Shown here one piece after another: positions 1 through 44,205 of a DNA stretch of 44,205 nucleotides. Numbering within the stretch: the first letter of the stretch is position 1; each line of letters opens with the position of its first letter. The stretch covers positions 1 to 44,205 of the forward strand of contig JBFFNX010000002.1 of the NCBI GenBank assembly GCA_041562995.1, given 5' to 3'. The translations under genes and the position numbers were made by a program. Origin of the DNA: Desulfurivibrionaceae bacterium (lineage in GTDB: Bacteria; Desulfobacterota; Desulfobulbia; Desulfobulbales; SURF-16). The notes below the pieces were generated by a model. It did no database searches and was not told the DNA's origin. It saw nothing but the letters and a program-made list of their open reading frames with translations.

Positions 1-3
1 AAA

Positions 4-1200
4 ATGAGAGTTCCTCTTTTAGATTTAAATCCCCAGCTTGCTCCTATCCGGGAGGAGATATTGGCAGAAATTACCAGGGTGATGGACTCCTCCATGTACA
101 TCTTGGGCCCCGATGTTGCAAAATTTGAGAAAAATGTCGCGGCCTATTGCCAGTCTCAGAGAGGGATCGGCGTTTCAAGCGGGACGGACGCCCTGTTATG
201 TGCCTTAATGGGCCTGGGGATTGGTCCCGGCGACAAGGTGCTCACCTCATCCTATTCTTTTTTTGCCACCATGGGTTCTGTCATGCGGCTTGGAGCCACA
301 CCGGTTTTTGCCGATATTGATCCCCAGACGTTTAATATTTCGCCTGAAAAAATCCGCGAGATCCTCCAGCAGGGTGATAAGGATATCAAGGCCATTATTC
401 CGGTTCATCTCTATGGCCAATGTGCAGCCATGGACGAGATTATGGCAATTGCCGCCGAGTATGATCTCCCTGTGGTTGAAGATGCAGCCCAGGCCATTGG
501 TGCCTGTTTTCCAGTTGCCGAGGGCGGCGGCGTTCGCTGGCAAAGGGCCGGGAGCTTTGGTGCTGCCGGCTGCTTTTCCTTCTTCCCCACCAAGAACCTT
601 GGCGGGATGGGCGATGGCGGCATGATAACGGTCCAGGATGAGGCATTTGGCGAAGAACTCGATGTGATCAGGGTCCATGGCGGTAAGCCGAAATATCACC
701 ATGGCGTTGTGGGCGGTAATTTTCGTCTTGACGCCATTCAGGCCGCTATTCTTGATGTTAAATTACGATATCTCCCCGACTGGCACCGGGGCAGAAGGGC
801 AAACGCTCAGACCTATGAGGCCCTGTTTGCAAAAACAGGACTTGTGGAAAAGGGCCTGATTCAGTTGCCGCAGGCCATATATAAGGAGTTTGCTGGCGAT
901 CCTGTTGATGGCGCAGATTATCATATCTATAATCAGTTTGTTATACGTGCCAAGGATCGCGACGGTTTGCGGGATTATCTTCTGCAGCACGATGTTGGCG
1001 TCGAGATCTATTACCCCGTACCTTTGCATCGCCAAGAATGCCTGGTGAAGAGCGGGTGGCAGGGACCGCCTTTGCCGGAGACCGATAAGGCTGCTGCCGA
1101 AACACTGGCGTTACCAATTTTTCCGGAACTCAGCGTGGAAATGTTGGAGTGTGTTGTTGACCGTATCCGGGGATTTTATCAGGATAAACGAATGGTGTAA
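4..1200 (+). CDS. DegT/DnrJ/EryC1/StrS-family PLP-dependent sugar aminotransferase
   Basis: 398-aa ORF. It has the family-typical N-terminus 'VPLLDLNPQ...IREEI' and the blocks 'GVSSGTDALLCALMGLGIGPGDKV' and 'PVFADIDPQTFNI'. 'SFFPTKNLGGMGDGG' matches the PLP-lysine context. Confidence 0.9.
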   Translation: MRVPLLDLNPQLAPIREEILAEITRVMDSSMYILGPDVAKFEKNVAAYCQSQRGIGVSSGTDALLCALMGLGIGPGDKVLTSSYSFFATMGSVMRLGATPVFADIDPQTFNISPEKIREILQQGDKDIKAIIPVHLYGQCAAMDEIMAIAAEYDLPVVEDAAQAIGACFPVAEGGGVRWQRAGSFGAAGCFSFFPTKNLGGMGDGGMITVQDEAFGEELDVIRVHGGKPKYHHGVVGGNFRLDAIQAAILDVKLRYLPDWHRGRRANAQTYEALFAKTGLVEKGLIQLPQAIYKEFAGDPVDGADYHIYNQFVIRAKDRDGLRDYLLQHDVGVEIYYPVPLHRQECLVKSGWQGPPLPETDKAAAETLALPIFPELSVEMLECVVDRIRGFYQDKRMV

Positions 1201-1275
1201 GATGATGAAGTCCGTTAGCAGTCCCAATGACCAGGAATGGCGTTGAGGCCATCTTTGGAAAATAATTTGAGAAAT

Positions 1276-1306
1276 AAAAAAAGAGGGACTCTGTTCCCTC
1301 TTTTTT
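1276..1306 (+). terminator. Rho-independent terminator after the aminotransferase gene
   Basis: AAGAGGGA (1281-1288) pairs with TCCCTCTT (1295-1302) around a 6-nt loop. A T-run follows. Confidence 0.6.
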
Positions 1307-4300
1307 GTTGATTGTCGTGCGAAAAATACTCATCATTCCCCTCTCTTTTATGGTCGTAATGCTCTTGCCCCTCTCTGGCATGGCAAGGTTGGACCAGACC
1401 CTGTCTGTTCTGGGGACAGCTATTGTCCCGGATCATCTTGTCTTCAGCGCTCTGACCGCGCAGGAGTGGTCAGCACAATGGATGGTTGCCAGGGAGTATG
1501 TTCGCAAGAGCCGGAGGGTCGAAGCCCTTAAGCTTTACAAGGAACTTCTCGCCAAGCGTCCGGAGCTGATCGAGGCAAGGTGGGAATGTGCCCAGCTTCT
1601 CCTGGCCATGGAGAGGTATGATGATGCCGAAGCAAATTTAGAGATTCTTCTGGAGACTAAACCAGACAATCTGTCATATCAAGAGTCCCAGGGCTTTCTC
1701 CTCCTTGCCACCGGCAGGACGCAACGGGCCGTTGTCTATCTTGCCAGAGTCTGGGCCAGGGATAATGAGAAATATGATGTGGGCATGCATCTTTATCAAA
1801 GCTATATGGACCTTGGTGAAACGGTAAAGGCACTGTCGGTGCTGGAAGTTCTGCACCAAAAAAAACCGGATAACCTTGATCTGCAGAAGGCATTGTTTCG
1901 TCTCTATATTGATGTGGGGAATGATCAACAGGCCCAGGCTCTTGGGGCATCCCTGGCAAATGCAAAAGATTCCTCTTTTGAACTCATTCTTCTTGTCGCC
2001 CAGGTTCATGATCGCCTAGGACTTACTCATCTTGCCGCTGAATACTGGCAAAAAATCATTGCTCTGCAGCCAGATTACTCTCCAGCTCACGCCCACCTTG
2101 CCGAGTATTATAGCAGCCAGGGCCGTGAGGCCGAGGCCCTTCCCCATCTTTTGCACGGGTACAATAAGGATACCGGCAACAGCATATTGGCCGGGCGTAT
2201 AGGCGCCATCTATGCCGGTCAGAATAATTATGGGCAGGCAATCCCCTTTCTTGAGCAGTTTCTCGCAGCCTCTCCGAATGATGCCGGGATGAATCTTGTG
2301 CTCGCCCAAAGCTATAAAGCCACCGGAGACCTGGACCAGAGCAGTCGATTGTTCAGCCACTATCTTGACCTCGTTAAAGAGCCTGCGGATGAAATTCGTC
2401 TGCAGGCGGCCCTGGTCTTTATGGAAACGGGAGATAAAAAGAAGGCGGTTGCCCAGTATCAGAATCTTGTTGCTCAAGGAGGGGATGGCGAAAAACATCT
2501 GGTGAGTTTGGCCAAAAATCTCGCCGCGACAGGTCGTTATGATGAAGCCCTGGCAAGATGGCAACAACTGGCGGCCAGCCAGCCTGCGGATTTGGAGAGT
2601 CGTCTTGAAATTGTCTTTCTTTTAGACAAACTGGGGCGCTTGGAGGAGATGGTTGCCATGCTCCAAGAAATCCATGCGCTTGATGCCACCAATTATCTCG
2701 TGAGTTTGAAGTTGGCCGAGTATTATTTCCAGCAAGGGCGCAATGAGGAAGGGTGGCAGCTTTTTACCCCCCTGCTGGAGATGGAGTTTTTCTCCCCTGA
2801 TTTTTTGGCTATCCGGGCCCGTATCTTATATTTTCTCGGCCTGCCCGGGCATGCCTTTAAGGACATGGCAGAGGTTGTCGCAAAGGATAATGCGGCTGAT
2901 CGAGACCGTTTGACCTTTCTTGATATTGCCGGGGCCTTGGGGCGGCTTGATGTTGTCAGCGAGCAGGCTGCCAGGCTTGTTGATAAGGTGCTCTTTCACA
3001 TGTCTGCCAGCAGACTTGTCTATGCCCGGGCCTTGGGCCGGGTCGGTGAAATTGACCAGGCCGAGATGGTTTATGCCGGCCTGGTGGCGGAAGATGATGC
3101 TACATATCAGCTCCAGGCCCGGCTTGATAGCGCCGAGATGTATCGACTCTATGGCTTTTTCCATGAGGCCGAGCAGCAATATCGACTAGCCTGGCTTGCT
3201 GGTCATGATCCCCGTGCCCTTTTTGAGTTAGTGGATTTGAAGCTCTTTCTCGGTCAGGTGCGTGACGCCGAATCCTGGCTTGATGCCATCCCCGCTCAAC
3301 CCGGCAAATATCGTTGTCAACAGGCACTTTCCGAGCTGCGAGTTCTCAATGCCCTGGATGAATTTGAAGATGCCCTGTTTTTAGGAAAGCATCTTCTCTC
3401 TGATTCATCCGGCCCAATGTGTTCGCCAAAACAGCGTACTGCCATAAGTATCGAGATGGCCAGGTCCCATTTCAGAGAGGGTGATGATGACCTGAGTTTG
3501 CCTATTCTGACCTCCCTGGCAAATGACGAAAATAGGCAATTGTTAGCCCTTGTTCATCTCTTCCAATTTCATAAGGAGATGGGGGATGAGGAGATGGCCA
3601 AGACTATAATCGACCAGATCCTGGAAAGAGCTGGGGACGACGCCGGCCTGCTGGAAAACTTGATGGAGGTCGCCCTTCAAGAGCATCTCTACACCCTGGC
3701 AAGCGCTGCTGGCAGGCAATTACGCGACACCGTGCCGCACTCGTTTGGCTATCTGCTGCGCTTTATTCGAGTTCTTGAGCTTAACGGGGAGTTGGATGAG
3801 GCATATAACCTTGCCAGTAAGATGCTGGTGGATCATGGAGACAATGCCTTACTCAATCTTTTCGGGTCCAGGCTGGCGCTCTCCTCTGGGCATTACGAGC
3901 AAGGGCTGGCAATGGCTGATAAGGCCCTTTCGCAAAAGCCTGATTGGTATGCTGCCCTTGTGGTTAAGGCCCGCTTGCAATGGGCGCTCTTTCACTGGCC
4001 GGAAGCCATTGCTATCTATGCTCAGGCAACCACACCGCCGGTCCAGCAGCTTTTTTTGGAGCAATGCGCGGAGAAGAAGATTGCCCTGCCTGTCCATGAA
4101 GAACACAGTCTATGGCTGAAGATGACTCAACCCATGGGCAGGTCAGATATCCTCCAAAGGAGTCTTGCTGCCGATTTTGTTATGAGCGGCAATTATGAGG
4201 CTGTCGCCTGGCAAGCCGCGGGTTTTTATAGTGGTTATAAGTGGCAGATGTTGTTGAACCGTGAGCTTGCCGCTCGCAATTCCGTCAAGAGAAGAGAGTA

Positions 4301-5411
4301 TCACCATGCCGTCAAACAGTATAAAGCCCTGATCAAGAACCAAGACGACACCACCTTACTATTTGACCTTGCCGGTGTTTACAGTAGTCTTGATCGTGTT
4401 GGTGATGAGGCCATGGTTTATCAGCGTCTACAGAAATATAACCCTGATTTTCCAGGGCTCAATGATGCAATAAGTAGAAATCGTCTCAAGCTGCAACCGC
4501 AAACAGGGGCCTTTTATTCCCATTTATATAAAAAAGGCAGGGATGGCTATTATGATTTGACACAAAATGTGTTTGGCCTCTCCGGCTGGTTTTCTCCTAA
4601 GCCGCAAAAGGAAATAAAGGTATCTGCTGCCCGGATCCATTATGAATCGCCAACGTCCCATGCCGGCTTTTATGGCAAGAGAGTCGATATTCATCTGGCG
4701 AGTAATTTCTTTGATTATTTGCAGTTTCAGGCTACTGTCGGTGGCCATGTCCTAAGCGGTGACCGGTCCAGCGTTGGAGTGTATGATTTCAGTGCCACCG
4801 GGCTTGCTGGAGATCGTTTCGAGAGTTATGTTGGTATTAAGCGGCAAATTGTTAGCGATACACTGGCCAGTGTTGACCGGGGCTTGATGGCTCAAGTGTA
4901 TGAGGCCCGCGCCGAGCTTGATCTTATGCCCCGTCTTCAGGCCGGTGGCGAGCTTAGACGGACAGAGTATTCGGACGACAATGAGATCAATGGCTATTCC
5001 ATCTGGTTTTCATCAATCCTGTTACCGGAGCCGCATTTTCTTAAGGCAACATTTCTGTACGAATTCCTAGATGCCCAGGAACAAAATGAGGCAATAGGGG
5101 TGCCCCTTAGTGACGGTTTCAGCGCAGAAGACCGCCCCTACTGGTCGCCTGAGCGTTATTGGCGCAATCATTTTTCCTTAAATTATAAGTATAAGTTCTC
5201 CGATGATGTCCTGGGCCGCTCTACCCCCAGTTTTTTTACGGCTGGATATGGTTTTTCATATGATGTGGAACAAAATGCCCTACAGACTCTCCAGGCGGGA
5301 TTAAATATAGAGATCAGTAACGCTTGGATTCTTAAGGTCGAAACAGAGGTTGAGGAATCTTCGAGCTACCGAACACGGGATATATTTGGCACACTCCTTT
5401 ATCGGTGGTAA
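1305..5411 (+). CDS. Large secreted TPR-repeat protein with C-terminal outer-membrane beta-barrel-like domain (BcsC/PgaA/PelB-like architecture)
   Basis: 1368-aa ORF. The TTG at 1305 overlaps the upstream terminator, so GTG at 1317 (M-RK-ILIIPLSFMVVMLLPLSG-MA signal peptide) is the more likely start. About 1000 aa of TPR-like helical repeats ('ALKLYKELLAKRPELIEARWECAQLL...') are followed by roughly 330 aa with alternating hydrophobic beta-strand patterns. The protein ends in '...GTLLYRW', an aromatic OMP-type C-terminus. Confidence 0.7.
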   Translation: MLIVVRKILIIPLSFMVVMLLPLSGMARLDQTLSVLGTAIVPDHLVFSALTAQEWSAQWMVAREYVRKSRRVEALKLYKELLAKRPELIEARWECAQLLLAMERYDDAEANLEILLETKPDNLSYQESQGFLLLATGRTQRAVVYLARVWARDNEKYDVGMHLYQSYMDLGETVKALSVLEVLHQKKPDNLDLQKALFRLYIDVGNDQQAQALGASLANAKDSSFELILLVAQVHDRLGLTHLAAEYWQKIIALQPDYSPAHAHLAEYYSSQGREAEALPHLLHGYNKDTGNSILAGRIGAIYAGQNNYGQAIPFLEQFLAASPNDAGMNLVLAQSYKATGDLDQSSRLFSHYLDLVKEPADEIRLQAALVFMETGDKKKAVAQYQNLVAQGGDGEKHLVSLAKNLAATGRYDEALARWQQLAASQPADLESRLEIVFLLDKLGRLEEMVAMLQEIHALDATNYLVSLKLAEYYFQQGRNEEGWQLFTPLLEMEFFSPDFLAIRARILYFLGLPGHAFKDMAEVVAKDNAADRDRLTFLDIAGALGRLDVVSEQAARLVDKVLFHMSASRLVYARALGRVGEIDQAEMVYAGLVAEDDATYQLQARLDSAEMYRLYGFFHEAEQQYRLAWLAGHDPRALFELVDLKLFLGQVRDAESWLDAIPAQPGKYRCQQALSELRVLNALDEFEDALFLGKHLLSDSSGPMCSPKQRTAISIEMARSHFREGDDDLSLPILTSLANDENRQLLALVHLFQFHKEMGDEEMAKTIIDQILERAGDDAGLLENLMEVALQEHLYTLASAAGRQLRDTVPHSFGYLLRFIRVLELNGELDEAYNLASKMLVDHGDNALLNLFGSRLALSSGHYEQGLAMADKALSQKPDWYAALVVKARLQWALFHWPEAIAIYAQATTPPVQQLFLEQCAEKKIALPVHEEHSLWLKMTQPMGRSDILQRSLAADFVMSGNYEAVAWQAAGFYSGYKWQMLLNRELAARNSVKRREYHHAVKQYKALIKNQDDTTLLFDLAGVYSSLDRVGDEAMVYQRLQKYNPDFPGLNDAISRNRLKLQPQTGAFYSHLYKKGRDGYYDLTQNVFGLSGWFSPKPQKEIKVSAARIHYESPTSHAGFYGKRVDIHLASNFFDYLQFQATVGGHVLSGDRSSVGVYDFSATGLAGDRFESYVGIKRQIVSDTLASVDRGLMAQVYEARAELDLMPRLQAGGELRRTEYSDDNEINGYSIWFSSILLPEPHFLKATFLYEFLDAQEQNEAIGVPLSDGFSAEDRPYWSPERYWRNHFSLNYKYKFSDDVLGRSTPSFFTAGYGFSYDVEQNALQTLQAGLNIEISNAWILKVETEVEESSSYRTRDIFGTLLYRW

Positions 5412-5530
5412 TGCAATGAGATCGTTTTTTATAGTGGATAGTTGGTATGTTCAGGTCTAATCAGCTTTAAGTATTAGGTCAGGAAATTTAGGGTCGGCTT
5501 ATGGCCTAAGGATATATGGAGGAAGAAGTG

Positions 5531-6016
5531 ATGGTAGAACGTGTACCAATGTCAAAAACAGGACATGCTTGCCTTAAGGCAGAGTTGGCACGCCTGCAGA
5601 GTAAAGATCGCATCGAGGTGATTAGATCCATTGAAGTCGCCCTCGGCCATGGTGATCTTAAGGAAAATGCCGAGTATCATGCCGCTAAAGAGCGACAGAG
5701 TCATATCGAAGGACGGATTCTTGAGTTGAAAGACAAGATCGGTCGCTCTGAAGTGATTGACTGTACCAAGGTTGATACCGAAAGGGTTGTGTTTGGAACC
5801 AAGGTGACCGTGGTGGATCTTGATAGCGATGACGAGGTAACCTATTGGCTGGTCGGGGCTGATGAGGCCGATGTCAAAGAAGGGAGTATCTCGGTCATGT
5901 CTCCTTGGGGCCGTGCCTTGATAGGTAAAGAAGAGGGCGACGAGGTTGTGGTGAAAACTCCGAAAGGAATTATGAACCTTGAAATTGTCGCCATTAATCC
6001 CGGTGATATTCCTTAA
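5531..6016 (+). CDS. greA: Transcription elongation factor GreA
   Basis: 'GDLKENAEYHAAKERQSHIEGRI' is the GreA coiled-coil signature. Start chosen at ATG 5531 because GGAGG lies 8 nt upstream; the ORF track begins at 5516. Confidence 0.93.
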   Translation: MVERVPMSKTGHACLKAELARLQSKDRIEVIRSIEVALGHGDLKENAEYHAAKERQSHIEGRILELKDKIGRSEVIDCTKVDTERVVFGTKVTVVDLDSDDEVTYWLVGADEADVKEGSISVMSPWGRALIGKEEGDEVVVKTPKGIMNLEIVAINPGDIP

Positions 6017-6042
6017 AATATCTGGGAAATGGTATTGACTGG

Positions 6043-6079
6043 AAAAAGGGGGTGAACTATTCGGTTCTACCCCTTTTTT
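6043..6079. terminator. Bidirectional rho-independent terminator between greA and the TetR gene
   Basis: GGGGTGAAC (6049-6057) pairs with GTTC(T)ACCCC (6064-6073) with one bulge. An A-run lies upstream and a T-run downstream. The structure overlaps the TetR stop codon. Confidence 0.55.
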
Positions 6080-6671
6080 AAGGCGCAGAAGACTTTTTGA
6101 GGCCAGTTAAGAAGAGGGCGCAGACCTGGTGGGCGGTTTCTTCAATGGTGTAATGGGGGGCGTCATCCAGCACCCAGAGCCTGGACATCTCATCCAATGC
6201 CCCGAAGATAGCTCTCTTGGCAATACCTGGTGAAATATCTGCATTAAAGATCCCCATATCCTGGCCCTGATGGATGATTGCTGAAATAATGTCAATATAT
6301 TCAATGAATTTTGTGTTGCGATACTCTTTCATGAATTTATTACTCTGCCTGAGTTCCATCTGTAACACTTCGGCCAGATCTTTTTTATCTTCAAGAAGTA
6401 ACAGGTGGTGTTTGGCGAAAATGAGGAGTTTTTTGCAGGGATCGTCCTCTTTTTCAAGCAGAATTTTGACCTGAAGAATGATCTTGCCGATCTCATCCTC
6501 AAACAGCGAAATCAGAATGTCGTACTTGTTATTGAAGTAGAGATAGATGGTGCCGTCCGCCACCTTTGCCTCTTTGGCAATATCTGATATGCGGGCATTA
6601 AAAAAGCCTTTCCTGGCAAAGACTTTGACGGCTGCCTGGGTGATCTTGCTATGTTTGTCTGAAACTCGCAT
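6078..6671 (-). CDS. TetR/AcrR-family transcriptional regulator
   Basis: The N-terminal HTH 'ITQAAVKVFARKGFFNARISDIAKEAKVADGTIYLYFNNKYDIL' is typical of TetR_N. ATG at 6671; an alternative GTG is at 6674. Confidence 0.85.
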   Translation of the reverse strand: MRVSDKHSKITQAAVKVFARKGFFNARISDIAKEAKVADGTIYLYFNNKYDILISLFEDEIGKIILQVKILLEKEDDPCKKLLIFAKHHLLLLEDKKDLAEVLQMELRQSNKFMKEYRNTKFIEYIDIISAIIHQGQDMGIFNADISPGIAKRAIFGALDEMSRLWVLDDAPHYTIEETAHQVCALFLTGLKKSSAP

Positions 6672-6859
6672 CACTTTATATGCTGTATTTTATCCCCTTC
6701 TTTTACTTGCACAATGCAAGGCAAAATGGGGCTAAAAACTAATTTAAATTAACATGTTGCCAATATTGGTAAGGGTGAAAATGTGCTGGTAGGTAGTTGG
6801 CTAAAATCACTGGTTACGTAATTTTAACTGAAAATATTGGTGATGAAAAAAATACTAAT

Positions 6860-6875
6860 ATGAATAGGTATTCAT
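6860..6875. promoter_or_regulatory. Perfect palindrome ATGAATA-GG-TATTCAT (candidate operator)
   Basis: 7-bp perfect inverted arms seen directly in the AT-rich TetR/purD divergent spacer. The binding protein is unknown. Confidence 0.3.
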
Positions 6876-6968
6876 TATTGATGTTATGATAGATACGCTG
6901 CAGCTCTGTGTCAAGAAAAATGTCGTCTCAAGTGTGGCCATAATGGTCGCACTTAGTGCGACTCTGGC

Positions 6969-6998
6969 TTGACAGTGGCGGGGTCGCTTGGGTAATGT
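6969..6998 (+). promoter_or_regulatory. Candidate sigma-70-type promoter for purD operon
   Basis: TTGACA (6969-6974), 18-nt spacer, TAATGT (6993-6998). It lies about 135 nt upstream of the purD ATG. Confidence 0.3.
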
Positions 6999-7062
6999 GC
7001 TGCTGATTTTTTTAAAAAAAGTTAAAAAGAGCAGCCGTAACTGACAGAAAAAGAGAAACCAG

Positions 7063-7081
7063 GCTGAAATTAAATTTCAGC
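7063..7081. promoter_or_regulatory. Perfect inverted repeat GCTGAAAT-TAA-ATTTCAGC in purD leader
   Basis: 8-bp perfect arms, 53 nt upstream of the purD start. It could be an operator or a leader hairpin. Confidence 0.3.
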
Positions 7082-7133
7082 GGCCAGGGCAGGTATATGT
7101 CCGGTTTTGGTAATATTGCTTAGGAGAGTAGAG

Positions 7134-8414
7134 ATGAAGGTATTGGTGATTGGATCTGGAGGTCGTGAGCATGCCCTGGTCTGGAAGCTGGCGCAGAGTC
7201 CTAAGGTTACAGAAATATTTTGTGCCCCTGGTAACGGTGGAATTGCCACGATGGCCCAATGTGTACCGGTTGCTGCCGACGACATGGCCGGGCTTCTCAC
7301 CTTTGCCAAGGACAAGGCCATAGATTTGACGTTGGTTGGGCCTGAAGTGTCACTGACCCTTGGTATTGTCGATCTCTTTCAAGATGAGGGCTTGCGGATC
7401 TTTGGACCAAACAAGAAGGCGGCTGCCCTTGAAGGCAGTAAGGTGTTTATGAAAGAACTGTTGGCCAAGTACAATATCCCATCTGCTCAATTCGCCTCTT
7501 TTACTAACCGTGACCAGGCCATGGCCTATATTGACAAAATTGGCGTTCCCCTCGTTGTAAAGGCCGATGGTCTGGCCGCCGGCAAAGGAGTACTTGTCTG
7601 CCATGAACTCTCTGAGGCCAGGGAGGCCGTGGATCTGGTTATGACAGAACGGGCCTTTGGTGATGCCGGGAACGAAGTCATTGTCGAAGAGTTTTTGCCT
7701 GGAGAAGAGGCCTCCTTTATTGCCTTTACCGACGGCAAGACGATACTTCCTTTGCCGACCTCCCAAGATCATAAGGCCGTTTATGATGGCGACACCGGAC
7801 CCAATACCGGCGGCATGGGTGCCTACTCCCCGGCGCCGGTGGTCACTCCTGAGTTGCATGAGCAGGTGATGGAAAAGGTCATGATGGCCACGGTCAAGGC
7901 CCTGGCTGCAGAAGGCTGTCCTTATAAGGGTATGCTTTATGCCGGTTTGATGATACGTGACGGCGTGGCAAAGGTTCTTGAGTTTAACTGTCGTTTTGGT
8001 GATCCTGAGGCCCAACCTCTGCTCATGCGCCTTAACAACGATCTTGTTGATGTGGTTGAGGCGGTTATTGACGGTAATCTTGGGTCAATCACCCTTGATA
8101 TTGACCCAAGGCCGACAGTGTGTGTGGTAATGGCCTCAGGTGGCTACCCTGGATCCTATACCAAGGGCTATCCTATTGCCGGTCTTGACAAGGCTGGGGA
8201 GCAAAAGGATGTGGTGGTCTTCCACGCCGGCACTGCCGAGGATAAGGGGATCCTGGTAAATTCAGGCGGCCGCGTTCTCGGGGTTACGGCAATTGATGAG
8301 GATTTGGAAAATGCCATCAGCAAGGCCTATACTGTTGTGAACATGATCCATTGGCAAGATTGTTATTTCAGACGTGATATCGGCCAAAAGGCCCTGCGTC
8401 GTACTAAGTCATAG
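7134..8414 (+). CDS. purD: Phosphoribosylamine--glycine ligase
   Basis: 'MKVLVIGSGGREHALVWKLAQS' at the N-terminus, and an ATP-grasp core 'VVKADGLAAGKGV' ... 'GPNTGGMGAYSP'. Start chosen at the ATG giving MKVLVIG. Confidence 0.95.
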   Translation: MKVLVIGSGGREHALVWKLAQSPKVTEIFCAPGNGGIATMAQCVPVAADDMAGLLTFAKDKAIDLTLVGPEVSLTLGIVDLFQDEGLRIFGPNKKAAALEGSKVFMKELLAKYNIPSAQFASFTNRDQAMAYIDKIGVPLVVKADGLAAGKGVLVCHELSEAREAVDLVMTERAFGDAGNEVIVEEFLPGEEASFIAFTDGKTILPLPTSQDHKAVYDGDTGPNTGGMGAYSPAPVVTPELHEQVMEKVMMATVKALAAEGCPYKGMLYAGLMIRDGVAKVLEFNCRFGDPEAQPLLMRLNNDLVDVVEAVIDGNLGSITLDIDPRPTVCVVMASGGYPGSYTKGYPIAGLDKAGEQKDVVVFHAGTAEDKGILVNSGGRVLGVTAIDEDLENAISKAYTVVNMIHWQDCYFRRDIGQKALRRTKS

Positions 8415-8429
8415 GTTGAGGAGAAGAAA

Positions 8430-8927
8430 ATGGCAAATGAGACAAAAGTTGGCATCATCATGGGCAGTGATTCTGATTTACCTATTATGATGGCGGCCGT
8501 GGATTTTTTAAAGAAGATGGACGTTGCCTACGAGATAACTGTGGCTTCCGCCCATCGCACTCCAGCCCGGGCAGCTGAGTTTGCCGAGACCGCTCGCGCT
8601 CGTGGTGTGAAAGTTATTATTGCCGGTGCTGGCATGGCAGCTCATCTTGCCGGGGTGTTGGCAGCCCATACCACAGTCCCGGTGATTGGCGTCCCAATTG
8701 ATTCCTCGTCCTTAAAAGGCATGGATTCTCTCTTGGCGACCGTGCAGATGCCGCCGGGAATCCCTGTTGCCACCATGGCTATTGGTAAGGCTGGGGCAAA
8801 AAACGGCGCTATTCTCGCCTGCCAGATTCTGGCTGTTTCTGATGGGGTAATGGCTCAAAAGCTTGCTGATTTTAAAGCGGAAATGGCGGCGGAGGTTGAC
8901 GAAAAGGCGCGGAACCTGAACGTCTAA
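8430..8927 (+). CDS. purE: N5-carboxyaminoimidazole ribonucleotide mutase (class I PurE-like)
   Basis: 'VGIIMGSDSDLPIM', 'SAHRTP' and 'IAGAGMAAHLAGVLAAHTTVPVIGVP' match PurE. A GAGGAG SD precedes the start. Confidence 0.93.
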   Translation: MANETKVGIIMGSDSDLPIMMAAVDFLKKMDVAYEITVASAHRTPARAAEFAETARARGVKVIIAGAGMAAHLAGVLAAHTTVPVIGVPIDSSSLKGMDSLLATVQMPPGIPVATMAIGKAGAKNGAILACQILAVSDGVMAQKLADFKAEMAAEVDEKARNLNV

Positions 8928-8933
8928 AGGTTT

Positions 8934-9530
8934 ATGATTCCTTTTCAGAGTCTACAGGAGGCGGCAATAATCATTAAACAGGGTGGTGTTGTCGCCTTCC
9001 CCACCGAGACCTATTACGGTCTGGCTGTTGACCCCTTTAACGAGACAGCTTTGGATAAACTCTTCAGGCTGAAAAAAAGGCCTGAAAATAAGCCGCTTCT
9101 TACCCTTATTTCTGGCCTGGAACAGCTTCCTGCCCTCGCCGAATCTGTCCCCCCTTGTTTTTCGGCCCTCATGAAATTGTGGCCGGGGCCTTTAACTTTG
9201 GTTTTTCCTGCCCGTAAAGAGCTCTCGCACCGGCTTACTGCCGGCACAAAAACCATCGGTGTTCGTATCTCTTCCCATCCTGTGGCCCAACATTTTGTAG
9301 CGTTGTGCGGTCATCCGCTTACTGCCACCAGTGCAAATCTTTCAGGAGAGCGTGCCGCAAACTCGGCCCAGGAAGTGGCGGCACAATTTTCAGCTGATCT
9401 TGACTATATTATTGATGGCGGTGAGACCCCCGGTGGTAAAGGTTCGACTCTGGTGGGTTGTGTTGCCGGTCGGCCCGTCCTCCTGCGGCGCGGCATCCTT
9501 GCCCCGGAATCTCTCTCCGGGCTGTTCTAA
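8934..9530 (+). CDS. tsaC: L-threonylcarbamoyladenylate synthase (YrdC/TsaC type)
   Basis: 198 aa, YrdC domain only. Motifs: 'GGVVAFPTETYYGLAVDP', 'LFRLKKRPENKPL', 'SANLSGE'. Confidence 0.85.
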   Translation: MIPFQSLQEAAIIIKQGGVVAFPTETYYGLAVDPFNETALDKLFRLKKRPENKPLLTLISGLEQLPALAESVPPCFSALMKLWPGPLTLVFPARKELSHRLTAGTKTIGVRISSHPVAQHFVALCGHPLTATSANLSGERAANSAQEVAAQFSADLDYIIDGGETPGGKGSTLVGCVAGRPVLLRRGILAPESLSGLF

Positions 9531-9711
9531 GAGGGTTTTGGTTTATTTGCAGGAGGTGGTTCTCCTTTTTGCTGATAATTGAGGGGAGCGAGTTGGCCCA
9601 TAGGAAAATAATCCTATCTGCCAACAGCATGTCTTTGCTATTCTTTTAAGAGTTATGTGTTGGCTCTTTGTGTTTTTTGGGCTTTTAGTGCCCCTTGTGA
9701 GGAAATAAATT

Positions 9712-10038
9712 ATGGTTGATCTCCATTGGAAACGCGAATTTGCCCTGGAGCAGGCAGGAGAGGATGAAGAGCTCCTTGCCGAGTTGCTCGACCTTTTACG
9801 TGAATCGAGCTCCGGTGATTTGGCAAAAATTAAATCGGCCCATGAAACGGGTGATGCGGTAAAAATGGGTGAAGCAGCCCATAGCATCAAGGGTGCCGCT
9901 GCAAGTCTCGGTGTTGAGACGTTGCGCGATGTTGCCTACGGTATAGAGAAGGCCGGGCGTGAAAATGATCTAGCTGCTGCTGCTTCATTCTTGCCAGCCC
10001 TCGAAAGTATGATCGGCGAACTTTCCACCTTGAAATAG
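9712..10038 (+). CDS. Histidine phosphotransfer (Hpt) domain protein
   Basis: 108 aa. 'AAHSIKGAAASLG' is the HxxKG phospho-histidine motif. A GAGGAA SD precedes the start. Confidence 0.8.
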   Translation: MVDLHWKREFALEQAGEDEELLAELLDLLRESSSGDLAKIKSAHETGDAVKMGEAAHSIKGAAASLGVETLRDVAYGIEKAGRENDLAAAASFLPALESMIGELSTLK

Positions 10039-10134
10039 GATTGTTTTGCTCTTTTTAGACATAAAAAAACTGATTTCCATAGCAACGGGCTAAACGTTAC
10101 TATGATTCCCCGGAAGCGCACACCTAGTGCACCC

Positions 10135-10167
10135 GAACAGAAACGCGAAGAGTTCGCGTTTCTGTTC
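10135..10167. other. Perfect 15-bp stem / 3-nt loop hairpin
   Basis: GAACAGAAACGCGAA-gag-TTCGCGTTTCTGTTC. No flanking U-tract on either strand. It lies between the Hpt and HDOD genes. Confidence 0.5.
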
Positions 10168-10237
10168 GTTGGCCTATAAGGCTTTAGCTGCGATCGAGTC
10201 GTAGAGTCGTAATCAGATAAATAAAACTCTCAAGCCT

Positions 10238-11083
10238 ATGCCTACAGCCAGAACCCTTGTCAGCCAGTTTAATGATCTCAAAACCCTGCCCCATGTTGCC
10301 ATTCGTGTCACCCAGCTGGTGAATTCTGATTCAGCAAATATGAAGGATTTTGAGGAGATTATTAAGCTTGACCCCATTCTCATTATTCGTCTTTTAAAAC
10401 TCGTTAACAGTCCCTATTTTGGCCTGGTTAATAAGGTTGAGTCCATCTCCAAGGCCGTGGTTTATGTGGGCATGAAGAATTTGCGGAATCTCGTTGCCAT
10501 TGAGGCGATTCGCAATCTTTTTAAGGAGGACGATAAGCAGGGATTTTCAAGGCGGCAGTTATGGAAACATAGTGCCACTGTTGCCATTTTATCGAGAATG
10601 ATTGCTGAACGAATTTTTGGTCTGGCCGGTGAAGATGAGTTTCTTGCCGGTATTATCCATGATATTGGCCTGATTATTGAAGACCAGCTCGCGGGTAAGG
10701 AGTTGCGTGAGGCTGCCCGGCTTTACAGCGTCGGCGATAAAGTCATTACCAGCTATGAAGAAGGAATTATTGAAACAAATCATTGCCGAGTGGGGGGATT
10801 GTTGGTTTTTGACTGGAAGATGCCTGAGGGAGTTGTCGAGGCCATCAAAAAACACCATGATCACGATAAGATCTATCCCATCCCCAGTATCACAAGTATT
10901 CTGCATATTTCTGAATACATCGCAAGTCGCTTGGATTATGGCTTGATCCAAGGCCGAAAAGATCCCCTTCCCGGGTATTTAACATCCCACCTGAAGAGCA
11001 AAATGGCAGATTATAAGGTTCTTATTAAAGATTTTCCGGCCGAAATGAAAAATGCCGAAGAACTTTATGGTGATGAGGAATAA
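10238..11083 (+). CDS. HDOD domain signalling protein
   Basis: '[46 protein letters not shown]' and 'HDIGLII' are typical of HDOD. Confidence 0.85.
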
Positions 11084-12840
11084 TGGACGATTTATTTGCA
11101 GCGGTTTTTGACGAACTGGTTGACAGCGATGACGAGCGCTTGGCCCTCCTCGGGTCAATTGCCGCCATGCTACCAGGTGTCTCTATCGCCATTGTCAAGA
11201 AAGAGGGCAGGGTCGTCGGCGATTTGCCCGATGAGTCCATGGAGATTCTTGACTCCCTGCTGCGCAAGGCCCAGGGGGCAACGGAAATCGTCAGTGCTGA
11301 AAATTCCATGGGAGCGTGGAGCTATGCCTTTTGCCTGAAACCGCCTGACACCCTTGTCTTTACACTTCCGGCCTACGGCCGCGATATTTGTGCCGACCCT
11401 CTCCTTTCTCAGTTATGTGCCAATACCTTGCAACTTGCCCTTGTGCGGAATGAGAAAAACGAGGCAATGCTCGAATCTGAACAGCTCCATCGCCAGATAG
11501 ATGTTTTGAAAAAAAAGCACTCGATGCTCATTGATGACAATCATGATCAATATCTCCGCCTCCAGGAAAACGAGAAGGAGTACGCCAAGGAGCTTGAAAG
11601 TGAGATTGCCCGCCAGACAAAAGAGCTCCGGGAAACGAATCAACAACTTGAAGATGCCAGCAGGTTGAAAAGTGAGTTCCTGGCCAATATGAGCCATGAA
11701 CTGCGGACCCCCATGAACGCCATTATTGGTTTCTCAGGTCTTCTTCTTGAGGCAGAGCTCAATGAGGAACAGCTCGATTTTATTCAGACAATTAGAAATG
11801 CGGCGGATAGTCTTCTTGTTTTGATCAATGACATCCTGGACTTGGCAAAAGTCGAATCCGGCAAACTCGATTTGGCCTCGGATATTGTTTGTCTGGAGGA
11901 TCTTGCCCGCAGTGTCAGTGAAATGCTGGCAGCCCAAGCGGCCAACCGGGGAAATAGCATCAGGGTGGATATTGATTCTTCGCTGCCCCCCCTGGTACTT
12001 GGTGATGAGGTCCGTTTACGGCAGATTTTGATCAACCTGGTTGGCAATGCCTTAAAATTTACCGAAAATGGTACCGTTGATATCACTCTGAAAGGTGGAA
12101 AGGCAAAAGGGAAAGATCAGGTCATTTTTGAGGTTTGTGATACGGGTATCGGAATTCCAGCCCATCGGCTCGATGCCATTTTTGAAAAATTTACCCAGGC
12201 GGACGGTTCCACTACCAGAAAATATGGGGGCACGGGCTTAGGGCTTTCTATTTGCTATCAGCTCGTGGAACTAATGGGTGGCCAGATTACCGTTGACAGT
12301 ACCGAGGGTGTGGGGTCAGTCTTCCGTTGCGTTATTCCACTTCCCAAGGTCAGCGGCGAGGCACAGGAGAGCAAAAAGGCCGAGGTGTTAACAGCTTCAA
12401 AAGCCGTTACTGAGAATGGTGCCAGTATCACAGTGCTTCTTGTGGAAGATAACCTGGTGAACCAGAAACTGGCCAAGCTCCTTATTCAGCGCCAGGGCTG
12501 CGAGGTGGAGGTGGCCGGCGATGGCCTTGAGGCCCTTGAGTCTCTGAAGACTAAAAAAATAGATCTTGTCCTCATGGATGTCCAAATGCCAAATTTGGAT
12601 GGCTTGGAGGCCACCAAAAAAATACGTGACATTGAAGGGCTGGCTGAGGAGAGGAAAAAATACGCGAGCCTTCAGGACGCAAACAAGCACCTGCCCATTG
12701 TCGGTTTGACGGCCAGTGCCCGTAAAGAAGACGAACAGAGTTGCTATGATGCCGGCATGGATGGTTTCCTGACCAAACCGATTAATAAGGACAAGTTCGC
12801 TGAGACCTTAAATGCCTACAGGGAAAAGGTTGTGATGTGA
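11083..12840 (+). CDS. Cytoplasmic hybrid sensor histidine kinase/response regulator
   Basis: H-box '[14 protein letters not shown]', N/G boxes '[10 protein letters not shown]' and 'DTGIGI...GGTGLGLSI', and a C-terminal REC 'VLLVEDN...[10 protein letters not shown]...TKP'. No TM segment is visible in the roughly 190-aa N-terminal region. The start overlaps the HDOD stop (TAATG). Confidence 0.9.
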
Positions 12841-12901
12841 TCACAGACCTATGGCTGTTTTCTTGTTTGCTACGGGGAGTGCTGATCGCTGCCTGTTTTG
12901 G

Positions 12902-13303
12902 TCAATCCTTTTCTTGCTTGAGTACCCTCTGGACTTCTGTTTCCAATTTCTCCCAGGAGTAGGGCTTGGCAATATAACCATCACATTGATTGTTGAAAGA
13001 TTTCAGAATATTTTGTGAATCATCAAGGGCCGTTGTCATGATAATCTTGGCGCGTTTGCCGGAATCATTGTCAAGTTCGGCCTCAACCCGGCGGATCGCT
13101 TCCAGGGCCTCATGACCATTTAAACGTGGCATCATAATATCGAGACAAACAAGATCATACCCCTCCCCATGCTTGAGCTGCCGAGTGAATAGATTCAATG
13201 CCTCCTGACCATTTTCCGTGACGTCAATGTCCCCGTATTTGGTTAGGAAGTTGAAGAGGACCTTGCGGGCTATAAAGTCATCTTCAGCAATTAAGATTTT
13301 CAT
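12902..13303 (-). CDS. Stand-alone CheY-like response regulator receiver
   Basis: 133 aa. 'MKILIAEDD', 'DLVCLDIMMP' and 'YIAKP' give the receiver acidic pocket, Asp and Lys. Confidence 0.9.
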   Translation of the reverse strand: MKILIAEDDFIARKVLFNFLTKYGDIDVTENGQEALNLFTRQLKHGEGYDLVCLDIMMPRLNGHEALEAIRRVEAELDNDSGKRAKIIMTTALDDSQNILKSFNNQCDGYIAKPYSWEKLETEVQRVLKQEKD

Positions 13304-13350
13304 AAAATATCCATAGAGGTCATTCTAAAATATAGCGGCTTCGCTAAGTA

Positions 13351-13659
13351 CTATGAACTCCGGAGAACAAAATGGTTCTCCAGCCTCATTATAAGAAAGA
13401 GCTCCATGATGTCATCAGAAATATGCACGAGCTCTATTTCTCCCCCACCTGCGTCTTCTAAGCTGTTTTTGGCGGAAATAAGGAGGCCAATACCCGATGA
13501 GTCAATCATCTTAGTCTCTTTTAGGTCAATAATGATCTTTTTTTGACCCTCATTAATAAGACCAAGAAGTTCGTGGCGTAAATCGGCACAGTTGGAGGCG
13601 ATTAAATCGATTCCAGGTGTGATTTCTACTGCCTCATCTTCTTTGACTATCTGACTCAT
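13351..13659 (-). CDS. STAS-domain anti-sigma-factor antagonist (SpoIIAA/RsbV-like)
   Basis: 102 aa. The 'MIDSSGIGLL' motif retains the phosphorylatable serine. Confidence 0.85.
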   Translation of the reverse strand: MSQIVKEDEAVEITPGIDLIASNCADLRHELLGLINEGQKKIIIDLKETKMIDSSGIGLLISAKNSLEDAGGGEIELVHISDDIMELFLIMRLENHFVLRSS

Positions 13660-13708
13660 TTAATTTCCCTGTGAAGATTTAAAAAAATATAACTATTGGC
13701 AACCCATA

Positions 13709-14134
13709 TTAACAGCTGGCCTCGCGACTCAGGCGCAGAATATTACCCTTGTCGTTGTACCGTATACTGTAGCCGTATTGTTGGAGGGCGTAAACTCCAC
13801 GGCCATTCGTCTTTTCAGGTTTTACAGGTTCCCGATTGGTTATATCCTGCCAGTGAAAACCGTCACCTTCATCTTTAATGGTGATCGAAATGTTGGCGCC
13901 TTCAACCAAAACATCAAGTTGAACCTCCTTGCGCCAGTTCATTTTATTGCCATGGATCACGGCATTATTGAGGGCCTCGCGGATCAGAAAAATAAGGGCA
14001 AAAAAATTCGTTTCTAGCTCTATTGTTTGTATAAAAGAAGTTAATTGCTCAACCGCTTCATTAATACCCTCAAAGGACGAAGGCAGTCGATGGTGAAACC
14101 TGTGGATCTTCACTTCTGGCTCAGGAGGTGTCAT
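13709..14134 (-). CDS. Anti-sigma regulatory Ser kinase (RsbW/SpoIIAB-like HATPase)
   Basis: 141 aa. N-box 'REALNNAVIHG', G-box 'DEGDGF', and 'GRGV'. Confidence 0.8.
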   Translation of the reverse strand: MTPPEPEVKIHRFHHRLPSSFEGINEAVEQLTSFIQTIELETNFFALIFLIREALNNAVIHGNKMNWRKEVQLDVLVEGANISITIKDEGDGFHWQDITNREPVKPEKTNGRGVYALQQYGYSIRYNDKGNILRLSREASC

Positions 14135-14369
14135 CGCGTCGATATGGGGTCATCGAGTAGTTTGTTTTGGTGGTTATTCTCTTTCCTGGATCGTTTGCAA
14201 TTATGGTTCGTATTCAATTATTTCATCCCGGCAAATGGAAAGTCAAACTTTTCTTTGTAGGAGGAAAGGTAGTTTGCGGCCTGTGAGAGCTCGCGAGAGG
14301 GGAAGTTGCTGTGGATAGAAACCAAGGTAAGCCGGGAGCTGGGTTTCGCCTTGTTATGTAATGTTACGG

Positions 14370-14846
14370 TTAAAAATTGAGAAATTCATCGAGACGATAA
14401 CACATGTTCCCATGGGCAGTTATTGTTATTTGTCTGGTTTCCGGGGTAGGGGTGATCAGTTCAATTTCCAGATAATCACTGGGGGTGAGGTCGCCAAGAC
14501 GCTCAGGCCATTCGATAACGGTGAGACCTTGACCATAGATATACTCATCAAAACCAAGTTCCTCGATCTCTTCTTCATTGGCTAAACGATAGAGATCCAT
14601 GTGGTAGAGGGGGATACGGCCTGGATATTCATGGAGCAGGCTGAAGGTGGGACTGGTGATATAACAGCTGGGAGCAACCTGCAACCCTTTGCCGATGGCC
14701 TGGGTCAAGGTTGTTTTGCCGGCACCGAGATCGCCGGTGAGCAAAATTATATCGCCAGCCTGGGCCACGGTACCGATGTGGTAGCCAAAGGCCATTGTTT
14801 GCTCCAGGTCAGCCAGGGTGAAACGGGCGGATTTTTTATCTACCAT
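14370..14846 (-). CDS. tsaE: tRNA t6A37 biosynthesis ATPase TsaE
   Basis: 'LTGDLGAGKTTLTQAI' P-loop, 'SPTFSL' and 'HMDLYRL' are the YjeE signature. Confidence 0.9.
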   Translation of the reverse strand: MVDKKSARFTLADLEQTMAFGYHIGTVAQAGDIILLTGDLGAGKTTLTQAIGKGLQVAPSCYITSPTFSLLHEYPGRIPLYHMDLYRLANEEEIEELGFDEYIYGQGLTVIEWPERLGDLTPSDYLEIELITPTPETRQITITAHGNMCYRLDEFLNF

Positions 14847-15117
14847 TGGTATCTACCTTTTTATGGCAGAAGAGGCAGCGGTATTTAGGGGGATGGTCTG
14901 CGGGTAGCGGCACATCTCCCTCCGGGTAATGGCATGACTCGCAAAATTTCTCAGCCTCTTTTTTACCCATATTGTAGAAACGGGAATGGTCGTCGTCATA
15001 GGGCATTCGGGCTGTGCTTTCATCAGGGGCGCGGAGGAGAAAAAACAGCAGGGCGCCGCCGACAACGACAAAAATAATGTTGTAGAGCATGGTGTTCTTT
15101 TTTTTCTGGTCTGTCAT
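14836..15117 (-). CDS. Membrane-anchored small dihaem c-type cytochrome
   Basis: 93 aa. There is one N-terminal TM helix (IIFVVVGGALLFFLL) and two CXXCH motifs (CESCH, CLFCH). An AGGAAG SD precedes the start. The gene overlaps the tsaE start by 11 nt. Confidence 0.65.
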   Translation of the reverse strand: MTDQKKKNTMLYNIIFVVVGGALLFFLLRAPDESTARMPYDDDHSRFYNMGKKEAEKFCESCHYPEGDVPLPADHPPKYRCLFCHKKVDTNGR

Positions 15118-15127
15118 GACATACTTC

Positions 15128-16150
15128 CTAGTGGGCCATTTCTAAGGCGGAAAAGGGGATAATCTTCAGTTTGAGGGCAAGGATCAAGCTCTCCATGATG
15201 AGCTGGCAGCCGAATCTGTTTTTGCCGGCTAAGAGCAGGAGGCGGGTATGGCGCTGATGATTTTTAATAAGCCGGTTCAGCCGGAGTGGTTGGTGTTCTG
15301 GGGACAGGATGGTAGCGGCAATTTCCTCACCGGAAATGATGGCCGGCAGGATCCCTTCTCCGGTAAGGCCGGAGGCAAAACCGGCAGCATCGCCGGCCAG
15401 ATAAATATTGTTAAATTTCCAGCCCTGGTAATCAAAATTGATATTAGCGGCCTCGGGTTTTAGACCATGATAATCGATACCTTGACTGTCAAGCCAGGTA
15501 TGCAGACGTTGTTTCAGGATTTTCGGAGAGATATCCTGACGAAAGCAATAGGCGCCCACCGAGGTTCTTTGGGCCTGGGGAAAAATCCAGCAATAACCGG
15601 TGTTGAATTGTTTGGGGTCAAGGTGCCAAACCATCTCCGGCATGGAGGTGGGAATGTGGTACTGAATACCTAAGCCAATTTTTTTTACAGGAAGGTCGAG
15701 AACGCGTCGGACCAGAGAGTTTGAGCCATCTGCTCCCACCAGAAAGTCAAAACTATATGTGCCTTGACTGGTAATTACCTCGGAACAGGTTATTTTCTGA
15801 ACTGCAGTTTCGGTAAGAATTTCTGCGCCGGCCTCAGCTGCCGCCAGTGCCATCCACTGTCCGAGGTTCTCTCGGTTGACCGTCGATACCATGGGACCCT
15901 GGGCGATGATTTTTGTTTTCTGAAAAGCCGATGAAACATTTTGGATGGGAAATTGTCTTTCAACAAGCTGTGCTGGTATGGTCTGTCTCAGGCCTGAGCA
16001 GGTTACGCCGCCGGCGCAGATTTTTGGCCCTATTTTTCTGTTTTTTTCACACAGCAGAACCCGCTTACCATTCGCAGCCAAGATACGGGCACAGCTCAAT
16101 CCTGCCGGACCTGCCCCGATAATTATGCTATGGTAATGATCTTGTCTCAT
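15128..16150 (-). CDS. FAD-dependent oxidoreductase, geranylgeranyl-reductase-like family
   Basis: Rossmann motif 'IIIGAGPAGLSCARILAANGKRVLLCEK' and 'GDAAGFASGLTGEGI'. The first ATG is at 16150; the ORF-track start at 16210 is a TTG. Confidence 0.8.
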   Translation of the reverse strand: MRQDHYHSIIIGAGPAGLSCARILAANGKRVLLCEKNRKIGPKICAGGVTCSGLRQTIPAQLVERQFPIQNVSSAFQKTKIIAQGPMVSTVNRENLGQWMALAAAEAGAEILTETAVQKITCSEVITSQGTYSFDFLVGADGSNSLVRRVLDLPVKKIGLGIQYHIPTSMPEMVWHLDPKQFNTGYCWIFPQAQRTSVGAYCFRQDISPKILKQRLHTWLDSQGIDYHGLKPEAANINFDYQGWKFNNIYLAGDAAGFASGLTGEGILPAIISGEEIAATILSPEHQPLRLNRLIKNHQRHTRLLLLAGKNRFGCQLIMESLILALKLKIIPFSALEMAH

Positions 16151-16376
16151 GGTAAATGTCGATTGCTTATTGTGAGTAGCAAAAGTAGTGGCAGCTGTGT
16201 GGTTATGCAAGAAAAAACTTTGCCCTATCCACGCTTTAAGGTAGTTTTAGTGGTAATCATCGTAAGATGAAAACCTTTTTTTTGAAGGGGAAGCCTTGCT
16301 GTCGCGAGGAGCCGCTTCTTAAGGTTCATTTATGGACGCCCTTCGTAACCAATTTTAACATATCTGGAGAGAATAT

Positions 16377-17747
16377 ATGGGATTGTTAGCGGCAAGTAAG
16401 AGTAGCCGAGCAAAGAGCGGTGGTTCTGCCATTTTTATAGCAATACTATCGTTTATTTTTATCAGTGCAGCTGCCTTGCTGTTTTATGTCAATGAGCGTG
16501 AGCAACCCACCATTACCACGACTCCCTTGCCAGCCTTAATCGGTCCCTTGGCAGATCTTTATTTTGAGGCTGCAGACCAGAAAAGCGGTTTGCGTCATGT
16601 CCAGATCACTGTTGTCCAGGCGAATAAATCGGTACCTGTTGTTGATAAGATCTTTCCCCGACGGAGCTGGATCGGCCAGGCCGGGCCTAAGGACATGGTT
16701 TCCTCGGTGACCCTTGATACCGTACGTCTCGGCCTGGCTGATGGTCCGGCGGAAGTAGTTATCAATGCCCGGGATTACTCCTATTGGCGTTTCGGGGCTG
16801 GTAACGAGAGCCAGGTCATTGTGCCTGTTGAATTTGACACCCAGCCGCCCAAGGTAACCAAAATCGATTCCCCCCGCTATATTAAGCAGGGTGGCGCTGG
16901 TGTTGTCATGTATAAGATGTCTGAGGTGGTGCCGCGCCATGGTGTCATTATCAATGATTATTTCCACCCGGGTTTCCCGGTCAAAGGAAAGCCGGATCTC
17001 TATGGGGCGCTGATAGGGTTGCCCCATGATACGGAAAAAATAACCGATGCCCATGTCTTGGCTGAGGATGCTGCCGGCAATCAGGGCAAGGCGCCCTTTG
17101 GTATGATTCTCAAAAAGAGGGCGGTAAAAAAAGATACCATCAATATCCCGGATTCATTTCTTGAGCTTAAAATCCCGGAATTTTCCCAGTATTATCCCGA
17201 AATGACGGGTTCTAATGTTGAGAAATATCTCTATGTGAACAATAAGGTCCGCAAGGATAATAACCAGAAATTTCGTGAACTCTGCGCTGCCTCTATGCCT
17301 GAGAAACTCTGGAGCGGTAGATTCGGCCGTATGCCGGGCGCTGGGCGGGCCAGCTTTGCCGATCACCGAAGCTATATGTATAAGGGCAAGAAGATCGATA
17401 ACCAGGTTCATCTGGGTAACGATATCGCCTCGGTGCGCCATGCCCAGGTCAAGGCCGCCAATAAGGGCAAGGTGGTCTATGCCGATTACCGTGGAATCTA
17501 TGGCAATACCGTTGTCCTGGATCATGGTACAGGTGTTTTCAGCCTCTACTCTCATATGAGCCAAATCGCGGTTGCGCCCGGCGAGATTATTGAGAAAAAT
17601 GGTCTTCTTGGCGCCACCGGAACTACGGGCATGGCTGGTGGGGATCATCTGCATTTTTCCATGCTGGTGAACGGTATTATGGTGGATCCGCTCGAGTGGT
17701 GGGACGGGTCCTGGCTCGGTCTGCACATCGAGAGTTATCTGCAATAG
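16377..17747 (+). CDS. M23-family metallopeptidase (membrane-anchored)
   Basis: C-terminal 'HLGNDI...GNTVVLDHGTGVFSLYSHM...GATGTTGMAGGDHLHFSMLVNG' contains the HxxxD and HxH LytM motifs. An N-terminal TM helix is present. Confidence 0.88.
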   Translation: MGLLAASKSSRAKSGGSAIFIAILSFIFISAAALLFYVNEREQPTITTTPLPALIGPLADLYFEAADQKSGLRHVQITVVQANKSVPVVDKIFPRRSWIGQAGPKDMVSSVTLDTVRLGLADGPAEVVINARDYSYWRFGAGNESQVIVPVEFDTQPPKVTKIDSPRYIKQGGAGVVMYKMSEVVPRHGVIINDYFHPGFPVKGKPDLYGALIGLPHDTEKITDAHVLAEDAAGNQGKAPFGMILKKRAVKKDTINIPDSFLELKIPEFSQYYPEMTGSNVEKYLYVNNKVRKDNNQKFRELCAASMPEKLWSGRFGRMPGAGRASFADHRSYMYKGKKIDNQVHLGNDIASVRHAQVKAANKGKVVYADYRGIYGNTVVLDHGTGVFSLYSHMSQIAVAPGEIIEKNGLLGATGTTGMAGGDHLHFSMLVNGIMVDPLEWWDGSWLGLHIESYLQ

Positions 17748-17756
17748 GGTTTCCGG

Positions 17757-19622
17757 GTGTCTAAAATAAAAATCCTCCCAGAGGATCTAGCCAATAAGAT
17801 AGCTGCTGGCGAGGTCGTTGAAAGACCGGCCTCGGTGGTGAAAGAATTTATTGAAAACGGCATTGATGCCAAGGCCTGCAATATTACCGTTGAGGTGGAG
17901 GGCGGCGGTACCCGCCTCCTGCGGGTCATCGACGACGGTGAGGGCATGGACTCTGATGATGTCCTGCTCTGCCTTGAACGGCATGCCACCAGTAAACTCA
18001 AAGAGGCGGCCGATTTAAACGCGATCACCACCTTGGGATTCCGGGGTGAAGCAGTGCCATCCATTGCCTCGGTATCAAGGCTTGTTATCACCTCTAAACG
18101 TCCTGGTGCCGAGCTTGGCACCTTGGCGGAGGTGCGCTATGGCCAGGTCAGAAAGGTCCACGACATGGGCTGCAGCCAGGGTACTGTCATGGAGGTCCGC
18201 GACCTCTTCGGCAATGTCCCTGCCCGCCGTAAATTCTTAAAGGCAAACCGTACTGAGCTTGCCCATGTTGAAGAAGTGGTGATCTGTGCGGCGCTTGCTC
18301 ATCCCGAAATAGGATTCCGGTACTCTTCCGATGGTCGGGAGGTCCTTTCCTTCGCCTGTGGTGACAGCCTTGAGCGGCGGGTGGCGGCGATTCTCAAACA
18401 GAGAGGTGATGGCAACCTCTTAGAAATTGCCTGGCAACACCAAGGTGCGGATGGTGAAATTGCTGTACACGGTTGGCTGCTCTCCCCTGAAGAGGCAGCT
18501 GGCTCTGCCGCCAGGTTACGCCTCTTTGTTTTGGGGCGCCCGGTGCGTGACCGTATGATAAACCACGCGGTAAGCGAAGGCGCCCACGGCTATTATATGA
18601 AGGGTCGTCGTCCTGCCGGTGTTATTATGGTCTCAACACCCCCTGGTGAGGTGGATGTCAATGTCCATCCCACCAAGCAGGAGATTCGTTTTCAGCGCTC
18701 AAATGCTATTCATCAGGCCGTGGTTGAGGCGGTTCGTAGAGGCCTGGAGAGATATCAGGGCCAGGTGAAAAAGGCCCTGTTCGGCTCCTTTCAGCCCGGG
18801 CCGCTACGTCCGGCCCCTCTTCAGACCAGAGAACCTCTGGTAAGCGGGCAAATGCAACCGTTGAAGCCCGCAGCTCTTTTCCCTCCGTCGCAAAAGGTGC
18901 CGGAGTCCCTTGATCAACAATCAGGAGAGGTCCAAGCCTGCCCAGCTAGCGATTTCAACCACCTGCCCTTCCTAGAGCCGGCCACTCAGGTGCTTGATGA
19001 GCGGCCTGAGGTCGCCAAGCCAGAGGCCGCTCTTCATTCAGCCCTTGGTCTTATTAGCTATATAGGTCAATATCAGGAGTCGTATATCCTTTGTGCCAGC
19101 AGTGCAGGGCTGGTGGTTATTGATCAGCATGCGGCCCATGAACGGCTTCTTTTTGAGAAGTTAAGAAGGCAGCTGGCAAGCCGGGCGGTTGCCAGGCAGG
19201 CCCTGCTCTTCCCTGAGATGGTGGAATGCACACCGGCCCAGGCCATCGCCCTGCATAAAAATCATGATGAAATTATGGAGATGGGGATGGAGGTCGCCGA
19301 GTTCGGGGGCGAGACCTTTGTTGTCAAGGCGGTTCCCTCCCTGCTCGCCCATCTCGGACCGCTGGAAATCTTTACCGGCATTATCGACAAATACGTGGCC
19401 CCTGATCTTCCCGCCTCGCGGGCCACTCGCATTGAAGATATTCTGGCCACCATGGCCTGCAAAGCTGCGGTGAAGGCGAATCATTCTCTGCTGCCCGAAG
19501 AAGGAGAGGCCCTTTTAGGGCAGATGCTGGCTGCTGATGTCTTTTCCCATTGCCCCCATGGCCGGCCTGTTTATCGTCTTTTCTCCCCGGATGAAGTGAA
19601 AAAATGGTTTAAGCGGACCTGA
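17757..19622 (+). CDS. mutL: DNA mismatch repair protein MutL
   Basis: 'LANKIAAGEVVERPASVVKEFIENGIDA', 'DDGEGM' and 'TLGFRGEA' form the GHKL N-terminus. GTG start. Confidence 0.95.
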   Translation: MSKIKILPEDLANKIAAGEVVERPASVVKEFIENGIDAKACNITVEVEGGGTRLLRVIDDGEGMDSDDVLLCLERHATSKLKEAADLNAITTLGFRGEAVPSIASVSRLVITSKRPGAELGTLAEVRYGQVRKVHDMGCSQGTVMEVRDLFGNVPARRKFLKANRTELAHVEEVVICAALAHPEIGFRYSSDGREVLSFACGDSLERRVAAILKQRGDGNLLEIAWQHQGADGEIAVHGWLLSPEEAAGSAARLRLFVLGRPVRDRMINHAVSEGAHGYYMKGRRPAGVIMVSTPPGEVDVNVHPTKQEIRFQRSNAIHQAVVEAVRRGLERYQGQVKKALFGSFQPGPLRPAPLQTREPLVSGQMQPLKPAALFPPSQKVPESLDQQSGEVQACPASDFNHLPFLEPATQVLDERPEVAKPEAALHSALGLISYIGQYQESYILCASSAGLVVIDQHAAHERLLFEKLRRQLASRAVARQALLFPEMVECTPAQAIALHKNHDEIMEMGMEVAEFGGETFVVKAVPSLLAHLGPLEIFTGIIDKYVAPDLPASRATRIEDILATMACKAAVKANHSLLPEEGEALLGQMLAADVFSHCPHGRPVYRLFSPDEVKKWFKRT

Positions 19623-19753
19623 TTGATTTGAGCGACTTGTCGGCAATAAGAGTCTTGAGAATGGAGAGGGCGGGTGAAAAAAGAAACTTTCTGCCAGCCA
19701 CGCGATATGTTAAAAACTGAGGAACAAATTACTTTTTAAAAAAGGATAACTCC

Positions 19754-20644
19754 ATGAGCCAATCTGTAACACAAACAAATTTGGAAAATTTAAAGCTTGT
19801 CAGCCGGGGCAAGGTTCGTGACTTGTATGAGGTTGACGACATGCTCCTGATGGTGGCCACTGATCGCATTTCCGCCTATGATGTGATCATGAACGAACCC
19901 ATTCCCAATAAGGGCCGGGTGCTTACCAAACTCTCCCTGTTTTGGTTCGATATGCTCGGCGATATCATTCCCCATCATCTGATCAGTGCAGATCCTGATG
20001 AGTATCCCGCCGCTTGTGCGCCATACAAGGATATTCTCCAAGGCCGTTCCATGCTGGTGAAAAAGGCGCAACCCTTGCCGGTGGAGTGTATTGTCCGGGG
20101 ATATATTTCCGGATCCTTCTGGAATGCGTACCAGAAAGACACCACGGTCTGCGGTTTTAAACTCCCTGCCGGTCTGCAGGAATCAGAGAAGTTCCCTCAG
20201 GTTCTTTTTACCCCTTCCACCAAGGCTGATCTGGGACTCCATGACGAAAATATCTCTGTGGCCCAGATGGAGAAACTGGTCGGCAAAGAAGAGACCGCTC
20301 AGATTGCCGACATCTGCGTGCGGCTCTATGAAAAGGCTGCTGACTATGCCCGGACTAAGGGCATTATTATTGCCGATACCAAATTTGAGTTGGGTTGGTT
20401 TGAGGGTAAACTCATGCTCATCGATGAGGTGCTGACCCCTGACAGCTCCCGCTTCTGGCCTGTGGATGATTACGTCATTGGCCGCGGTCAAGCAAGTTAC
20501 GATAAGCAGTTTCTTCGCGACTATCTCTCTGGTTTGGATTGGGATAAGACGCCTCCGGCCCCACCTCTGCCGGCCGAGATTCTTGAAAAAACAGGGGGGC
20601 GGTATCTTGAGGCCTTAGAGCGCATTACCGGTGCTGGTCTGTAA
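19754..20644 (+). CDS. purC: Phosphoribosylaminoimidazole-succinocarboxamide synthase
   Basis: '[26 protein letters not shown]' and 'IADTKFELG' are SAICAR synthase motifs. Confidence 0.95.
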
Positions 20645-20667
20645 ACTATTTTTCGTTATATCAACGA

Positions 20668-20704
20668 CAAAGGGGCGGCCTCATGGAGGCGGCCCCTTTT
20701 TTTG
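20668..20704 (+). terminator. Rho-independent terminator after purC
   Basis: GC-rich stem GGGGCGGCCTC / GAGGCGGCCCC with one mismatch, followed by T8. Confidence 0.7.
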
Positions 20705-20804
20705 TCTAGGGATCCTAACTTTAACTTTATTCAATGCGTATGGTTCTGTGATATGGTTTGAGGTACTTTTTCTTATCATCATTTAACCCGGTTAAAGGTT
20801 GGCC

Positions 20805-21482
20805 ATGGAAATTTCTATGAGAGCTGAGACAACAAGTGTGTTGATGCGCCCTGAACTTAAGGAAAATCGACCAAGAGATAAAGCGTCGCATTTTAAGATC
20901 GCCGAAACGCTCTCCGAGTTTGATGGTGCCTGCCGGTTGGTCCACGATCTCTATGTACGGGAGGGCTATATTGACCCTCAGCCCGGCGGGATGAGGGTGA
21001 CGCCGTTCAGTTTACTTTCTGCCACCAGAACTTTTATAGGGTGCGAAAAAAATAATATATTTTTAACCGTGACACTTTTTGGTGATTCCCCGCAGGGCTT
21101 GCCAATGGATAGCCTCTACAGGTCAGAGCTTGATATGCTCAGAAAAGAGGGCCGGAAAATTGCCGAGGTAGGAGCCCTTGCCGTTAAGTCCACCGCGAAA
21201 CTTACATTTCGCGATAAAGTCATGATGCTTTTTAGGATCGTCCTTCAGTATGCCTGGAGTGATATGCACTGTGATGATATTGTTATCGTCATTAATCCTA
21301 AACATCGCGGCTTTTATGAGAAGGTTTTATCTTTCAAGCAGATTGGGGGAGAAGAGGCCTATGAATATGTAAAGGGCAATCCTGCAATTGCCCTCCGGCT
21401 GGACCTGAAATGGGATAAGAGGAGATTCTTTTGGCTGGAGCGATTGTTGGGGGGTGACGAAAAAATGGCCAAGGCTATTTGA
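20805..21482 (+). CDS. FeeM-like N-acyl amino acid synthase (GNAT/LuxI-like fold acyltransferase)
   Basis: About 225 aa. By eye, 'FKIAETLSEFDGACRLVHDLYVREGY', 'GLPMDSLY...ELDMLRKEGRKIAEVGALAV' and 'IVIVINPKHRGFYEKVLSF' resemble the N-acyl amino acid synthase / exosortase-associated acyltransferase families. This has not been HMM-verified. The first ATG is at 20805; the ORF-track start at 20799 is a TTG. Confidence 0.55.
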   Translation: MEISMRAETTSVLMRPELKENRPRDKASHFKIAETLSEFDGACRLVHDLYVREGYIDPQPGGMRVTPFSLLSATRTFIGCEKNNIFLTVTLFGDSPQGLPMDSLYRSELDMLRKEGRKIAEVGALAVKSTAKLTFRDKVMMLFRIVLQYAWSDMHCDDIVIVINPKHRGFYEKVLSFKQIGGEEAYEYVKGNPAIALRLDLKWDKRRFFWLERLLGGDEKMAKAI

Positions 21483-21483
21483 C

Positions 21484-23025
21484 ATGAAGGATATGGCCCA
21501 AATGCTCCAGGAGGTGACAACCGTTCTTGGCCCTGAGGCTGTGGATATCAACAGCCAGAGACTCCAGGGGGAAATGGCAAATACCCTTGGTCTCAAAAGA
21601 GATATCGGGGCTATTTTTTATCCATCGACCACGGCAGATGTTCAAAAAATAATAAGAATCGCTGCTGAATATCACGTCGCACTCTATCCCATCAGTAGGG
21701 GGATGAATATCGGTTACGGTGATAAAATGCCGGCTGGTCAAGGGCAGGTTCTGGTCAATCTGGAAAGGATGAAGGCTATCCGGGAGTTTGATACCGAACT
21801 CGGCTCTGTCATTATTGAACCGGGCGTGACCCAGCAACAACTCTTTCAATATCTTACCGATCATAATCAGCCATTCTGGATGGACGCCACCGGCGCCGGA
21901 GTGGATGCCAGTATTATCGGCAATACCCTGGAAGGTGGATTTGGTCACACCCGCCTGGGAAATCATCGGGCTGAAATATCCGGGCTTGAGGTGGTTTTGG
22001 GTACCGGCGAGATTCTCGAAACAGGTGATTTTCCAGGCCTTGGTCCTGATTTGAGTGGGATTTTTGTCCAGTCAAATTTGGGTGTTGTCACGGCAATGAA
22101 GGTCAAACTTTTGCCGGTGCCCGAACATTATGAATCTTTTGTCGTAAAGGTTGATAATGATGGACTCCTCGAACCCCTTGTTGCCCAAATTAATAAATTG
22201 CGTGCCGAAAATGTGCTGACTTCCCTTGTCCATATTGCTAACGCTACAAGATCTCTTGTCACCACCCAAAACTTTCCTGAAGGATTTGCAAAGAATCGGG
22301 TCAGTTGTCCACAGGCCATGGCGTTAATGAACAAAGGGGCTCTCGTTAAAATAGGGTACTGGACGGCTATTGGCAGTCTGAGTGGCTCAAAACGTGTCGT
22401 TGCTGCCCACCGGAATATGTTGAAAAAAAGTTTCAAGAACATCGGCACGGTTAAATTTTTTACTGACAGCAAAATCAGCAGGGTGAAAAAAGTTCTTTCA
22501 TGGCCTCTATTCGGCAAGCTCATGCCGGTGGCCAGACTGCGAGCAAGCATGCAAACGTTAAAATACATACATGATCTCGGCAAAGGTATTCCGTCAAACA
22601 TGGCTGTGGATAATATAACCTGGAGGGTGAAAGACCAGAAGGACCTGGGCCTTGTCTGGCTGAGTCCTGCTGTGCCGTCAAGCCCCGCAAAGGTCCGGCA
22701 CATGTTGGACATTGTGGCCGGGGAATTTGCCGCCACTGATTTTGAGATGCCCGTGACCTTGACCTCGGTCACCGATGATAAAATGGTGGCTGTAATCAGT
22801 ATAATATTTGATAAAAATAAAGATGAAGATGTGGCCAAAGCACATGAGCTTTATTTTGCAGCCATGGCCAAGCTGAAACGAAATGGAATTCAACTGTACA
22901 GGTCTTCCATTCTCGCCATGAATGATGTCGATTACCCTCATCAGGGTAAAAAGGTCGTTTTCAGGCAGTTAAAAGACGTTTTGGATCCCCAGGGAATTAT
23001 CGCCCCTGGCCGCTATATTTCATGA
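21484..23025 (+). CDS. FAD-binding oxidoreductase, VAO/PCMH (4-phenol-oxidising) family
   Basis: 'ALYPISRGMNIGYGDKMPAGQGQVLVNLERMKAIREFD...IIEPGVTQQQLFQYL' aligns by eye with the PCMH/VAO FAD_binding_4 core. The C-terminal 'LYRSSILAMNDV...DPQGIIAPG' resembles VAO 'EYRTHLAFMDQI...DPNGIIAPG'. ATG 21484 sits 1 nt after the upstream stop; an alternative ATG at 21454 would overlap by 29 nt. Confidence 0.85.
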   Translation: MKDMAQMLQEVTTVLGPEAVDINSQRLQGEMANTLGLKRDIGAIFYPSTTADVQKIIRIAAEYHVALYPISRGMNIGYGDKMPAGQGQVLVNLERMKAIREFDTELGSVIIEPGVTQQQLFQYLTDHNQPFWMDATGAGVDASIIGNTLEGGFGHTRLGNHRAEISGLEVVLGTGEILETGDFPGLGPDLSGIFVQSNLGVVTAMKVKLLPVPEHYESFVVKVDNDGLLEPLVAQINKLRAENVLTSLVHIANATRSLVTTQNFPEGFAKNRVSCPQAMALMNKGALVKIGYWTAIGSLSGSKRVVAAHRNMLKKSFKNIGTVKFFTDSKISRVKKVLSWPLFGKLMPVARLRASMQTLKYIHDLGKGIPSNMAVDNITWRVKDQKDLGLVWLSPAVPSSPAKVRHMLDIVAGEFAATDFEMPVTLTSVTDDKMVAVISIIFDKNKDEDVAKAHELYFAAMAKLKRNGIQLYRSSILAMNDVDYPHQGKKVVFRQLKDVLDPQGIIAPGRYIS

Positions 23026-23254
23026 ATTTTCCAGGGCTACTCCCTCTGGCACCTCTTCTTCTCCTTTCCGAGTCTTCAAAATCATGTACATAATCTCTCA
23101 GCTGTTCGTCATGTTGCCACATGGCAAAGGGTGCTTATTGTCTTGTTGGGCTCAATAAACAAAAAAATGTTGGTCAAGCCACAAGACCCCTGGCTGCCGC
23201 AAAGGGGCCTGGTGGCTTTGTCGTCTCAACGTAGTTACCTGATAGAGGTAGTAC

Positions 23255-23857
23255 CTAGAAACTGTTGTATGTGATTATGTCATCCATTCCAAGTTGGCCG
23301 CCACGAGGCCAAGCCTCTTTGGTGCCTTTGCCGATGGCGACAAACATGGCAATGACATGGTCTTGGGGCAGGTTGATCAGTTTTCCCACCTCGTCAAAAT
23401 CAAAACCGTCCATGGGGCAGGACTCATAACCCATGCTCGTGGCCGCCAGCATCAGAGTCTGGGCAGCCATGCCACAGGAGCGCATGGCTTCATCTCGTTG
23501 GACCGTTGGTTTGTCTCGGTAATAGGCGTCAATGGCCGGCAGAATAAAGTCCTGGACTTCTTGAGGGGTATTTTGCCAGTAGCGGCCAGGATCTTTTTGC
23601 CAACTGCCCAGATCGGCGCAGAGAATCACAAAGAGCGAGGAGTCAGTTACCTGGGCTTGGTCCCAAGCGGCGGTTCTGATTTTTTGGCGTAAATCAGGGT
23701 CTTGAACCACGACAAAACGCCAATTCTGGATGTTGAAGGCGGTGGGAGAAAGCATGGCCAGGGACATGATCTTGTCAATTTCCCCTTCTGGCATGCGGTG
23801 TGATTGGTCATAATGCTTTACGGCCCGGCGTTTTTTAATAGCAGAGATAACGTCCAT
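23255..23857 (-). CDS. Nitroreductase-family flavoprotein
   Basis: 'MDVISAIKKRRAVKHYD' and 'LSPTAFNIQNWRFVVV' are typical of the family. Start chosen at 23857 because it has an AGGTGA SD. Confidence 0.88.
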   Translation of the reverse strand: MDVISAIKKRRAVKHYDQSHRMPEGEIDKIMSLAMLSPTAFNIQNWRFVVVQDPDLRQKIRTAAWDQAQVTDSSLFVILCADLGSWQKDPGRYWQNTPQEVQDFILPAIDAYYRDKPTVQRDEAMRSCGMAAQTLMLAATSMGYESCPMDGFDFDEVGKLINLPQDHVIAMFVAIGKGTKEAWPRGGQLGMDDIITYNSF

Positions 23858-24074
23858 GATGCTCACCTGAAGAGATTGATTGTTTATGGTATAAAGGAAC
23901 ATATTTTTTAAAGTGTAGGTGATGGCGGGATAATACTCAAGATAAGTGTATTATCTTGAGGTTGAAGAAGGTTTTTTACCGGGTATTTATTACCCCTGGT
24001 GGCACGGAAGGTATCCATCAGTGCTAACTCTATGCCTCAGCAGGCCAGGGTAATTAACACTTAAAGGTGGCTTT

Positions 24075-25025
24075 GTGGGACATCGAATATCTCTTGGCGC
24101 TGTTGTGGTGCCGATGGTGGCTTTCTGGCTGCTTTCCATAGCTGTCCCGGCATTTGCCTTTCTCTATGTGGAGGAGAATGCCCCCCTTCCCCATCTCCAG
24201 TTTCAAGAGGTGGTTTCTGGGAAAATGAAGGCCTTTGATGGGAGTATAAAACGACCACTTGTTCTCATTTTTTGGGGTGCGGATATTGATACTAAGAGAG
24301 AGCGGGCCATTGAGGTTCTTGGTTATATCCAGGAGGCCCGTGCCTTTTATCAAGAGAGAAATATTGAATTGGCTGCCGTTTTTGTCCAGCCGGAACAGGT
24401 ATCTTTGCTGAAAGAGGTTGTCGACCGGGTGCACCTTGATTTCCCAATCTATGTGGATAGTGAGAGTCAATCCTTTGAAAAATTAGGGGTGTATGTGATG
24501 CCTTCCATCCTCATTGTCAGTGAGGATGGTATTGTTCACAAGGGTTTGGGCTATACCCGTAATCTTGAGGATATCCTCCACGGTGAAATTAAAATCATGC
24601 TCCATGAAAAAACCAGAGAAGAGGTTAACTCTGAGTTGCATCCGGACATTGTTGAGAGGACCACGGCCCAGCGTCGGGCCCGCCTTGATTATAATTACGC
24701 CCTTAATCTTGTTCTGCGCCAGAAGCTTGATTTGGCCCTTGAAAAACTGGACATGGCCCTGGAGAAGGACCCGGAATTTCTCCCGGCCCTGGTTGAGAAA
24801 GGCTGTCTTTTGGTGAAAAAGGAAAAATTTCAGGAGGCTGCAGGGTTCCTTGAACGAAGTCTCGGCCTGGCCCCTGAATTTAAGCGGGCCTTAACCTGTA
24901 AGGACGAGCTCAAGGCTGCTGAGCGTCAGAAGGGGCAGGGGGCAAAGGCTCCCGGGAAATCAGATCCGGCTTCCTGGGGCTTTTTTGCGGATGATGGGGA
25001 GGAGGGGAGTGACTCCCCAGAATGA
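24075..25025 (+). CDS. Secreted TlpA-like thioredoxin-fold protein lacking CXXC, fused to a TPR-like C-terminal region
   Basis: A signal/anchor helix is followed by 'PLVLIFWGADIDTK', where redoxins carry FW..WCxxC, and by 'MPSILIVSEDGIV' (cis-Pro loop context). The C-terminus has 'YNYALNLVLRQKLDLALEKLDMALEKDPEF' TPR-like helices and an acidic tail. GTG start. Confidence 0.55.
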   Translation: MGHRISLGAVVVPMVAFWLLSIAVPAFAFLYVEENAPLPHLQFQEVVSGKMKAFDGSIKRPLVLIFWGADIDTKRERAIEVLGYIQEARAFYQERNIELAAVFVQPEQVSLLKEVVDRVHLDFPIYVDSESQSFEKLGVYVMPSILIVSEDGIVHKGLGYTRNLEDILHGEIKIMLHEKTREEVNSELHPDIVERTTAQRRARLDYNYALNLVLRQKLDLALEKLDMALEKDPEFLPALVEKGCLLVKKEKFQEAAGFLERSLGLAPEFKRALTCKDELKAAERQKGQGAKAPGKSDPASWGFFADDGEEGSDSPE

Positions 25026-25076
25026 TACCTCAGGCAATGAGGGGGCACGGCTTGTTGCCGATGTGGAAAGATGGGT

Positions 25077-25988
25077 TTAGAGGCCAGCTTCTTGCAACTC
25101 TGTGAGGAGTTCTTGCTGTTTTTTAGACAACTCTTTAGGGATCTCGATATTGATTTTCACCATGAGGTCGCCTTTAGGGCCTTTGGGGCCTTTCGGCAGA
25201 CCTTTCCCTTGAAGGCGGAGTTTGCCGCCAGCCTGCATGCCGGCCGGAATCTTGACATTAAGCTCTTTGCCGTCCAGGGTGGGCACGGCTATCTTTGTTC
25301 CCAGGGCCGCCTGGCTAAAGGGGATCTTTTTCTCGTAGATAAGGGTGCTGCCATCCTGTTGAAATAGGGCGTGGGGCTGGACGTTTACCTTGAGGTAAAG
25401 ATCGCCTGCCGGACCACCCATCTGGGAGGGGCCACCCTTACCGGAAACCCGGAGTTTTTTACCAGACTCGATACCTGCCGGGATTTTCACAGACACCCGG
25501 TCGTTGATATGGGCCAAGGCAATGGTCCTTTCCGTGCCGCTGGCAACTTCCTCCAGGGTAACCCAGAGCTCCATGATCATGTCTTGACCCTTCACCGCTT
25601 GCTGTTGAAAACCCCTGCTGCCGGCGCAACCGCTGGATTGGGAGAAAAAAGACTCAAAAGGGCTGCCGGAGCCGCCGGCCTGATTGAAACCACCGCCGAA
25701 ATTGATGCCAAACTCGCGGAAAATGGAGCCCAGGTCACTGCCCCGAAAGATGTCCTCCTGGGAATAGCGCTGGGAGAAGCCTGTCGAGCCGTAGGTGTCG
25801 TACTGTTTGCGTTTTTCCGGGTCGGAGAGCACGGCATAGGCCTCGTTGGCCTCTTTGAATTTTTCCTCTGCCGCCTTATCACCAGCGTTCTGATCAGGGT
25901 GGTACTTCATGGCCAATTTGCGATAGGCCTTTTTGATAGCAGCACTGTCGGCTGTTTTATCGACACCTAATATTTTATAATAATCCAT
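25077..25988 (-). CDS. cbpA: J-domain co-chaperone without zinc-finger (CbpA-like, class II DnaJ)
   Basis: 'DYYKILGV...[18 protein letters not shown]' contains the HPD motif. A G/F-rich linker and C-terminal substrate-binding repeats follow. There are no CXXCXGXG repeats. Confidence 0.85.
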
Positions 25989-26058
25989 GGGTTTTTCTAT
26001 TTTTTGTTACAGAAGGTTAAAACAGTAAATAAAGTCAGCAAGTTTTTGTAGTTTCATG

Positions 26059-26087
26059 ACTATAAGATTGGTTGCCTTCTTTGACAA
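26059..26087 (-). promoter_or_regulatory. Candidate sigma-70-type promoter for the J-protein gene
   Basis: On the minus strand: TTGTCA, 17-nt spacer, TATAGT. It lies about 70 nt upstream of the ATG at 25988. Confidence 0.35.
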
Positions 26088-26311
26088 GGATTAGCTGCAT
26101 TCTTGACCCTAAAAGAGTTTGGCCCAATCGTGGTTAAAGTGCAACAGAGAGTTCAGTACAGACCTGTCTGGATCAGATGTGTGATATTTCTGGTGGTCGG
26201 CGGTGGCTGGCTGGGCCCGTGAAATGATGATGTTTGTAGGGCGTGGATAATTTAGGATTTTGGGCCAAGGGTAACAAATTGAGGTACTCAAAAGCCATAA
26301 CCTGGCGAGGA

Positions 26312-26968
26312 TCAGGATGAAATTTTCTCCAACAGGTTGATTTCGCCGATAACAACAAGCACATCCCCTTCGCAAAGCGTGTCATCAGCCTTAGGGATAA
26401 AGGTGTATTCTCGTTCCCCCTTTCTTCGCGTGGCAATCACCTGGATGCGATACTGGTTGGTCAGGTTGAGCTCGCGGAGGGTTTTCCCTTGCCATTGCAG
26501 GATAATCATCTCTTTAACGACCATTTCCTTGTTAAAGGGGAAATGGTCGATAAAACCTGGGATGGTAATGCGGTTTGCCAGCTGTCTGGCCGCCATATGC
26601 TCAGGAATGACGACCTCATCAACACCGATTTTTTTCAGTAATTTTGCATGATCGCCATTGGTTGCTTTCACCCAGACCAAGGGGACGCCCAGTTCTTTAA
26701 GGTACATGGCAATCATGGCACTGCCAGCGATGGAATCACCAATGCTGATTAGGACGTGGCTGAGGTCGGCGATCCCCATCTGGACGAGGGCCTCTTTGTT
26801 GGTCGCATCCGCCTGTAGCACTTGGGTAAAGATGCTCTGGGCCTGGTGGACGTATTTGGGGTTTAGGTCGACACCAAGGACGTTCACACCGGCATTGGTC
26901 AAGACCTCGCCGAATTTATAACCAAATTTGCCAAGTCCGATGACACCGACCTGAATGAATTTTGTCAT
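26312..26968 (-). CDS. ktrA: K+ uptake system RCK/NAD-binding subunit (KtrA/TrkA-type)
   Basis: 'VGVIGLGKFGYKFGEVL' Rossmann motif, and a TrkA_N plus TrkA_C layout in about 218 aa. GGAGAA SD before ATG 26968. Confidence 0.88.
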   Translation of the reverse strand: MTKFIQVGVIGLGKFGYKFGEVLTNAGVNVLGVDLNPKYVHQAQSIFTQVLQADATNKEALVQMGIADLSHVLISIGDSIAGSAMIAMYLKELGVPLVWVKATNGDHAKLLKKIGVDEVVIPEHMAARQLANRITIPGFIDHFPFNKEMVVKEMIILQWQGKTLRELNLTNQYRIQVIATRRKGEREYTFIPKADDTLCEGDVLVVIGEINLLEKISS

Positions 26969-27015
26969 GGTAATTCTCCATGTATGTGTTCTTGCTCGCA
27001 AAGCAAAGTTTTACT

Positions 27016-28383
27016 TCAACCAATCAGCATGTTTTTTTGGGGCCATTGGTAGAATAATTCCTGGTGAAATCCGTGGATGGCGGCGAGCAGGAGTAAGGGT
27101 CCCAGGCGGCCGATGAACATGAGGGCGGTAATGATCCATTTGCCGGCAAGAGAGAGCTTGACGGTGAGGCCGGTGCTTAATCCCACGGTGCCAAAGGCAG
27201 AGACCACCTCAAATAACACCTCAAGGAAGAGCCCCCTGGCCTGGGGATGGGGAATGTCGCCGCCCTCGGTCATCATCAGGGCCAGGGTTGCCGTAAAGAC
27301 GATAACCATGGCAAAAACAGCAAGGATCAGGGCCTTGGACACGGCATCATCCTCCACCGCGAATTTGTTGATAACGACCTGCCGTCTTCCCATCAGCTGG
27401 GCGCCCACAAAGGCGCCCAGGACACGGAAGGTTGTTACTTTGATCCCGCCGGCACAGGATCCGGGGGCACCGCCGATCAGCATGAGAATCAGCATGACCA
27501 GCAGTGAAACATTGGTCATCTGGCCGATGGCGAGGGTGTTGAAGCCGGCGGTGCGGCAGGTCACTGACTGAAAGAGGGCGGTGAGGATGGATTCGTGGAG
27601 GGGGGCGTTGCTGTGTGCACCGATAAATTCAGCCAGGAAAAGGGCAACAGCGCCGATCCCGATTAACAGCAGGGAGGTTTTGATAACGGTGCTGGAATAC
27701 CAGCTCAGTCCAGGGGGCTTGTTGGCTTGAGCTCCTCGTGTTTTGGCGGCAACGCTATGCTGCAATTCGATGAGCACCGAAAATCCGAGCCCCCCCAGGA
27801 CGATAAGGATCATAAAAACGATATTGATCCCCCAGTTACCTTTCAGGGCCATGAGGCTCTGGTCATGCAGAGAAAAACCGGCGTTGCAGAAGGCAGAAAC
27901 CGCATGAAAGAGGGCGGAGTAGAGGGAGAAATGCTCTGGGGCCATGATGAAAATGAGCAGAGCGCCCAGCCCCTCAATAACAAAGGTCCAGAGGACAATG
28001 GCCTTGAGAACGCTCCCCATGTCAAAGGTTCGATCATGGAGAATGGTATGCCCCACCGCGATTCGGTCGGTTAACGAGATTCTGTGCCTCAAAAAATAAA
28101 AGGCCAGACTGGTAAAAGTCATGATGCCCAGGCCGCCGATCTGGATAAGGACAAAAATAACGTTTTGGCCAAATCTGGAAAAAAAGGAGCCGGTGCTGAC
28201 CACGCTGAGGCCGGTGACGCACACGGCAGAGGTGGCAGTAAAAAATGCATCCGGCCAGGAAAGGGGAGACCCGCTGGTGAAGCTTACCGGTTGGTGCAGA
28301 AGCAGGGCGCCGATGCACAGGGCCAGGCCAAAGAAGAGAACGGGCAGGGCAATGGGTGGAATGGTCTTTCGTCGGTGCGACAT
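27016..28383 (-). CDS. ktrB: K+ transporter membrane subunit (KtrB/TrkH family)
   Basis: Polytopic membrane protein with repeated pore-loop motifs ('TATSAVCVTGLS', 'AVSAFCNAGFS', 'SVTCRTAGFN', 'VVSAFGTVGLSTG'). ATG at 28383; an alternative TTG is at 28443. Confidence 0.88.
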   Translation of the reverse strand: MSHRRKTIPPIALPVLFFGLALCIGALLLHQPVSFTSGSPLSWPDAFFTATSAVCVTGLSVVSTGSFFSRFGQNVIFVLIQIGGLGIMTFTSLAFYFLRHRISLTDRIAVGHTILHDRTFDMGSVLKAIVLWTFVIEGLGALLIFIMAPEHFSLYSALFHAVSAFCNAGFSLHDQSLMALKGNWGINIVFMILIVLGGLGFSVLIELQHSVAAKTRGAQANKPPGLSWYSSTVIKTSLLLIGIGAVALFLAEFIGAHSNAPLHESILTALFQSVTCRTAGFNTLAIGQMTNVSLLVMLILMLIGGAPGSCAGGIKVTTFRVLGAFVGAQLMGRRQVVINKFAVEDDAVSKALILAVFAMVIVFTATLALMMTEGGDIPHPQARGLFLEVLFEVVSAFGTVGLSTGLTVKLSLAGKWIITALMFIGRLGPLLLLAAIHGFHQELFYQWPQKNMLIG

Positions 28384-28461
28384 GGGCTGGGTATGCTTGG
28401 TGCTAAAATGCGTGGCGAGAAATGATGGCCTTAATGGTTCCAAACGGATAGCGATCAGGCT

Positions 28462-28484
28462 CCTGGCAATAACAAGATGCCAGG
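28462..28484. repeat. Inverted repeat CCTGGCA-N9-TGCCAGG
   Basis: 7-bp perfect arms in the usp/ktrB spacer. Confidence 0.4.
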
Positions 28485-28532
28485 GGCCGGATCGATATCG
28501 AGAAGTAAAGGGGGAGACAAGAGGATCCGCCC

Positions 28533-29402
28533 TTATCGTAAAATCAGCACAGAGGATTGACTGTGGTTAACGAGCTTACCCACGAGATTTGGGGAGAATA
28601 TTTTGCCAAGCAGTGATTTCTTGCCCATCCATAAGGCCACCATGTTTTCACGGCTGACCTCTGCGACGTATTCTTCAAGGTCTTCCGGGCGGACCAGTTT
28701 GATCCAGGCATTGATCTGCCGTTCGGCATAATATTTCAATATCTGTGCGATGCTGTTCTCAACGCCGGCATTGCCCTCTGTGCCCTTGTTATCGGTAAGG
28801 CCGACTATTTTCAGCTCAGCCTGGTAGAGGGTGACGATCTGATTAATCATCTCCAGTGATGACTGGCTGACATGGGTCTGGTCAAGGCAACAGGTAATGG
28901 TGGTGGGTACTTTCTTTTCCTTGATGACCACCACGGAACAAGCCGCCTTTTTGGCAACCTTCTGGGGCAAGTCGACTTCTCCCTTCCATTGGCTATCGAG
29001 ACCCTTGGTGCAGCCGAGAACAATAAGGTCTGACTCTTGCTCACGCGCTTCAGCCAGGATTTCCTTGGCAGGATCACCAACCCGTATTTTTAACAACAAA
29101 TTTTTCCGAGAGGCAACTGCAGGTTTGTGGTCGGTAAGCTCCCATGAGCCGTTTTTCAGGATGAACTCTTGATTGTCGGCATTCCCCCCATAGGGGAGGT
29201 CGTTGGCATCGAACAGACTGATAAAATCTTGTCGGTATTGATGGAGAGTTTTCACAAGTGCTTCGTCAGGTTTGTTGTCTGGGCCTGCTGGCTGTACTGC
29301 CAGCAGGGTTATGTCCGCCCAGGTATTTGCCGCAAGTTTTGCCACCTCGCCGACAATCGTTGCACTATAAGAATGCATGTCTAAAGCTGTTATTATTCTC
29401 AT
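28533..29402 (-). CDS. Tandem universal stress protein (2x Usp domain)
   Basis: 289 aa with two Usp-like halves ('MRIITALDMHSYS...DLIVLGC...VVVIK' and '...MVALWMGKKSLLGKIFSPNLVGKLVNHSQSSVLILR'). GAGGAA SD. Confidence 0.8.
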   Translation of the reverse strand: MRIITALDMHSYSATIVGEVAKLAANTWADITLLAVQPAGPDNKPDEALVKTLHQYRQDFISLFDANDLPYGGNADNQEFILKNGSWELTDHKPAVASRKNLLLKIRVGDPAKEILAEAREQESDLIVLGCTKGLDSQWKGEVDLPQKVAKKAACSVVVIKEKKVPTTITCCLDQTHVSQSSLEMINQIVTLYQAELKIVGLTDNKGTEGNAGVENSIAQILKYYAERQINAWIKLVRPEDLEEYVAEVSRENMVALWMGKKSLLGKIFSPNLVGKLVNHSQSSVLILR

Positions 29403-29404
29403 GA

Positions 29405-30217
29405 TTAATTCCTCGCTTTATTTTGGCAGAGCAGGATTGGTGATGGGCATTGGGCAAGCAGTTCAAGCCTGGGGCTCTTTCTGACCGGAAATGATGAGGC
29501 CACCAATCGGTATTTCTTCAGCATTGCCGCAACGCCTTCAGGGGTTCCGGACACCACCATGCTGTTGGCGGGCGTTATGTTAGCCTCCTTTAAGAGTGCT
29601 TCTGCCTCGACAAGGACGCTGCCCGCCTCTTCCTTATTTATGGAGATGGTCGCTTCCGTTTCCTGGTAACGATAAAAAATAAGGTCAAAATGAATGGATT
29701 TACCCTTGAGCAGGCTAAGCGCACGAGGGATCACCGTATTATGGTCAACGCCATCACCGCAAAGCAGGGCAACAGAGTCGCTTGCGACCAAGTTCTTGAC
29801 CACCAGGATTGGACATGGTGTTTTGCTGTAGAGGGGGGAAGATATCAGTCTATAAAAATCGGTGATATCGGAGGTGTTTAAGTTGCCTTCGATAAAAAGA
29901 TCGTAGCCGCCGTTGCGCAGTTCTTCCAGAAACGCATTGTCCCGATCACCGATGAGAACTTTTGGCGAACCAATAAAGGGACACGGGACTTTTTCCGTAT
30001 TCAGCAGACGTTGGACAGCCTGATGACCCGCCTCCAGCAAACCCCGCTCCCAGGTGCGCCGCACCCAACCTGTGCCTCCAGAGTGTCTTTTTTTGTCTGG
30101 CACTTCCACATGACCTGCCTGCAACTGCAGAGCGAGAATTTCCACCAGTTGTGATGCATATCTGAGGGCAATGCTGGAAGGGAGATTTTCATCCAAAGCT
30201 AGAAGACCCATATTCAT
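29405..30217 (-). CDS. Divergent tandem Usp-like protein
   Basis: About 270 aa with two alpha/beta Usp-like halves ending '...CPILVVK' and '...SPILLC'. No clear G-x2-G-x9-G(S/T) ATP motif is visible. Start at 30217 (AGAGGT SD); the ORF-track ATG is at 30244. Confidence 0.55.
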   Translation of the reverse strand: MNMGLLALDENLPSSIALRYASQLVEILALQLQAGHVEVPDKKRHSGGTGWVRRTWERGLLEAGHQAVQRLLNTEKVPCPFIGSPKVLIGDRDNAFLEELRNGGYDLFIEGNLNTSDITDFYRLISSPLYSKTPCPILVVKNLVASDSVALLCGDGVDHNTVIPRALSLLKGKSIHFDLIFYRYQETEATISINKEEAGSVLVEAEALLKEANITPANSMVVSGTPEGVAAMLKKYRLVASSFPVRKSPRLELLAQCPSPILLCQNKARN

Positions 30218-30258
30218 ATCAATTACCTCTTTCTTTCCTGCCATGAGACATGGCGTGG

Positions 30259-30648
30259 TTATAGGGTTTGTCTTATTTTTTGTTCCGCTTTGCTGATAAC
30301 CGCACTGATTTCACCAATCTTGAACGGTTTTGCTAGAAAATCAAAAACACCTTTTTGAAATGATTCCTTGGCGGTTTCCATGGTGGCGAAGCCAGTGATC
30401 ACAATGATCTCGGTGGCGGGTGATTTTTCTTTGACCGCGGTGAGAAACTCCATGCCGTCCAGACCTTCCATTTTCAAGTCGGTGATGACGATATCAAAGG
30501 AACGTTCATTGGTCCGTTTCAGGGCCTCGGCGCTGACCGTAAAGGTTTCAACCTCGTACCCCTGTTTTTCCAGGGATGGTTTGAGACGTTTGCTGACTAT
30601 GGGCTCATCATCGAGAATCAGGATGCTGGTTTTTTGTTGGGCGCTCAT
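30259..30648 (-). CDS. Stand-alone response regulator receiver
   Basis: 129 aa. 'ILILDDE', 'DIVITDLKMEG', 'VITGF' and 'AKPF' are present. The start ATG overlaps the upstream stop (ATGA). A GGAGG SD precedes it. Confidence 0.9.
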   Translation of the reverse strand: MSAQQKTSILILDDEPIVSKRLKPSLEKQGYEVETFTVSAEALKRTNERSFDIVITDLKMEGLDGMEFLTAVKEKSPATEIIVITGFATMETAKESFQKGVFDFLAKPFKIGEISAVISKAEQKIRQTL

Positions 30649-33212
30649 ATGTTTACCTCCATGAGTTTGTTGAATTTATCTATGTATAGATTTATGTGTT
30701 GCTCGCTCAGCATTTTCACATCAAGCTGCCGGGTGAAACCGACCAGCCAGCCGAGCACTTGCAGGCGCTGTAACATGCCTTCTTTGTCCATTTTTTTAAT
30801 GCGGGCCACGACCAGATCGTCATGCAGCTCAACCCGGAAATCATGGCGGGCCAAGACGCGCCCCAGAAATTCTGCCCGCCGGCAGCGTCTGGTCTCGTCT
30901 GTCACCCCGCCAAAAAAACGGAAATAGGCATAGTTGTCGTTGATGTTATCGGTCACATAGCTGTCGATCATGGTGAAATGATAGCCCAGCCGCAGACTGA
31001 CATTGGCATATTCTTTCGAGATCACCGCCAGGTTCTGGCCAACATATTTGGGTGATGCCAGTTCCGTTGAGAAGGTCCTGGTCAGGCTGGACATGAAACT
31101 TCTCATATCCACCGACATGGGCTCATTGTCCCAGGCCAGTGGATGGCTGAGGCCCTTCAGAAGGGCCAGCATGGGTACCGAGAGGATCGCCTCCGGCATT
31201 ACCTCGCCTTTTCGGGAGCCTGACCGCAGCCCGCCATCAATGTCGATTAGCACGAGGTCAAGCGGAATGTTCAACCGCAATTTGCCGGAGGTGGTCTTCG
31301 GATCATGTTGTTGGTAATAATTGCGGTCAATAAGTTCTTCCACGGCCTTTTCATGGACAAAACGGGTAATATCATGAAGAGTGCGGCAGGCCACTGGCGT
31401 AAAACTCTTTTCTGCCGGATCCAGAAGGTTGAGCGGGGCAATATTTTTCAGCACCCTCCGTAACAGCCTGTACTCCGAGGTTTCCTCAATGGCTTCTTCG
31501 CTCAGTTCATACAAGCAGAGTTCATTGACCAGGCCTTGATAGACGATATTGGCCTCGGCATCGACGGTGATCTCCTGGCCAGGATGCAGGAGCTCGGTGG
31601 CATTGCCGGTATTGACAATGCACGGTACCCGAAACTCCCTGGCAATGGTGGCCAGATGTCCGGTGGGTGAGCCAATATCAGTCAGAATGGCGCTGACCTT
31701 GGCCATGACTTTAGCGAGCAGAGGTGACGCAAAGCGGGTCACCAGAATGGCCCCGGCAGGAACGTCACGAAGCTTTGAGTCCTCGGAGAACATATAGACT
31801 TGACCCGTAGCAACACCGGCCTGGGCAATTTCCCCCTGATCACGGAAGAGAACCGGGTACTGACGAAGGAGTTTGGCAAGCTCAGGGGCCTTGGGTGCAT
31901 CTGTCTGGTCAATATTTAAGGGCCGGGACTGAAGGACGATGACCTGGCCTTGCCTGTCAATGGCGAACTCAATGTCCTGCGGTTTTTTGAAATATTTCTC
32001 GATAAGCAGCCCTGTTGCCGCAATCTGTTTAATTTGGTCGTTATTGAGGCAAGCCTGGGTTTGCCGGTCAATGGCTACCGGGTTCAGGGCCGTGCCGCCA
32101 CCAGCAATCGGGTTGAGAGCTGATTTCTTACGCACCAGTTGCATTTCTTTGACATGGTGAGGGCTAGTGCGGTCGATGGTAAAGCGATCGCCACTGACTT
32201 GCCCAGATACGACCGGAGCGCCGAGACCCCATGTGGCGCTGAGTTGCATGGCCCCGCCATGGCCATGCTGAGGGTCAAGGGTGTACAGAACTCCGCTGGC
32301 AACAGCGGCAACCATAACCTGGCAGGCGACCGCCATTGTTACTTCGTCTTCGTGGAAGCCAATTTTCTGGCGATACATAAGGGCAGTTTCACTGTAAGCG
32401 CTGGCCACCACTTGGCGGTAGGCGTTAGCAAGTTCTGCGGCCGGAACATTGAGAATAGTTTTATATTGACCGGCGAAACTGCGTTCGCCATCTTCGCCCC
32501 AGGCACTGCTTCGGACTGCGAATAATACTGGTTTGTGTTTGTCGCTGCCGCTCAGCTGCCCCAGGCTGCGGGTGAGTTCCTTCTCCAGCTTGTTCGGCAG
32601 TTTACTGTTGAGAATAAGTTTTCGGATCTTTTTGGTAGCATCTTCCAGAGAAACTTTTTCGTCTCTCCAGGCCCCGAGAATTCCGTCAATATTCTCCTGT
32701 AGATTATTCTTTGCAAGAAACGCGTGAAAGGCGGCGCCGGTCACCGCAAAGCCGTCAGGTATTCTTAAGGCGAGGAAATTGTGAATTTCCGCAATGCTTG
32801 CATTTTTACCGCCCACCGATTCCGAAGAGTTACGGTTGATGGCGTTGTATGCGACGGTAAAGGGCCCAAAATGACAGTAAGGACGGCCTGCCAAATCCTT
32901 TTCGATCTCTGCTACGATTCGCCGATAAGTGTCGTGCAGTGCCATGTATTTATTAGGCGCGATGGTGTTAAGATCATGAATGAGTTTCAACACCTGGTCG
33001 CTTATCCGTTGACAGGTGGTTTCGATATAATGGCGGTCAAAGATATAATTGCCGCCTAATTTGTCATTAACTTCAGCAATCATTTCCAGAACATTGTTAT
33101 TGATGGTCAGTATGTCCTGAAATTTGCTGAATAGAACCGAAAAGGGCACAGCAGCGGTCATTGCTCTCTTGCGTGGCAATAGCTCAATGATATTTTTAAT
33201 TATTTTTTTCAT
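30645..33212 (-). CDS. PpsA-like protein: ATP-grasp (PPDK_N) + phosphohistidine swivel domain + non-canonical C-terminal domain
   Basis: 'GGKNASIAEI', 'VRSSAWGEDGERSFAGQY' and 'QDIEFAID' belong to the PEP synthase nucleotide-binding domain. 'TDIGSPTGHLATIAREFRVPCIV' is the swivel His. The last roughly 290 aa lack the 'GTNDL' and 'CGE' motifs of the PEP/pyruvate TIM barrel. The first ATG is at 33212; a TTG at 33296 is possible. Confidence 0.8.
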   Translation of the reverse strand: MKKIIKNIIELLPRKRAMTAAVPFSVLFSKFQDILTINNNVLEMIAEVNDKLGGNYIFDRHYIETTCQRISDQVLKLIHDLNTIAPNKYMALHDTYRRIVAEIEKDLAGRPYCHFGPFTVAYNAINRNSSESVGGKNASIAEIHNFLALRIPDGFAVTGAAFHAFLAKNNLQENIDGILGAWRDEKVSLEDATKKIRKLILNSKLPNKLEKELTRSLGQLSGSDKHKPVLFAVRSSAWGEDGERSFAGQYKTILNVPAAELANAYRQVVASAYSETALMYRQKIGFHEDEVTMAVACQVMVAAVASGVLYTLDPQHGHGGAMQLSATWGLGAPVVSGQVSGDRFTIDRTSPHHVKEMQLVRKKSALNPIAGGGTALNPVAIDRQTQACLNNDQIKQIAATGLLIEKYFKKPQDIEFAIDRQGQVIVLQSRPLNIDQTDAPKAPELAKLLRQYPVLFRDQGEIAQAGVATGQVYMFSEDSKLRDVPAGAILVTRFASPLLAKVMAKVSAILTDIGSPTGHLATIAREFRVPCIVNTGNATELLHPGQEITVDAEANIVYQGLVNELCLYELSEEAIEETSEYRLLRRVLKNIAPLNLLDPAEKSFTPVACRTLHDITRFVHEKAVEELIDRNYYQQHDPKTTSGKLRLNIPLDLVLIDIDGGLRSGSRKGEVMPEAILSVPMLALLKGLSHPLAWDNEPMSVDMRSFMSSLTRTFSTELASPKYVGQNLAVISKEYANVSLRLGYHFTMIDSYVTDNINDNYAYFRFFGGVTDETRRCRRAEFLGRVLARHDFRVELHDDLVVARIKKMDKEGMLQRLQVLGWLVGFTRQLDVKMLSEQHINLYIDKFNKLMEVNI

Positions 33213-33408
33213 TACTACATCTTCCGGTTCTTGCTGTAGGTGTGGTTGCTGTGCCTGGTTGGACGGGTGTGATTTGGTGGCCTCTTTCCCATGCAATGCT
33301 GCTGCATGGGAAAGGGGCCTGGATTCATGTTGACAGTAGTGATTATAGCGTAAAAATACTTGCTACTTCCATATCCTGCTTGAAACTAAGTAACAGTGTC
33401 CACCTTAA

Positions 33409-34176
33409 TTAGTGGGCACCGCTCTTACCCTTGAAGGCGATGCCCATGAAAAGACCTGCCATGACCGCGATCGCCACTGACATGATGCCGAACCAGAGTC
33501 CATTGCCATACGCCATTTTAGAAAGTTGTTGTGGAAATCCCACCTGTTGCAGGGTCAATGGCTTGCTGGAGCTGCCTATGATGCTGCCGTCCTGCAGCGC
33601 AGCCACCTCGACGGCATAATCTCCAGGTTTCATGTTGGATGGTATAGACATCGTGGTCTCATAGGATTTTATCCCGCCTGCTTCCGGACCATAGCTTACG
33701 CCACCGGGTGTGCTTGAATAGAGGGCATCCTTGCTCTTGAGACGGATAAACTCCTGCAGGAGGAAATCATTATCACTGCTTGCTGGAGATATTTCGATGC
33801 GGCTTTTCAGGGCTGGGAAGCCGAAATCCTGCGCCGCTGAAGTATCCAGATCCATCAGGCCGCTTCCGGTGGCAACCTTATAAACTTTTGGCGCATTTTC
33901 AAAGATGAGGTCGCTGGTGTTCATCCACAACAGGCCGGCGACTTTACCTTTTCTTTTTAGGTGTAGTTCCTCTCCTTCACCACTCAGCCTTACCACAATC
34001 TCGGCCGCTGCAGGGATTTGGCCAGTTACCTTGACGGTGGTACCGTTATAAAAGGTGCCGATATCCACGGTTTCCGGGGTGAGGTTGATGTCCAGGGTGG
34101 CCCCTTTGGCATTGCCACTCTGTAGCCAGAGGCCAGTCAGCAGAATAAAAAAGTATAATTTATGGTTTTTCTTCAT
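33409..34176 (-). CDS. TIGR02186/Alph_Pro_TM-like membrane protein (signal peptide, periplasmic domain, C-terminal TM)
   Basis: 255 aa. Signal peptide 'LYFFILLTGLWLQSGNA', 'GLLWMNTSDLIFENAPKVYKV', 'MKPGDYAVEV' and the C-terminal helix 'LWFGIMSVAIAVMAGLFMGIAF'. The family assignment is from memory of the profile. Confidence 0.55.
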   Translation of the reverse strand: MKKNHKLYFFILLTGLWLQSGNAKGATLDINLTPETVDIGTFYNGTTVKVTGQIPAAAEIVVRLSGEGEELHLKRKGKVAGLLWMNTSDLIFENAPKVYKVATGSGLMDLDTSAAQDFGFPALKSRIEISPASSDNDFLLQEFIRLKSKDALYSSTPGGVSYGPEAGGIKSYETTMSIPSNMKPGDYAVEVAALQDGSIIGSSSKPLTLQQVGFPQQLSKMAYGNGLWFGIMSVAIAVMAGLFMGIAFKGKSGAH

Positions 34177-34177
34177 T

Positions 34178-35113
34178 TTAGTGCCCTCCCTTCATGGCAA
34201 TCATAAAATCAGGGGTCATAAGGAGACCAGCCAGCATCTTCACGCAGACCAGGAGTACAAGGGATGCTAGGAGGATTTTGAGTTGATCACCCTTCAGCTT
34301 TTTGCTGACCTTGGTGCCAACTTGGGCGCCAAGGGTTGAGCCGAGTAACAGCAGAACAGCCAGGACAAAGTCCACGGTATGGTTGGTCTTCGCCTGCATG
34401 ATGGTGACATTGACACAGGTGAAGAGAATCTGGAAAAGGCTGGTTCCTACCACAACATGCATGGGCATGCGCAGAAGATAGACCATGACCGGGACCATGA
34501 TAAAGCCGCCGCCAACACCCATGATCGCCGCGAGCACGCCTACGAAAACGCCCAGAAAAAGCGGCACGAGTATGGAGAGTTCCACCCCCGATTTGTCAAA
34601 ACGGGTCTGGAAGGGGATTTTTTTGAATATCAGTGCGTAAGTGGATTGTTTCTTCGGCGTTGCTGAGATCTCAACCACTTCCGATGCCGTTGTTTTTTTC
34701 AAACTCATCAGGCTTTCGATGAACATGTAGCTGCCAACTCCACCTAGCATCAAGACATAGGTGAGACTGATCAAGAAATCGGCGTTGCCCATGGCGCGCA
34801 GGATCTTGATGAGCTGAACGCCCACCGTGCCGCCGGCAACACCGCCGATCAGCAGCAGCACACCCATTTTGACATCGACGTTACCGAGTCGCCAGTGGGC
34901 CAAGGTGCCGGATGTCGAGGCGCCAACGATCTGATTTGAATCCGAGGCAGCTGCCACGGTGGCAGGAATACCAAACATCATGAGCAGAGGGGTCATGAGA
35001 AACCCTCCTCCGACGCCAAAGATTCCAGACAGGAGCCCGACAAAGCCTCCAAGCCCGAAGATAGTAAGTATGTTCACGCTGTTACCAGCGATGGGAAGAT
35101 ACATGTGCCACAT
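34178..35113 (-). CDS. TauE/SafE (DUF81) family anion exporter/permease
   Basis: Polytopic membrane protein with Gly-rich repeated helices ('GGFVGLLSGIFGVGGGFLMTPLLM', 'LAAIMGVGGGFIMVPVMVYLL'). Start at ATG 35113 with an AAGGAG SD; the longer ORF to 35251 is probably leader. Confidence 0.85.
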   Translation of the reverse strand: MWHMYLPIAGNSVNILTIFGLGGFVGLLSGIFGVGGGFLMTPLLMMFGIPATVAAASDSNQIVGASTSGTLAHWRLGNVDVKMGVLLLIGGVAGGTVGVQLIKILRAMGNADFLISLTYVLMLGGVGSYMFIESLMSLKKTTASEVVEISATPKKQSTYALIFKKIPFQTRFDKSGVELSILVPLFLGVFVGVLAAIMGVGGGFIMVPVMVYLLRMPMHVVVGTSLFQILFTCVNVTIMQAKTNHTVDFVLAVLLLLGSTLGAQVGTKVSKKLKGDQLKILLASLVLLVCVKMLAGLLMTPDFMIAMKGGH

Positions 35114-35185
35114 TGTCTCAGTGCTCCTTTGTTGTTTAGTATTGAAAGTTAAACCACGGTCCTGCATCACATGGTATGGCCCTAT

Positions 35186-35202
35186 TACAGATTTTGTGCC
35201 AG
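35186..35202 (-). promoter_or_regulatory. Weak candidate sigma-54 (-24/-12) promoter
   Basis: The minus strand reads TGGCAC-AAAAT-CTGT. The -24 element is perfect and the GG-to-G spacing is canonical. The -12 element is TGT rather than TGC. It lies about 75 nt upstream of the TauE ATG. Confidence 0.3.
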
Positions 35203-35434
35203 AGTGGTTGCGGGAGGGGGTGCGAAACACTGCTAAGGTATAAAAAAGCACATTAGTTCAGGAGCTTATTGTTTTTTTTAATAAAACGATCGAGGTGGTC
35301 AGGAAAGAAAGGTGACGACAAATGCAGAGCCTTCTGGATTTTCAGGAGAATGGCGAGGATGGTGTTATCTCCTTGTTTTTACGTAATTAGTTTGTTGTTA
35401 TGAGAAGTTGGGAGGATATGCCGAGCTGGGGGGG

Positions 35435-35450
35435 TGTTTCATAATGAAAT
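35435..35450. promoter_or_regulatory. Palindromic repeat copy 1: TGTTTCA-TAA-TGAAAT (candidate activator-binding site)
   Basis: Seen directly. One of three copies in the 658-bp spacer downstream of the NtrC-type gene and upstream of the TauE operon. Confidence 0.45.
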
Positions 35451-35569
35451 TTGTTTATTCCTTTATTGATGGCGTGCTTTGGATAGGGCGGTTGGAGATT
35501 CAGAAACGCAAAAGGGATTATCTTCTTAGCTGCAGGGAGTTATAGGGCAAAAGGGTATCGACTTCGGGA

Positions 35570-35585
35570 TGTTTCAATGTGAAAT
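35570..35585. promoter_or_regulatory. Palindromic repeat copy 2: TGTTTCA-ATG-TGAAAT
   Basis: Seen directly. Its centre is 135 bp from copy 1. Confidence 0.45.
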
Positions 35586-35681
35586 GCGAGGCTATCTGAA
35601 GAGGCCGGGCAGAGCCGACCTGGCAGAGCAGGAGGACTGGCAACTCCCGCAGGGCCTTCTGGGTCAAGGCCCAAGAGAAAG

Positions 35682-35697
35682 TGTTTCAGATTGAATT
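35682..35697. promoter_or_regulatory. Palindromic repeat copy 3 (degenerate): TGTTTCA-GAT-TGAATT
   Basis: Seen directly. Its centre is 112 bp from copy 2. There is one mismatch in the right arm. Confidence 0.4.
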
Positions 35698-35909
35698 ATT
35701 TTGTGTTTAACCAGGATGACAAGGTGAGGGCGGTCGTTGATTGCTGCCGGGATGATGCGAGGAGTTCATGGGAGGGGAAGGGTGGGCGGAAGTGGAGCAG
35801 AGAAGCGAACAGAATGAGAAGTGGAGCGCCGGGGCATGCCCCTGAAGGGGAACCTCTACCTTTCAGCACCATACACATGCCGAAAGCACATGGGATGGAA
35901 GGGTTGGGC

Positions 35910-37274
35910 TTAATTTTTGTCAGATTTATATTCCGGATCCAGGAGCTGGAATTTTTTCATCCGCCGCCAGAGGGTGGTTCGCGGCAGGTTGAGGATCACG
36001 CTGGCTAAGTTCTTGTTGTAGTTAGTTCTCGCAAGGACCTTGGCAATGTGTCTCTTCTCGACCTCTTCCAGGGGCATCAATTGTTCTGGTGGAGCAACAT
36101 TATCCGCTCGTTCCCTAAGCCTGGCCGGCAGATCACGAATCTGGATGCGCTTGGTGTCGGCCAAGGCCACGGCCCGCTGGATAATATTTTCCAGCTCCCG
36201 GACATTGCCTGGGTAGTCGTAGGCGGTCAGGATGTCCATAACCTGTGGGGAGACGCCCTTGATCTGCTTGTTAAAGGCCAGATTAAATTTATCAATGAAG
36301 TGGGAGATAAACAGGGGAATGTCATCGCCACGTTCGGCCAGGCGGGGGAGGTGGAGAGCCACTACATTGAGGCGAAAGAAGAGATCTTCCCGAAAGGTGC
36401 CTTTTTGCACAGCCTCCCGCAGATTTCTGTTAGTGGCGGCGATGATGCGAATGTCAAGATCGATGGGCTGGGTGCTGCCCACCCTCATGATCTGGCGTTC
36501 CTGCAGGACGTGCAGGAGTTTGACTTGCATGGAGGGCGGCATTTCGCCAATTTCATCCAAGAGGACGGTGCCCCCTTCCGCCGCTTCAAAGAGACCGATC
36601 TTGGTTCGGGTGGCTCCGGTAAATGCCCCCTTCTCATGGCCGAAGAGTTCGGTGCTGATCAATTCTTCCGTGAAGCCGCCACAGTTGAAATAGATAAAAG
36701 GATGTTCTTTGCGGGGGCTCAAGGTGTGGATTGCCCGGGCCACTATTTGCTTGCCGGTGCCGGTTTCGGCCTGTAACAAAACATTGCAGTTGACCATGGC
36801 CAGTTTTTTGATCATGGCTAAAATTTCCTGCATGGCTGGGCTGGCGCCCACGAAATCGGCCATGAGGGTATCCTTGGCCATGGCCACTTTCAGTTTTCGG
36901 TTTTCTTCCTGGAGTTCAATTTTTTCACGGGCCAGTGAGGCAAGAAGGCGGATGTCCTGACGTTTGCACGGCTTATGGATGTAGTGAAAGGCGCCTTTCT
37001 GGGTGGCGTCCAAGGCTGTTTCCACAGAGCCGTGGCCGGTTATGATAATAGCCTCGGTATCCTCCCGAAGTCGTTTCACCTCATTTAAGATAGTAAGGCC
37101 GTCCATGTCCGGCAATTGCAGGTCGATGAAGACAATTGAAAAGGGCGCCTGTTGCATGCGGACAAGAAAAGGGGTGCCGGCCTGGAAGACCTCCACTTCA
37201 AAGCCTTCTTGGTCCAGGACCCGTTTGACCAGTTGGCCTGCTATTTTTTCATCATCAATAACTGCTACTCGCAT
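35910..37274 (-). CDS. NtrC-family sigma-54-dependent response regulator (REC-AAA+-HTH)
   Basis: 'MRVAVIDDE...FIDLQLPDMDG', Walker A 'LLQAETGTGKQ', the 'ELFGHEKGAFTGA' GAFTGA motif, and a C-terminal Fis-type HTH 'NKNLASVILNLPRTTLWRRMKKF'. Confidence 0.92.
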   Translation of the reverse strand: MRVAVIDDEKIAGQLVKRVLDQEGFEVEVFQAGTPFLVRMQQAPFSIVFIDLQLPDMDGLTILNEVKRLREDTEAIIITGHGSVETALDATQKGAFHYIHKPCKRQDIRLLASLAREKIELQEENRKLKVAMAKDTLMADFVGASPAMQEILAMIKKLAMVNCNVLLQAETGTGKQIVARAIHTLSPRKEHPFIYFNCGGFTEELISTELFGHEKGAFTGATRTKIGLFEAAEGGTVLLDEIGEMPPSMQVKLLHVLQERQIMRVGSTQPIDLDIRIIAATNRNLREAVQKGTFREDLFFRLNVVALHLPRLAERGDDIPLFISHFIDKFNLAFNKQIKGVSPQVMDILTAYDYPGNVRELENIIQRAVALADTKRIQIRDLPARLRERADNVAPPEQLMPLEEVEKRHIAKVLARTNYNKNLASVILNLPRTTLWRRMKKFQLLDPEYKSDKN

Positions 37275-38718
37275 TGCTTGTCGTTACCTGTGGCGGTGTT
37301 TCAGAAGCTATTGGCAGTATAATTGAAAAGGTGGTGCCGACATTCATCTCGCTCTTCACCTCGATATAGCCGCCGTGCTTTTTAACTATACCATAAACAA
37401 TGGAAAGCCCAAGGCCGGTGCCCTTGCCGACCTCTTTGGTGGTATAGAACGGGTCAAAGATATGCTCGATATTTTCAGGGGCAATGCCCGTGCCGGTATC
37501 ATTGACATTGATTCTTATATGCCCTGGTGGGTCTTCCTGGGCATCAATATGAATCAGCCCCCCCTTGGACATGACGTGGATGGCATTCAGGAAAAGATTG
37601 AGGAAAACCTGTTGCAGCTTTTGCATGTCACCCCAAATAGGAGGAAGATCTTCCGGAATAGCTATCACAAGCCAGATTGCATTCAAGCGCAGTTCGTTGT
37701 CGATCAATTTTTTGGTGGAAGCGAGAATTTCTTTGATATTGAGGAGCTGGACCAATGGTTTTTTATCCCTTGAAAAGTCGAGAATGTTTTTGACCACCTC
37801 ACTGGCCCGATGTGTTTCGGTAATAATATCGGCGATGATTTCTTGCGCCTCTTCCTGCGAGAGGTCGAGAAAATCCTCGCGCAGGGTTTCAGCCGACAGT
37901 GAGATGTTATTGAGAGGATTGTTGAGCTCATGGGCGATACCTGATGAAAAGGTCCCAATGGCTGCAAGTTTTCTTGACTGGATGAGCTGCTCCTGCCTGT
38001 TGTCGAGTTCAGATGCCATGGTGTTGAAATCACGGATCAGGTCGGTGATTTCATCCTGTTGCGGGCTATGGTAATCCAAGGGCTTAAAATTCCCATTAAG
38101 GATGCTCCTCGTTGCCTGCTGTACAAAGGCGATTCGGTCAAGGACACTTTTGGCCTGCAGGCGCAAGCCAATAATAATAAAAAGAAAGAAGACGCCGGTG
38201 ATTAGAATGAAGCTGGAAATGGTAAACTTGAAACTGTTGCGTATCCTCAGCTGTTTATTGTCCAAGAGCTCTCGGGTTAAGTCCACCAGCGCCTTGCCCT
38301 TCTGGCGTACGCCATTTTTTTCAATGGGGGTAATAGTGCCGTTGGTACGTGAAGAGGTGGAAAAAATATGCCTGTAGCCGACCAGATTGGAGCGAAACTC
38401 ACGGAATTTTTCAAGACCGATCACCCTGACGATATCCTTTTCGTGTTTGCTGATATCGGCATCAATCCTGTCGAGATACTCCATGAGAATCTCAATATTT
38501 TCAGAGCCTACTTGCAGAAAATAGTTTTTTTCGTAGCGGCGAACCTCAAGCACATTGTCGAAAAGATTGTGAAAATCCTCAAGGGTGGTCAGCTTCTTTT
38601 CGATTGAGAAAAACTGATAGGAATAGGCGATAACCAACAAGCCTATAAAGATAAAAATCAGAAAGTTGAGGAGATTCATGCTCTTTCTGAGTGTCGATGC
38701 ATGGGTGGATGGCGTCAT
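37255..38718 (-). CDS. Membrane sensor histidine kinase (2 TM, periplasmic loop, HAMP, HisKA, HATPase)
   Basis: 'SGIAHELNNPLNNI' H-box, 'NLFLNAIH' and 'DTGTGI...GTGLGLSIV'. Its 3' end overlaps the NtrC-type gene by 20 nt out of frame. ATG at 38718; the TTG at 38757 is in the ORF track. Confidence 0.88.
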   Translation of the reverse strand: MTPSTHASTLRKSMNLLNFLIFIFIGLLVIAYSYQFFSIEKKLTTLEDFHNLFDNVLEVRRYEKNYFLQVGSENIEILMEYLDRIDADISKHEKDIVRVIGLEKFREFRSNLVGYRHIFSTSSRTNGTITPIEKNGVRQKGKALVDLTRELLDNKQLRIRNSFKFTISSFILITGVFFLFIIIGLRLQAKSVLDRIAFVQQATRSILNGNFKPLDYHSPQQDEITDLIRDFNTMASELDNRQEQLIQSRKLAAIGTFSSGIAHELNNPLNNISLSAETLREDFLDLSQEEAQEIIADIITETHRASEVVKNILDFSRDKKPLVQLLNIKEILASTKKLIDNELRLNAIWLVIAIPEDLPPIWGDMQKLQQVFLNLFLNAIHVMSKGGLIHIDAQEDPPGHIRINVNDTGTGIAPENIEHIFDPFYTTKEVGKGTGLGLSIVYGIVKKHGGYIEVKSEMNVGTTFSIILPIASETPPQVTTSNASSSY

Positions 38719-38864
38719 ACTCTTCTTGCTCCAGTGGTAACCCTCACAATTCAACAACGGAAAATGGTGCAGTCGGGCCTATAATAGAAATCATCGGGAC
38801 CAGGTCACTAGATCTGAGGTGACAAAGGATAGCCGCTGCAACGGTTTCAGAAAAAGGACAACAT

Positions 38865-38914
38865 CCCTGCCCCGTTGTCAACGTCTTCCTTCAAGTTGGG
38901 AATGCGGGGCAGGG
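38865..38914. repeat. Inverted repeat CCCTGCCCCG ... CGGGGCAGGG (10-bp perfect GC-rich arms, 30-nt spacer)
   Basis: Seen directly in the spacer between ssb and the sensor kinase gene. Confidence 0.45.
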
Positions 38915-39053
38915 TTGGGGATATAGGCTACGACTTGCTTTTTTGGCAGAGAGCAGTGAGGGCGGTGCGCAAGGAGCTGCTCAGGGATAGTGTGGCAAAT
39001 AGATTTGGCTGTATCTATAAAGATGTCTTTGTTTAATGTTGCTCATGGTGCCC

Positions 39054-39090
39054 ATAAAAAAAGGGAACCTTAAAAAAAGGTTCCCTTTGT
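39054..39090 (-). terminator. Rho-independent terminator after ssb
   Basis: AAGGGAACCT (39061-39070) pairs with AGGTTCCCTT (39078-39087). On the minus strand a T-run follows. Confidence 0.7.
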
Positions 39091-39111
39091 GGTTACGGTA
39101 TTTGAGAAACC

Positions 39112-39525
39112 CTAAAACGGAACATCATCACCCATCCGTGGTTCAGCTGTGGGGGGCTCATTATAGGAACCACCGCCACTGCCACCGCCGCCCTGGTTGG
39201 GTTTGCTGTCGAGCATCTTCATCTCCCGGGCAACAATCTCTGTGGTATAGCGCTTGTTACCGTCCTTGTCATCCCATTGCCTGGTCTGGATCCGACCCTC
39301 AATATACACCTTGGAACCCTTAGAAAGATACTCACCGCAGATCTCGCCCAGGCGGGCAAAGGCGACCACGCGGTGCCATTCTGTTTGCTCCTGCTGAGCG
39401 CCAGACTGATCCTTCCAGCGTTCGGTGGTGGCTACATTGAAATTGGCAACGGCAGAACCGTTTTGGGTGTAACGAACCTCTGGGTCACCGCCGAGGTTGC
39501 CAATGATGATTGCCTTATTAACCAT
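39112..39525 (-). CDS. ssb: Single-stranded DNA-binding protein
   Basis: The OB-fold N-terminus '[37 protein letters not shown]', a Gly-rich linker and the acidic tail '...DDVPF'. AAGGAG SD before ATG 39525. Confidence 0.95.
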
Positions 39526-39758
39526 GAATGTTTTCTCCTTTGACAAAAGTCATAATCATAGAAATGACATACCAATAATAAGGGTATGCCGATCCGATGC
39601 GTAACGTGTGACAGAATACAAAAACTTAAGAGGATAGCCAATCAAAAAAGATGGGGTGTGTAGCAATAAAAGAGAGGATCCGATGAATGCCTTACGCCGG
39701 TAATGATGAGGCTGAAAAGTATTTATCTGACCAGGAAGATAGCAGGCGCATTCAGGTC

Positions 39759-40889
39759 TTAGGCGCTCAGTTCAAAGGCCGTATCAAGGTCGTCAGGCAG
39801 GCTTTGGCTTTTGCCCGGGCTAAAACCGCAGTCCTGCCAGATCTCGTCACTTTCCATGCAGAAGTAAAGACAGGTGTGGGGGCTTGCCAGGGCCCGTATC
39901 TCGGTTAAGAGATGGTTGTACATTTCGACACGTAATGACCTGAAATAACGGTATTTATTGTCAAGACCAATGATGAATTCTTCGTGGAAGAAGGTGGAGC
40001 CCGGGAAACGGGTGAGGGCGATGGCTTTGAGCTGCGGTAAAAAACGAAGGGCTCCCAGGCTGATCCAGGCAATTTTTTCAACCGGAACGCTGGCAAAAAG
40101 TTTTTTGATTGTGGCGCTATAGCCCTCTTGCCAGCCCTCATGGTAGATGATCGGGTCAAAATGAAAGGCCAGTTTATAGCCCATTTCAGCGACCTGGCGG
40201 GCTGCGGTCAGGCGCTCATCCAGGCGGGCTGTGCGGATCTCTTCTTTGGCCATGATTTCTGTGGCATTTAAGGACCAGGCGATGATGGTCCTGCCATTAT
40301 GGTCAAGGCCTGCGAGATGCTCAATGGCCACCGATTTTGTTTTGAGCTCCAGGACACCTTTTTTCTTGTCGCGCATATAATTGATTAAATGCGGACTGAG
40401 GCCGGTGAGATGATCGATGGCCAGGGAGTCGGTGAATTCACCAGTGCCGATCCTCCAAAACTGACTGGTACGGGTAAAGGCCAAGTCGAGTTCGTGGAAC
40501 AGGTCATCGGTGTTGACAAAGAAACTGAGCCAGGGGTTGTTCAGGTAGGCCTGGAGGATGCAGTAGACGCAATCCATGGGGCAGCCCATGCCAATATTGA
40601 GAACATGGTAGTCGCAGCAGCGATATTCCCTGGTGCCGGGGCAGGGCTTAAAGAAGCTGCCCCGGTTTTTGCAAAGTAAGAGATGCTGTTTGCCGGCGTG
40701 CAGGTTTTGAGGGAAAGGTCCATAGGAAACAGGAGGGGCACTGCGATCGGCAATTATTTGGGTGGGAAGCTTGGCCCGGGCACAGATCTCCTCGACATAG
40801 GGCAGGTCGGCACAACCTTCTTCAATAAAGATCTGGCGGATATGCTGGGCCGGGTCGTAGGGCTTTTCTGGAGGTGTTGTTTCTGGCAT
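39759..40889 (-). CDS. Spore-photoproduct-lyase-family radical SAM protein
   Basis: The CX3CX2C cluster 'GCPMDCVYC', plus 'FTDSLAIDHLTG' and 'DPIIYHEGWQEGY', align by eye with B. subtilis SplB blocks 'TSDIVGIDHLTH' and 'APIYIHEGWEEGY'. Confidence 0.8.
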   Translation of the reverse strand: MPETTPPEKPYDPAQHIRQIFIEEGCADLPYVEEICARAKLPTQIIADRSAPPVSYGPFPQNLHAGKQHLLLCKNRGSFFKPCPGTREYRCCDYHVLNIGMGCPMDCVYCILQAYLNNPWLSFFVNTDDLFHELDLAFTRTSQFWRIGTGEFTDSLAIDHLTGLSPHLINYMRDKKKGVLELKTKSVAIEHLAGLDHNGRTIIAWSLNATEIMAKEEIRTARLDERLTAARQVAEMGYKLAFHFDPIIYHEGWQEGYSATIKKLFASVPVEKIAWISLGALRFLPQLKAIALTRFPGSTFFHEEFIIGLDNKYRYFRSLRVEMYNHLLTEIRALASPHTCLYFCMESDEIWQDCGFSPGKSQSLPDDLDTAFELSA

Positions 40890-41056
40890 GGGCCACCATA
40901 GACCAGGGCATGCTCTTGGTCAACAACGAGAACCTTTTGACCATGGTGATAGTCCTTAAAAAGATCTCGGTACCAGGACCAGGAACCGCTCAAGAAGGGA
41001 GGCGAGCGGCTGAGACGGCGATAGAGATAAGCTCTGTGTCGCTGGCCAACAGTGTT

Positions 41057-41518
41057 TTATGAGGCCCGCAACCTTTTTTGGCGGCGCTGGATGGCTTCTT
41101 TGTTGCGGCGCTGTTCTTCAAGGGTCTGGAAAACGGGCTGGGGCACCGCGCAGGGCACGCCCTTGTCATCAAGGGCCACAAAGGTGAGGTAGGCCGAAGC
41201 GATGTGATTTACCCGACCGCTGGTTAACTCCTCCTCTTCAACCCGGACCCCGATTTCCATGGAGGTCCGGCCCACCATATTGAGGCTGGCCTTGAGAAGC
41301 AGGAGGTTGCCAATGGCCACATGGTTGTGAAATTCCAGGTTGTCAAAGCTGCGCGTTACCACCATACAGCGGGCATGGCGGCTGGCCACCACGGCGGCGG
41401 CCTCGTCAATATACTTGGCAACGGCGCCGCCATGGACAAATCCCATGGGGTTGCCGTCCTTGGGCAGCATGAGGTGGGCCATGGTAATGGCCAGTTCGGA
41501 TGCGGGGTGCTCAGGCAT
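41057..41518 (-). CDS. Acyl-CoA thioesterase (hotdog fold, YciA-like)
   Basis: 'MLPKDGNPMGFVHGGAVAKYIDEAAAVVA' and 'VVTRSFDNLEFHNHVAIGNLL...GRTSMEIGVRV' are present. Start at 41518 with a GAGGAA SD; longer forms to 41569 or 41629 are possible. Confidence 0.78.
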   Translation of the reverse strand: MPEHPASELAITMAHLMLPKDGNPMGFVHGGAVAKYIDEAAAVVASRHARCMVVTRSFDNLEFHNHVAIGNLLLLKASLNMVGRTSMEIGVRVEEEELTSGRVNHIASAYLTFVALDDKGVPCAVPQPVFQTLEEQRRNKEAIQRRQKRLRAS

Positions 41519-41797
41519 TATTTCCTCTTCGATTTTTTTGGTCACTGATGAGTCTGTATTGTTTCCCATTTTGTCGGGCAAAGCAAGGGGGAAACCGTGA
41601 GCAGATTTAAAGAAAGCAAAAGATGGCAAATACTGGTAAATTGTTTGTTTTTTGACTTTTCAGGGTGGACACTGTGATCCTTGCTGGCTATACTCCTCAG
41701 CCTTGAATTAACCGGATGAATGGCCGTCATGCTTTCAGGGAATGCTTCCTGGTAGGATGACCGGCGTTTTTTATGTCCACCGAGCACTAAGAAAACT

Positions 41798-43384
41798 ATG
41801 AGTTTATATAAGAAAGAAGTTGAGAAAAGACGGACATTCGGGATCATTAGTCATCCTGATGCCGGTAAGACCACCCTCACCGAGAAGCTCCTTCTCTTTG
41901 GTGGTGCCATCCAGATGGCTGGCGCCGTCAAATCACGCAAAGCTGCGCGCCACGCCACCAGTGACTGGATGTCCATTGAGCAGGAACGTGGAATCTCGGT
42001 GACCAGTTCGGTGATGAAATTTAATTACCGTGATTTTGAAATCAATCTTCTCGACACCCCCGGGCATCAGGATTTTTCAGAGGACACCTACCGCGTTTTA
42101 ACGGCAGTGGATTCCGCCCTCATGGTCATCGATTTCGCCAAGGGTGTTGAGCCCCAGACCGAGAAATTGATGGAGGTTTGTCGCCTGCGTAATACTCCGA
42201 TAATCACCTTTATAAATAAGCTCGACCGCGAGGGCATGGACCCCTTGGCCATCATGAGCGAGATTGAGGATAAGCTGCAGGTTGAGTGTACCCCTCTCTC
42301 GTGGCCCATTGGTATGGGTAAGCGTTTTAAGGGCGTCTATAATATCTATAAAAAGAAGCTGCACCTCTTCAGCCCGGGCCAGGAAACCAGGGGGGATGAG
42401 GGTATCATCATTGATGACCTTGCTGATCCTCGTCTTGACGATCTTATCGGTGCCACAGAGGCCCAGGAGCTTCGCGGCGATATCGAGTTGCTTGAAGGCG
42501 CTGCCAATCCTTTTGAGCTCGAGCATTATCTTAAGGGCAGCCAGACCCCGGTATTTTTTGGCAGTGCCATTAATAATTTTGGGGTCAAGGAGATGCTTGA
42601 CGCCTTTGTGGAGCTTGCACCTGCACCTGGTGTGCGCCAGGCTGCCAGCCGAGAAGTTTCCGCCCTTGAGGATAGCTTTTCCGGCTTTGTTTTTAAGATC
42701 CAGGCCAATATGAACCCGGCCCACCGTGACCGTATCGCTTTTTTACGGATCTGTTCGGGTAAATTTACCCGGGGCATGAAGGTTCTTCATCATCGGATAG
42801 GCAAATCGATCACCCTGGCCAATGCCACCATCTTTATGGCCCAGGATCGGGCCAATGTTGAAGAGGCCTTTGCCGGCGATATCATCGGACTCCATAACCA
42901 TGGGACTATTAAAATCGGCGATACCTTCACCCAGAAGGAGGATCTTAAATTCACCGGCATTCCCAATTTTGCGCCAGAGCATTTCCGGCGGGTTATTTTA
43001 AAAAATCCTCTAAAGACCAAGCAATTGCAAAAGGGTTTGGTCCAACTTGCCGAGGAGGGCGCCGTTCAGGTCTTCAGGCCCATTATGGGCAGTGATTATA
43101 TCCTGGGAGCCGTGGGTATCCTGCAGTTTGATGTAACCATGGCTCGCCTCAAGGACGAATATTGGGTCGATGCAATCTATGAACCGGTGGAGTATGCTGC
43201 GGCGCGCTGGGTCGATTGCAAGGATAAAAAGCGACTCAAGGAGTTTGAGGCCCGCAATAAAGGCAGCCTGGCCCATGATGCCGAGGGTCATCTTACCTAT
43301 CTGGCCCCGGGCCAGTGGCATATCGGTTTTGTGGAAGAGCAGTGGCCCGACATCCTTTTTTATAAGACGCGGGAGCATAATTAG
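41798..43384 (+). CDS. prfC: Peptide chain release factor 3
   Basis: '[32 protein letters not shown]' ... '[14 protein letters not shown]' ... 'NKLDR' give the GTPase G1-G4 motifs in RF3 context. Confidence 0.95.
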
Positions 43385-43420
43385 CAGGCCTTATGTATGC
43401 AACAGCCTCCTCATTCTGAT

Positions 43421-44205
43421 ATGGGATCAGCCACTCGGCGATATCTTTTTATACTCCTTGGCCTCCTTTTTCTGGCACCGTCCTGGCCTGCTGCTGCAGC
43501 CCAGCAGGGCCCGCAACAGAAGAATATCTTTGTCCTTCATTCCTATCATAGCGGCCTCGGCTGGGTTGAGGATGTCAACGACGGGCTGTATAAGGTACTG
43601 CTTGCCAAGGACCAGCAGAATCTTGAGCTTCATATTGAATATATGGATGCCCAGCGTCTTGATAATTCTGATAACTTCCAGCTCCTGCGCAAACAGCTGA
43701 CTCAGAAGTACAGTTCTTGGCAATTTTCCGCCGTGATTGCCGTCGATGATATCGCCATCAATTTCCTGGCCCGTTTTCATGGGGAGATCTTCCCCGGAGC
43801 GGCAACCCTTTTTTGCGGCAAGATCGGCAGCCTCCCTCCTGAGAAATATGGTATAGAGGGCTTTGCCGGCGTGGTGGAAAATGTTGATGTCCATGCAACC
43901 TTGCAAGCCGGCCTTAATCTTTATCCAAATACCACGCGCATCATCGTCATAAATGATCGCAGTGTTGATGGCCTCCTCCTTGATCCTCTCTTTCAGAGGG
44001 AGGTGAAGAACTTCCCCTCCCTCAAGTTTGAATTTTTCTCACCGCCATCCATGGATGATCTGGTCAATATGGTGAAAGGCCTCAGCGGGAATACCTTGGT
44101 TCTCCTGGGGAATTTTACCCGCGACGAGTCAGGGGGTGTCTTTACCAACAAGCGTTCTTCCTGGCTCATCGCCAGCCGCTGTAAGGTGCCTATTTTCAGT
44201 ATGTG
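43421..44205 (+). CDS. Partial (5' part) secreted protein with ABC-substrate-binding-like periplasmic sensor domain; probably the N-terminus of a sensor kinase or cyclase
   Basis: My own translation from ATG 43421 is MGSATRRYLFILLGLLFLAPSWPAAAAQQGPQQKNIFVLHSYHSGLGWVEDVNDGLYKVL... It stays open to the window end, so it is absent from the ORF track. The 'VLHSYHxGxxW' block is typical of this sensor domain. Confidence 0.6.
   Translation, partial: MGSATRRYLFILLGLLFLAPSWPAAAAQQGPQQKNIFVLHSYHSGLGWVEDVNDGLYKVLLAKDQQNLELHIEYMDAQRLDNSDNFQLLRKQLTQKYSSWQFSAVIAVDDIAINFLARFHGEIFPGAATLFCGKIGSLPPEKYGIEGFAGVVENVDVHATLQAGLNLYPNTTRIIVINDRSVDGLLLDPLFQREVKNFPSLKFEFFSPPSMDDLVNMVKGLSGNTLVLLGNFTRDESGGVFTNKRSSWLIASRCKVPIFSM

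Follow-up and report, generated by a model that had tools for sequence, protein, structure and literature searches.

The window analysed here, a 44,205 bp stretch of DNA from a Desulfurivibrionaceae bacterium, contains two tightly spaced genes that probably (we put the probability at about 0.6) form an operon whose products would make N-acyl-tyrosine and then convert it to an N-acyl-4-hydroxystyrylamine (enamide) lipid, a reading drawn from sequence comparisons and from analogy with known pathways. [quoted passage not shown] The preliminary description of this DNA regarded such a pairing as uncharacterised, which is wrong, since FeeM/FeeG and CndG provide precedents in which VAO-family enzymes act on N-acylated tyrosine (PMC11350588, PMC11959600, PMC8762209). 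[quoted passage not shown]

Organization of the cassette

Both open reading frames lie on the forward strand at the positions originally assigned to them, gene 1 ending at 21482 and gene 2 at 23025. Gene 1 starts at TTG 20799 or, likelier, at ATG 20805, which has an AAAGG ribosome-binding site 6 nt upstream (20794-20798, forward strand), and it ends with a TGA at 21482; the 225-residue product (20805..21482) has relatives in the Desulfobulbales contigs L081, L082 and L083 that are likewise called at 225 aa. Gene 2 (21484..23025, forward strand) begins, as first described, with an ATG only 1 nt past the gene 1 stop, and a GTG at 21454, which would overlap gene 1 by 29 nt, is the alternative. 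Its predicted product has 513 residues, as do the homologues P0002, P0004 and P0005. A putative Shine-Dalgarno sequence for gene 2, AAGG (21470..21473, forward strand), lies within the 3′ end of gene 1, and an A/GAGG motif 10 nt before the gene 2 ATG is kept in the window and in contigs L081, L083 and L084.

The upstream boundary of the cassette is the intrinsic terminator of purC (20666..20706, forward strand), whose existence direct folding bears out: a hairpin of -27 kcal/mol is followed by U7 (z = -4.5), and 0 of 200 shuffled sequences fold as well. A consensus terminator scan of 20500-24100 found nothing, the purC terminator included, and because folding shows that terminator to be real the scan result is a false negative. 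To its right is an A/T-rich intergenic stretch (20707..20804, forward strand) which is predicted to hold the cassette's own promoter; a sigma-70 consensus scan found no promoter site within it. The downstream boundary is a terminator-like hairpin and U-run of the convergent nitroreductase gene (23161..23218, reverse strand), and the reverse strand of 23150-23254 folds with -35.5 kcal/mol (z = -2.9) into a hairpin followed by UUUUUUU. The best explanation of this arrangement is a two-gene operon with its own transcription between the purC terminator and the convergent terminator.

The cassette is flanked in the window by housekeeping backbone genes, with mutL and purC upstream and the nitroreductase and dnaJ downstream. 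We found no aromatic-degradation genes near the cassette in the window, no cytochrome c subunit gene or partner cytochrome/ETF gene adjoining it, and no dedicated ACP gene encoded nearby. The convergent gene (23255..23857, reverse strand) is indeed a nitroreductase, as had been proposed (PF00881, 128.5 bits), of the classical ~200-aa kind, and belongs to the flanking backbone outside the cassette. It was rejected as a candidate TyzC-like desaturase of the cassette because a comparison with the 373-aa TyzC-like protein encoded at locus L085 gave nothing significant (E 0.077), and as a cassette member because it occupies the same place in L090 and L091, which are without the cassette. No ThiF gene was found beside the cassette.

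Gene 1 and the FeeM family

Gene 1 matches the FeeM profile PF21926 with 153.8 bits (cutoff 27; E 4e-45) across profile positions 2-158 of 158, and a sequence search of the PDB recovers FeeM 2g0b (E 3e-17; 33% identity to FeeM). The AF2 model (pLDDT 80.5) has FeeM 2g0b as its best fold match (E 6e-16; TMt 0.82-0.87), with other GNATs next at E 1e-7 and LasI among the matches too. Three forward-strand features, the GLPMD motif (21096-21110), Glu121 within RKIAEVGA (21165-21167) and the INPKH motif (21291-21305), are invariant in gene 1 and in the 14 FeeM relatives compared with it, among them the crystallised sequence P0121. The glutamate of the 'LAEV' strand was reportedly proposed as the FeeM catalytic base by Van Wagoner and Clardy in 2006, and this conserved residue, to which the preliminary description had drawn attention, is present in gene 1 as the 'AEV' Glu121. 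That description likened gene 1 to both FeeM and the exosortase-associated acyltransferases; the first likeness stands on PF21926, 2g0b and the 'AEV' glutamate, but the second does not, as gene 1 has no match to TIGR03694 (PEP-CTERM/exosortase-associated acyltransferase). Of the window ORFs scanned, none is a PEP-CTERM or exosortase gene.

FeeM is an N-acyl-tyrosine synthase with a preference for tyrosine, and this weighs against the improbable alternative that another amine is acylated or another phenol oxidised (N-acyl-tyramine, 4-hydroxyphenylglycine derivatives or a phenolic acyl chain), with a product that does not come from N-acyl-tyrosine. The gene 1 sequence has no feature fixing specificity, and the NAS enzymes of the superfamily take various amino acids (PMC10404671, PMC12479983), but TyzA prefers tyrosine (PMC10404671), and the phenolate triad conserved in gene 2 demands a para-substituted phenol, of which tyrosine is the sole proteinogenic example. 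A point that does count against an N-acyl-tyrosine enamide comes from the FeeM family itself. Using FeeM residues 14-179, rebuilt from the PDB alignment, as the query, we find that the nearest FeeM relatives (52-70% identity) come from Patescibacteria, where they belong to ACP/ACPS/ThiF/nitroreductase (tyz-like) clusters, and that there is no FAD_binding_4 gene beside the closest relatives of crystallised FeeM.

Gene 2 and the 4-phenol oxidoreductases

Gene 2 matches PF01565 (FAD_binding_4) with 90.3 bits, and its best PDB sequence matches are solely 4-phenol oxidoreductases (nsVAO, VAD, EUGO, PCMH and VAO; E 1e-47 to 1e-35). The AF2 model (pLDDT 92.6, pTM 0.90) agrees: in a Foldseek comparison with the PDB the best 47 matches are all 4-phenol oxidoreductases, aligned over the full length with TM scores of 0.78-0.89 (0.84-0.89 once pinoresinol hydroxylase 9h40 is set aside), and the next group, the D-lactate dehydrogenases, follows at about 0.7. 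Together with the phenolate triad these matches bear out the original view of gene 2 as a VAO/PCMH flavoprotein, and we describe it as FeeG/CndG-like. The family to which it belongs has only 22-27% identity (133-166 bits) to the characterised catabolic enzymes, as compared with 342-545 bits among those enzymes themselves, and in a neighbor-joining tree it separates from VAO and VAD; loci adjoining an NAS gene are spread over most of its subclades.

Active-site residues were mapped against the VAO sequence, with VAO numbering verified with PDB mutant entries, in an alignment of 33 family members. The gene 2 block LYRSSILAMNDV (22894-22929) can be matched to the VAO block EYRTHLAFMDQI at every column, so the resemblance pointed out in the preliminary description is correct, and the Tyr/Tyr/Arg phenolate triad that was to be sought is present: Tyr78 (21715-21717) and Tyr472-Arg473 (22897-22902), all on the forward strand, occupy the VAO Tyr108, Tyr503 and Arg504 columns and are conserved in 33/33, 32/33 and 33/33 members respectively. 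The covalent-FAD residue, also to be sought, is absent. Leu390 (22651-22653, forward strand) stands at the VAO His422 position, a column with 30 leucines and three phenylalanines among the 33 members, and there is no tyrosine within ~17 residues upstream of Leu390 that could serve as a covalent-flavin residue of the PCMH Tyr384 type. Gene 2 shares the lack of a covalent-flavin residue with nsVAO, an enzyme that works with non-covalently bound FAD (PMC7617285); such a residue is therefore typical, not obligatory, and the FAD of gene 2 is predicted to be bound non-covalently.

Like the characterised 4-phenol oxidoreductases (VAO, EUGO, 4-ethylphenol oxidase, PCMH, VAD and nsVAO), gene 2 has the two-domain fold and the triad, but its context is biosynthetic where theirs is catabolic, it has no equivalent of His61, and it differs next to the flavin. 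An acidic residue near flavin N5 (VAO Asp170; Glu in 4EPO) together with leucine marks the oxidases, and threonine or alanine together with proline or isoleucine marks the dehydrogenases (PMC7617285). Gene 2 has Gly137-Ala138 (21892-21897, forward strand) at the VAO Asp170/Leu171 positions, where glycine occurs in 32/33 and alanine in 29/33 members, and this pair fits neither signature. The missing water-activating aspartate fits an enzyme that would not hydrate its quinone methide. The host belongs to Desulfobulbales by the similarity of its PurC, and the Desulfobulbales are mostly anaerobes, so an O2-dependent oxidase reaction of gene 2 is not assured.

Conservation and recurrence of the gene pair

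The synteny survey called for in the preliminary description shows that the pair is both locally conserved and widely recurrent. It is kept, with the 1-nt stop-to-start spacing, in four related Desulfobulbales contigs (L081-L084), although in L084 the FeeM gene is internally deleted. In three other relatives it is absent or decayed, L090 and L091 being without the cassette and L089 keeping oxidase residues 324-513 only. This pattern is best explained if the cassette is accessory and has been acquired or lost inside a single Desulfobulbales lineage.

More broadly, an NAS-superfamily gene is present in the fetched flanks of 56 of 84 oxidase loci, and in 45 it is no more than 500 nt away. Desulfobacterota, Planctomycetota, Beta- and Gammaproteobacteria and Acidobacteriota are among the taxa represented, and three sequence classes can be told apart among the partner genes: FeeM (PF21926), TIGR03694/PF13444 (the partners in loci L028 and L045 are bona fide TIGR03694), and an acidobacterial LuxI-like family. 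The last is linked to the TIGR03694-type family by hhalign (87.9%), and there is also a weak LasI hit (E 0.019) for the acidobacterial upstream ORFs; a direct hhalign comparison of the FeeM family with these ORFs was not significant. One locus, L023, may contain an NAS-oxidase fusion ORF. The oxidase family is also often found near PEP-CTERM proteins in the survey.

Roughly one in three oxidase loci shows no NAS gene within the flanks that were fetched, which counts against a paired function. Taken with the JGI annotation of many homologues as '4-cresol dehydrogenase (hydroxylating)', it might be read as indicating that the two genes are unrelated neighbours and the flavoenzyme a catabolic p-cresol or 4-alkylphenol dehydrogenase. 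We consider this very improbable, since the 1-nt coupling is kept, NAS adjacency recurs in distant phyla, and a possible fusion has been seen; moreover, the cytochrome c subunit gene and the covalent-flavin residues of PCMH/VAO are missing, the family forms a separate long branch remote from the characterised catabolic enzymes, and the flanks of the cassette are housekeeping rather than aromatic-degradation genes.

Relationship to known systems

The fee (fatty acid enol ester) cluster (clone CSL12) is reportedly an environmental DNA cluster described by Brady, Chao and Clardy in 2002. PMC11350588 and PMC11959600 describe it as combining a FeeM-family synthase with a 4-phenol VAO/PCMH flavoenzyme acting on N-acyl-tyrosine, as we propose here; FeeM (2g0b) has the same fold as gene 1 at 33% identity. 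The cassette of the window differs in having two genes only, with no dedicated ACP, acyl-activating enzyme or further tailoring genes, and in its host, which is a Desulfobulbales bacterium, where the fee cluster came from a soil clone. Gene 2 is likened to FeeG, CndG and HyeB through published descriptions, subgroup and context. CndG, of the chondrochloren pathway of Chondromyces crocatus Cm c5, is said to have been established as an oxidative decarboxylase by Rachid et al. in 2010 (J Biol Chem 285:12482).

CndG uses FAD, falls in the same VAO subgroup and turns an N-acylated tyrosine into a styryl enamide via a quinone methide, and it is the sole biochemically characterised member of its functional type according to PMC11350588 and PMC3039461; its substrate comes from a PKS/NRPS line, however, and not from a stand-alone NAS. 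HyeB (WP_144872799) of the hyellamide cluster of Hyella patelloides is a FeeG homologue adjoining an N-acyltransferase, with an enamide product (PMC11959600), and the hye cluster has glycosyltransferases, as do the acidobacterial relatives in our survey, but its acyltransferase is of the SGNH/GDSL family and not FeeM type, and the window has no glycosyltransferase. The Tyz-type systems likewise pass an NAS-made N-acyl-tyrosine to a flavoenzyme that oxidises it at C-alpha/C-beta (PMC10404671, PMC12479983), but there the oxidase is a nitroreductase-superfamily FMN enzyme (~370 aa) accompanied by a ThiF cyclase; the window lacks ThiF and its own nitroreductase is unrelated.

Proposed pathway and product

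Because the two genes are coupled and co-conserved, and given the identities of the enzymes, an N-acyl-tyrosine-derived lipid is a sensible product, as the preliminary description proposed. From its family membership, the FeeM-type synthase would N-acylate L-tyrosine with a long-chain fatty acyl group, the donor probably being an acyl-ACP of primary metabolism, since no dedicated ACP is encoded nearby. Tyr78, Tyr472 and Arg473 of the flavoenzyme would then bind the phenolate of N-acyl-tyrosine, and hydride transfer from the benzylic carbon to FAD N5 would give a p-quinone methide, as the conserved residues and the FeeG/CndG precedent suggest. Since the alpha-carboxylate is free, this intermediate may collapse by decarboxylation to N-acyl-4-hydroxystyrylamine, as in the fee and chondrochloren pathways; quinone methides of this type with a free carboxylate decarboxylate spontaneously (PMC3039461).

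The beta-oxidised or dehydro products originally suggested are not supported, as the reaction known from the precedents yields an enamide by oxidative decarboxylation: according to PMC11350588, PMC11959600 and PMC8762209, FeeG and CndG belong to the 4-phenol-oxidising VAO/PCMH subgroup, and their action on N-substituted tyrosine is an oxidative decarboxylation that passes through a quinone methide. By analogy, the most likely product is thus N-acyl-4-hydroxystyrylamine, not a beta-oxidised tyrosine lipid. The same pair could in principle keep the carboxyl, giving an N-acyl-2,3-dehydrotyrosine or, if the quinone methide were hydrated, a beta-hydroxy or beta-keto product. [quoted passage not shown] We nonetheless consider retention of the carboxyl unlikely. 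In every producer analysed dehydrotyrosine is linked to a TyzC-like nitroreductase-family oxidase and ThiF, not to a VAO-type enzyme (PMC12479983, PMC10404671), the change of Asp170 to glycine in 32/33 family members argues against hydration, and decarboxylation is the expected fate of a quinone methide beside a free carboxylate (PMC3039461).

Implications

The N-acyl-tyrosine lipids, together with their enamide or dehydro derivatives, serve as antibiotics, modulators of biofilms and mimics of host signals. In the VAO-type branch of their biosynthesis a single enzyme, CndG, is characterised, while FeeG and HyeB are proposed members; to our knowledge no structure of such an enzyme exists. For the window itself the result is chiefly the correct annotation of an accessory lipid cassette, which offers a minimal, self-contained two-gene version of the system from an uncultured sulfur-cycle bacterium and should be easy to express.

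The occurrence of one oxidase family beside three classes of N-acyl synthase in several phyla also provides a testable idea of what the exosortase-linked synthases make; we know of no report that has settled the physiological product of the PEP-CTERM/exosortase-associated acyltransferases (TIGR03694). It is possible, although we hold this only tentatively, that the oxidase clade with a predicted non-covalent FAD, a Gly-Ala pair at flavin N5 and a complete phenolate triad is a general and ancient partner of the whole NAS/LuxI-like superfamily, a reading that spans the TIGR03694 acyltransferases and the previously unannotated ~300-aa acidobacterial family. If this is true, the enzyme in anaerobic Desulfobulbales must act as an O2-independent dehydrogenase, and enamide lipids derived from N-acyl-tyrosine would occur widely among the bacteria of soils and sediments.

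The FeeM-type synthase and the boundaries of the cassette

Both open reading frames of the preliminary description were found where it had placed them, between purC and a convergent nitroreductase gene. Although a TTG lies two codons earlier at 20799, the most likely start of gene 1 (20805-21482, + strand; TGA at 21482) is the ATG at 20805, which has an AAAGG 6 nt upstream; the resulting 225 aa is the length also called for its relatives at three compared loci (L081, L082 and L083). Gene 1 had been likened both to FeeM and to the exosortase-associated acyltransferases, and only the first likeness stands: the Pfam FeeM model (PF21926) covers the whole domain (153.8 bits, cutoff 27), and the FeeM crystal sequence (2g0b) is matched at E 3e-17. 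The exosortase type (TIGR03694) was rejected, the sole NCBIfam match being to the N-terminal part of PRK14852, a 989-aa 'hypothetical protein' model (residues 30-200, 117.8 bits, cutoff 1337). This match implies that a FeeM-like domain also occurs at the N-terminus of large multidomain proteins, possibly fusions of the NAS-ThiF type (NAS, N-acyl amino acid synthase).

When FeeM is aligned with 13 relatives, GLPMD, the AEV glutamate (Glu121) and INPKH are invariant, and gene 1 keeps all three, including the glutamate expected of an N-acyl synthase. The AlphaFold model (pLDDT 80.5, with disorder at residues 1-20 and in the C-terminal tail) is closest in the PDB to FeeM (E 6e-16, target TM 0.82-0.87), eight orders of magnitude ahead of other GNATs (1e-7); the AHL synthase LasI is also among the fold matches.

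The strong purC terminator reported earlier was borne out by direct folding (hairpin of -27 kcal/mol plus U7, z = -4.5), having been missed by a consensus scan. A strong hairpin and U-run on the minus strand (23161-23218) ends the nitroreductase gene. Set between these two terminators, the cassette forms a separate transcription unit, with a GC content of 0.472 compared with 0.50 across the window. We rejected the ~200-aa nitroreductase as a cassette member, since relatives carry it with and without the cassette; it belongs to the backbone. Nor is it TyzC-like, as it has no similarity to the TyzC-like 373-aa nitroreductase-family protein. Further along, the product of 24075-25025 (+) has 316 aa and combines a membrane segment at its N-terminus with a thioredoxin-like AhpC/ResA domain and, at the C-terminus, TPR repeats; every relative keeps this gene next to the nitroreductase and dnaJ, and it has no link to the cassette.

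A 4-phenol flavoenzyme with an atypical flavin environment

Gene 2 may start at GTG 21454, giving a 29-nt overlap with gene 1 and no functional change, but its most likely start is ATG 21484 (21484-23025, + strand), one base past the gene 1 stop. The product is then 513 aa, as in the homologues P0002, P0004 and P0005, and an A/GAGG is conserved 10 nt upstream of this ATG in the window, L081, L083 and L084. The two genes are translationally coupled.

The protein contains a FAD_binding_4 domain, and its top PDB sequence matches are exclusively 4-phenol oxidoreductases (nsVAO 9ffk/9fge, VAD 8s7x, eugenol oxidase, PCMH and VAO; E 1e-47 to 1e-35), followed by D-lactate and glycolate dehydrogenases at 1e-18. 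A structure model based on 33 homologues (pLDDT 92.6, pTM 0.90) gives the same picture: the first 47 matching PDB chains are 4-phenol oxidoreductases aligned over the full length at 22-27% identity, with TM 0.78-0.89 (0.84-0.89 without pinoresinol hydroxylase 9h40), and the next fold group lies at ~0.7.

Residues were mapped with MAFFT from VAO onto the 33-member family; the VAO sequence used differs from 1ahu at a single position, a known variant, and its numbering was confirmed by the mutant entries 1qlt (H422A), 5mxu (Y503F) and 1e8f (H61T). The correspondence first drawn between LYRSSILAMNDV in gene 2 and EYRTHLAFMDQI in VAO is correct. The anticipated phenolate triad is intact, with Tyr78 (VAO Tyr108; 33/33 of the family), Tyr472 (Tyr503; 32/33) and Arg473 (Arg504; 33/33). 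The covalent-FAD residue looked for in the same alignment is missing, VAO His422 being replaced by Leu390 (30 Leu and 3 Phe in the family), and His61 has no equivalent. The catalytic Asp170 of VAO is likewise absent, Gly137 standing in its place (32/33 Gly), with Ala138 at Leu171 (29/33 Ala). The best PDB sequence match, nsVAO, naturally binds FAD non-covalently and is active, and whether these enzymes behave as oxidases or dehydrogenases is tuned by the residue pair next to flavin N5 (Guerriere et al., PMC7617285). The Gly-Ala pair of gene 2 is atypical, matching neither published signature (PMC7617285).

Relation to known N-acyl-tyrosine pathways

Our literature search found no paper that brings 'N-acyl amino acid synthase' together with terms for VAO or PCMH. 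The pairing is nevertheless not uncharacterised, as had been supposed, but has been described under different names. FeeG, a flavin oxidase of the eDNA fee cluster, is proposed to decarboxylate FeeM's N-acyl-tyrosine oxidatively; CndG performs the same reaction on pre-chondrochloren, a biochemical demonstration credited to Rachid 2010; and HyeB is their homologue in the hyellamide cluster (PMC11959600; PMC8762209). A 2024 review places FeeG and CndG within the 4-phenol-oxidising subgroup of VAO/PCMH and describes hydride transfer to N5, a p-quinone methide and decarboxylation, adding that no structure exists (PMC11350588). Sugumaran's review has a free carboxylate leading to spontaneous decarboxylation and a blocked one to dehydrotyrosine (PMC3039461).

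The cassette is a new, minimal example of these FeeM/FeeG-type N-acyl-tyrosine modification systems. Subgroup membership, residues and context support the view that gene 2 probably works like FeeG and CndG. Gene 1 would acylate L-tyrosine from acyl-ACP (no ACP gene lies near the cassette); Tyr78, Tyr472 and Arg473 of gene 2 would bind the phenolate, and hydride from the benzylic carbon would pass to non-covalent FAD, the quinone methide then decarboxylating to an N-acyl-4-hydroxystyrylamine. The missing water-activating Asp would be consistent with a non-hydrating enzyme. As regards the electron acceptor, Desulfobulbales are mostly anaerobes, no cytochrome or ETF gene adjoins the cassette, and the pair at N5 is atypical. 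The preliminary observation of a synthase-flavoenzyme pair thus holds and its interpretation does in part; by analogy, the expected product would be an enamide instead of a beta-oxidised or dehydro lipid.

Oxidised N-acyl-tyrosines also arise by another route, through the nitroreductase-family oxidase TyzC with ThiF (PMC10404671; PMC12479983). It is in clusters of this kind that the closest relatives of crystallised FeeM occur, in Patescibacteria (Kaiserbacteria, Paceibacterota; 52-70% identity). At L085:6268-10600 and L087/L088:5584-10594 they are accompanied by ACP, ACPS and ThiF, a PlsC-type acyltransferase, a nitroreductase-like protein of 373 aa and a MacB-type exporter; these CPR bacteria thus carry a tyrazolone-like system.

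Conservation and decay in close relatives

By PurC similarity the window belongs to the Desulfobulbales, its nearest named relatives being MAGs of Desulfurivibrionaceae and Desulfobulbaceae (85-91% identity). The pair is co-conserved and co-lost. L081, L082 and L083 carry it in the same post-purC slot with the same 1-nt junction (oxidase 74-79% identical to that of the window, FeeM 62-64%). At L084 the FeeM gene (786-1410) lacks residues 75-139 beside an intact oxidase, and L089 (PurC 90% identical) retains, directly 3' of purC, an oxidase remnant of residues 324-513 only (7130-7702); both represent decayed forms of the cassette. In L090 and L091 the slot is empty, without any cassette remnant. 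We therefore regard the cassette as an accessory element, lost or decaying in sister lineages.

The oxidase clade and its synthase partners

When one genome per species was scanned with a profile, oxidase homologues (31-48% identity) were found at 80 loci, whose flanks were then searched for partners with iterated HMMs. FeeM-type genes occur in Desulfobacterota, Planctomycetota, Accumulibacter and Burkholderiales. Bona fide TIGR03694 acyltransferases adjoin the oxidase in Marinobacterium profundum and a Pseudohongiellaceae MAG (L028:196-3139 and L045:9045-11596; 213 and 238 bits, cutoff 112). About 35 acidobacterial loci have an ORF of ~300 aa, without annotation, immediately 5' of the oxidase; this family has no Pfam match, its profile finds LasI as best PDB match (E 0.019), and hhalign relates it to the TIGR03694-type family (probability 87.9%, E 3e-6), which in turn matches the FeeM family (97.5%).

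The pairing recurs across several phyla: 56 of 84 oxidase loci have an NAS-superfamily gene of one of the three classes in the fetched flanks, within 500 nt in 45. Genomes hold only a few NAS genes, so that chance adjacency would be expected, by our own estimate, at ~1%. Loci of Hydrogenedentota, Nitrospiraceae, Bdellovibrionales and Methylomonas have no adjacent NAS. In an unbootstrapped NJ tree a long branch separates the oxidase family from VAO and VAD, with NAS adjacency scattered over most of its subclades.

In a Solibacteraceae MAG (L023:9008-11680, +) the acidobacterial LuxI-like N-acyl-synthase domain and the oxidase share one 891-aa stop-to-stop ORF. Either they are naturally fused or a stop codon has been lost; sister loci have them as separate ORFs ~4 nt apart. 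Directly upstream of the oxidase, the genes at L001:3-1028 (+) and L062:7880-9094 (+) join a FeeM domain to a cNMP-binding domain. They resemble the cAMP-activated NasP, a hint that in some Desulfobacterota the pathway may be under cNMP control.

Among acidobacterial loci (L016-L079) the recurrent order is the ~300-aa LuxI/NAS-like ORF, the oxidase, a fatty acid desaturase (PF00487) and MGT-family glycosyltransferases (for example L029:4116-10095, L065:1529-3866 and L068:9055-12693). This suggests that these clusters make glycosylated N-acyl-tyrosine-derived lipids, by a logic similar to that of hyellamide. PEP-CTERM proteins are encoded nearby in 29 loci, and at L003 one lies directly upstream of the oxidase. 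In the literature searched we found no description of the wider pattern in which this oxidase clade accompanies three classes of NAS and occurs in PEP-CTERM neighbourhoods, and we consider this link a more interesting lead than the cassette itself.

Follow-up and report, generated by a model that had tools for sequence, protein, structure and literature searches.

Eight of the ten co-directional genes found at 26312-38757 of the window (the whole stretch of 44,205 nucleotides that was analyzed) form, with high confidence, a conserved sigma-54-controlled module from which ktrBA is excluded. As the best overall explanation, which we consider fairly probable, we propose an eight-gene signalling/transport module with ktrBA as a separate neighbor.

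Gene Content and Conservation

Open reading frame (ORF) calls combined with Pfam/NCBIfam scans give ten minus-strand genes in this block and not eleven, as counted in the initial annotation, of which the overlaps, gaps, strand and domain content were otherwise reproduced. The features are as follows.

37255-38757, minus strand: sensor histidine kinase (HK) with HAMP, HisKA and HATPase_c (Pfam; hydropathy)
35910-37274, minus strand: NtrC-family sigma-54 EBP with REC, Sigma54_activat (AAA+) and HTH_8
35437-35696, no strand: three TTTCA-N3-TGAAA palindromes, candidate enhancer (UAS)
35186-35201, minus strand: predicted sigma-54-type promoter, TGGCAC-AAAAT-CTGTA
34178-35113, minus strand: TSUP/TauE-family permease (Pfam E = 3e-48; hydropathy)
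33409-34176, minus strand: TIGR02186/Alph_Pro_TM partner protein (Pfam/NCBIfam, hydropathy, AlphaFold2)
33213-33408, minus strand: TIGR02186/PpsA-like spacer with hairpin (fold z = -2.8)
30645-33212, minus strand: PpsA-like enzyme of 855 aa (PPDK_N and PEP-utilizers mobile domain)
30259-30648, minus strand: stand-alone receiver (REC), phospho-acceptor residues DD / D / T / K intact
29405-30244, minus strand: USP1, divergent tandem-USP-like protein (family profile against the USP2 family)
28533-29402, minus strand: USP2, tandem USP of which the N-terminal half matches Pfam Usp
28384-28532, minus strand: post-USP2 spacer with long stable hairpin (fold z = -4.0)
27016-28383, minus strand: KtrB (TrkH family; Pfam/NCBIfam)
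26312-26968, minus strand: KtrA (TrkA_N and TrkA_C; Pfam/NCBIfam)

The HK and NtrC-type genes share 20 nt, a single nucleotide lies between TauE and TIGR02186, the stop of the PpsA-like gene and the start of REC overlap as ATGA, and 2 nt and 47 nt separate USP1 from USP2 and ktrB from ktrA, respectively. Large gaps occur at 35114-35909, 33213-33408 and 28384-28532. Such packing exceeds chance, as the gene order is conserved across 80 loci: almost all of 80 species-level genomes have HK-NtrC-TauE-TIGR02186-PpsA-like-REC-USP-USP in this order and on one strand. They belong to many Desulfobacterota orders, with many sulfate reducers among them, and to Nitrospirota, and show a PpsA-like identity of 45-84%. 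A synteny check had been proposed in the initial annotation; the eight genes, without ktrBA, indeed co-occur far beyond close relatives. The set comprises 80 fetched loci (81 with the window added). TauE is present in 67/67 loci, TIGR02186 in 74/75, REC in 73/75, USP1 in 60/71 and USP2 in 54/59. The NtrC-type gene is found in 45 of 60 assessable loci, and 41 of 50 have a co-directional HK upstream. An unbiased ORF-family census of the loci adds an extra single-domain USP, recurrent in 33 loci, and no further recurrent gene families.

Distant high-GC genomes also contain the inner core HK-TauE-TIGR02186-PpsA-like-REC, there unaccompanied by NtrC or USPs. Six additional contexts from such genomes all read HK-TauE-Alph_Pro_TM-PpsA-like(-REC)-REC, with BON-domain proteins in place of the USPs. 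One locus (L007) also carries a paralogous set, TauE'-membrane protein-PpsA-like'-REC'. Both observations connect the PpsA-like enzyme and receiver with the permease. That independent, functionally unlinked small operons are juxtaposed by chance is extremely unlikely given this recurrence of the inner core and the conservation of order and strand in two phyla, even though the block falls into sub-blocks at three gaps of 150-800 nt that hold stable hairpins. No published description of the gene cluster as a unit was found in the searchable literature, in agreement with the original suggestion that the unit is undescribed. The sigma-54 promoter with its UAS, the PpsA-like-REC fusions and the wider five-gene core were absent from the initial annotation.

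The two USPs differ in how they can be recognized. USP2 matches Pfam Usp, while USP1 has no Pfam match even at E = 10 and is called a USP because the profile of its orthologue family aligns end to end with that of the USP2 family (hhalign probability 95.8%, E = 8e-9). Hence, the designation as two tandem-USPs holds directly for USP2 and for USP1 by profile-profile comparison. The G-x2-G-x9-G-[ST] ATP motif is missing from both, which makes the earlier term "degenerate" a fair one.

Two-Component System, Promoter and Upstream Sites

The HK carries a helical periplasmic domain of ~135 aa between two TM helices, followed by HAMP, HisKA and HATPase_c; its best NCBIfam matches, AtoS and ZraS, are under the family cut-offs. 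The NtrC-type EBP has GAFTGA at residue 216. The spacer of about 797 nt between NtrC and TauE holds three TTTCA-N3-TGAAA palindromes (35437-35449, 35572-35584 and 35684-35696), which are a candidate enhancer of the NtrC-type regulator. The same palindrome is found in this spacer in 60 of 67 loci, usually in 2-3 copies ~82 bp apart, at a density 24-fold higher than elsewhere in the loci, and the copies are aligned across L001-L007. The palindromes of the window lie 250-500 bp upstream, compared to ~75 bp in many loci. With a score of 9 or more out of 11 as the threshold, 53 of 69 loci carry a -24/-12 promoter. In the window, TGGCAC-AAAAT-CTGTA, located ~75-90 nt ahead of the TauE start codon (ATG), has a non-consensus -12 element (GT, not GC); it aligns with the canonical TGGCAT-N5-TTGCW promoters of L002-L007 in a spacer alignment and is inferred to act as a sigma-54 promoter. 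The conservation of spacer palindromes and promoter in most loci links the regulator pair to the operon. The GT at -12 and the greater palindrome distance of the window weigh against the model proposed below.

The pair resembles NtrB/NtrC-type systems such as AtoSC and ZraSR, which share the adjacent HK and REC-AAA+(GAFTGA)-HTH_8 regulator as well as palindromic upstream sites and a -24/-12 promoter ahead of the target operon. Yet, the window regulator scores below every named NCBIfam cut-off (AtoC: 403 versus 714 bits), TTTCA-N3-TGAAA matched no described system in this analysis, and the operon is led by the HK in distant genomes that lack the NtrC-type gene.

Among sulfate reducers, the DVU3298-DVU3305 "general stress" regulon of Desulfovibrio vulgaris (Rajeev 2011; Kazakov 2015), in which membrane and UspA proteins are under a sigma-54 three-component system, offers a comparable theme, with a sigma-54 response regulator and HK beside a membrane/UspA-domain operon. 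Its regulator also binds the potassium-uptake (kdp) operon (PMC3333781; PMC4641369), which would fit the cluster being its orthologue. However, that system contains a Lon-protease response regulator, the targets listed for it (UspA, membrane and hypothetical proteins) include neither a receiver nor a PEP-synthase-like protein, its binding motif is GTTGC-N4/5-GCAAC instead of TTTCA-N3-TGAAA, and its EBP has GAFSGA where the window has GAFTGA. Judged by these published descriptions, the motif and the EBP signature, it appears very improbable that the cluster is an orthologue of the D. vulgaris regulon and thus already described.

ktrBA Is a Neighbor, Not a Member

The KtrB and KtrA of the window look like ordinary KtrAB potassium uptake proteins, but they are syntenic with the module in few lineages only. 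Counting the window, ktrBA occurs in 4/81 loci, with varying orientation, on either side of the cluster and mostly on the opposite strand; the other ktrAB-bearing lineages are L011, L014 and L017, and L062 has a lone ktrB fragment. The closest relative (L001, 84% identical) lacks ktrBA through a clean 2.08-kb indel that spans 26363-28439. The stable hairpin between USP2 and ktrB is conserved in sequence in this ktrBA-less relative, and is probably where the conserved operon ends or is attenuated. Ahead of ktrB, neither a palindrome nor a correctly spaced -24/-12 promoter was found, and no regulatory link between ktrBA and the module was detected. These observations do not support the earlier inclusion of ktrBA in the unit; on sequence grounds, ktrBA is a lineage-specific neighbor after the terminal hairpin of the operon.

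A single regulated potassium/ion/energy-stress module of all ten genes is accordingly improbable, despite the co-directionality of ktrBA in the window, a USP2-ktrB gap of 149 nt in which neither a clear terminator T-run nor a promoter for ktrBA was found, the proximity of ktrAB or its fragment in the four lineages mentioned, and the likewise stress-linked nature of the BON-domain proteins that replace the USPs in distant contexts. What stands of the initial proposal of one regulated ion/energy-stress module is a conserved, regulator-linked unit of eight genes; the ion/energy-stress label is unproven since ktrBA lies outside the module.

The PpsA-Like Enzyme and Its Receiver

The PpsA-like enzyme comprises a conserved N-terminal domain of ~115 aa, an ATP-grasp domain (PPDK_N), a swivelling phospho-histidine domain with a TGH motif (His519) and a conserved C-terminal domain of ~275 aa. 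Residues 1-115 and 580-855 have no Pfam match. The C-terminal domain is a fold other than the PEP/pyruvate TIM barrel, and a search with its model (pLDDT 73.7) gave no PDB fold match below E = 0.02. It is present in 1133 representative clusters, almost always in the same architecture. Its sequence is highly conserved and contains Arg-rich motifs (RRxRRA, GYHF). PEP synthase, PPDK and rifampin phosphotransferase share the N-terminal ATP-grasp and mobile phospho-histidine domains in PEP-synthase order as well as the catalytic His, whereas the PpsA-like enzyme has family-specific terminal domains in place of a PEP/pyruvate TIM barrel or rifampin-binding domain, and a receiver domain accompanies it in every case, either as a partner or by fusion.

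Neither the catalytic His nor the acceptor residues of REC vary, and the ATGA overlap of the two genes also fits a coupling of enzyme and receiver. Among the best 120 clusters around P0149, about 50 are true PpsA-like-REC fusions, with linkers of 20-35 aa, a C-terminal receiver and divergence down to 44% identity. Fusions are frequent in the distant high-GC genomes with the inner core and argue for direct coupling between enzyme and receiver. Here, hybrid histidine kinases and PTS Enzyme I provide the analogy: both have an ATP- or PEP-charged His on a mobile domain, hybrid kinases place a C-terminal receiver after the His domain as the fusions do, and Enzyme I shares the PEP-utilizers mobile domain. 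Unlike these, the PpsA-like enzyme has neither a DHp/CA kinase core nor an HPr or Hpt partner, and we know of no family member for which His-to-Asp phosphotransfer from a PEP-utilizers-type His domain was demonstrated. We advance such a mechanism, from the PpsA-like enzyme to the receiver, only tentatively. The HK could be the phosphoryl donor of the receiver instead, as the single-domain REC shares 38% identity with the receiver of the cluster's NtrC and, in the gene arrangement that looks ancestral, the HK adjoins TauE without a DNA-binding regulator.

The latter would suit a small-molecule dikinase (ATP + X -> AMP + Pi + X-P), in which the C-terminal domain would bind the TauE/TIGR02186 cargo, e.g., a sulfur oxyanion or sulfonate, for metabolic trapping or activation, and the receiver would only be an on/off switch phosphorylated by the HK of the cluster. 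To our knowledge, small molecules are what all the characterized relatives (PEP synthase, PPDK, rifampin phosphotransferase, PigC/RedH) phosphorylate, and they match the PpsA-like enzyme in the ATP-grasp and His domains. The strongly conserved, Arg-rich C-terminal domain may bind a small-molecule acceptor, the single-domain receiver resembles that of NtrC, and the HK directly precedes TauE in distant contexts, with the receiver following. Conversely, the C-terminal domain matches no known substrate-binding fold, the ORF-family census found no conserved nearby genes of a candidate substrate pathway, and the fusion receiver is C-terminal as in hybrid kinases, while most enzyme-output response regulators have it N-terminally. 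We regard this dikinase function as possible but rather unlikely.

Permease, Partner Protein and the Link to Sulfur Metabolism

With 71-93% identity across all loci, the TauE permease, which has about 8 TM helices by hydropathy, shows the highest conservation within the cluster. The TIGR02186 protein consists of a signal peptide, two periplasmic beta-sandwich domains and a C-terminal TM anchor; its AlphaFold2 model (pLDDT 87) gave only generic Ig-like/ML-like fold matches. As for TSUP (TauE/SafE/TsaS) permeases with TIGR02186, a PF01925 permease of ~8 TM is directly followed by a PF09608/TIGR02186 protein, the pairing that underlies the TIGR02186 annotation; our literature search found no paper on TIGR02186. 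Different from other TSUP permeases are the unusual conservation of this subfamily across orders and its embedding in a signalling operon. The spacer that follows, at 33213-33408, contains a hairpin with a 17-bp stem and no T-run or -24/-12 promoter. Since the corresponding gap is usually below 120 nt elsewhere (8-120 nt, with 200-370 nt in a few loci), the TIGR02186 and PpsA-like genes are likely co-transcribed. Nonetheless, in this organism the operon could be interrupted at the hairpin-bearing gap of 196 nt.

Three neighboring genes of Dissulfuribacter thermophilus, likened to the module by their annotations (TauE, "TM protein co-occurring with TauE" and "PEP synthase"), are all more abundant in thiosulfate disproportionation (log2FC 1.56, 1.79 and 3.40; PMC13490349). 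These only expression data found, with the genes matched by annotation, point to sulfur-compound metabolism; such co-induction would also suit the small-molecule dikinase.

Returning to the eight-gene signalling/transport module, we propose that the membrane HK senses through its helical periplasmic domain and phosphorylates the NtrC-type EBP, which would bind the three palindromes in the spacer and activate the sigma-54 promoter of an operon running from TauE to USP2. The PpsA-like enzyme would use ATP to phosphorylate its own swivelling His519 and exchange the phosphoryl group with the receiver (His~P to Asp) in the fashion of a hybrid kinase. Together with the USPs, the receiver would then tune the TauE/TIGR02186 transporter; who phosphorylates whom, what the USPs do and which substrate is carried are what we infer here, from an observed gene content, deep synteny, conserved palindromes and promoter, PpsA-like-REC fusions, a missing TIM barrel and the poor conservation of ktrBA. 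The cargo would likely be an anion tied to dissimilatory sulfur metabolism, possibly a sulfur oxyanion.

Conservation of the gene cluster

ORF calling yields ten consecutive minus-strand genes between 26312 and 38757, and not eleven, as the initial annotation had counted. The overlaps and gaps it gave were all correct on recount, and the domain content it assigned was reproduced by Pfam and NCBIfam, with the Pfam scan covering the ORFs at 19.7–43.4 kb. A strong terminator after ssb (39088–39060) forms the upstream edge of the block, which is composed as follows:

37255–38757, minus strand: histidine kinase (HK)
35910–37274, minus strand: NtrC-type protein
34178–35113, minus strand: TauE
33409–34176, minus strand: TIGR02186 protein
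30645–33212, minus strand: PpsA-like protein
30259–30648, minus strand: receiver (REC)
29405–30244, minus strand: USP1
28533–29402, minus strand: USP2
27016–28383, minus strand: KtrB
26312–26968, minus strand: KtrA

A profile of the PpsA-like protein, scanned against one genome per species (GTDB set), gave at least 575 confirmed matches in species-representative genomes, paralogues included, while an exact look-up of the window's own protein in public assemblies returned no record. From the scan, 80 loci with flanks of up to 10 kb were sampled from Desulfobulbaceae, Desulfobacterales, Desulfatiglandales, Syntrophobacterales, Desulfarculaceae, Desulfohalobiaceae/Desulfovibrionales, Desulfacinum, Desulfurivibrio and Nitrospirota. 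In tblastn searches with the window proteins, the order HK-NtrC-TauE-TIGR02186-PpsA-like-REC-USP1-USP2 on one strand is kept throughout the loci. It thereby spans Desulfobacterota lineages and a second phylum, Nitrospirota, with an identity of the PpsA-like protein that declines from 84% to 45%. TauE (71–93% identical to the window) and the receiver (65–87%) are strikingly conserved, whereas TIGR02186 and the USPs diverge to 30–40% identity. Presence was counted per gene, solely in loci with sufficient flank.

Presence of the module genes (loci with the gene/assessable loci)
TauE: 67/67
TIGR02186: 74/75
REC: 73/75
USP1: 60/71
USP2: 54/59
NtrC: 45/60
HK: 41/50

When all ORFs of the loci were clustered against one another, a single additional recurrent family emerged, a single-domain USP (~145–155 amino acids; Pfam Usp, E = 2e-13) that 33 loci among L014–L079 carry in the interval from the promoter to TauE. 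It comes first behind the sigma-54 promoter (in L045, ~460 nt ahead of TauE), and it accounts for the ~480-nt promoter-to-TauE "leader" of many loci, which was rejected as an RNA element. No gene or remnant of it is present at 35114–35909 in the window, and the window's clade (L001–L007) lacks it as well. A second histidine kinase follows USP2 or REC in nine loci (L032, L036, L038, L039, L044, L046, L047, L050 and L054); it is 34–38% identical to the window's HK and in some loci occurs in addition to the upstream HK.

The genes flanking the block in the window (19754–25988 and 39112–43384) show no apparent relation to the module; among them are SAICAR synthase, a FeeM-type N-acyl amino acid synthase beside an FAD-binding oxidase, a nitroreductase, a thioredoxin-fold/TPR protein, a DnaJ/CbpA-like protein, SSB, a thioesterase, RF3 and a spore-photoproduct-lyase-like radical SAM protein.

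ktrBA is a neighbour rather than a member

The initial annotation regarded the whole block as one module. This holds for the eight genes from HK to USP2, which are conserved in order and strand, but not for ktrBA: KtrA and KtrB families occur in only four of 81 loci, on either side of the cluster and mostly on the opposite strand. The two proteins are a TrkH-family membrane subunit (KtrB; TIGR00933 score of 310.7, slightly under the cut-off of 331) and an RCK subunit with TrkA_N and TrkA_C domains (KtrA). The window and its closest relative, L001, are collinear bar one clean 2.08-kb indel (window 26363–28439; L001 14767–14783) that contains ktrB and most of ktrA. Since ~50 nt matching the 3' end of ktrA remain in L001, a loss of ktrBA in L001 is likely, rather than a gain in the window. 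The indel starts directly after a stable hairpin downstream of USP2, and this hairpin is conserved in L001. Upstream of ktrB, neither the palindrome of the module (see below) nor a correctly spaced -24/-12 element was found. An Rfam scan of 26000–39300 at E ≤ 1 matched no RNA family, so no riboswitch is seen before ktrB or in the long spacers.

An inner core in wider contexts

Six more distant contexts, on contigs of 60–70% GC that carry fused or unfused PpsA-like members, all show the arrangement HK-TauE-Alph_Pro_TM-PpsA-like(-REC)-REC. Neither NtrC nor USPs are present in any of the six. Paralogous sets exist as well: a locus of the window's clade (L007:25–4605) carries, immediately before the kinase of the main cluster, a four-gene set of a TauE-like protein, a 229-amino-acid membrane protein without Pfam match, a PpsA-like protein and a receiver. 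Based on the distant contexts and the L007 paralogues, the kinase, the PpsA-like enzyme, the receiver and the TSUP permease together with its periplasmic partner make up the invariant core. The version found in Desulfobacterota and Nitrospirota has gained the sigma-54 activator and the USPs on top of this core.

On the high-GC contigs (L081–L088), the core is bordered by Cytidylate_kin2 proteins (P-loop NMP-kinase-like) that frequently also contain a BON domain, and in many cases another stand-alone receiver comes after the core. In two loci, L004:14857–20731 and L061:2087–7999, two tandem PpsA-like paralogues (28–38% identical to the window's protein) lie beside a calcineurin-like (PPP-type) phosphoesterase and adjoin the main cluster. 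Those of L061 have TauE on one side and a divergent HK, encoded on the opposite strand, on the other, with no NtrC-type gene there. This combination of kinase and phosphatase is suggestive of cyclic phosphorylation of proteins or metabolites.

Regulation by a predicted sigma-54 circuit

The HK comprises HAMP, HisKA and HATPase domains, and the NtrC-type protein comprises REC, Sigma54_activat, AAA_lid_14 and HTH_8 domains, with GAFTGA at residue 216. Alignment with relatives revealed three copies of a (G)TTTCA-N3-TGAAA(C) palindrome in the 797-nt spacer between NtrC and TauE:

35437–35449: palindrome, candidate upstream activator site
35572–35584: palindrome, candidate upstream activator site
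35684–35696: palindrome, candidate upstream activator site

In 60 of 67 loci the spacer carries the palindrome, usually as two or three copies ~82 bp apart, and the motif's density there is 24-fold that elsewhere in the loci (2.4 versus 0.10 per kb). An N4-spaced variant is only ~2-fold enriched (0.21 versus 0.09 per kb), and N3 is the correct spacing. These repeats are predicted to be the upstream activator sites of the enhancer-binding protein. In three Desulfobacter loci (L065, L067 and L070), the stretch separating USP2 from a convergent NtrC-type gene, ~7.1–7.2 kb past the start of TauE, contains two more TTTCA-N3-TGAAA-like copies 23 bp apart, which suggests a rearranged regulatory layout.

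Downstream of the palindromes, a -24/-12 promoter scoring at least 9 of 11 precedes TauE in 53 of 69 loci, with TGGCAY-N5-TTGCW as the canonical form. A strict sigma-54 pattern has no match in the window's spacer, and the candidate promoter was recognized only by aligning the relatives: where these carry the canonical form, the window and L001 have TGGCAC-AAAAT-CTGTA (35201–35186), with GT instead of GC at -12. The promoter scan of the loci detected no such promoter before the PpsA-like gene or HK. TIGR02186 and the PpsA-like gene are separated by 196 nt in the window, against mostly less than 120 nt elsewhere (8–120 nt; 200–370 nt in a few loci). Two unusually stable intergenic hairpins, both without a clear T-run, may act as terminators or as processing or stability elements:

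28455–28505, minus strand: long, stable hairpin after USP2 (fold z = -4.0)
33290–33335, minus strand: hairpin before the PpsA-like gene (fold z = -2.8)

The loop of the former contains TGGCAT-N7-TTGCC (28465–28485, minus strand), which resembles a sigma-54 promoter and is probably not functional, as its GG-to-GC spacing is 12 instead of 10. As judged from these elements, HK and NtrC would be expressed from their own promoter, and phosphorylated NtrC would drive one sigma-54 transcript running from TauE through USP2.

The PpsA-like protein and its receiver

In the PpsA-like protein (855 amino acids), a PPDK_N ATP-grasp domain (E = 4e-82) is followed by a PEP-utilizers mobile phospho-histidine domain (E = 3e-19), and neither end of the protein is recognizable by Pfam or NCBIfam. 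Both domains align with PEP synthase structures (8a8e, 9dae and 2ols) up to residue ~567–585. The catalytic residues are intact, including the histidine of the TGH motif (His519), which is invariant in an alignment of 14 sequences and at least 90% conserved in one of 66. Beyond residue ~585, no Pfam or PDB sequence match was obtained, hence no PF02896 TIM barrel is seen. The C-terminal 275 residues are nonetheless highly conserved, with the motifs NLAVISKEYANxSLRLGYHF and FRFFGGVTDxxRRSRRA. Their AlphaFold2 model (pLDDT of 73.7, above 90 in the sheet core) is mixed alpha/beta and, as modelled, the domain does not form a TIM barrel. When the model was compared with the PDB by Foldseek, no match fell below E = 0.02 and every TM score was below 0.25; weak matches to DesK were dismissed as noise. 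A phmmer search of 1.84 billion representatives retrieved 1133 clusters (488 at E ≤ 1e-30), nearly all of which matched at the C-terminus of ~850-amino-acid proteins with the same architecture. The domain therefore defines a large, self-contained family.

Known identities do not fit this protein. It scores below every PEP synthase cut-off (339 versus 598 bits for NCBIfam) and under all NCBIfam cut-offs for PPDK and PigC/RedH. Rifampin phosphotransferase was likewise rejected (NF041857 score of 237 versus a cut-off of 999): that enzyme is ordered as ATP-grasp, rifampin-binding domain and C-terminal His domain, whereas here the His domain directly follows the ATP-grasp.

The receiver (Response_reg, E = 4e-29) retains its acceptor residues, as LDDE, TDLKM, ITG and KPF are invariant in 75 orthologues. 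Family members of ~980–1000 amino acids are PpsA-like-REC fusions according to Pfam, with linkers of 20–35 amino acids and a receiver that is clearly related to the window's. As fusions make up ~50 of the best 120 clusters around one fusion protein and have diverged to 44% identity, the fusion is both real and old.

In hybrid kinases, a C-terminal receiver takes the phosphoryl group from the kinase's own histidine. By analogy, the PpsA-like enzyme would autophosphorylate His519 from ATP and exchange this phosphoryl group with the receiver aspartate, after which the receiver and the USPs would modulate the permease. The protein would then represent a new class of receiver phosphodonor in which a dikinase replaces the DHp/CA core, with a receiver that many lineages have fused to it and the window has as its own gene, and its His-to-Asp relay would gate TSUP/TIGR02186, possibly for sulfur oxyanions in sulfate reducers and sulfur disproportionators; we put this forward as a tentative and rather doubtful proposal. 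The main rival casts the enzyme as a kinase of a small molecule that its C-terminal domain binds; the receiver, charged by the HK, would merely switch the enzyme on. The 38% identity between this receiver and that of the cluster's NtrC-type protein suits the small-molecule explanation equally well, and so does the position of the HK directly before TauE in distant loci.

Permease, periplasmic partner and USPs

TauE belongs by family to the TSUP/TauE-SafE permeases (PF01925, E = 3e-48), with hydropathy peaks that fit eight TM helices and a central loop; sulfite or sulfonate transport is putative. TIGR02186 starts with a signal peptide, has ~200 residues in the periplasm and ends in a single C-terminal TM helix. 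Its AlphaFold2 model (pLDDT of 87) shows two beta-sandwich domains, for which Foldseek returned only generic Ig-like/ML-like matches (GM2 activator, NPC2 and CRIg) and no clue to a substrate, and a literature search found no paper mentioning TIGR02186 or PF09608. USP1 and USP2 each comprise ~280 amino acids. The designation of both as tandem USPs is supported by Pfam for USP2 (PF00582, residues 2–161, E = 9e-13). USP1 has no Pfam match and qualifies as USP-like solely through a profile-profile alignment in which its orthologue family matches the USP2 family over the full length (hhalign, 95.8%, E = 8e-9). The G-x2-G-x9-G-[ST] ATP motif of the UspFG/MJ0577 class is absent from both.

The only expression evidence found is a 2026 proteome of Dissulfuribacter thermophilus, in which three adjacent genes are reported to be higher in thiosulfate disproportionation than with H2 plus sulfite: DITHS69_1990 (annotated as TauE; log2FC of 1.56), DITHS69_1989 ("TM protein co-occurring with TauE"; 1.79) and DITHS69_1988 ("PEP synthase"; 3.40), the last of which the authors place under gluconeogenesis (PMC13490349). 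Judged by annotation and gene order, they are likely orthologous to TauE, TIGR02186 and the PpsA-like gene. Together with the taxonomic range of the module, this expression pattern points to the handling of sulfur oxyanions rather than potassium.

Relation to known systems and significance

Thematically, the closest system is the "general stress" regulon of D. vulgaris, DVU3298-3305 (PMC3333781, PMC4641369). As set apart by the descriptions, equivalence was rejected since regulator, motif and target list all differ. D. vulgaris has a Lon-protease response regulator, while the window has no Lon-RR gene; its motif is GTTGC-N4/5-GCAAC instead of TTTCA-N3-TGAAA; and its target list contains no PEP-synthase-like, PpsA-like or receiver gene, whereas the window's operon has both a PpsA-like and a receiver gene. 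The module unites known parts (a sigma-54 two-component system, a TSUP permease, a His-swivel ATP enzyme, a receiver and USPs) in a conserved arrangement for which we found no published description, in agreement with the initial annotation: a search on the combined cluster components returned none, and literature searches on the unit, TIGR02186/PF09608 and PEP-utilizing enzymes with a receiver yielded nothing relevant except the D. thermophilus proteome and the D. vulgaris regulon. The surprising element is the pairing of the PpsA-like protein with a receiver.

The module is widespread, the organisms that carry it drive the anaerobic sulfur cycle, and its TauE is among the most conserved membrane proteins of these genomes. 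Mis-annotation of the family is likely: proteomics papers may take the PpsA-like family for a gluconeogenic "PEP synthase". The module could supply a first functional handle on TIGR02186 and this TauE subfamily. The PpsA-like/receiver pair links a PEP-synthase-like enzyme to a receiver in a concrete form that can be tested, and it could reveal a non-canonical phosphorelay entry; if true, the relay would be a second, unrecognized route into two-component signalling, in hundreds of species.

Follow-up and report, generated by a model that had tools for sequence, protein, structure and literature searches.

The question raised by this locus was why a protein resembling PpsA (pyruvate, water dikinase) should be encoded together with a stand-alone receiver, and what the two might do together. 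Two-component signalling and the PEP-utilizer (swivel-His) enzymes are among the best-studied bacterial phosphotransfer systems, and we know of no case in which the two are connected. In public sources, homologues of the PpsA-like protein (PPSL) were labelled 'pyruvate, water dikinase' or 'PEP-utilizing enzyme', and neither full-text literature searches nor the paper on the D. vulgaris sigma54 regulome (PMC4641369) yielded anything on the PPSL family, on PF09608 or on a receiver paired with a PpsA-like protein. The window (the whole stretch of 44,205 nucleotides that was analysed) carried the operon tauE-alph_Pro_TM-ppsL-rec-usp-usp (Table 1). The ppsL reading frame on the minus strand spanned 30645..33296 and would encode 883 aa if it began at TTG 33296. 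Since the homologues were 853-865 aa long and their alignments began at ATG 33212, the true product was probably 855 aa in length and started with MKKIIKNII.

Table 1. Features of the PPSL-REC locus and their positions in the window.
Feature	Position	Strand	Remarks
Universal stress protein (PF00582), 289 aa	28533..29402	-	Room for two USP domains; syntenic in most loci
Conserved 279-aa protein	29405..30244	-	No Pfam match; weak USP-like similarity; syntenic in most loci
REC, stand-alone receiver, 129 aa	30259..30648	-	PF00072
PPSL (PpsA-like protein, 855 aa)	30645..33212	-	Start ATG 33212 by homologue support
PPSL, new C-terminal domain, aa 556-855 (~285-300 aa)	30648..31547	-	No TIM barrel
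PPSL, swivel phosphohistidine domain (PF00391), aa 485-553	31554..31760	-	Pfam; invariant His519
PPSL, ATP-grasp nucleotide-binding domain (PF01326), aa 131-440	31893..32822	-	GGK, RSS..ED and QDIEF motifs intact
PPSL, N-terminal extension, ~119-130 aa	32823..33212	-	Family-specific; no counterpart in PpsA
Alph_Pro_TM protein (PF09608)	33409..34176	-	Invariant neighbour of PPSL
TauE/SafE (TSUP) family permease	34178..35113	-	True start ATG 35113 (MWHMYLPIAG); invariant neighbour
Sigma54-type promoter element TGGCAC-N5-CTGT	35187..35201	-	~75 nt upstream of tauE
Palindrome TTCA-N3-TGAAAC, three copies	35436-35448, 35571-35583, 35683-35695	-	Upstream of tauE
Sigma54-dependent response regulator (REC, AAA+, HTH_8)	35910..37274	-	Pfam, synteny
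Sensor histidine kinase (HAMP-HisKA-HATPase_c)	37255..38757	-	3' end overlaps regulator gene start

The original prediction had described PPSL as a PpsA-like protein with an ATP-grasp and a swivel-His domain, and the Pfam scan bore this out. Namely, PPSL matched PF01326 (PPDK_N) with an E-value of 4e-82 and 276 bits (cut-off 27), and PF00391 (PEP-utilizers mobile domain) with an E-value of 3e-19 and 69 bits (cut-off 23.1). Every motif quoted at that time was located: GGKNASIAEI at residues 134-143, RSSAWGEDG at 234-242, SFAGQY at 245-250, QDIEFAID at 412-419, the swivel motif GSPTGHLATIAREFRVPCIV at 514-533 and the C-terminal RLGYHF...FRFFGGVTD at 741-772. The invariant residues of the ATP-grasp domain were K136, R234, S235, S236, E240, D241, Q412, D413 and E415. 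The swivel motif contained His519 (codon CAT, 31656-31658), which lay within GSPTGH and was invariant among the 65 homologues aligned. The best sequence match was PpsA (PDB 2OLS, 8A8E; E 5e-61), which had the same order of ATP-grasp and swivel domains and the T-x-H motif. The PpsA models and structures aligned to residues ~120-574 of PPSL only, and the NCBIfam PpsA match, restricted to model positions 5-468, ended at the swivel domain. The predicted extension of more than 100 aa before the ATP-grasp was indeed present; it was kept across the alignment of the PPSL family and had no relative in the Pfam scan or in the PDB profile search.

PPSL also departed from PpsA behind the swivel domain. 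It had been proposed that the PEP/pyruvate TIM barrel was absent and that the C-terminal ~290 aa were unrelated to it, and the searches agreed on both points. Neither Pfam at E<=10, PF02896 included, nor a PDB profile search matched the C-terminal 300 aa, and hhalign assigned a probability of 0.1% to their alignment with the C-terminal 330 aa of E. coli PpsA. Two AlphaFold models of the domain (pLDDT 67 and 81) had an antiparallel-sheet alpha+beta fold and no (beta/alpha)8 barrel, and Foldseek found for neither of them a PDB match better than E 0.014 (TM <=0.45). Together, these results ruled out a divergent TIM barrel. The best Foldseek matches were to AlaRS C-Ala, the T4 MotA C-terminal domain, YbjN/type III chaperone-like proteins, RecJ DHHA1 and arginine kinase; with E>=0.014 and TM<=0.45 for all of them, the domain was not assigned to a known fold. 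Judged from the predicted structures, the C-terminal domain of PPSL is a new alpha+beta fold in place of the barrel.

It was thus most improbable that PPSL was an ordinary divergent gluconeogenic PEP synthase with an incidental receiver next to it, although the public annotations spoke for this. In addition to the missing PF02896 domain and barrel, PPSL scored 320.5 and 338.8 bits against the NCBIfam PpsA models TIGR01418 and NF005057, whose cut-offs were 739.75 and 598, respectively. Moreover, unlike PpsA, PPSL was coupled or fused to a receiver in an operon of signalling and membrane proteins rather than a metabolic one, and this synteny and these fusions were not incidental.

Rifampin phosphotransferase (RPH) and prodigiosin ligase (PigC/RedH) belong to this superfamily too and owe their new substrates to an exchange of the acceptor-binding domain, and the similarity of their ATP-grasp domains to that of PPSL was comparable (E ~1e-63 to 1e-70). 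However, the third domain of PPSL had no similarity to theirs, neither of them had a receiver partner, and the scores of PPSL were far below the cut-offs (237 bits against 999 for the rifampin phosphotransferase model NF041857). The swivel domain of RPH was also C-terminal, after the substrate domain, whereas that of PPSL was central. To our knowledge, all the members of the PpsA/PPDK/RPH/GWD superfamily characterised so far bind the phosphoryl acceptor with their third domain. In PPSL, the C-terminal and the swivel domains were the most conserved parts of the protein. The former had ten family-wide invariant residues (H613, D614, H620, E621, Y735, H745, F766, G768, G769 and R779) and two Gly-rich loops, IDIGGG and FRFxGG, the second of which was followed by RRxRR. 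The invariant polar set was kept across the ~1,350 clusters (at 50% identity) of the PPSL family and also in the paralogues. Because of this set and the role of third domains in the superfamily, the C-terminal domain of PPSL may be an acceptor site as well.

The coupling of PPSL to its receiver was read correctly in the original prediction. The ATG of REC overlapped the TGA stop of PPSL (ATGA), a GGAGG Shine-Dalgarno sequence lay 7 nt 5' of the REC start, and REC was a canonical receiver (PF00072, E 4e-29) with D13, D14, D57, T85 and K107 all present, Asp57 (codon 30478-30480) being the predicted phospho-acceptor. At alpha1, variability was 0.63 bits in REC and 1.69 bits in the sigma54 regulator; since DHp helix 1 of the kinase was conserved too, the conservation of REC alpha1 did not tell phosphodonors apart. 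REC directly followed PPSL in all the informative genomes (78/78), frequently with a stop/start overlap, and natural PPSL-REC fusions were found in at least 46 protein clusters, with REC at the C-terminus behind a linker of 5-18 residues. The phospho-site residues were conserved in 79 orthologues and in 46 fusions. The adjacency and the fusions argued for a functional pair, and the conserved pairing within an operon of a sensor kinase and membrane proteins suggested an unstudied phospho-signalling device.

How the phosphoryl group would move in such a device could be explained in several ways. One possible, though somewhat doubtful, explanation, which followed the original prediction, was that PPSL was an ATP-grasp-driven atypical histidine kinase that passed the phosphoryl group from His519 directly to Asp57 of a REC docked on the C-terminal domain. 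The phosphorylated REC (and REC2 where present) would then act on the TauE/Alph_Pro_TM complex or on other targets, with the canonical kinase serving as an additional donor or as a phosphatase. A His519-to-Asp57 transfer was plausible, since receivers themselves catalyse the step by which they take a phosphoryl group from a phospho-His. It was also consistent with the translational coupling and strict synteny of the two genes, and with a REC that had the full set of phospho-acceptor residues and was unusually conserved (mean identity 70%, against 54% for the REC domain of the sigma54 regulator). The C-terminal fusions with their short linkers resembled hybrid histidine kinases, where a C-terminal REC is usually the acceptor and not a regulatory input. 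Both in these kinases and in CheA-CheY, ATP loads a His on a separate mobile domain and the receiver is directly downstream or C-terminally fused, as in PPSL. In contrast to them, PPSL had an ATP-grasp as its catalytic module and no HisKA, Hpt or GHKL ATPase domain; Pfam found in it neither a HisKA/DHp H-box nor a GHKL HATPase_c domain, and at this locus HisKA and HATPase_c were confined to the separate kinase. Judging from its homology with PpsA, PPSL would use the beta-phosphate of ATP.

Direct transfer also had a parallel in PTS Enzyme I and EI-Ntr (PtsP), where a swivel-His protein gives its phosphate to a small partner protein for regulation. However, Enzyme I is loaded by PEP at its TIM barrel, lacks an ATP-grasp and donates to a His of HPr/NPr rather than to the Asp of a receiver, and its match to PPSL was limited to the swivel domain (26 bits, cut-off 342). 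We know of no precedent for the swivel His of a PEP-utilizer donating to a receiver. Furthermore, a 300-aa domain with enzyme-like invariant residues exceeded the needs of a docking site. In a broader form, to which we also gave rather less than even chances, PPSL would be a new class of receiver phosphodonor whose swivel His gives a phosphoryl group to a CheY-like receiver docked on the new domain, or takes one from it. Such a non-GHKL 'histidine kinase' would possibly be the first step of a PTS-like relay that leads to the membrane complex of TauE and Alph_Pro_TM.

A conventional kinase in the same module also stood against direct transfer. The earlier statement that no cognate kinase was adjacent to the receiver had to be corrected, because a HAMP-HisKA-HATPase kinase whose gene overlapped that of a sigma54 response regulator was located 4.6 kb upstream and was syntenic across the family. 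The conserved module consisted of the histidine kinase, usually the sigma54 regulator, and then TauE, Alph_Pro_TM, PPSL, REC and the USP proteins, and a homologous kinase was part of it in all lineages examined. In other lineages, a single operon HK-TauE-Alph_Pro_TM-PPSL-REC, as in L086, began with the kinase and had REC as its sole receiver. The kinase was the leading candidate for the donor of REC, and a swivel-His donor was no longer needed to explain the phosphorylation of REC. In the window lineage, the kinase gene overlapped that of the sigma54 regulator, so the regulator, not REC, may be the main partner of the kinase. A canonical TGGCA[CT]-N5-TTGC element was present in 47 of 70 related loci at the place corresponding to the promoter element of the window, and the sigma54 promoter and the palindromes upstream of tauE were conserved. 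The palindromes were probably enhancer sites for the sigma54 regulator.

Our preferred explanation, which we advance tentatively, was that PPSL and REC served as paired cytoplasmic effectors in a conserved two-component module with a link to the envelope, where the kinase phosphorylates REC and REC controls a PPSL phosphotransferase. Apart from the evidence for the pair and for its kinase, this explanation was based on the intact motifs of the ATP-grasp and swivel domains, on the invariance of His519 and on the conserved promoter and palindromes. The sensor kinase would phosphorylate the small REC on Asp57. Made 1:1 with PPSL and in some lineages covalently tethered to it, REC would be bound beside the C-terminal domain and would turn PPSL on or off. 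As in PEP synthase and rifampin phosphotransferase, the ATP-grasp would put a phosphoryl group on His519, and the swivel domain would ferry it to the third domain. There, at the Gly-rich loops, the Arg cluster and the invariant His, Asp and Glu residues, it might pass to a non-pyruvate acceptor, speculatively a small anionic molecule or else a protein that is linked to the membrane pair of TauE and Alph_Pro_TM. Three considerations ran against this effector-pair explanation. Namely, REC in the fusions was in the usual position of an acceptor, an exposed phospho-His close to the active site of a receiver should pass its phosphate on to it unless steric hindrance prevents this, and the gene overlap in the window lineage may point to the sigma54 regulator as the main partner of the kinase.

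A reversed or multi-step relay was considered unlikely. Here, the kinase would phosphorylate REC, which would pass the phosphate to an HPt-like swivel His519; from there it would be delivered at the C-terminal domain or to another receiver, with the ATP-grasp as an alternative input. This arrangement was suggested by a Halodesulfovibrio paralogue, PPSL2, in which the ATP-grasp was degenerate but the swivel His and C-terminal domain were retained, so that this His must receive its phosphate from another source; in several lineages, moreover, two receivers adjoined PPSL. However, loading of PPSL2 in trans by a paralogue was equally possible, and the ATP-grasp was intact and conserved in PPSL1, the window protein included.

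In the PPSL system, a swivel-His enzyme whose third domain is new was tied genetically to a receiver, either through coupled genes or through a fusion, within a module shared with a sensor kinase and in more than 1,000 clusters. If REC controls PPSL, a two-component system would have an enzyme that makes a phosphorylated product as a new kind of output, and if PPSL phosphorylates REC, PPSL would be a new kind of kinase for receivers. In either case, the system offered a first way into the function of the uncharacterised pair TauE/Alph_Pro_TM and corrected the widespread mis-annotation 'pyruvate, water dikinase'. The family occurred in Thermodesulfobacteriota, Nitrospirota and other anaerobes, and two cultured hosts, Halodesulfovibrio aestuarii and Thermodesulfobacteriota bacterium B35, made the system testable.

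TauE and Alph_Pro_TM were the invariant membrane partners of PPSL, the latter with a signal-like segment at its N-terminus and a membrane-spanning segment at its C-terminus. Among the PADLOC anti-phage models there was no match for PPSL, TauE, Alph_Pro_TM or the USP proteins; a role in defence was rejected, the matches being generic receiver matches for REC only. Rfam gave no riboswitch or other RNA match at E<=1 in the leader or the operon (25000-39000). The suggested parallel to the EI-Ntr/PTS-Ntr control of K+ transport did not hold as a family trait, since trkH/trkA were within 8 kb in just 7 of 80 loci and in variable orientation. In the window itself, no convincing terminator was seen in the usp-trkH interval, and cotranscription with trkH was thus possible in this genome.

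The homologues of the PpsA-like protein (PPSL) were 853-865 aa long and their alignment began at the ATG at 33212, so the PPSL product was most likely an 855-aa protein starting at this codon. Pfam searches identified a PPDK_N ATP-grasp domain (E 4e-82) and a PEP-utilizers swivel domain (E 3e-19) with no further domain, and the catalytic histidine was His519 within GSPTGH. All of the motifs quoted in the original prediction were found at the positions it gave, and the domains, the overlapping canonical receiver, the ATGA overlap and the GGAGG motif were confirmed. At the sequence level, PPSL was shown to be an intact ATP-grasp and swivel-His machine. Residues 1 to 119-130 had no counterpart in PpsA, and this N-terminal part found no relative in Pfam or PDB searches.

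Similarity to the PpsA family models and to the PpsA, RPH, PPDK and Enzyme I structures ended at about residue 574. The last 300 aa had no Pfam match at E<=10, and a 19-sequence profile of this C-terminal domain had no match in the PDB, which includes PpsA, PPDK and Enzyme I. When a 35-sequence profile was compared with the C-terminal 330 aa of E. coli PpsA, hhalign returned a probability of 0.1%. Two AlphaFold models (pLDDT 67 for the first; pLDDT 81 and pTM 0.72 for the second, from a more diverse alignment) both began with a long helix that led into antiparallel beta-meanders with helices packed on them, a fold incompatible with the PEP/pyruvate (beta/alpha)8 barrel. Foldseek searches of the PDB with the models gave nothing better than E 0.014, with TM-scores of at most 0.45. 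The claim that the TIM barrel had been replaced was borne out, and more strongly than the original prediction could know.

A diverse family alignment revealed invariant or near-invariant residues around and on one long helix (C609, H613, D614, H620, E621), in the Gly-rich loops IDIGGG (D657, G661) and FRFxGG (F766, G768, G769), and elsewhere (Y735, H745 in RLGYHF, R776, R779, D799, R828, Q829, D831). The domain contained two strand/Gly-rich-loop/helix elements together with an Arg cluster and His/Asp/Glu residues, a combination that, in our reading, resembled an active site for binding phosphoryl groups or anions. This third domain of PPSL was shown to be new and strongly conserved.

A word-indexed search for PPSL homologues produced 1,760 matches, the best 120 of which were full-length, 52-84% identical and contained PF00391 and PF01326 only. 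When a profile of just the C-terminal domain was run exhaustively, it matched 1,347 clusters (50% identity) at E<=1e-3, of which 674 remained at E<=1e-30; the top 150 were all proteins of about 850 aa with the domain in the same place, or fragments. Their source names were restricted to 'pyruvate, water dikinase', 'PEP-utilizing enzyme', 'phosphohistidine swiveling domain-containing protein' and 'hypothetical', and full-text searches found no literature on the family. A scan in which each GTDB species was represented by a single genome confirmed 320 stretches with a match, from Desulfobulbales, Desulfobacterales, Desulfatiglandales, Desulfarculales, Syntrophobacterales and Nitrospirota; the isolate 'Thermodesulfobacteriota bacterium B35' was among the hosts. 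The family was also present in cultured Halodesulfovibrio aestuarii and in a Bipolaricaulota MAG. The family is large, conserved and unannotated. PPSL did not qualify as a PEP synthase, an RPH or an Enzyme I when tested for membership, but its system belongs to the PEP-utilizer/dikinase superfamily.

The TGA of PPSL overlapped the ATG of a 129-aa ORF (GGAGG 7 nt upstream) encoding a canonical receiver (REC; PF00072, E 4e-29) with D13, D14, D57, T85 and K107 present. Among the 80 loci fetched, a REC orthologue lay directly downstream of PPSL in all 78 where the contig continued. Its start was 6-8 residues ahead of the hydrophobic-DD motif in all loci but two (up to 10 there), and a Shine-Dalgarno motif preceded it in all but one. 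In about half of the loci the start fell within PPSL, the overlap with its stop being 4 to 41 nt, and in most of the others it lay 3-25 nt downstream. The orthologues had a mean identity of 70% and retained all phosphorylation residues. Moreover, PPDK_N/PEP-utilizers/C-domain/REC fusions were found among the representative proteins (3 of 150), and a search seeded with one fusion identified 46 distinct fused clusters (up to 1,003 aa, 44-84% identity to the seed) from four data sources, on contigs of up to 1.5 Mb. In all 46 the REC phospho-sites were intact and the linker to the C-terminal domain was just 5-18 residues. These fusions are Rosetta-stone evidence for PPSL and REC acting as a single unit with REC adjoining the new domain. 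The receiver was shown to be an obligatory partner of PPSL, a coupling stronger than the original prediction could know. Since the fusions place REC as in hybrid kinases, and a receiver beside an exposed phosphohistidine is chemically likely to accept phosphate, direct transfer from His519 to Asp57, as initially proposed, was the main rival to our explanation, which we considered plausible but somewhat less likely.

On the minus strand of the window, a sensor histidine kinase gene (HK) and a sigma54 response regulator gene were followed by an intergenic region, tauE, alph_Pro_TM, ppsL, rec and genes for a 279-aa protein and a 289-aa universal stress protein (USP), with within-operon gaps of 0-200 nt. 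The regulator was upstream in 49 of the 62 related loci with sufficient sequence, and at least 34 of 45 loci had HK next to it. Other lineages lacked the sigma54 regulator and had the module as one operon: HK-TauE-Alph_Pro_TM-PPSL-REC in L086 (with the same 4-nt overlap), the same order with a second REC in L087, and HK-TauE-Alph_Pro_TM-PPSL::REC-REC in L084 and L085. In the fused lineage HK was 35-41% identical to the window protein and the sole full-length TauE 65%. Because this order recurs in related loci and in single-operon lineages, HK, TauE, Alph_Pro_TM, PPSL and REC form the invariant core, and the minimal operon offers HK no possible cognate receiver other than REC. The receiver was thus no orphan, and the premise of a missing kinase was wrong.

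Coordinates of the features discussed
Feature	Locus	Position	Strand	Remark
PPSL ORF	window	30645..33296	minus	ORF call
HK (HAMP-HisKA-HATPase_c)	window	37255-38757	minus	overlaps sigma54 regulator gene
sigma54 response regulator	window	35910-37274	minus	upstream of intergenic region
TGGCAC-N5-CTGT, sigma54-type element	window	35201-35187	minus	intergenic region before tauE
TTCA-N3-TGAAAC, three copies	window	35436-35448, 35571-35583, 35683-35695	minus	upstream of sigma54-type promoter
279-aa protein	window	29405-30244	minus	after REC
trkH, trkA	window	26312-28443	minus	after operon
HDOD protein, hybrid kinase	window	10238-12840	plus	stop and start abutting
1,368-aa protein	window	1305-5411	plus	
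PPSL paralogues	L081 (H. aestuarii)	8001-13609		translationally coupled tandem, in or next to cluster
PPSL paralogues	L006	11899-16886		as above
PPSL paralogues	L080	48-3704		as above
Extra USP-like gene	L021; L022; L009; L081	4124-4561; 4147-4602; 2531-2991; 2794-3210		examples; others exist
Cytidylate_kin2-BON protein	L084; L086; L087	4837-5646; 11004-11816; 6547-7092		

A canonical TGGCA[CT]-N5-TTGC element occupied the place equivalent to the sigma54-type element in 47 of 70 loci (about 0.01 per region expected by chance, by our own estimate). The palindrome, whose copies were spaced by about 110-135 nt (0.15 copies expected by chance in the window), was shared by 59 of 85 loci, Halodesulfovibrio included, and usually lay in the same intergenic region; it was probably an enhancer site for the adjacent regulator. 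Together, the element and palindromes in this region indicated that the upstream kinase/regulator pair very probably drives the tauE-ppsL-rec operon. HK, sigma54 control and TauE/Alph_Pro_TM were shown to be the conserved context of PPSL.

Our best explanation, which we put forward tentatively, was that HK would phosphorylate REC; REC, bound or tethered next to the C-terminal domain, would gate PPSL; and PPSL would move a phosphoryl group from ATP to His519 and then to a putative acceptor bound by the new domain. To our knowledge, all characterised members of the superfamily use their third domain as the acceptor site. We preferred this explanation for that reason, because the C-terminal domain carries an enzyme-like set of invariant residues, and because the minimal operon gives REC a conventional donor and no other output. 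There was a substantial, if minority, chance that PPSL represents a new category altogether, in which receivers obtain their phosphoryl group from a non-GHKL donor.

In Halodesulfovibrio two additional family members, PPSL2 and PPSL3, came after REC in the same operon, and L006, L007 and L080 likewise had tandem paralogues close to the cluster. PPSL2 (WP_051177113) had a degenerate ATP-grasp that had lost its motifs, but its N-terminal domain, swivel His and C-terminal domain motifs were all retained. Since PPSL2 kept both of the latter without ATP-grasp motifs, the indispensable parts of the family are the new domain and the swivel His, and at least some members must be loaded in trans. PPSL2 also suggested a reversed relay from phosphorylated REC to His519, a minor rival that we considered improbable.

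The proposed parallel to Trk/K+ control was wrong: it did not extend to the family, since trkH/trkA lay within 8 kb in just 7 of 80 loci, in differing orientations. In the window, trkH and trkA came next after the operon in the same orientation, separated from it by about 90 nt in which no convincing terminator was seen. The 279-aa protein was kept in most related loci; it had no Pfam or NCBIfam match and at most weak similarity to the neighbouring USP protein (pairwise E 0.046). Many Desulfobacterales-type loci and Halodesulfovibrio had an extra single-domain USP-like gene (about 145 aa) between the sigma54 promoter and tauE; neither the window nor its closest relatives had this gene. Beside the HK-TauE-Alph_Pro_TM-PPSL-REC operon, three unrelated contigs encoded a protein of about 270 aa with Cytidylate_kin2 (PF13189) and BON domains, and in L084 another Cytidylate_kin2 protein was also present, with a receiver after it. 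Elsewhere in the window, the HDOD-domain protein and the hybrid histidine kinase immediately after it (HisKA-HATPase_c-REC) formed a separate signalling pair unrelated to PPSL-REC, and the Pfam matches of the 1,368-aa protein were exclusively TPR-type repeats.
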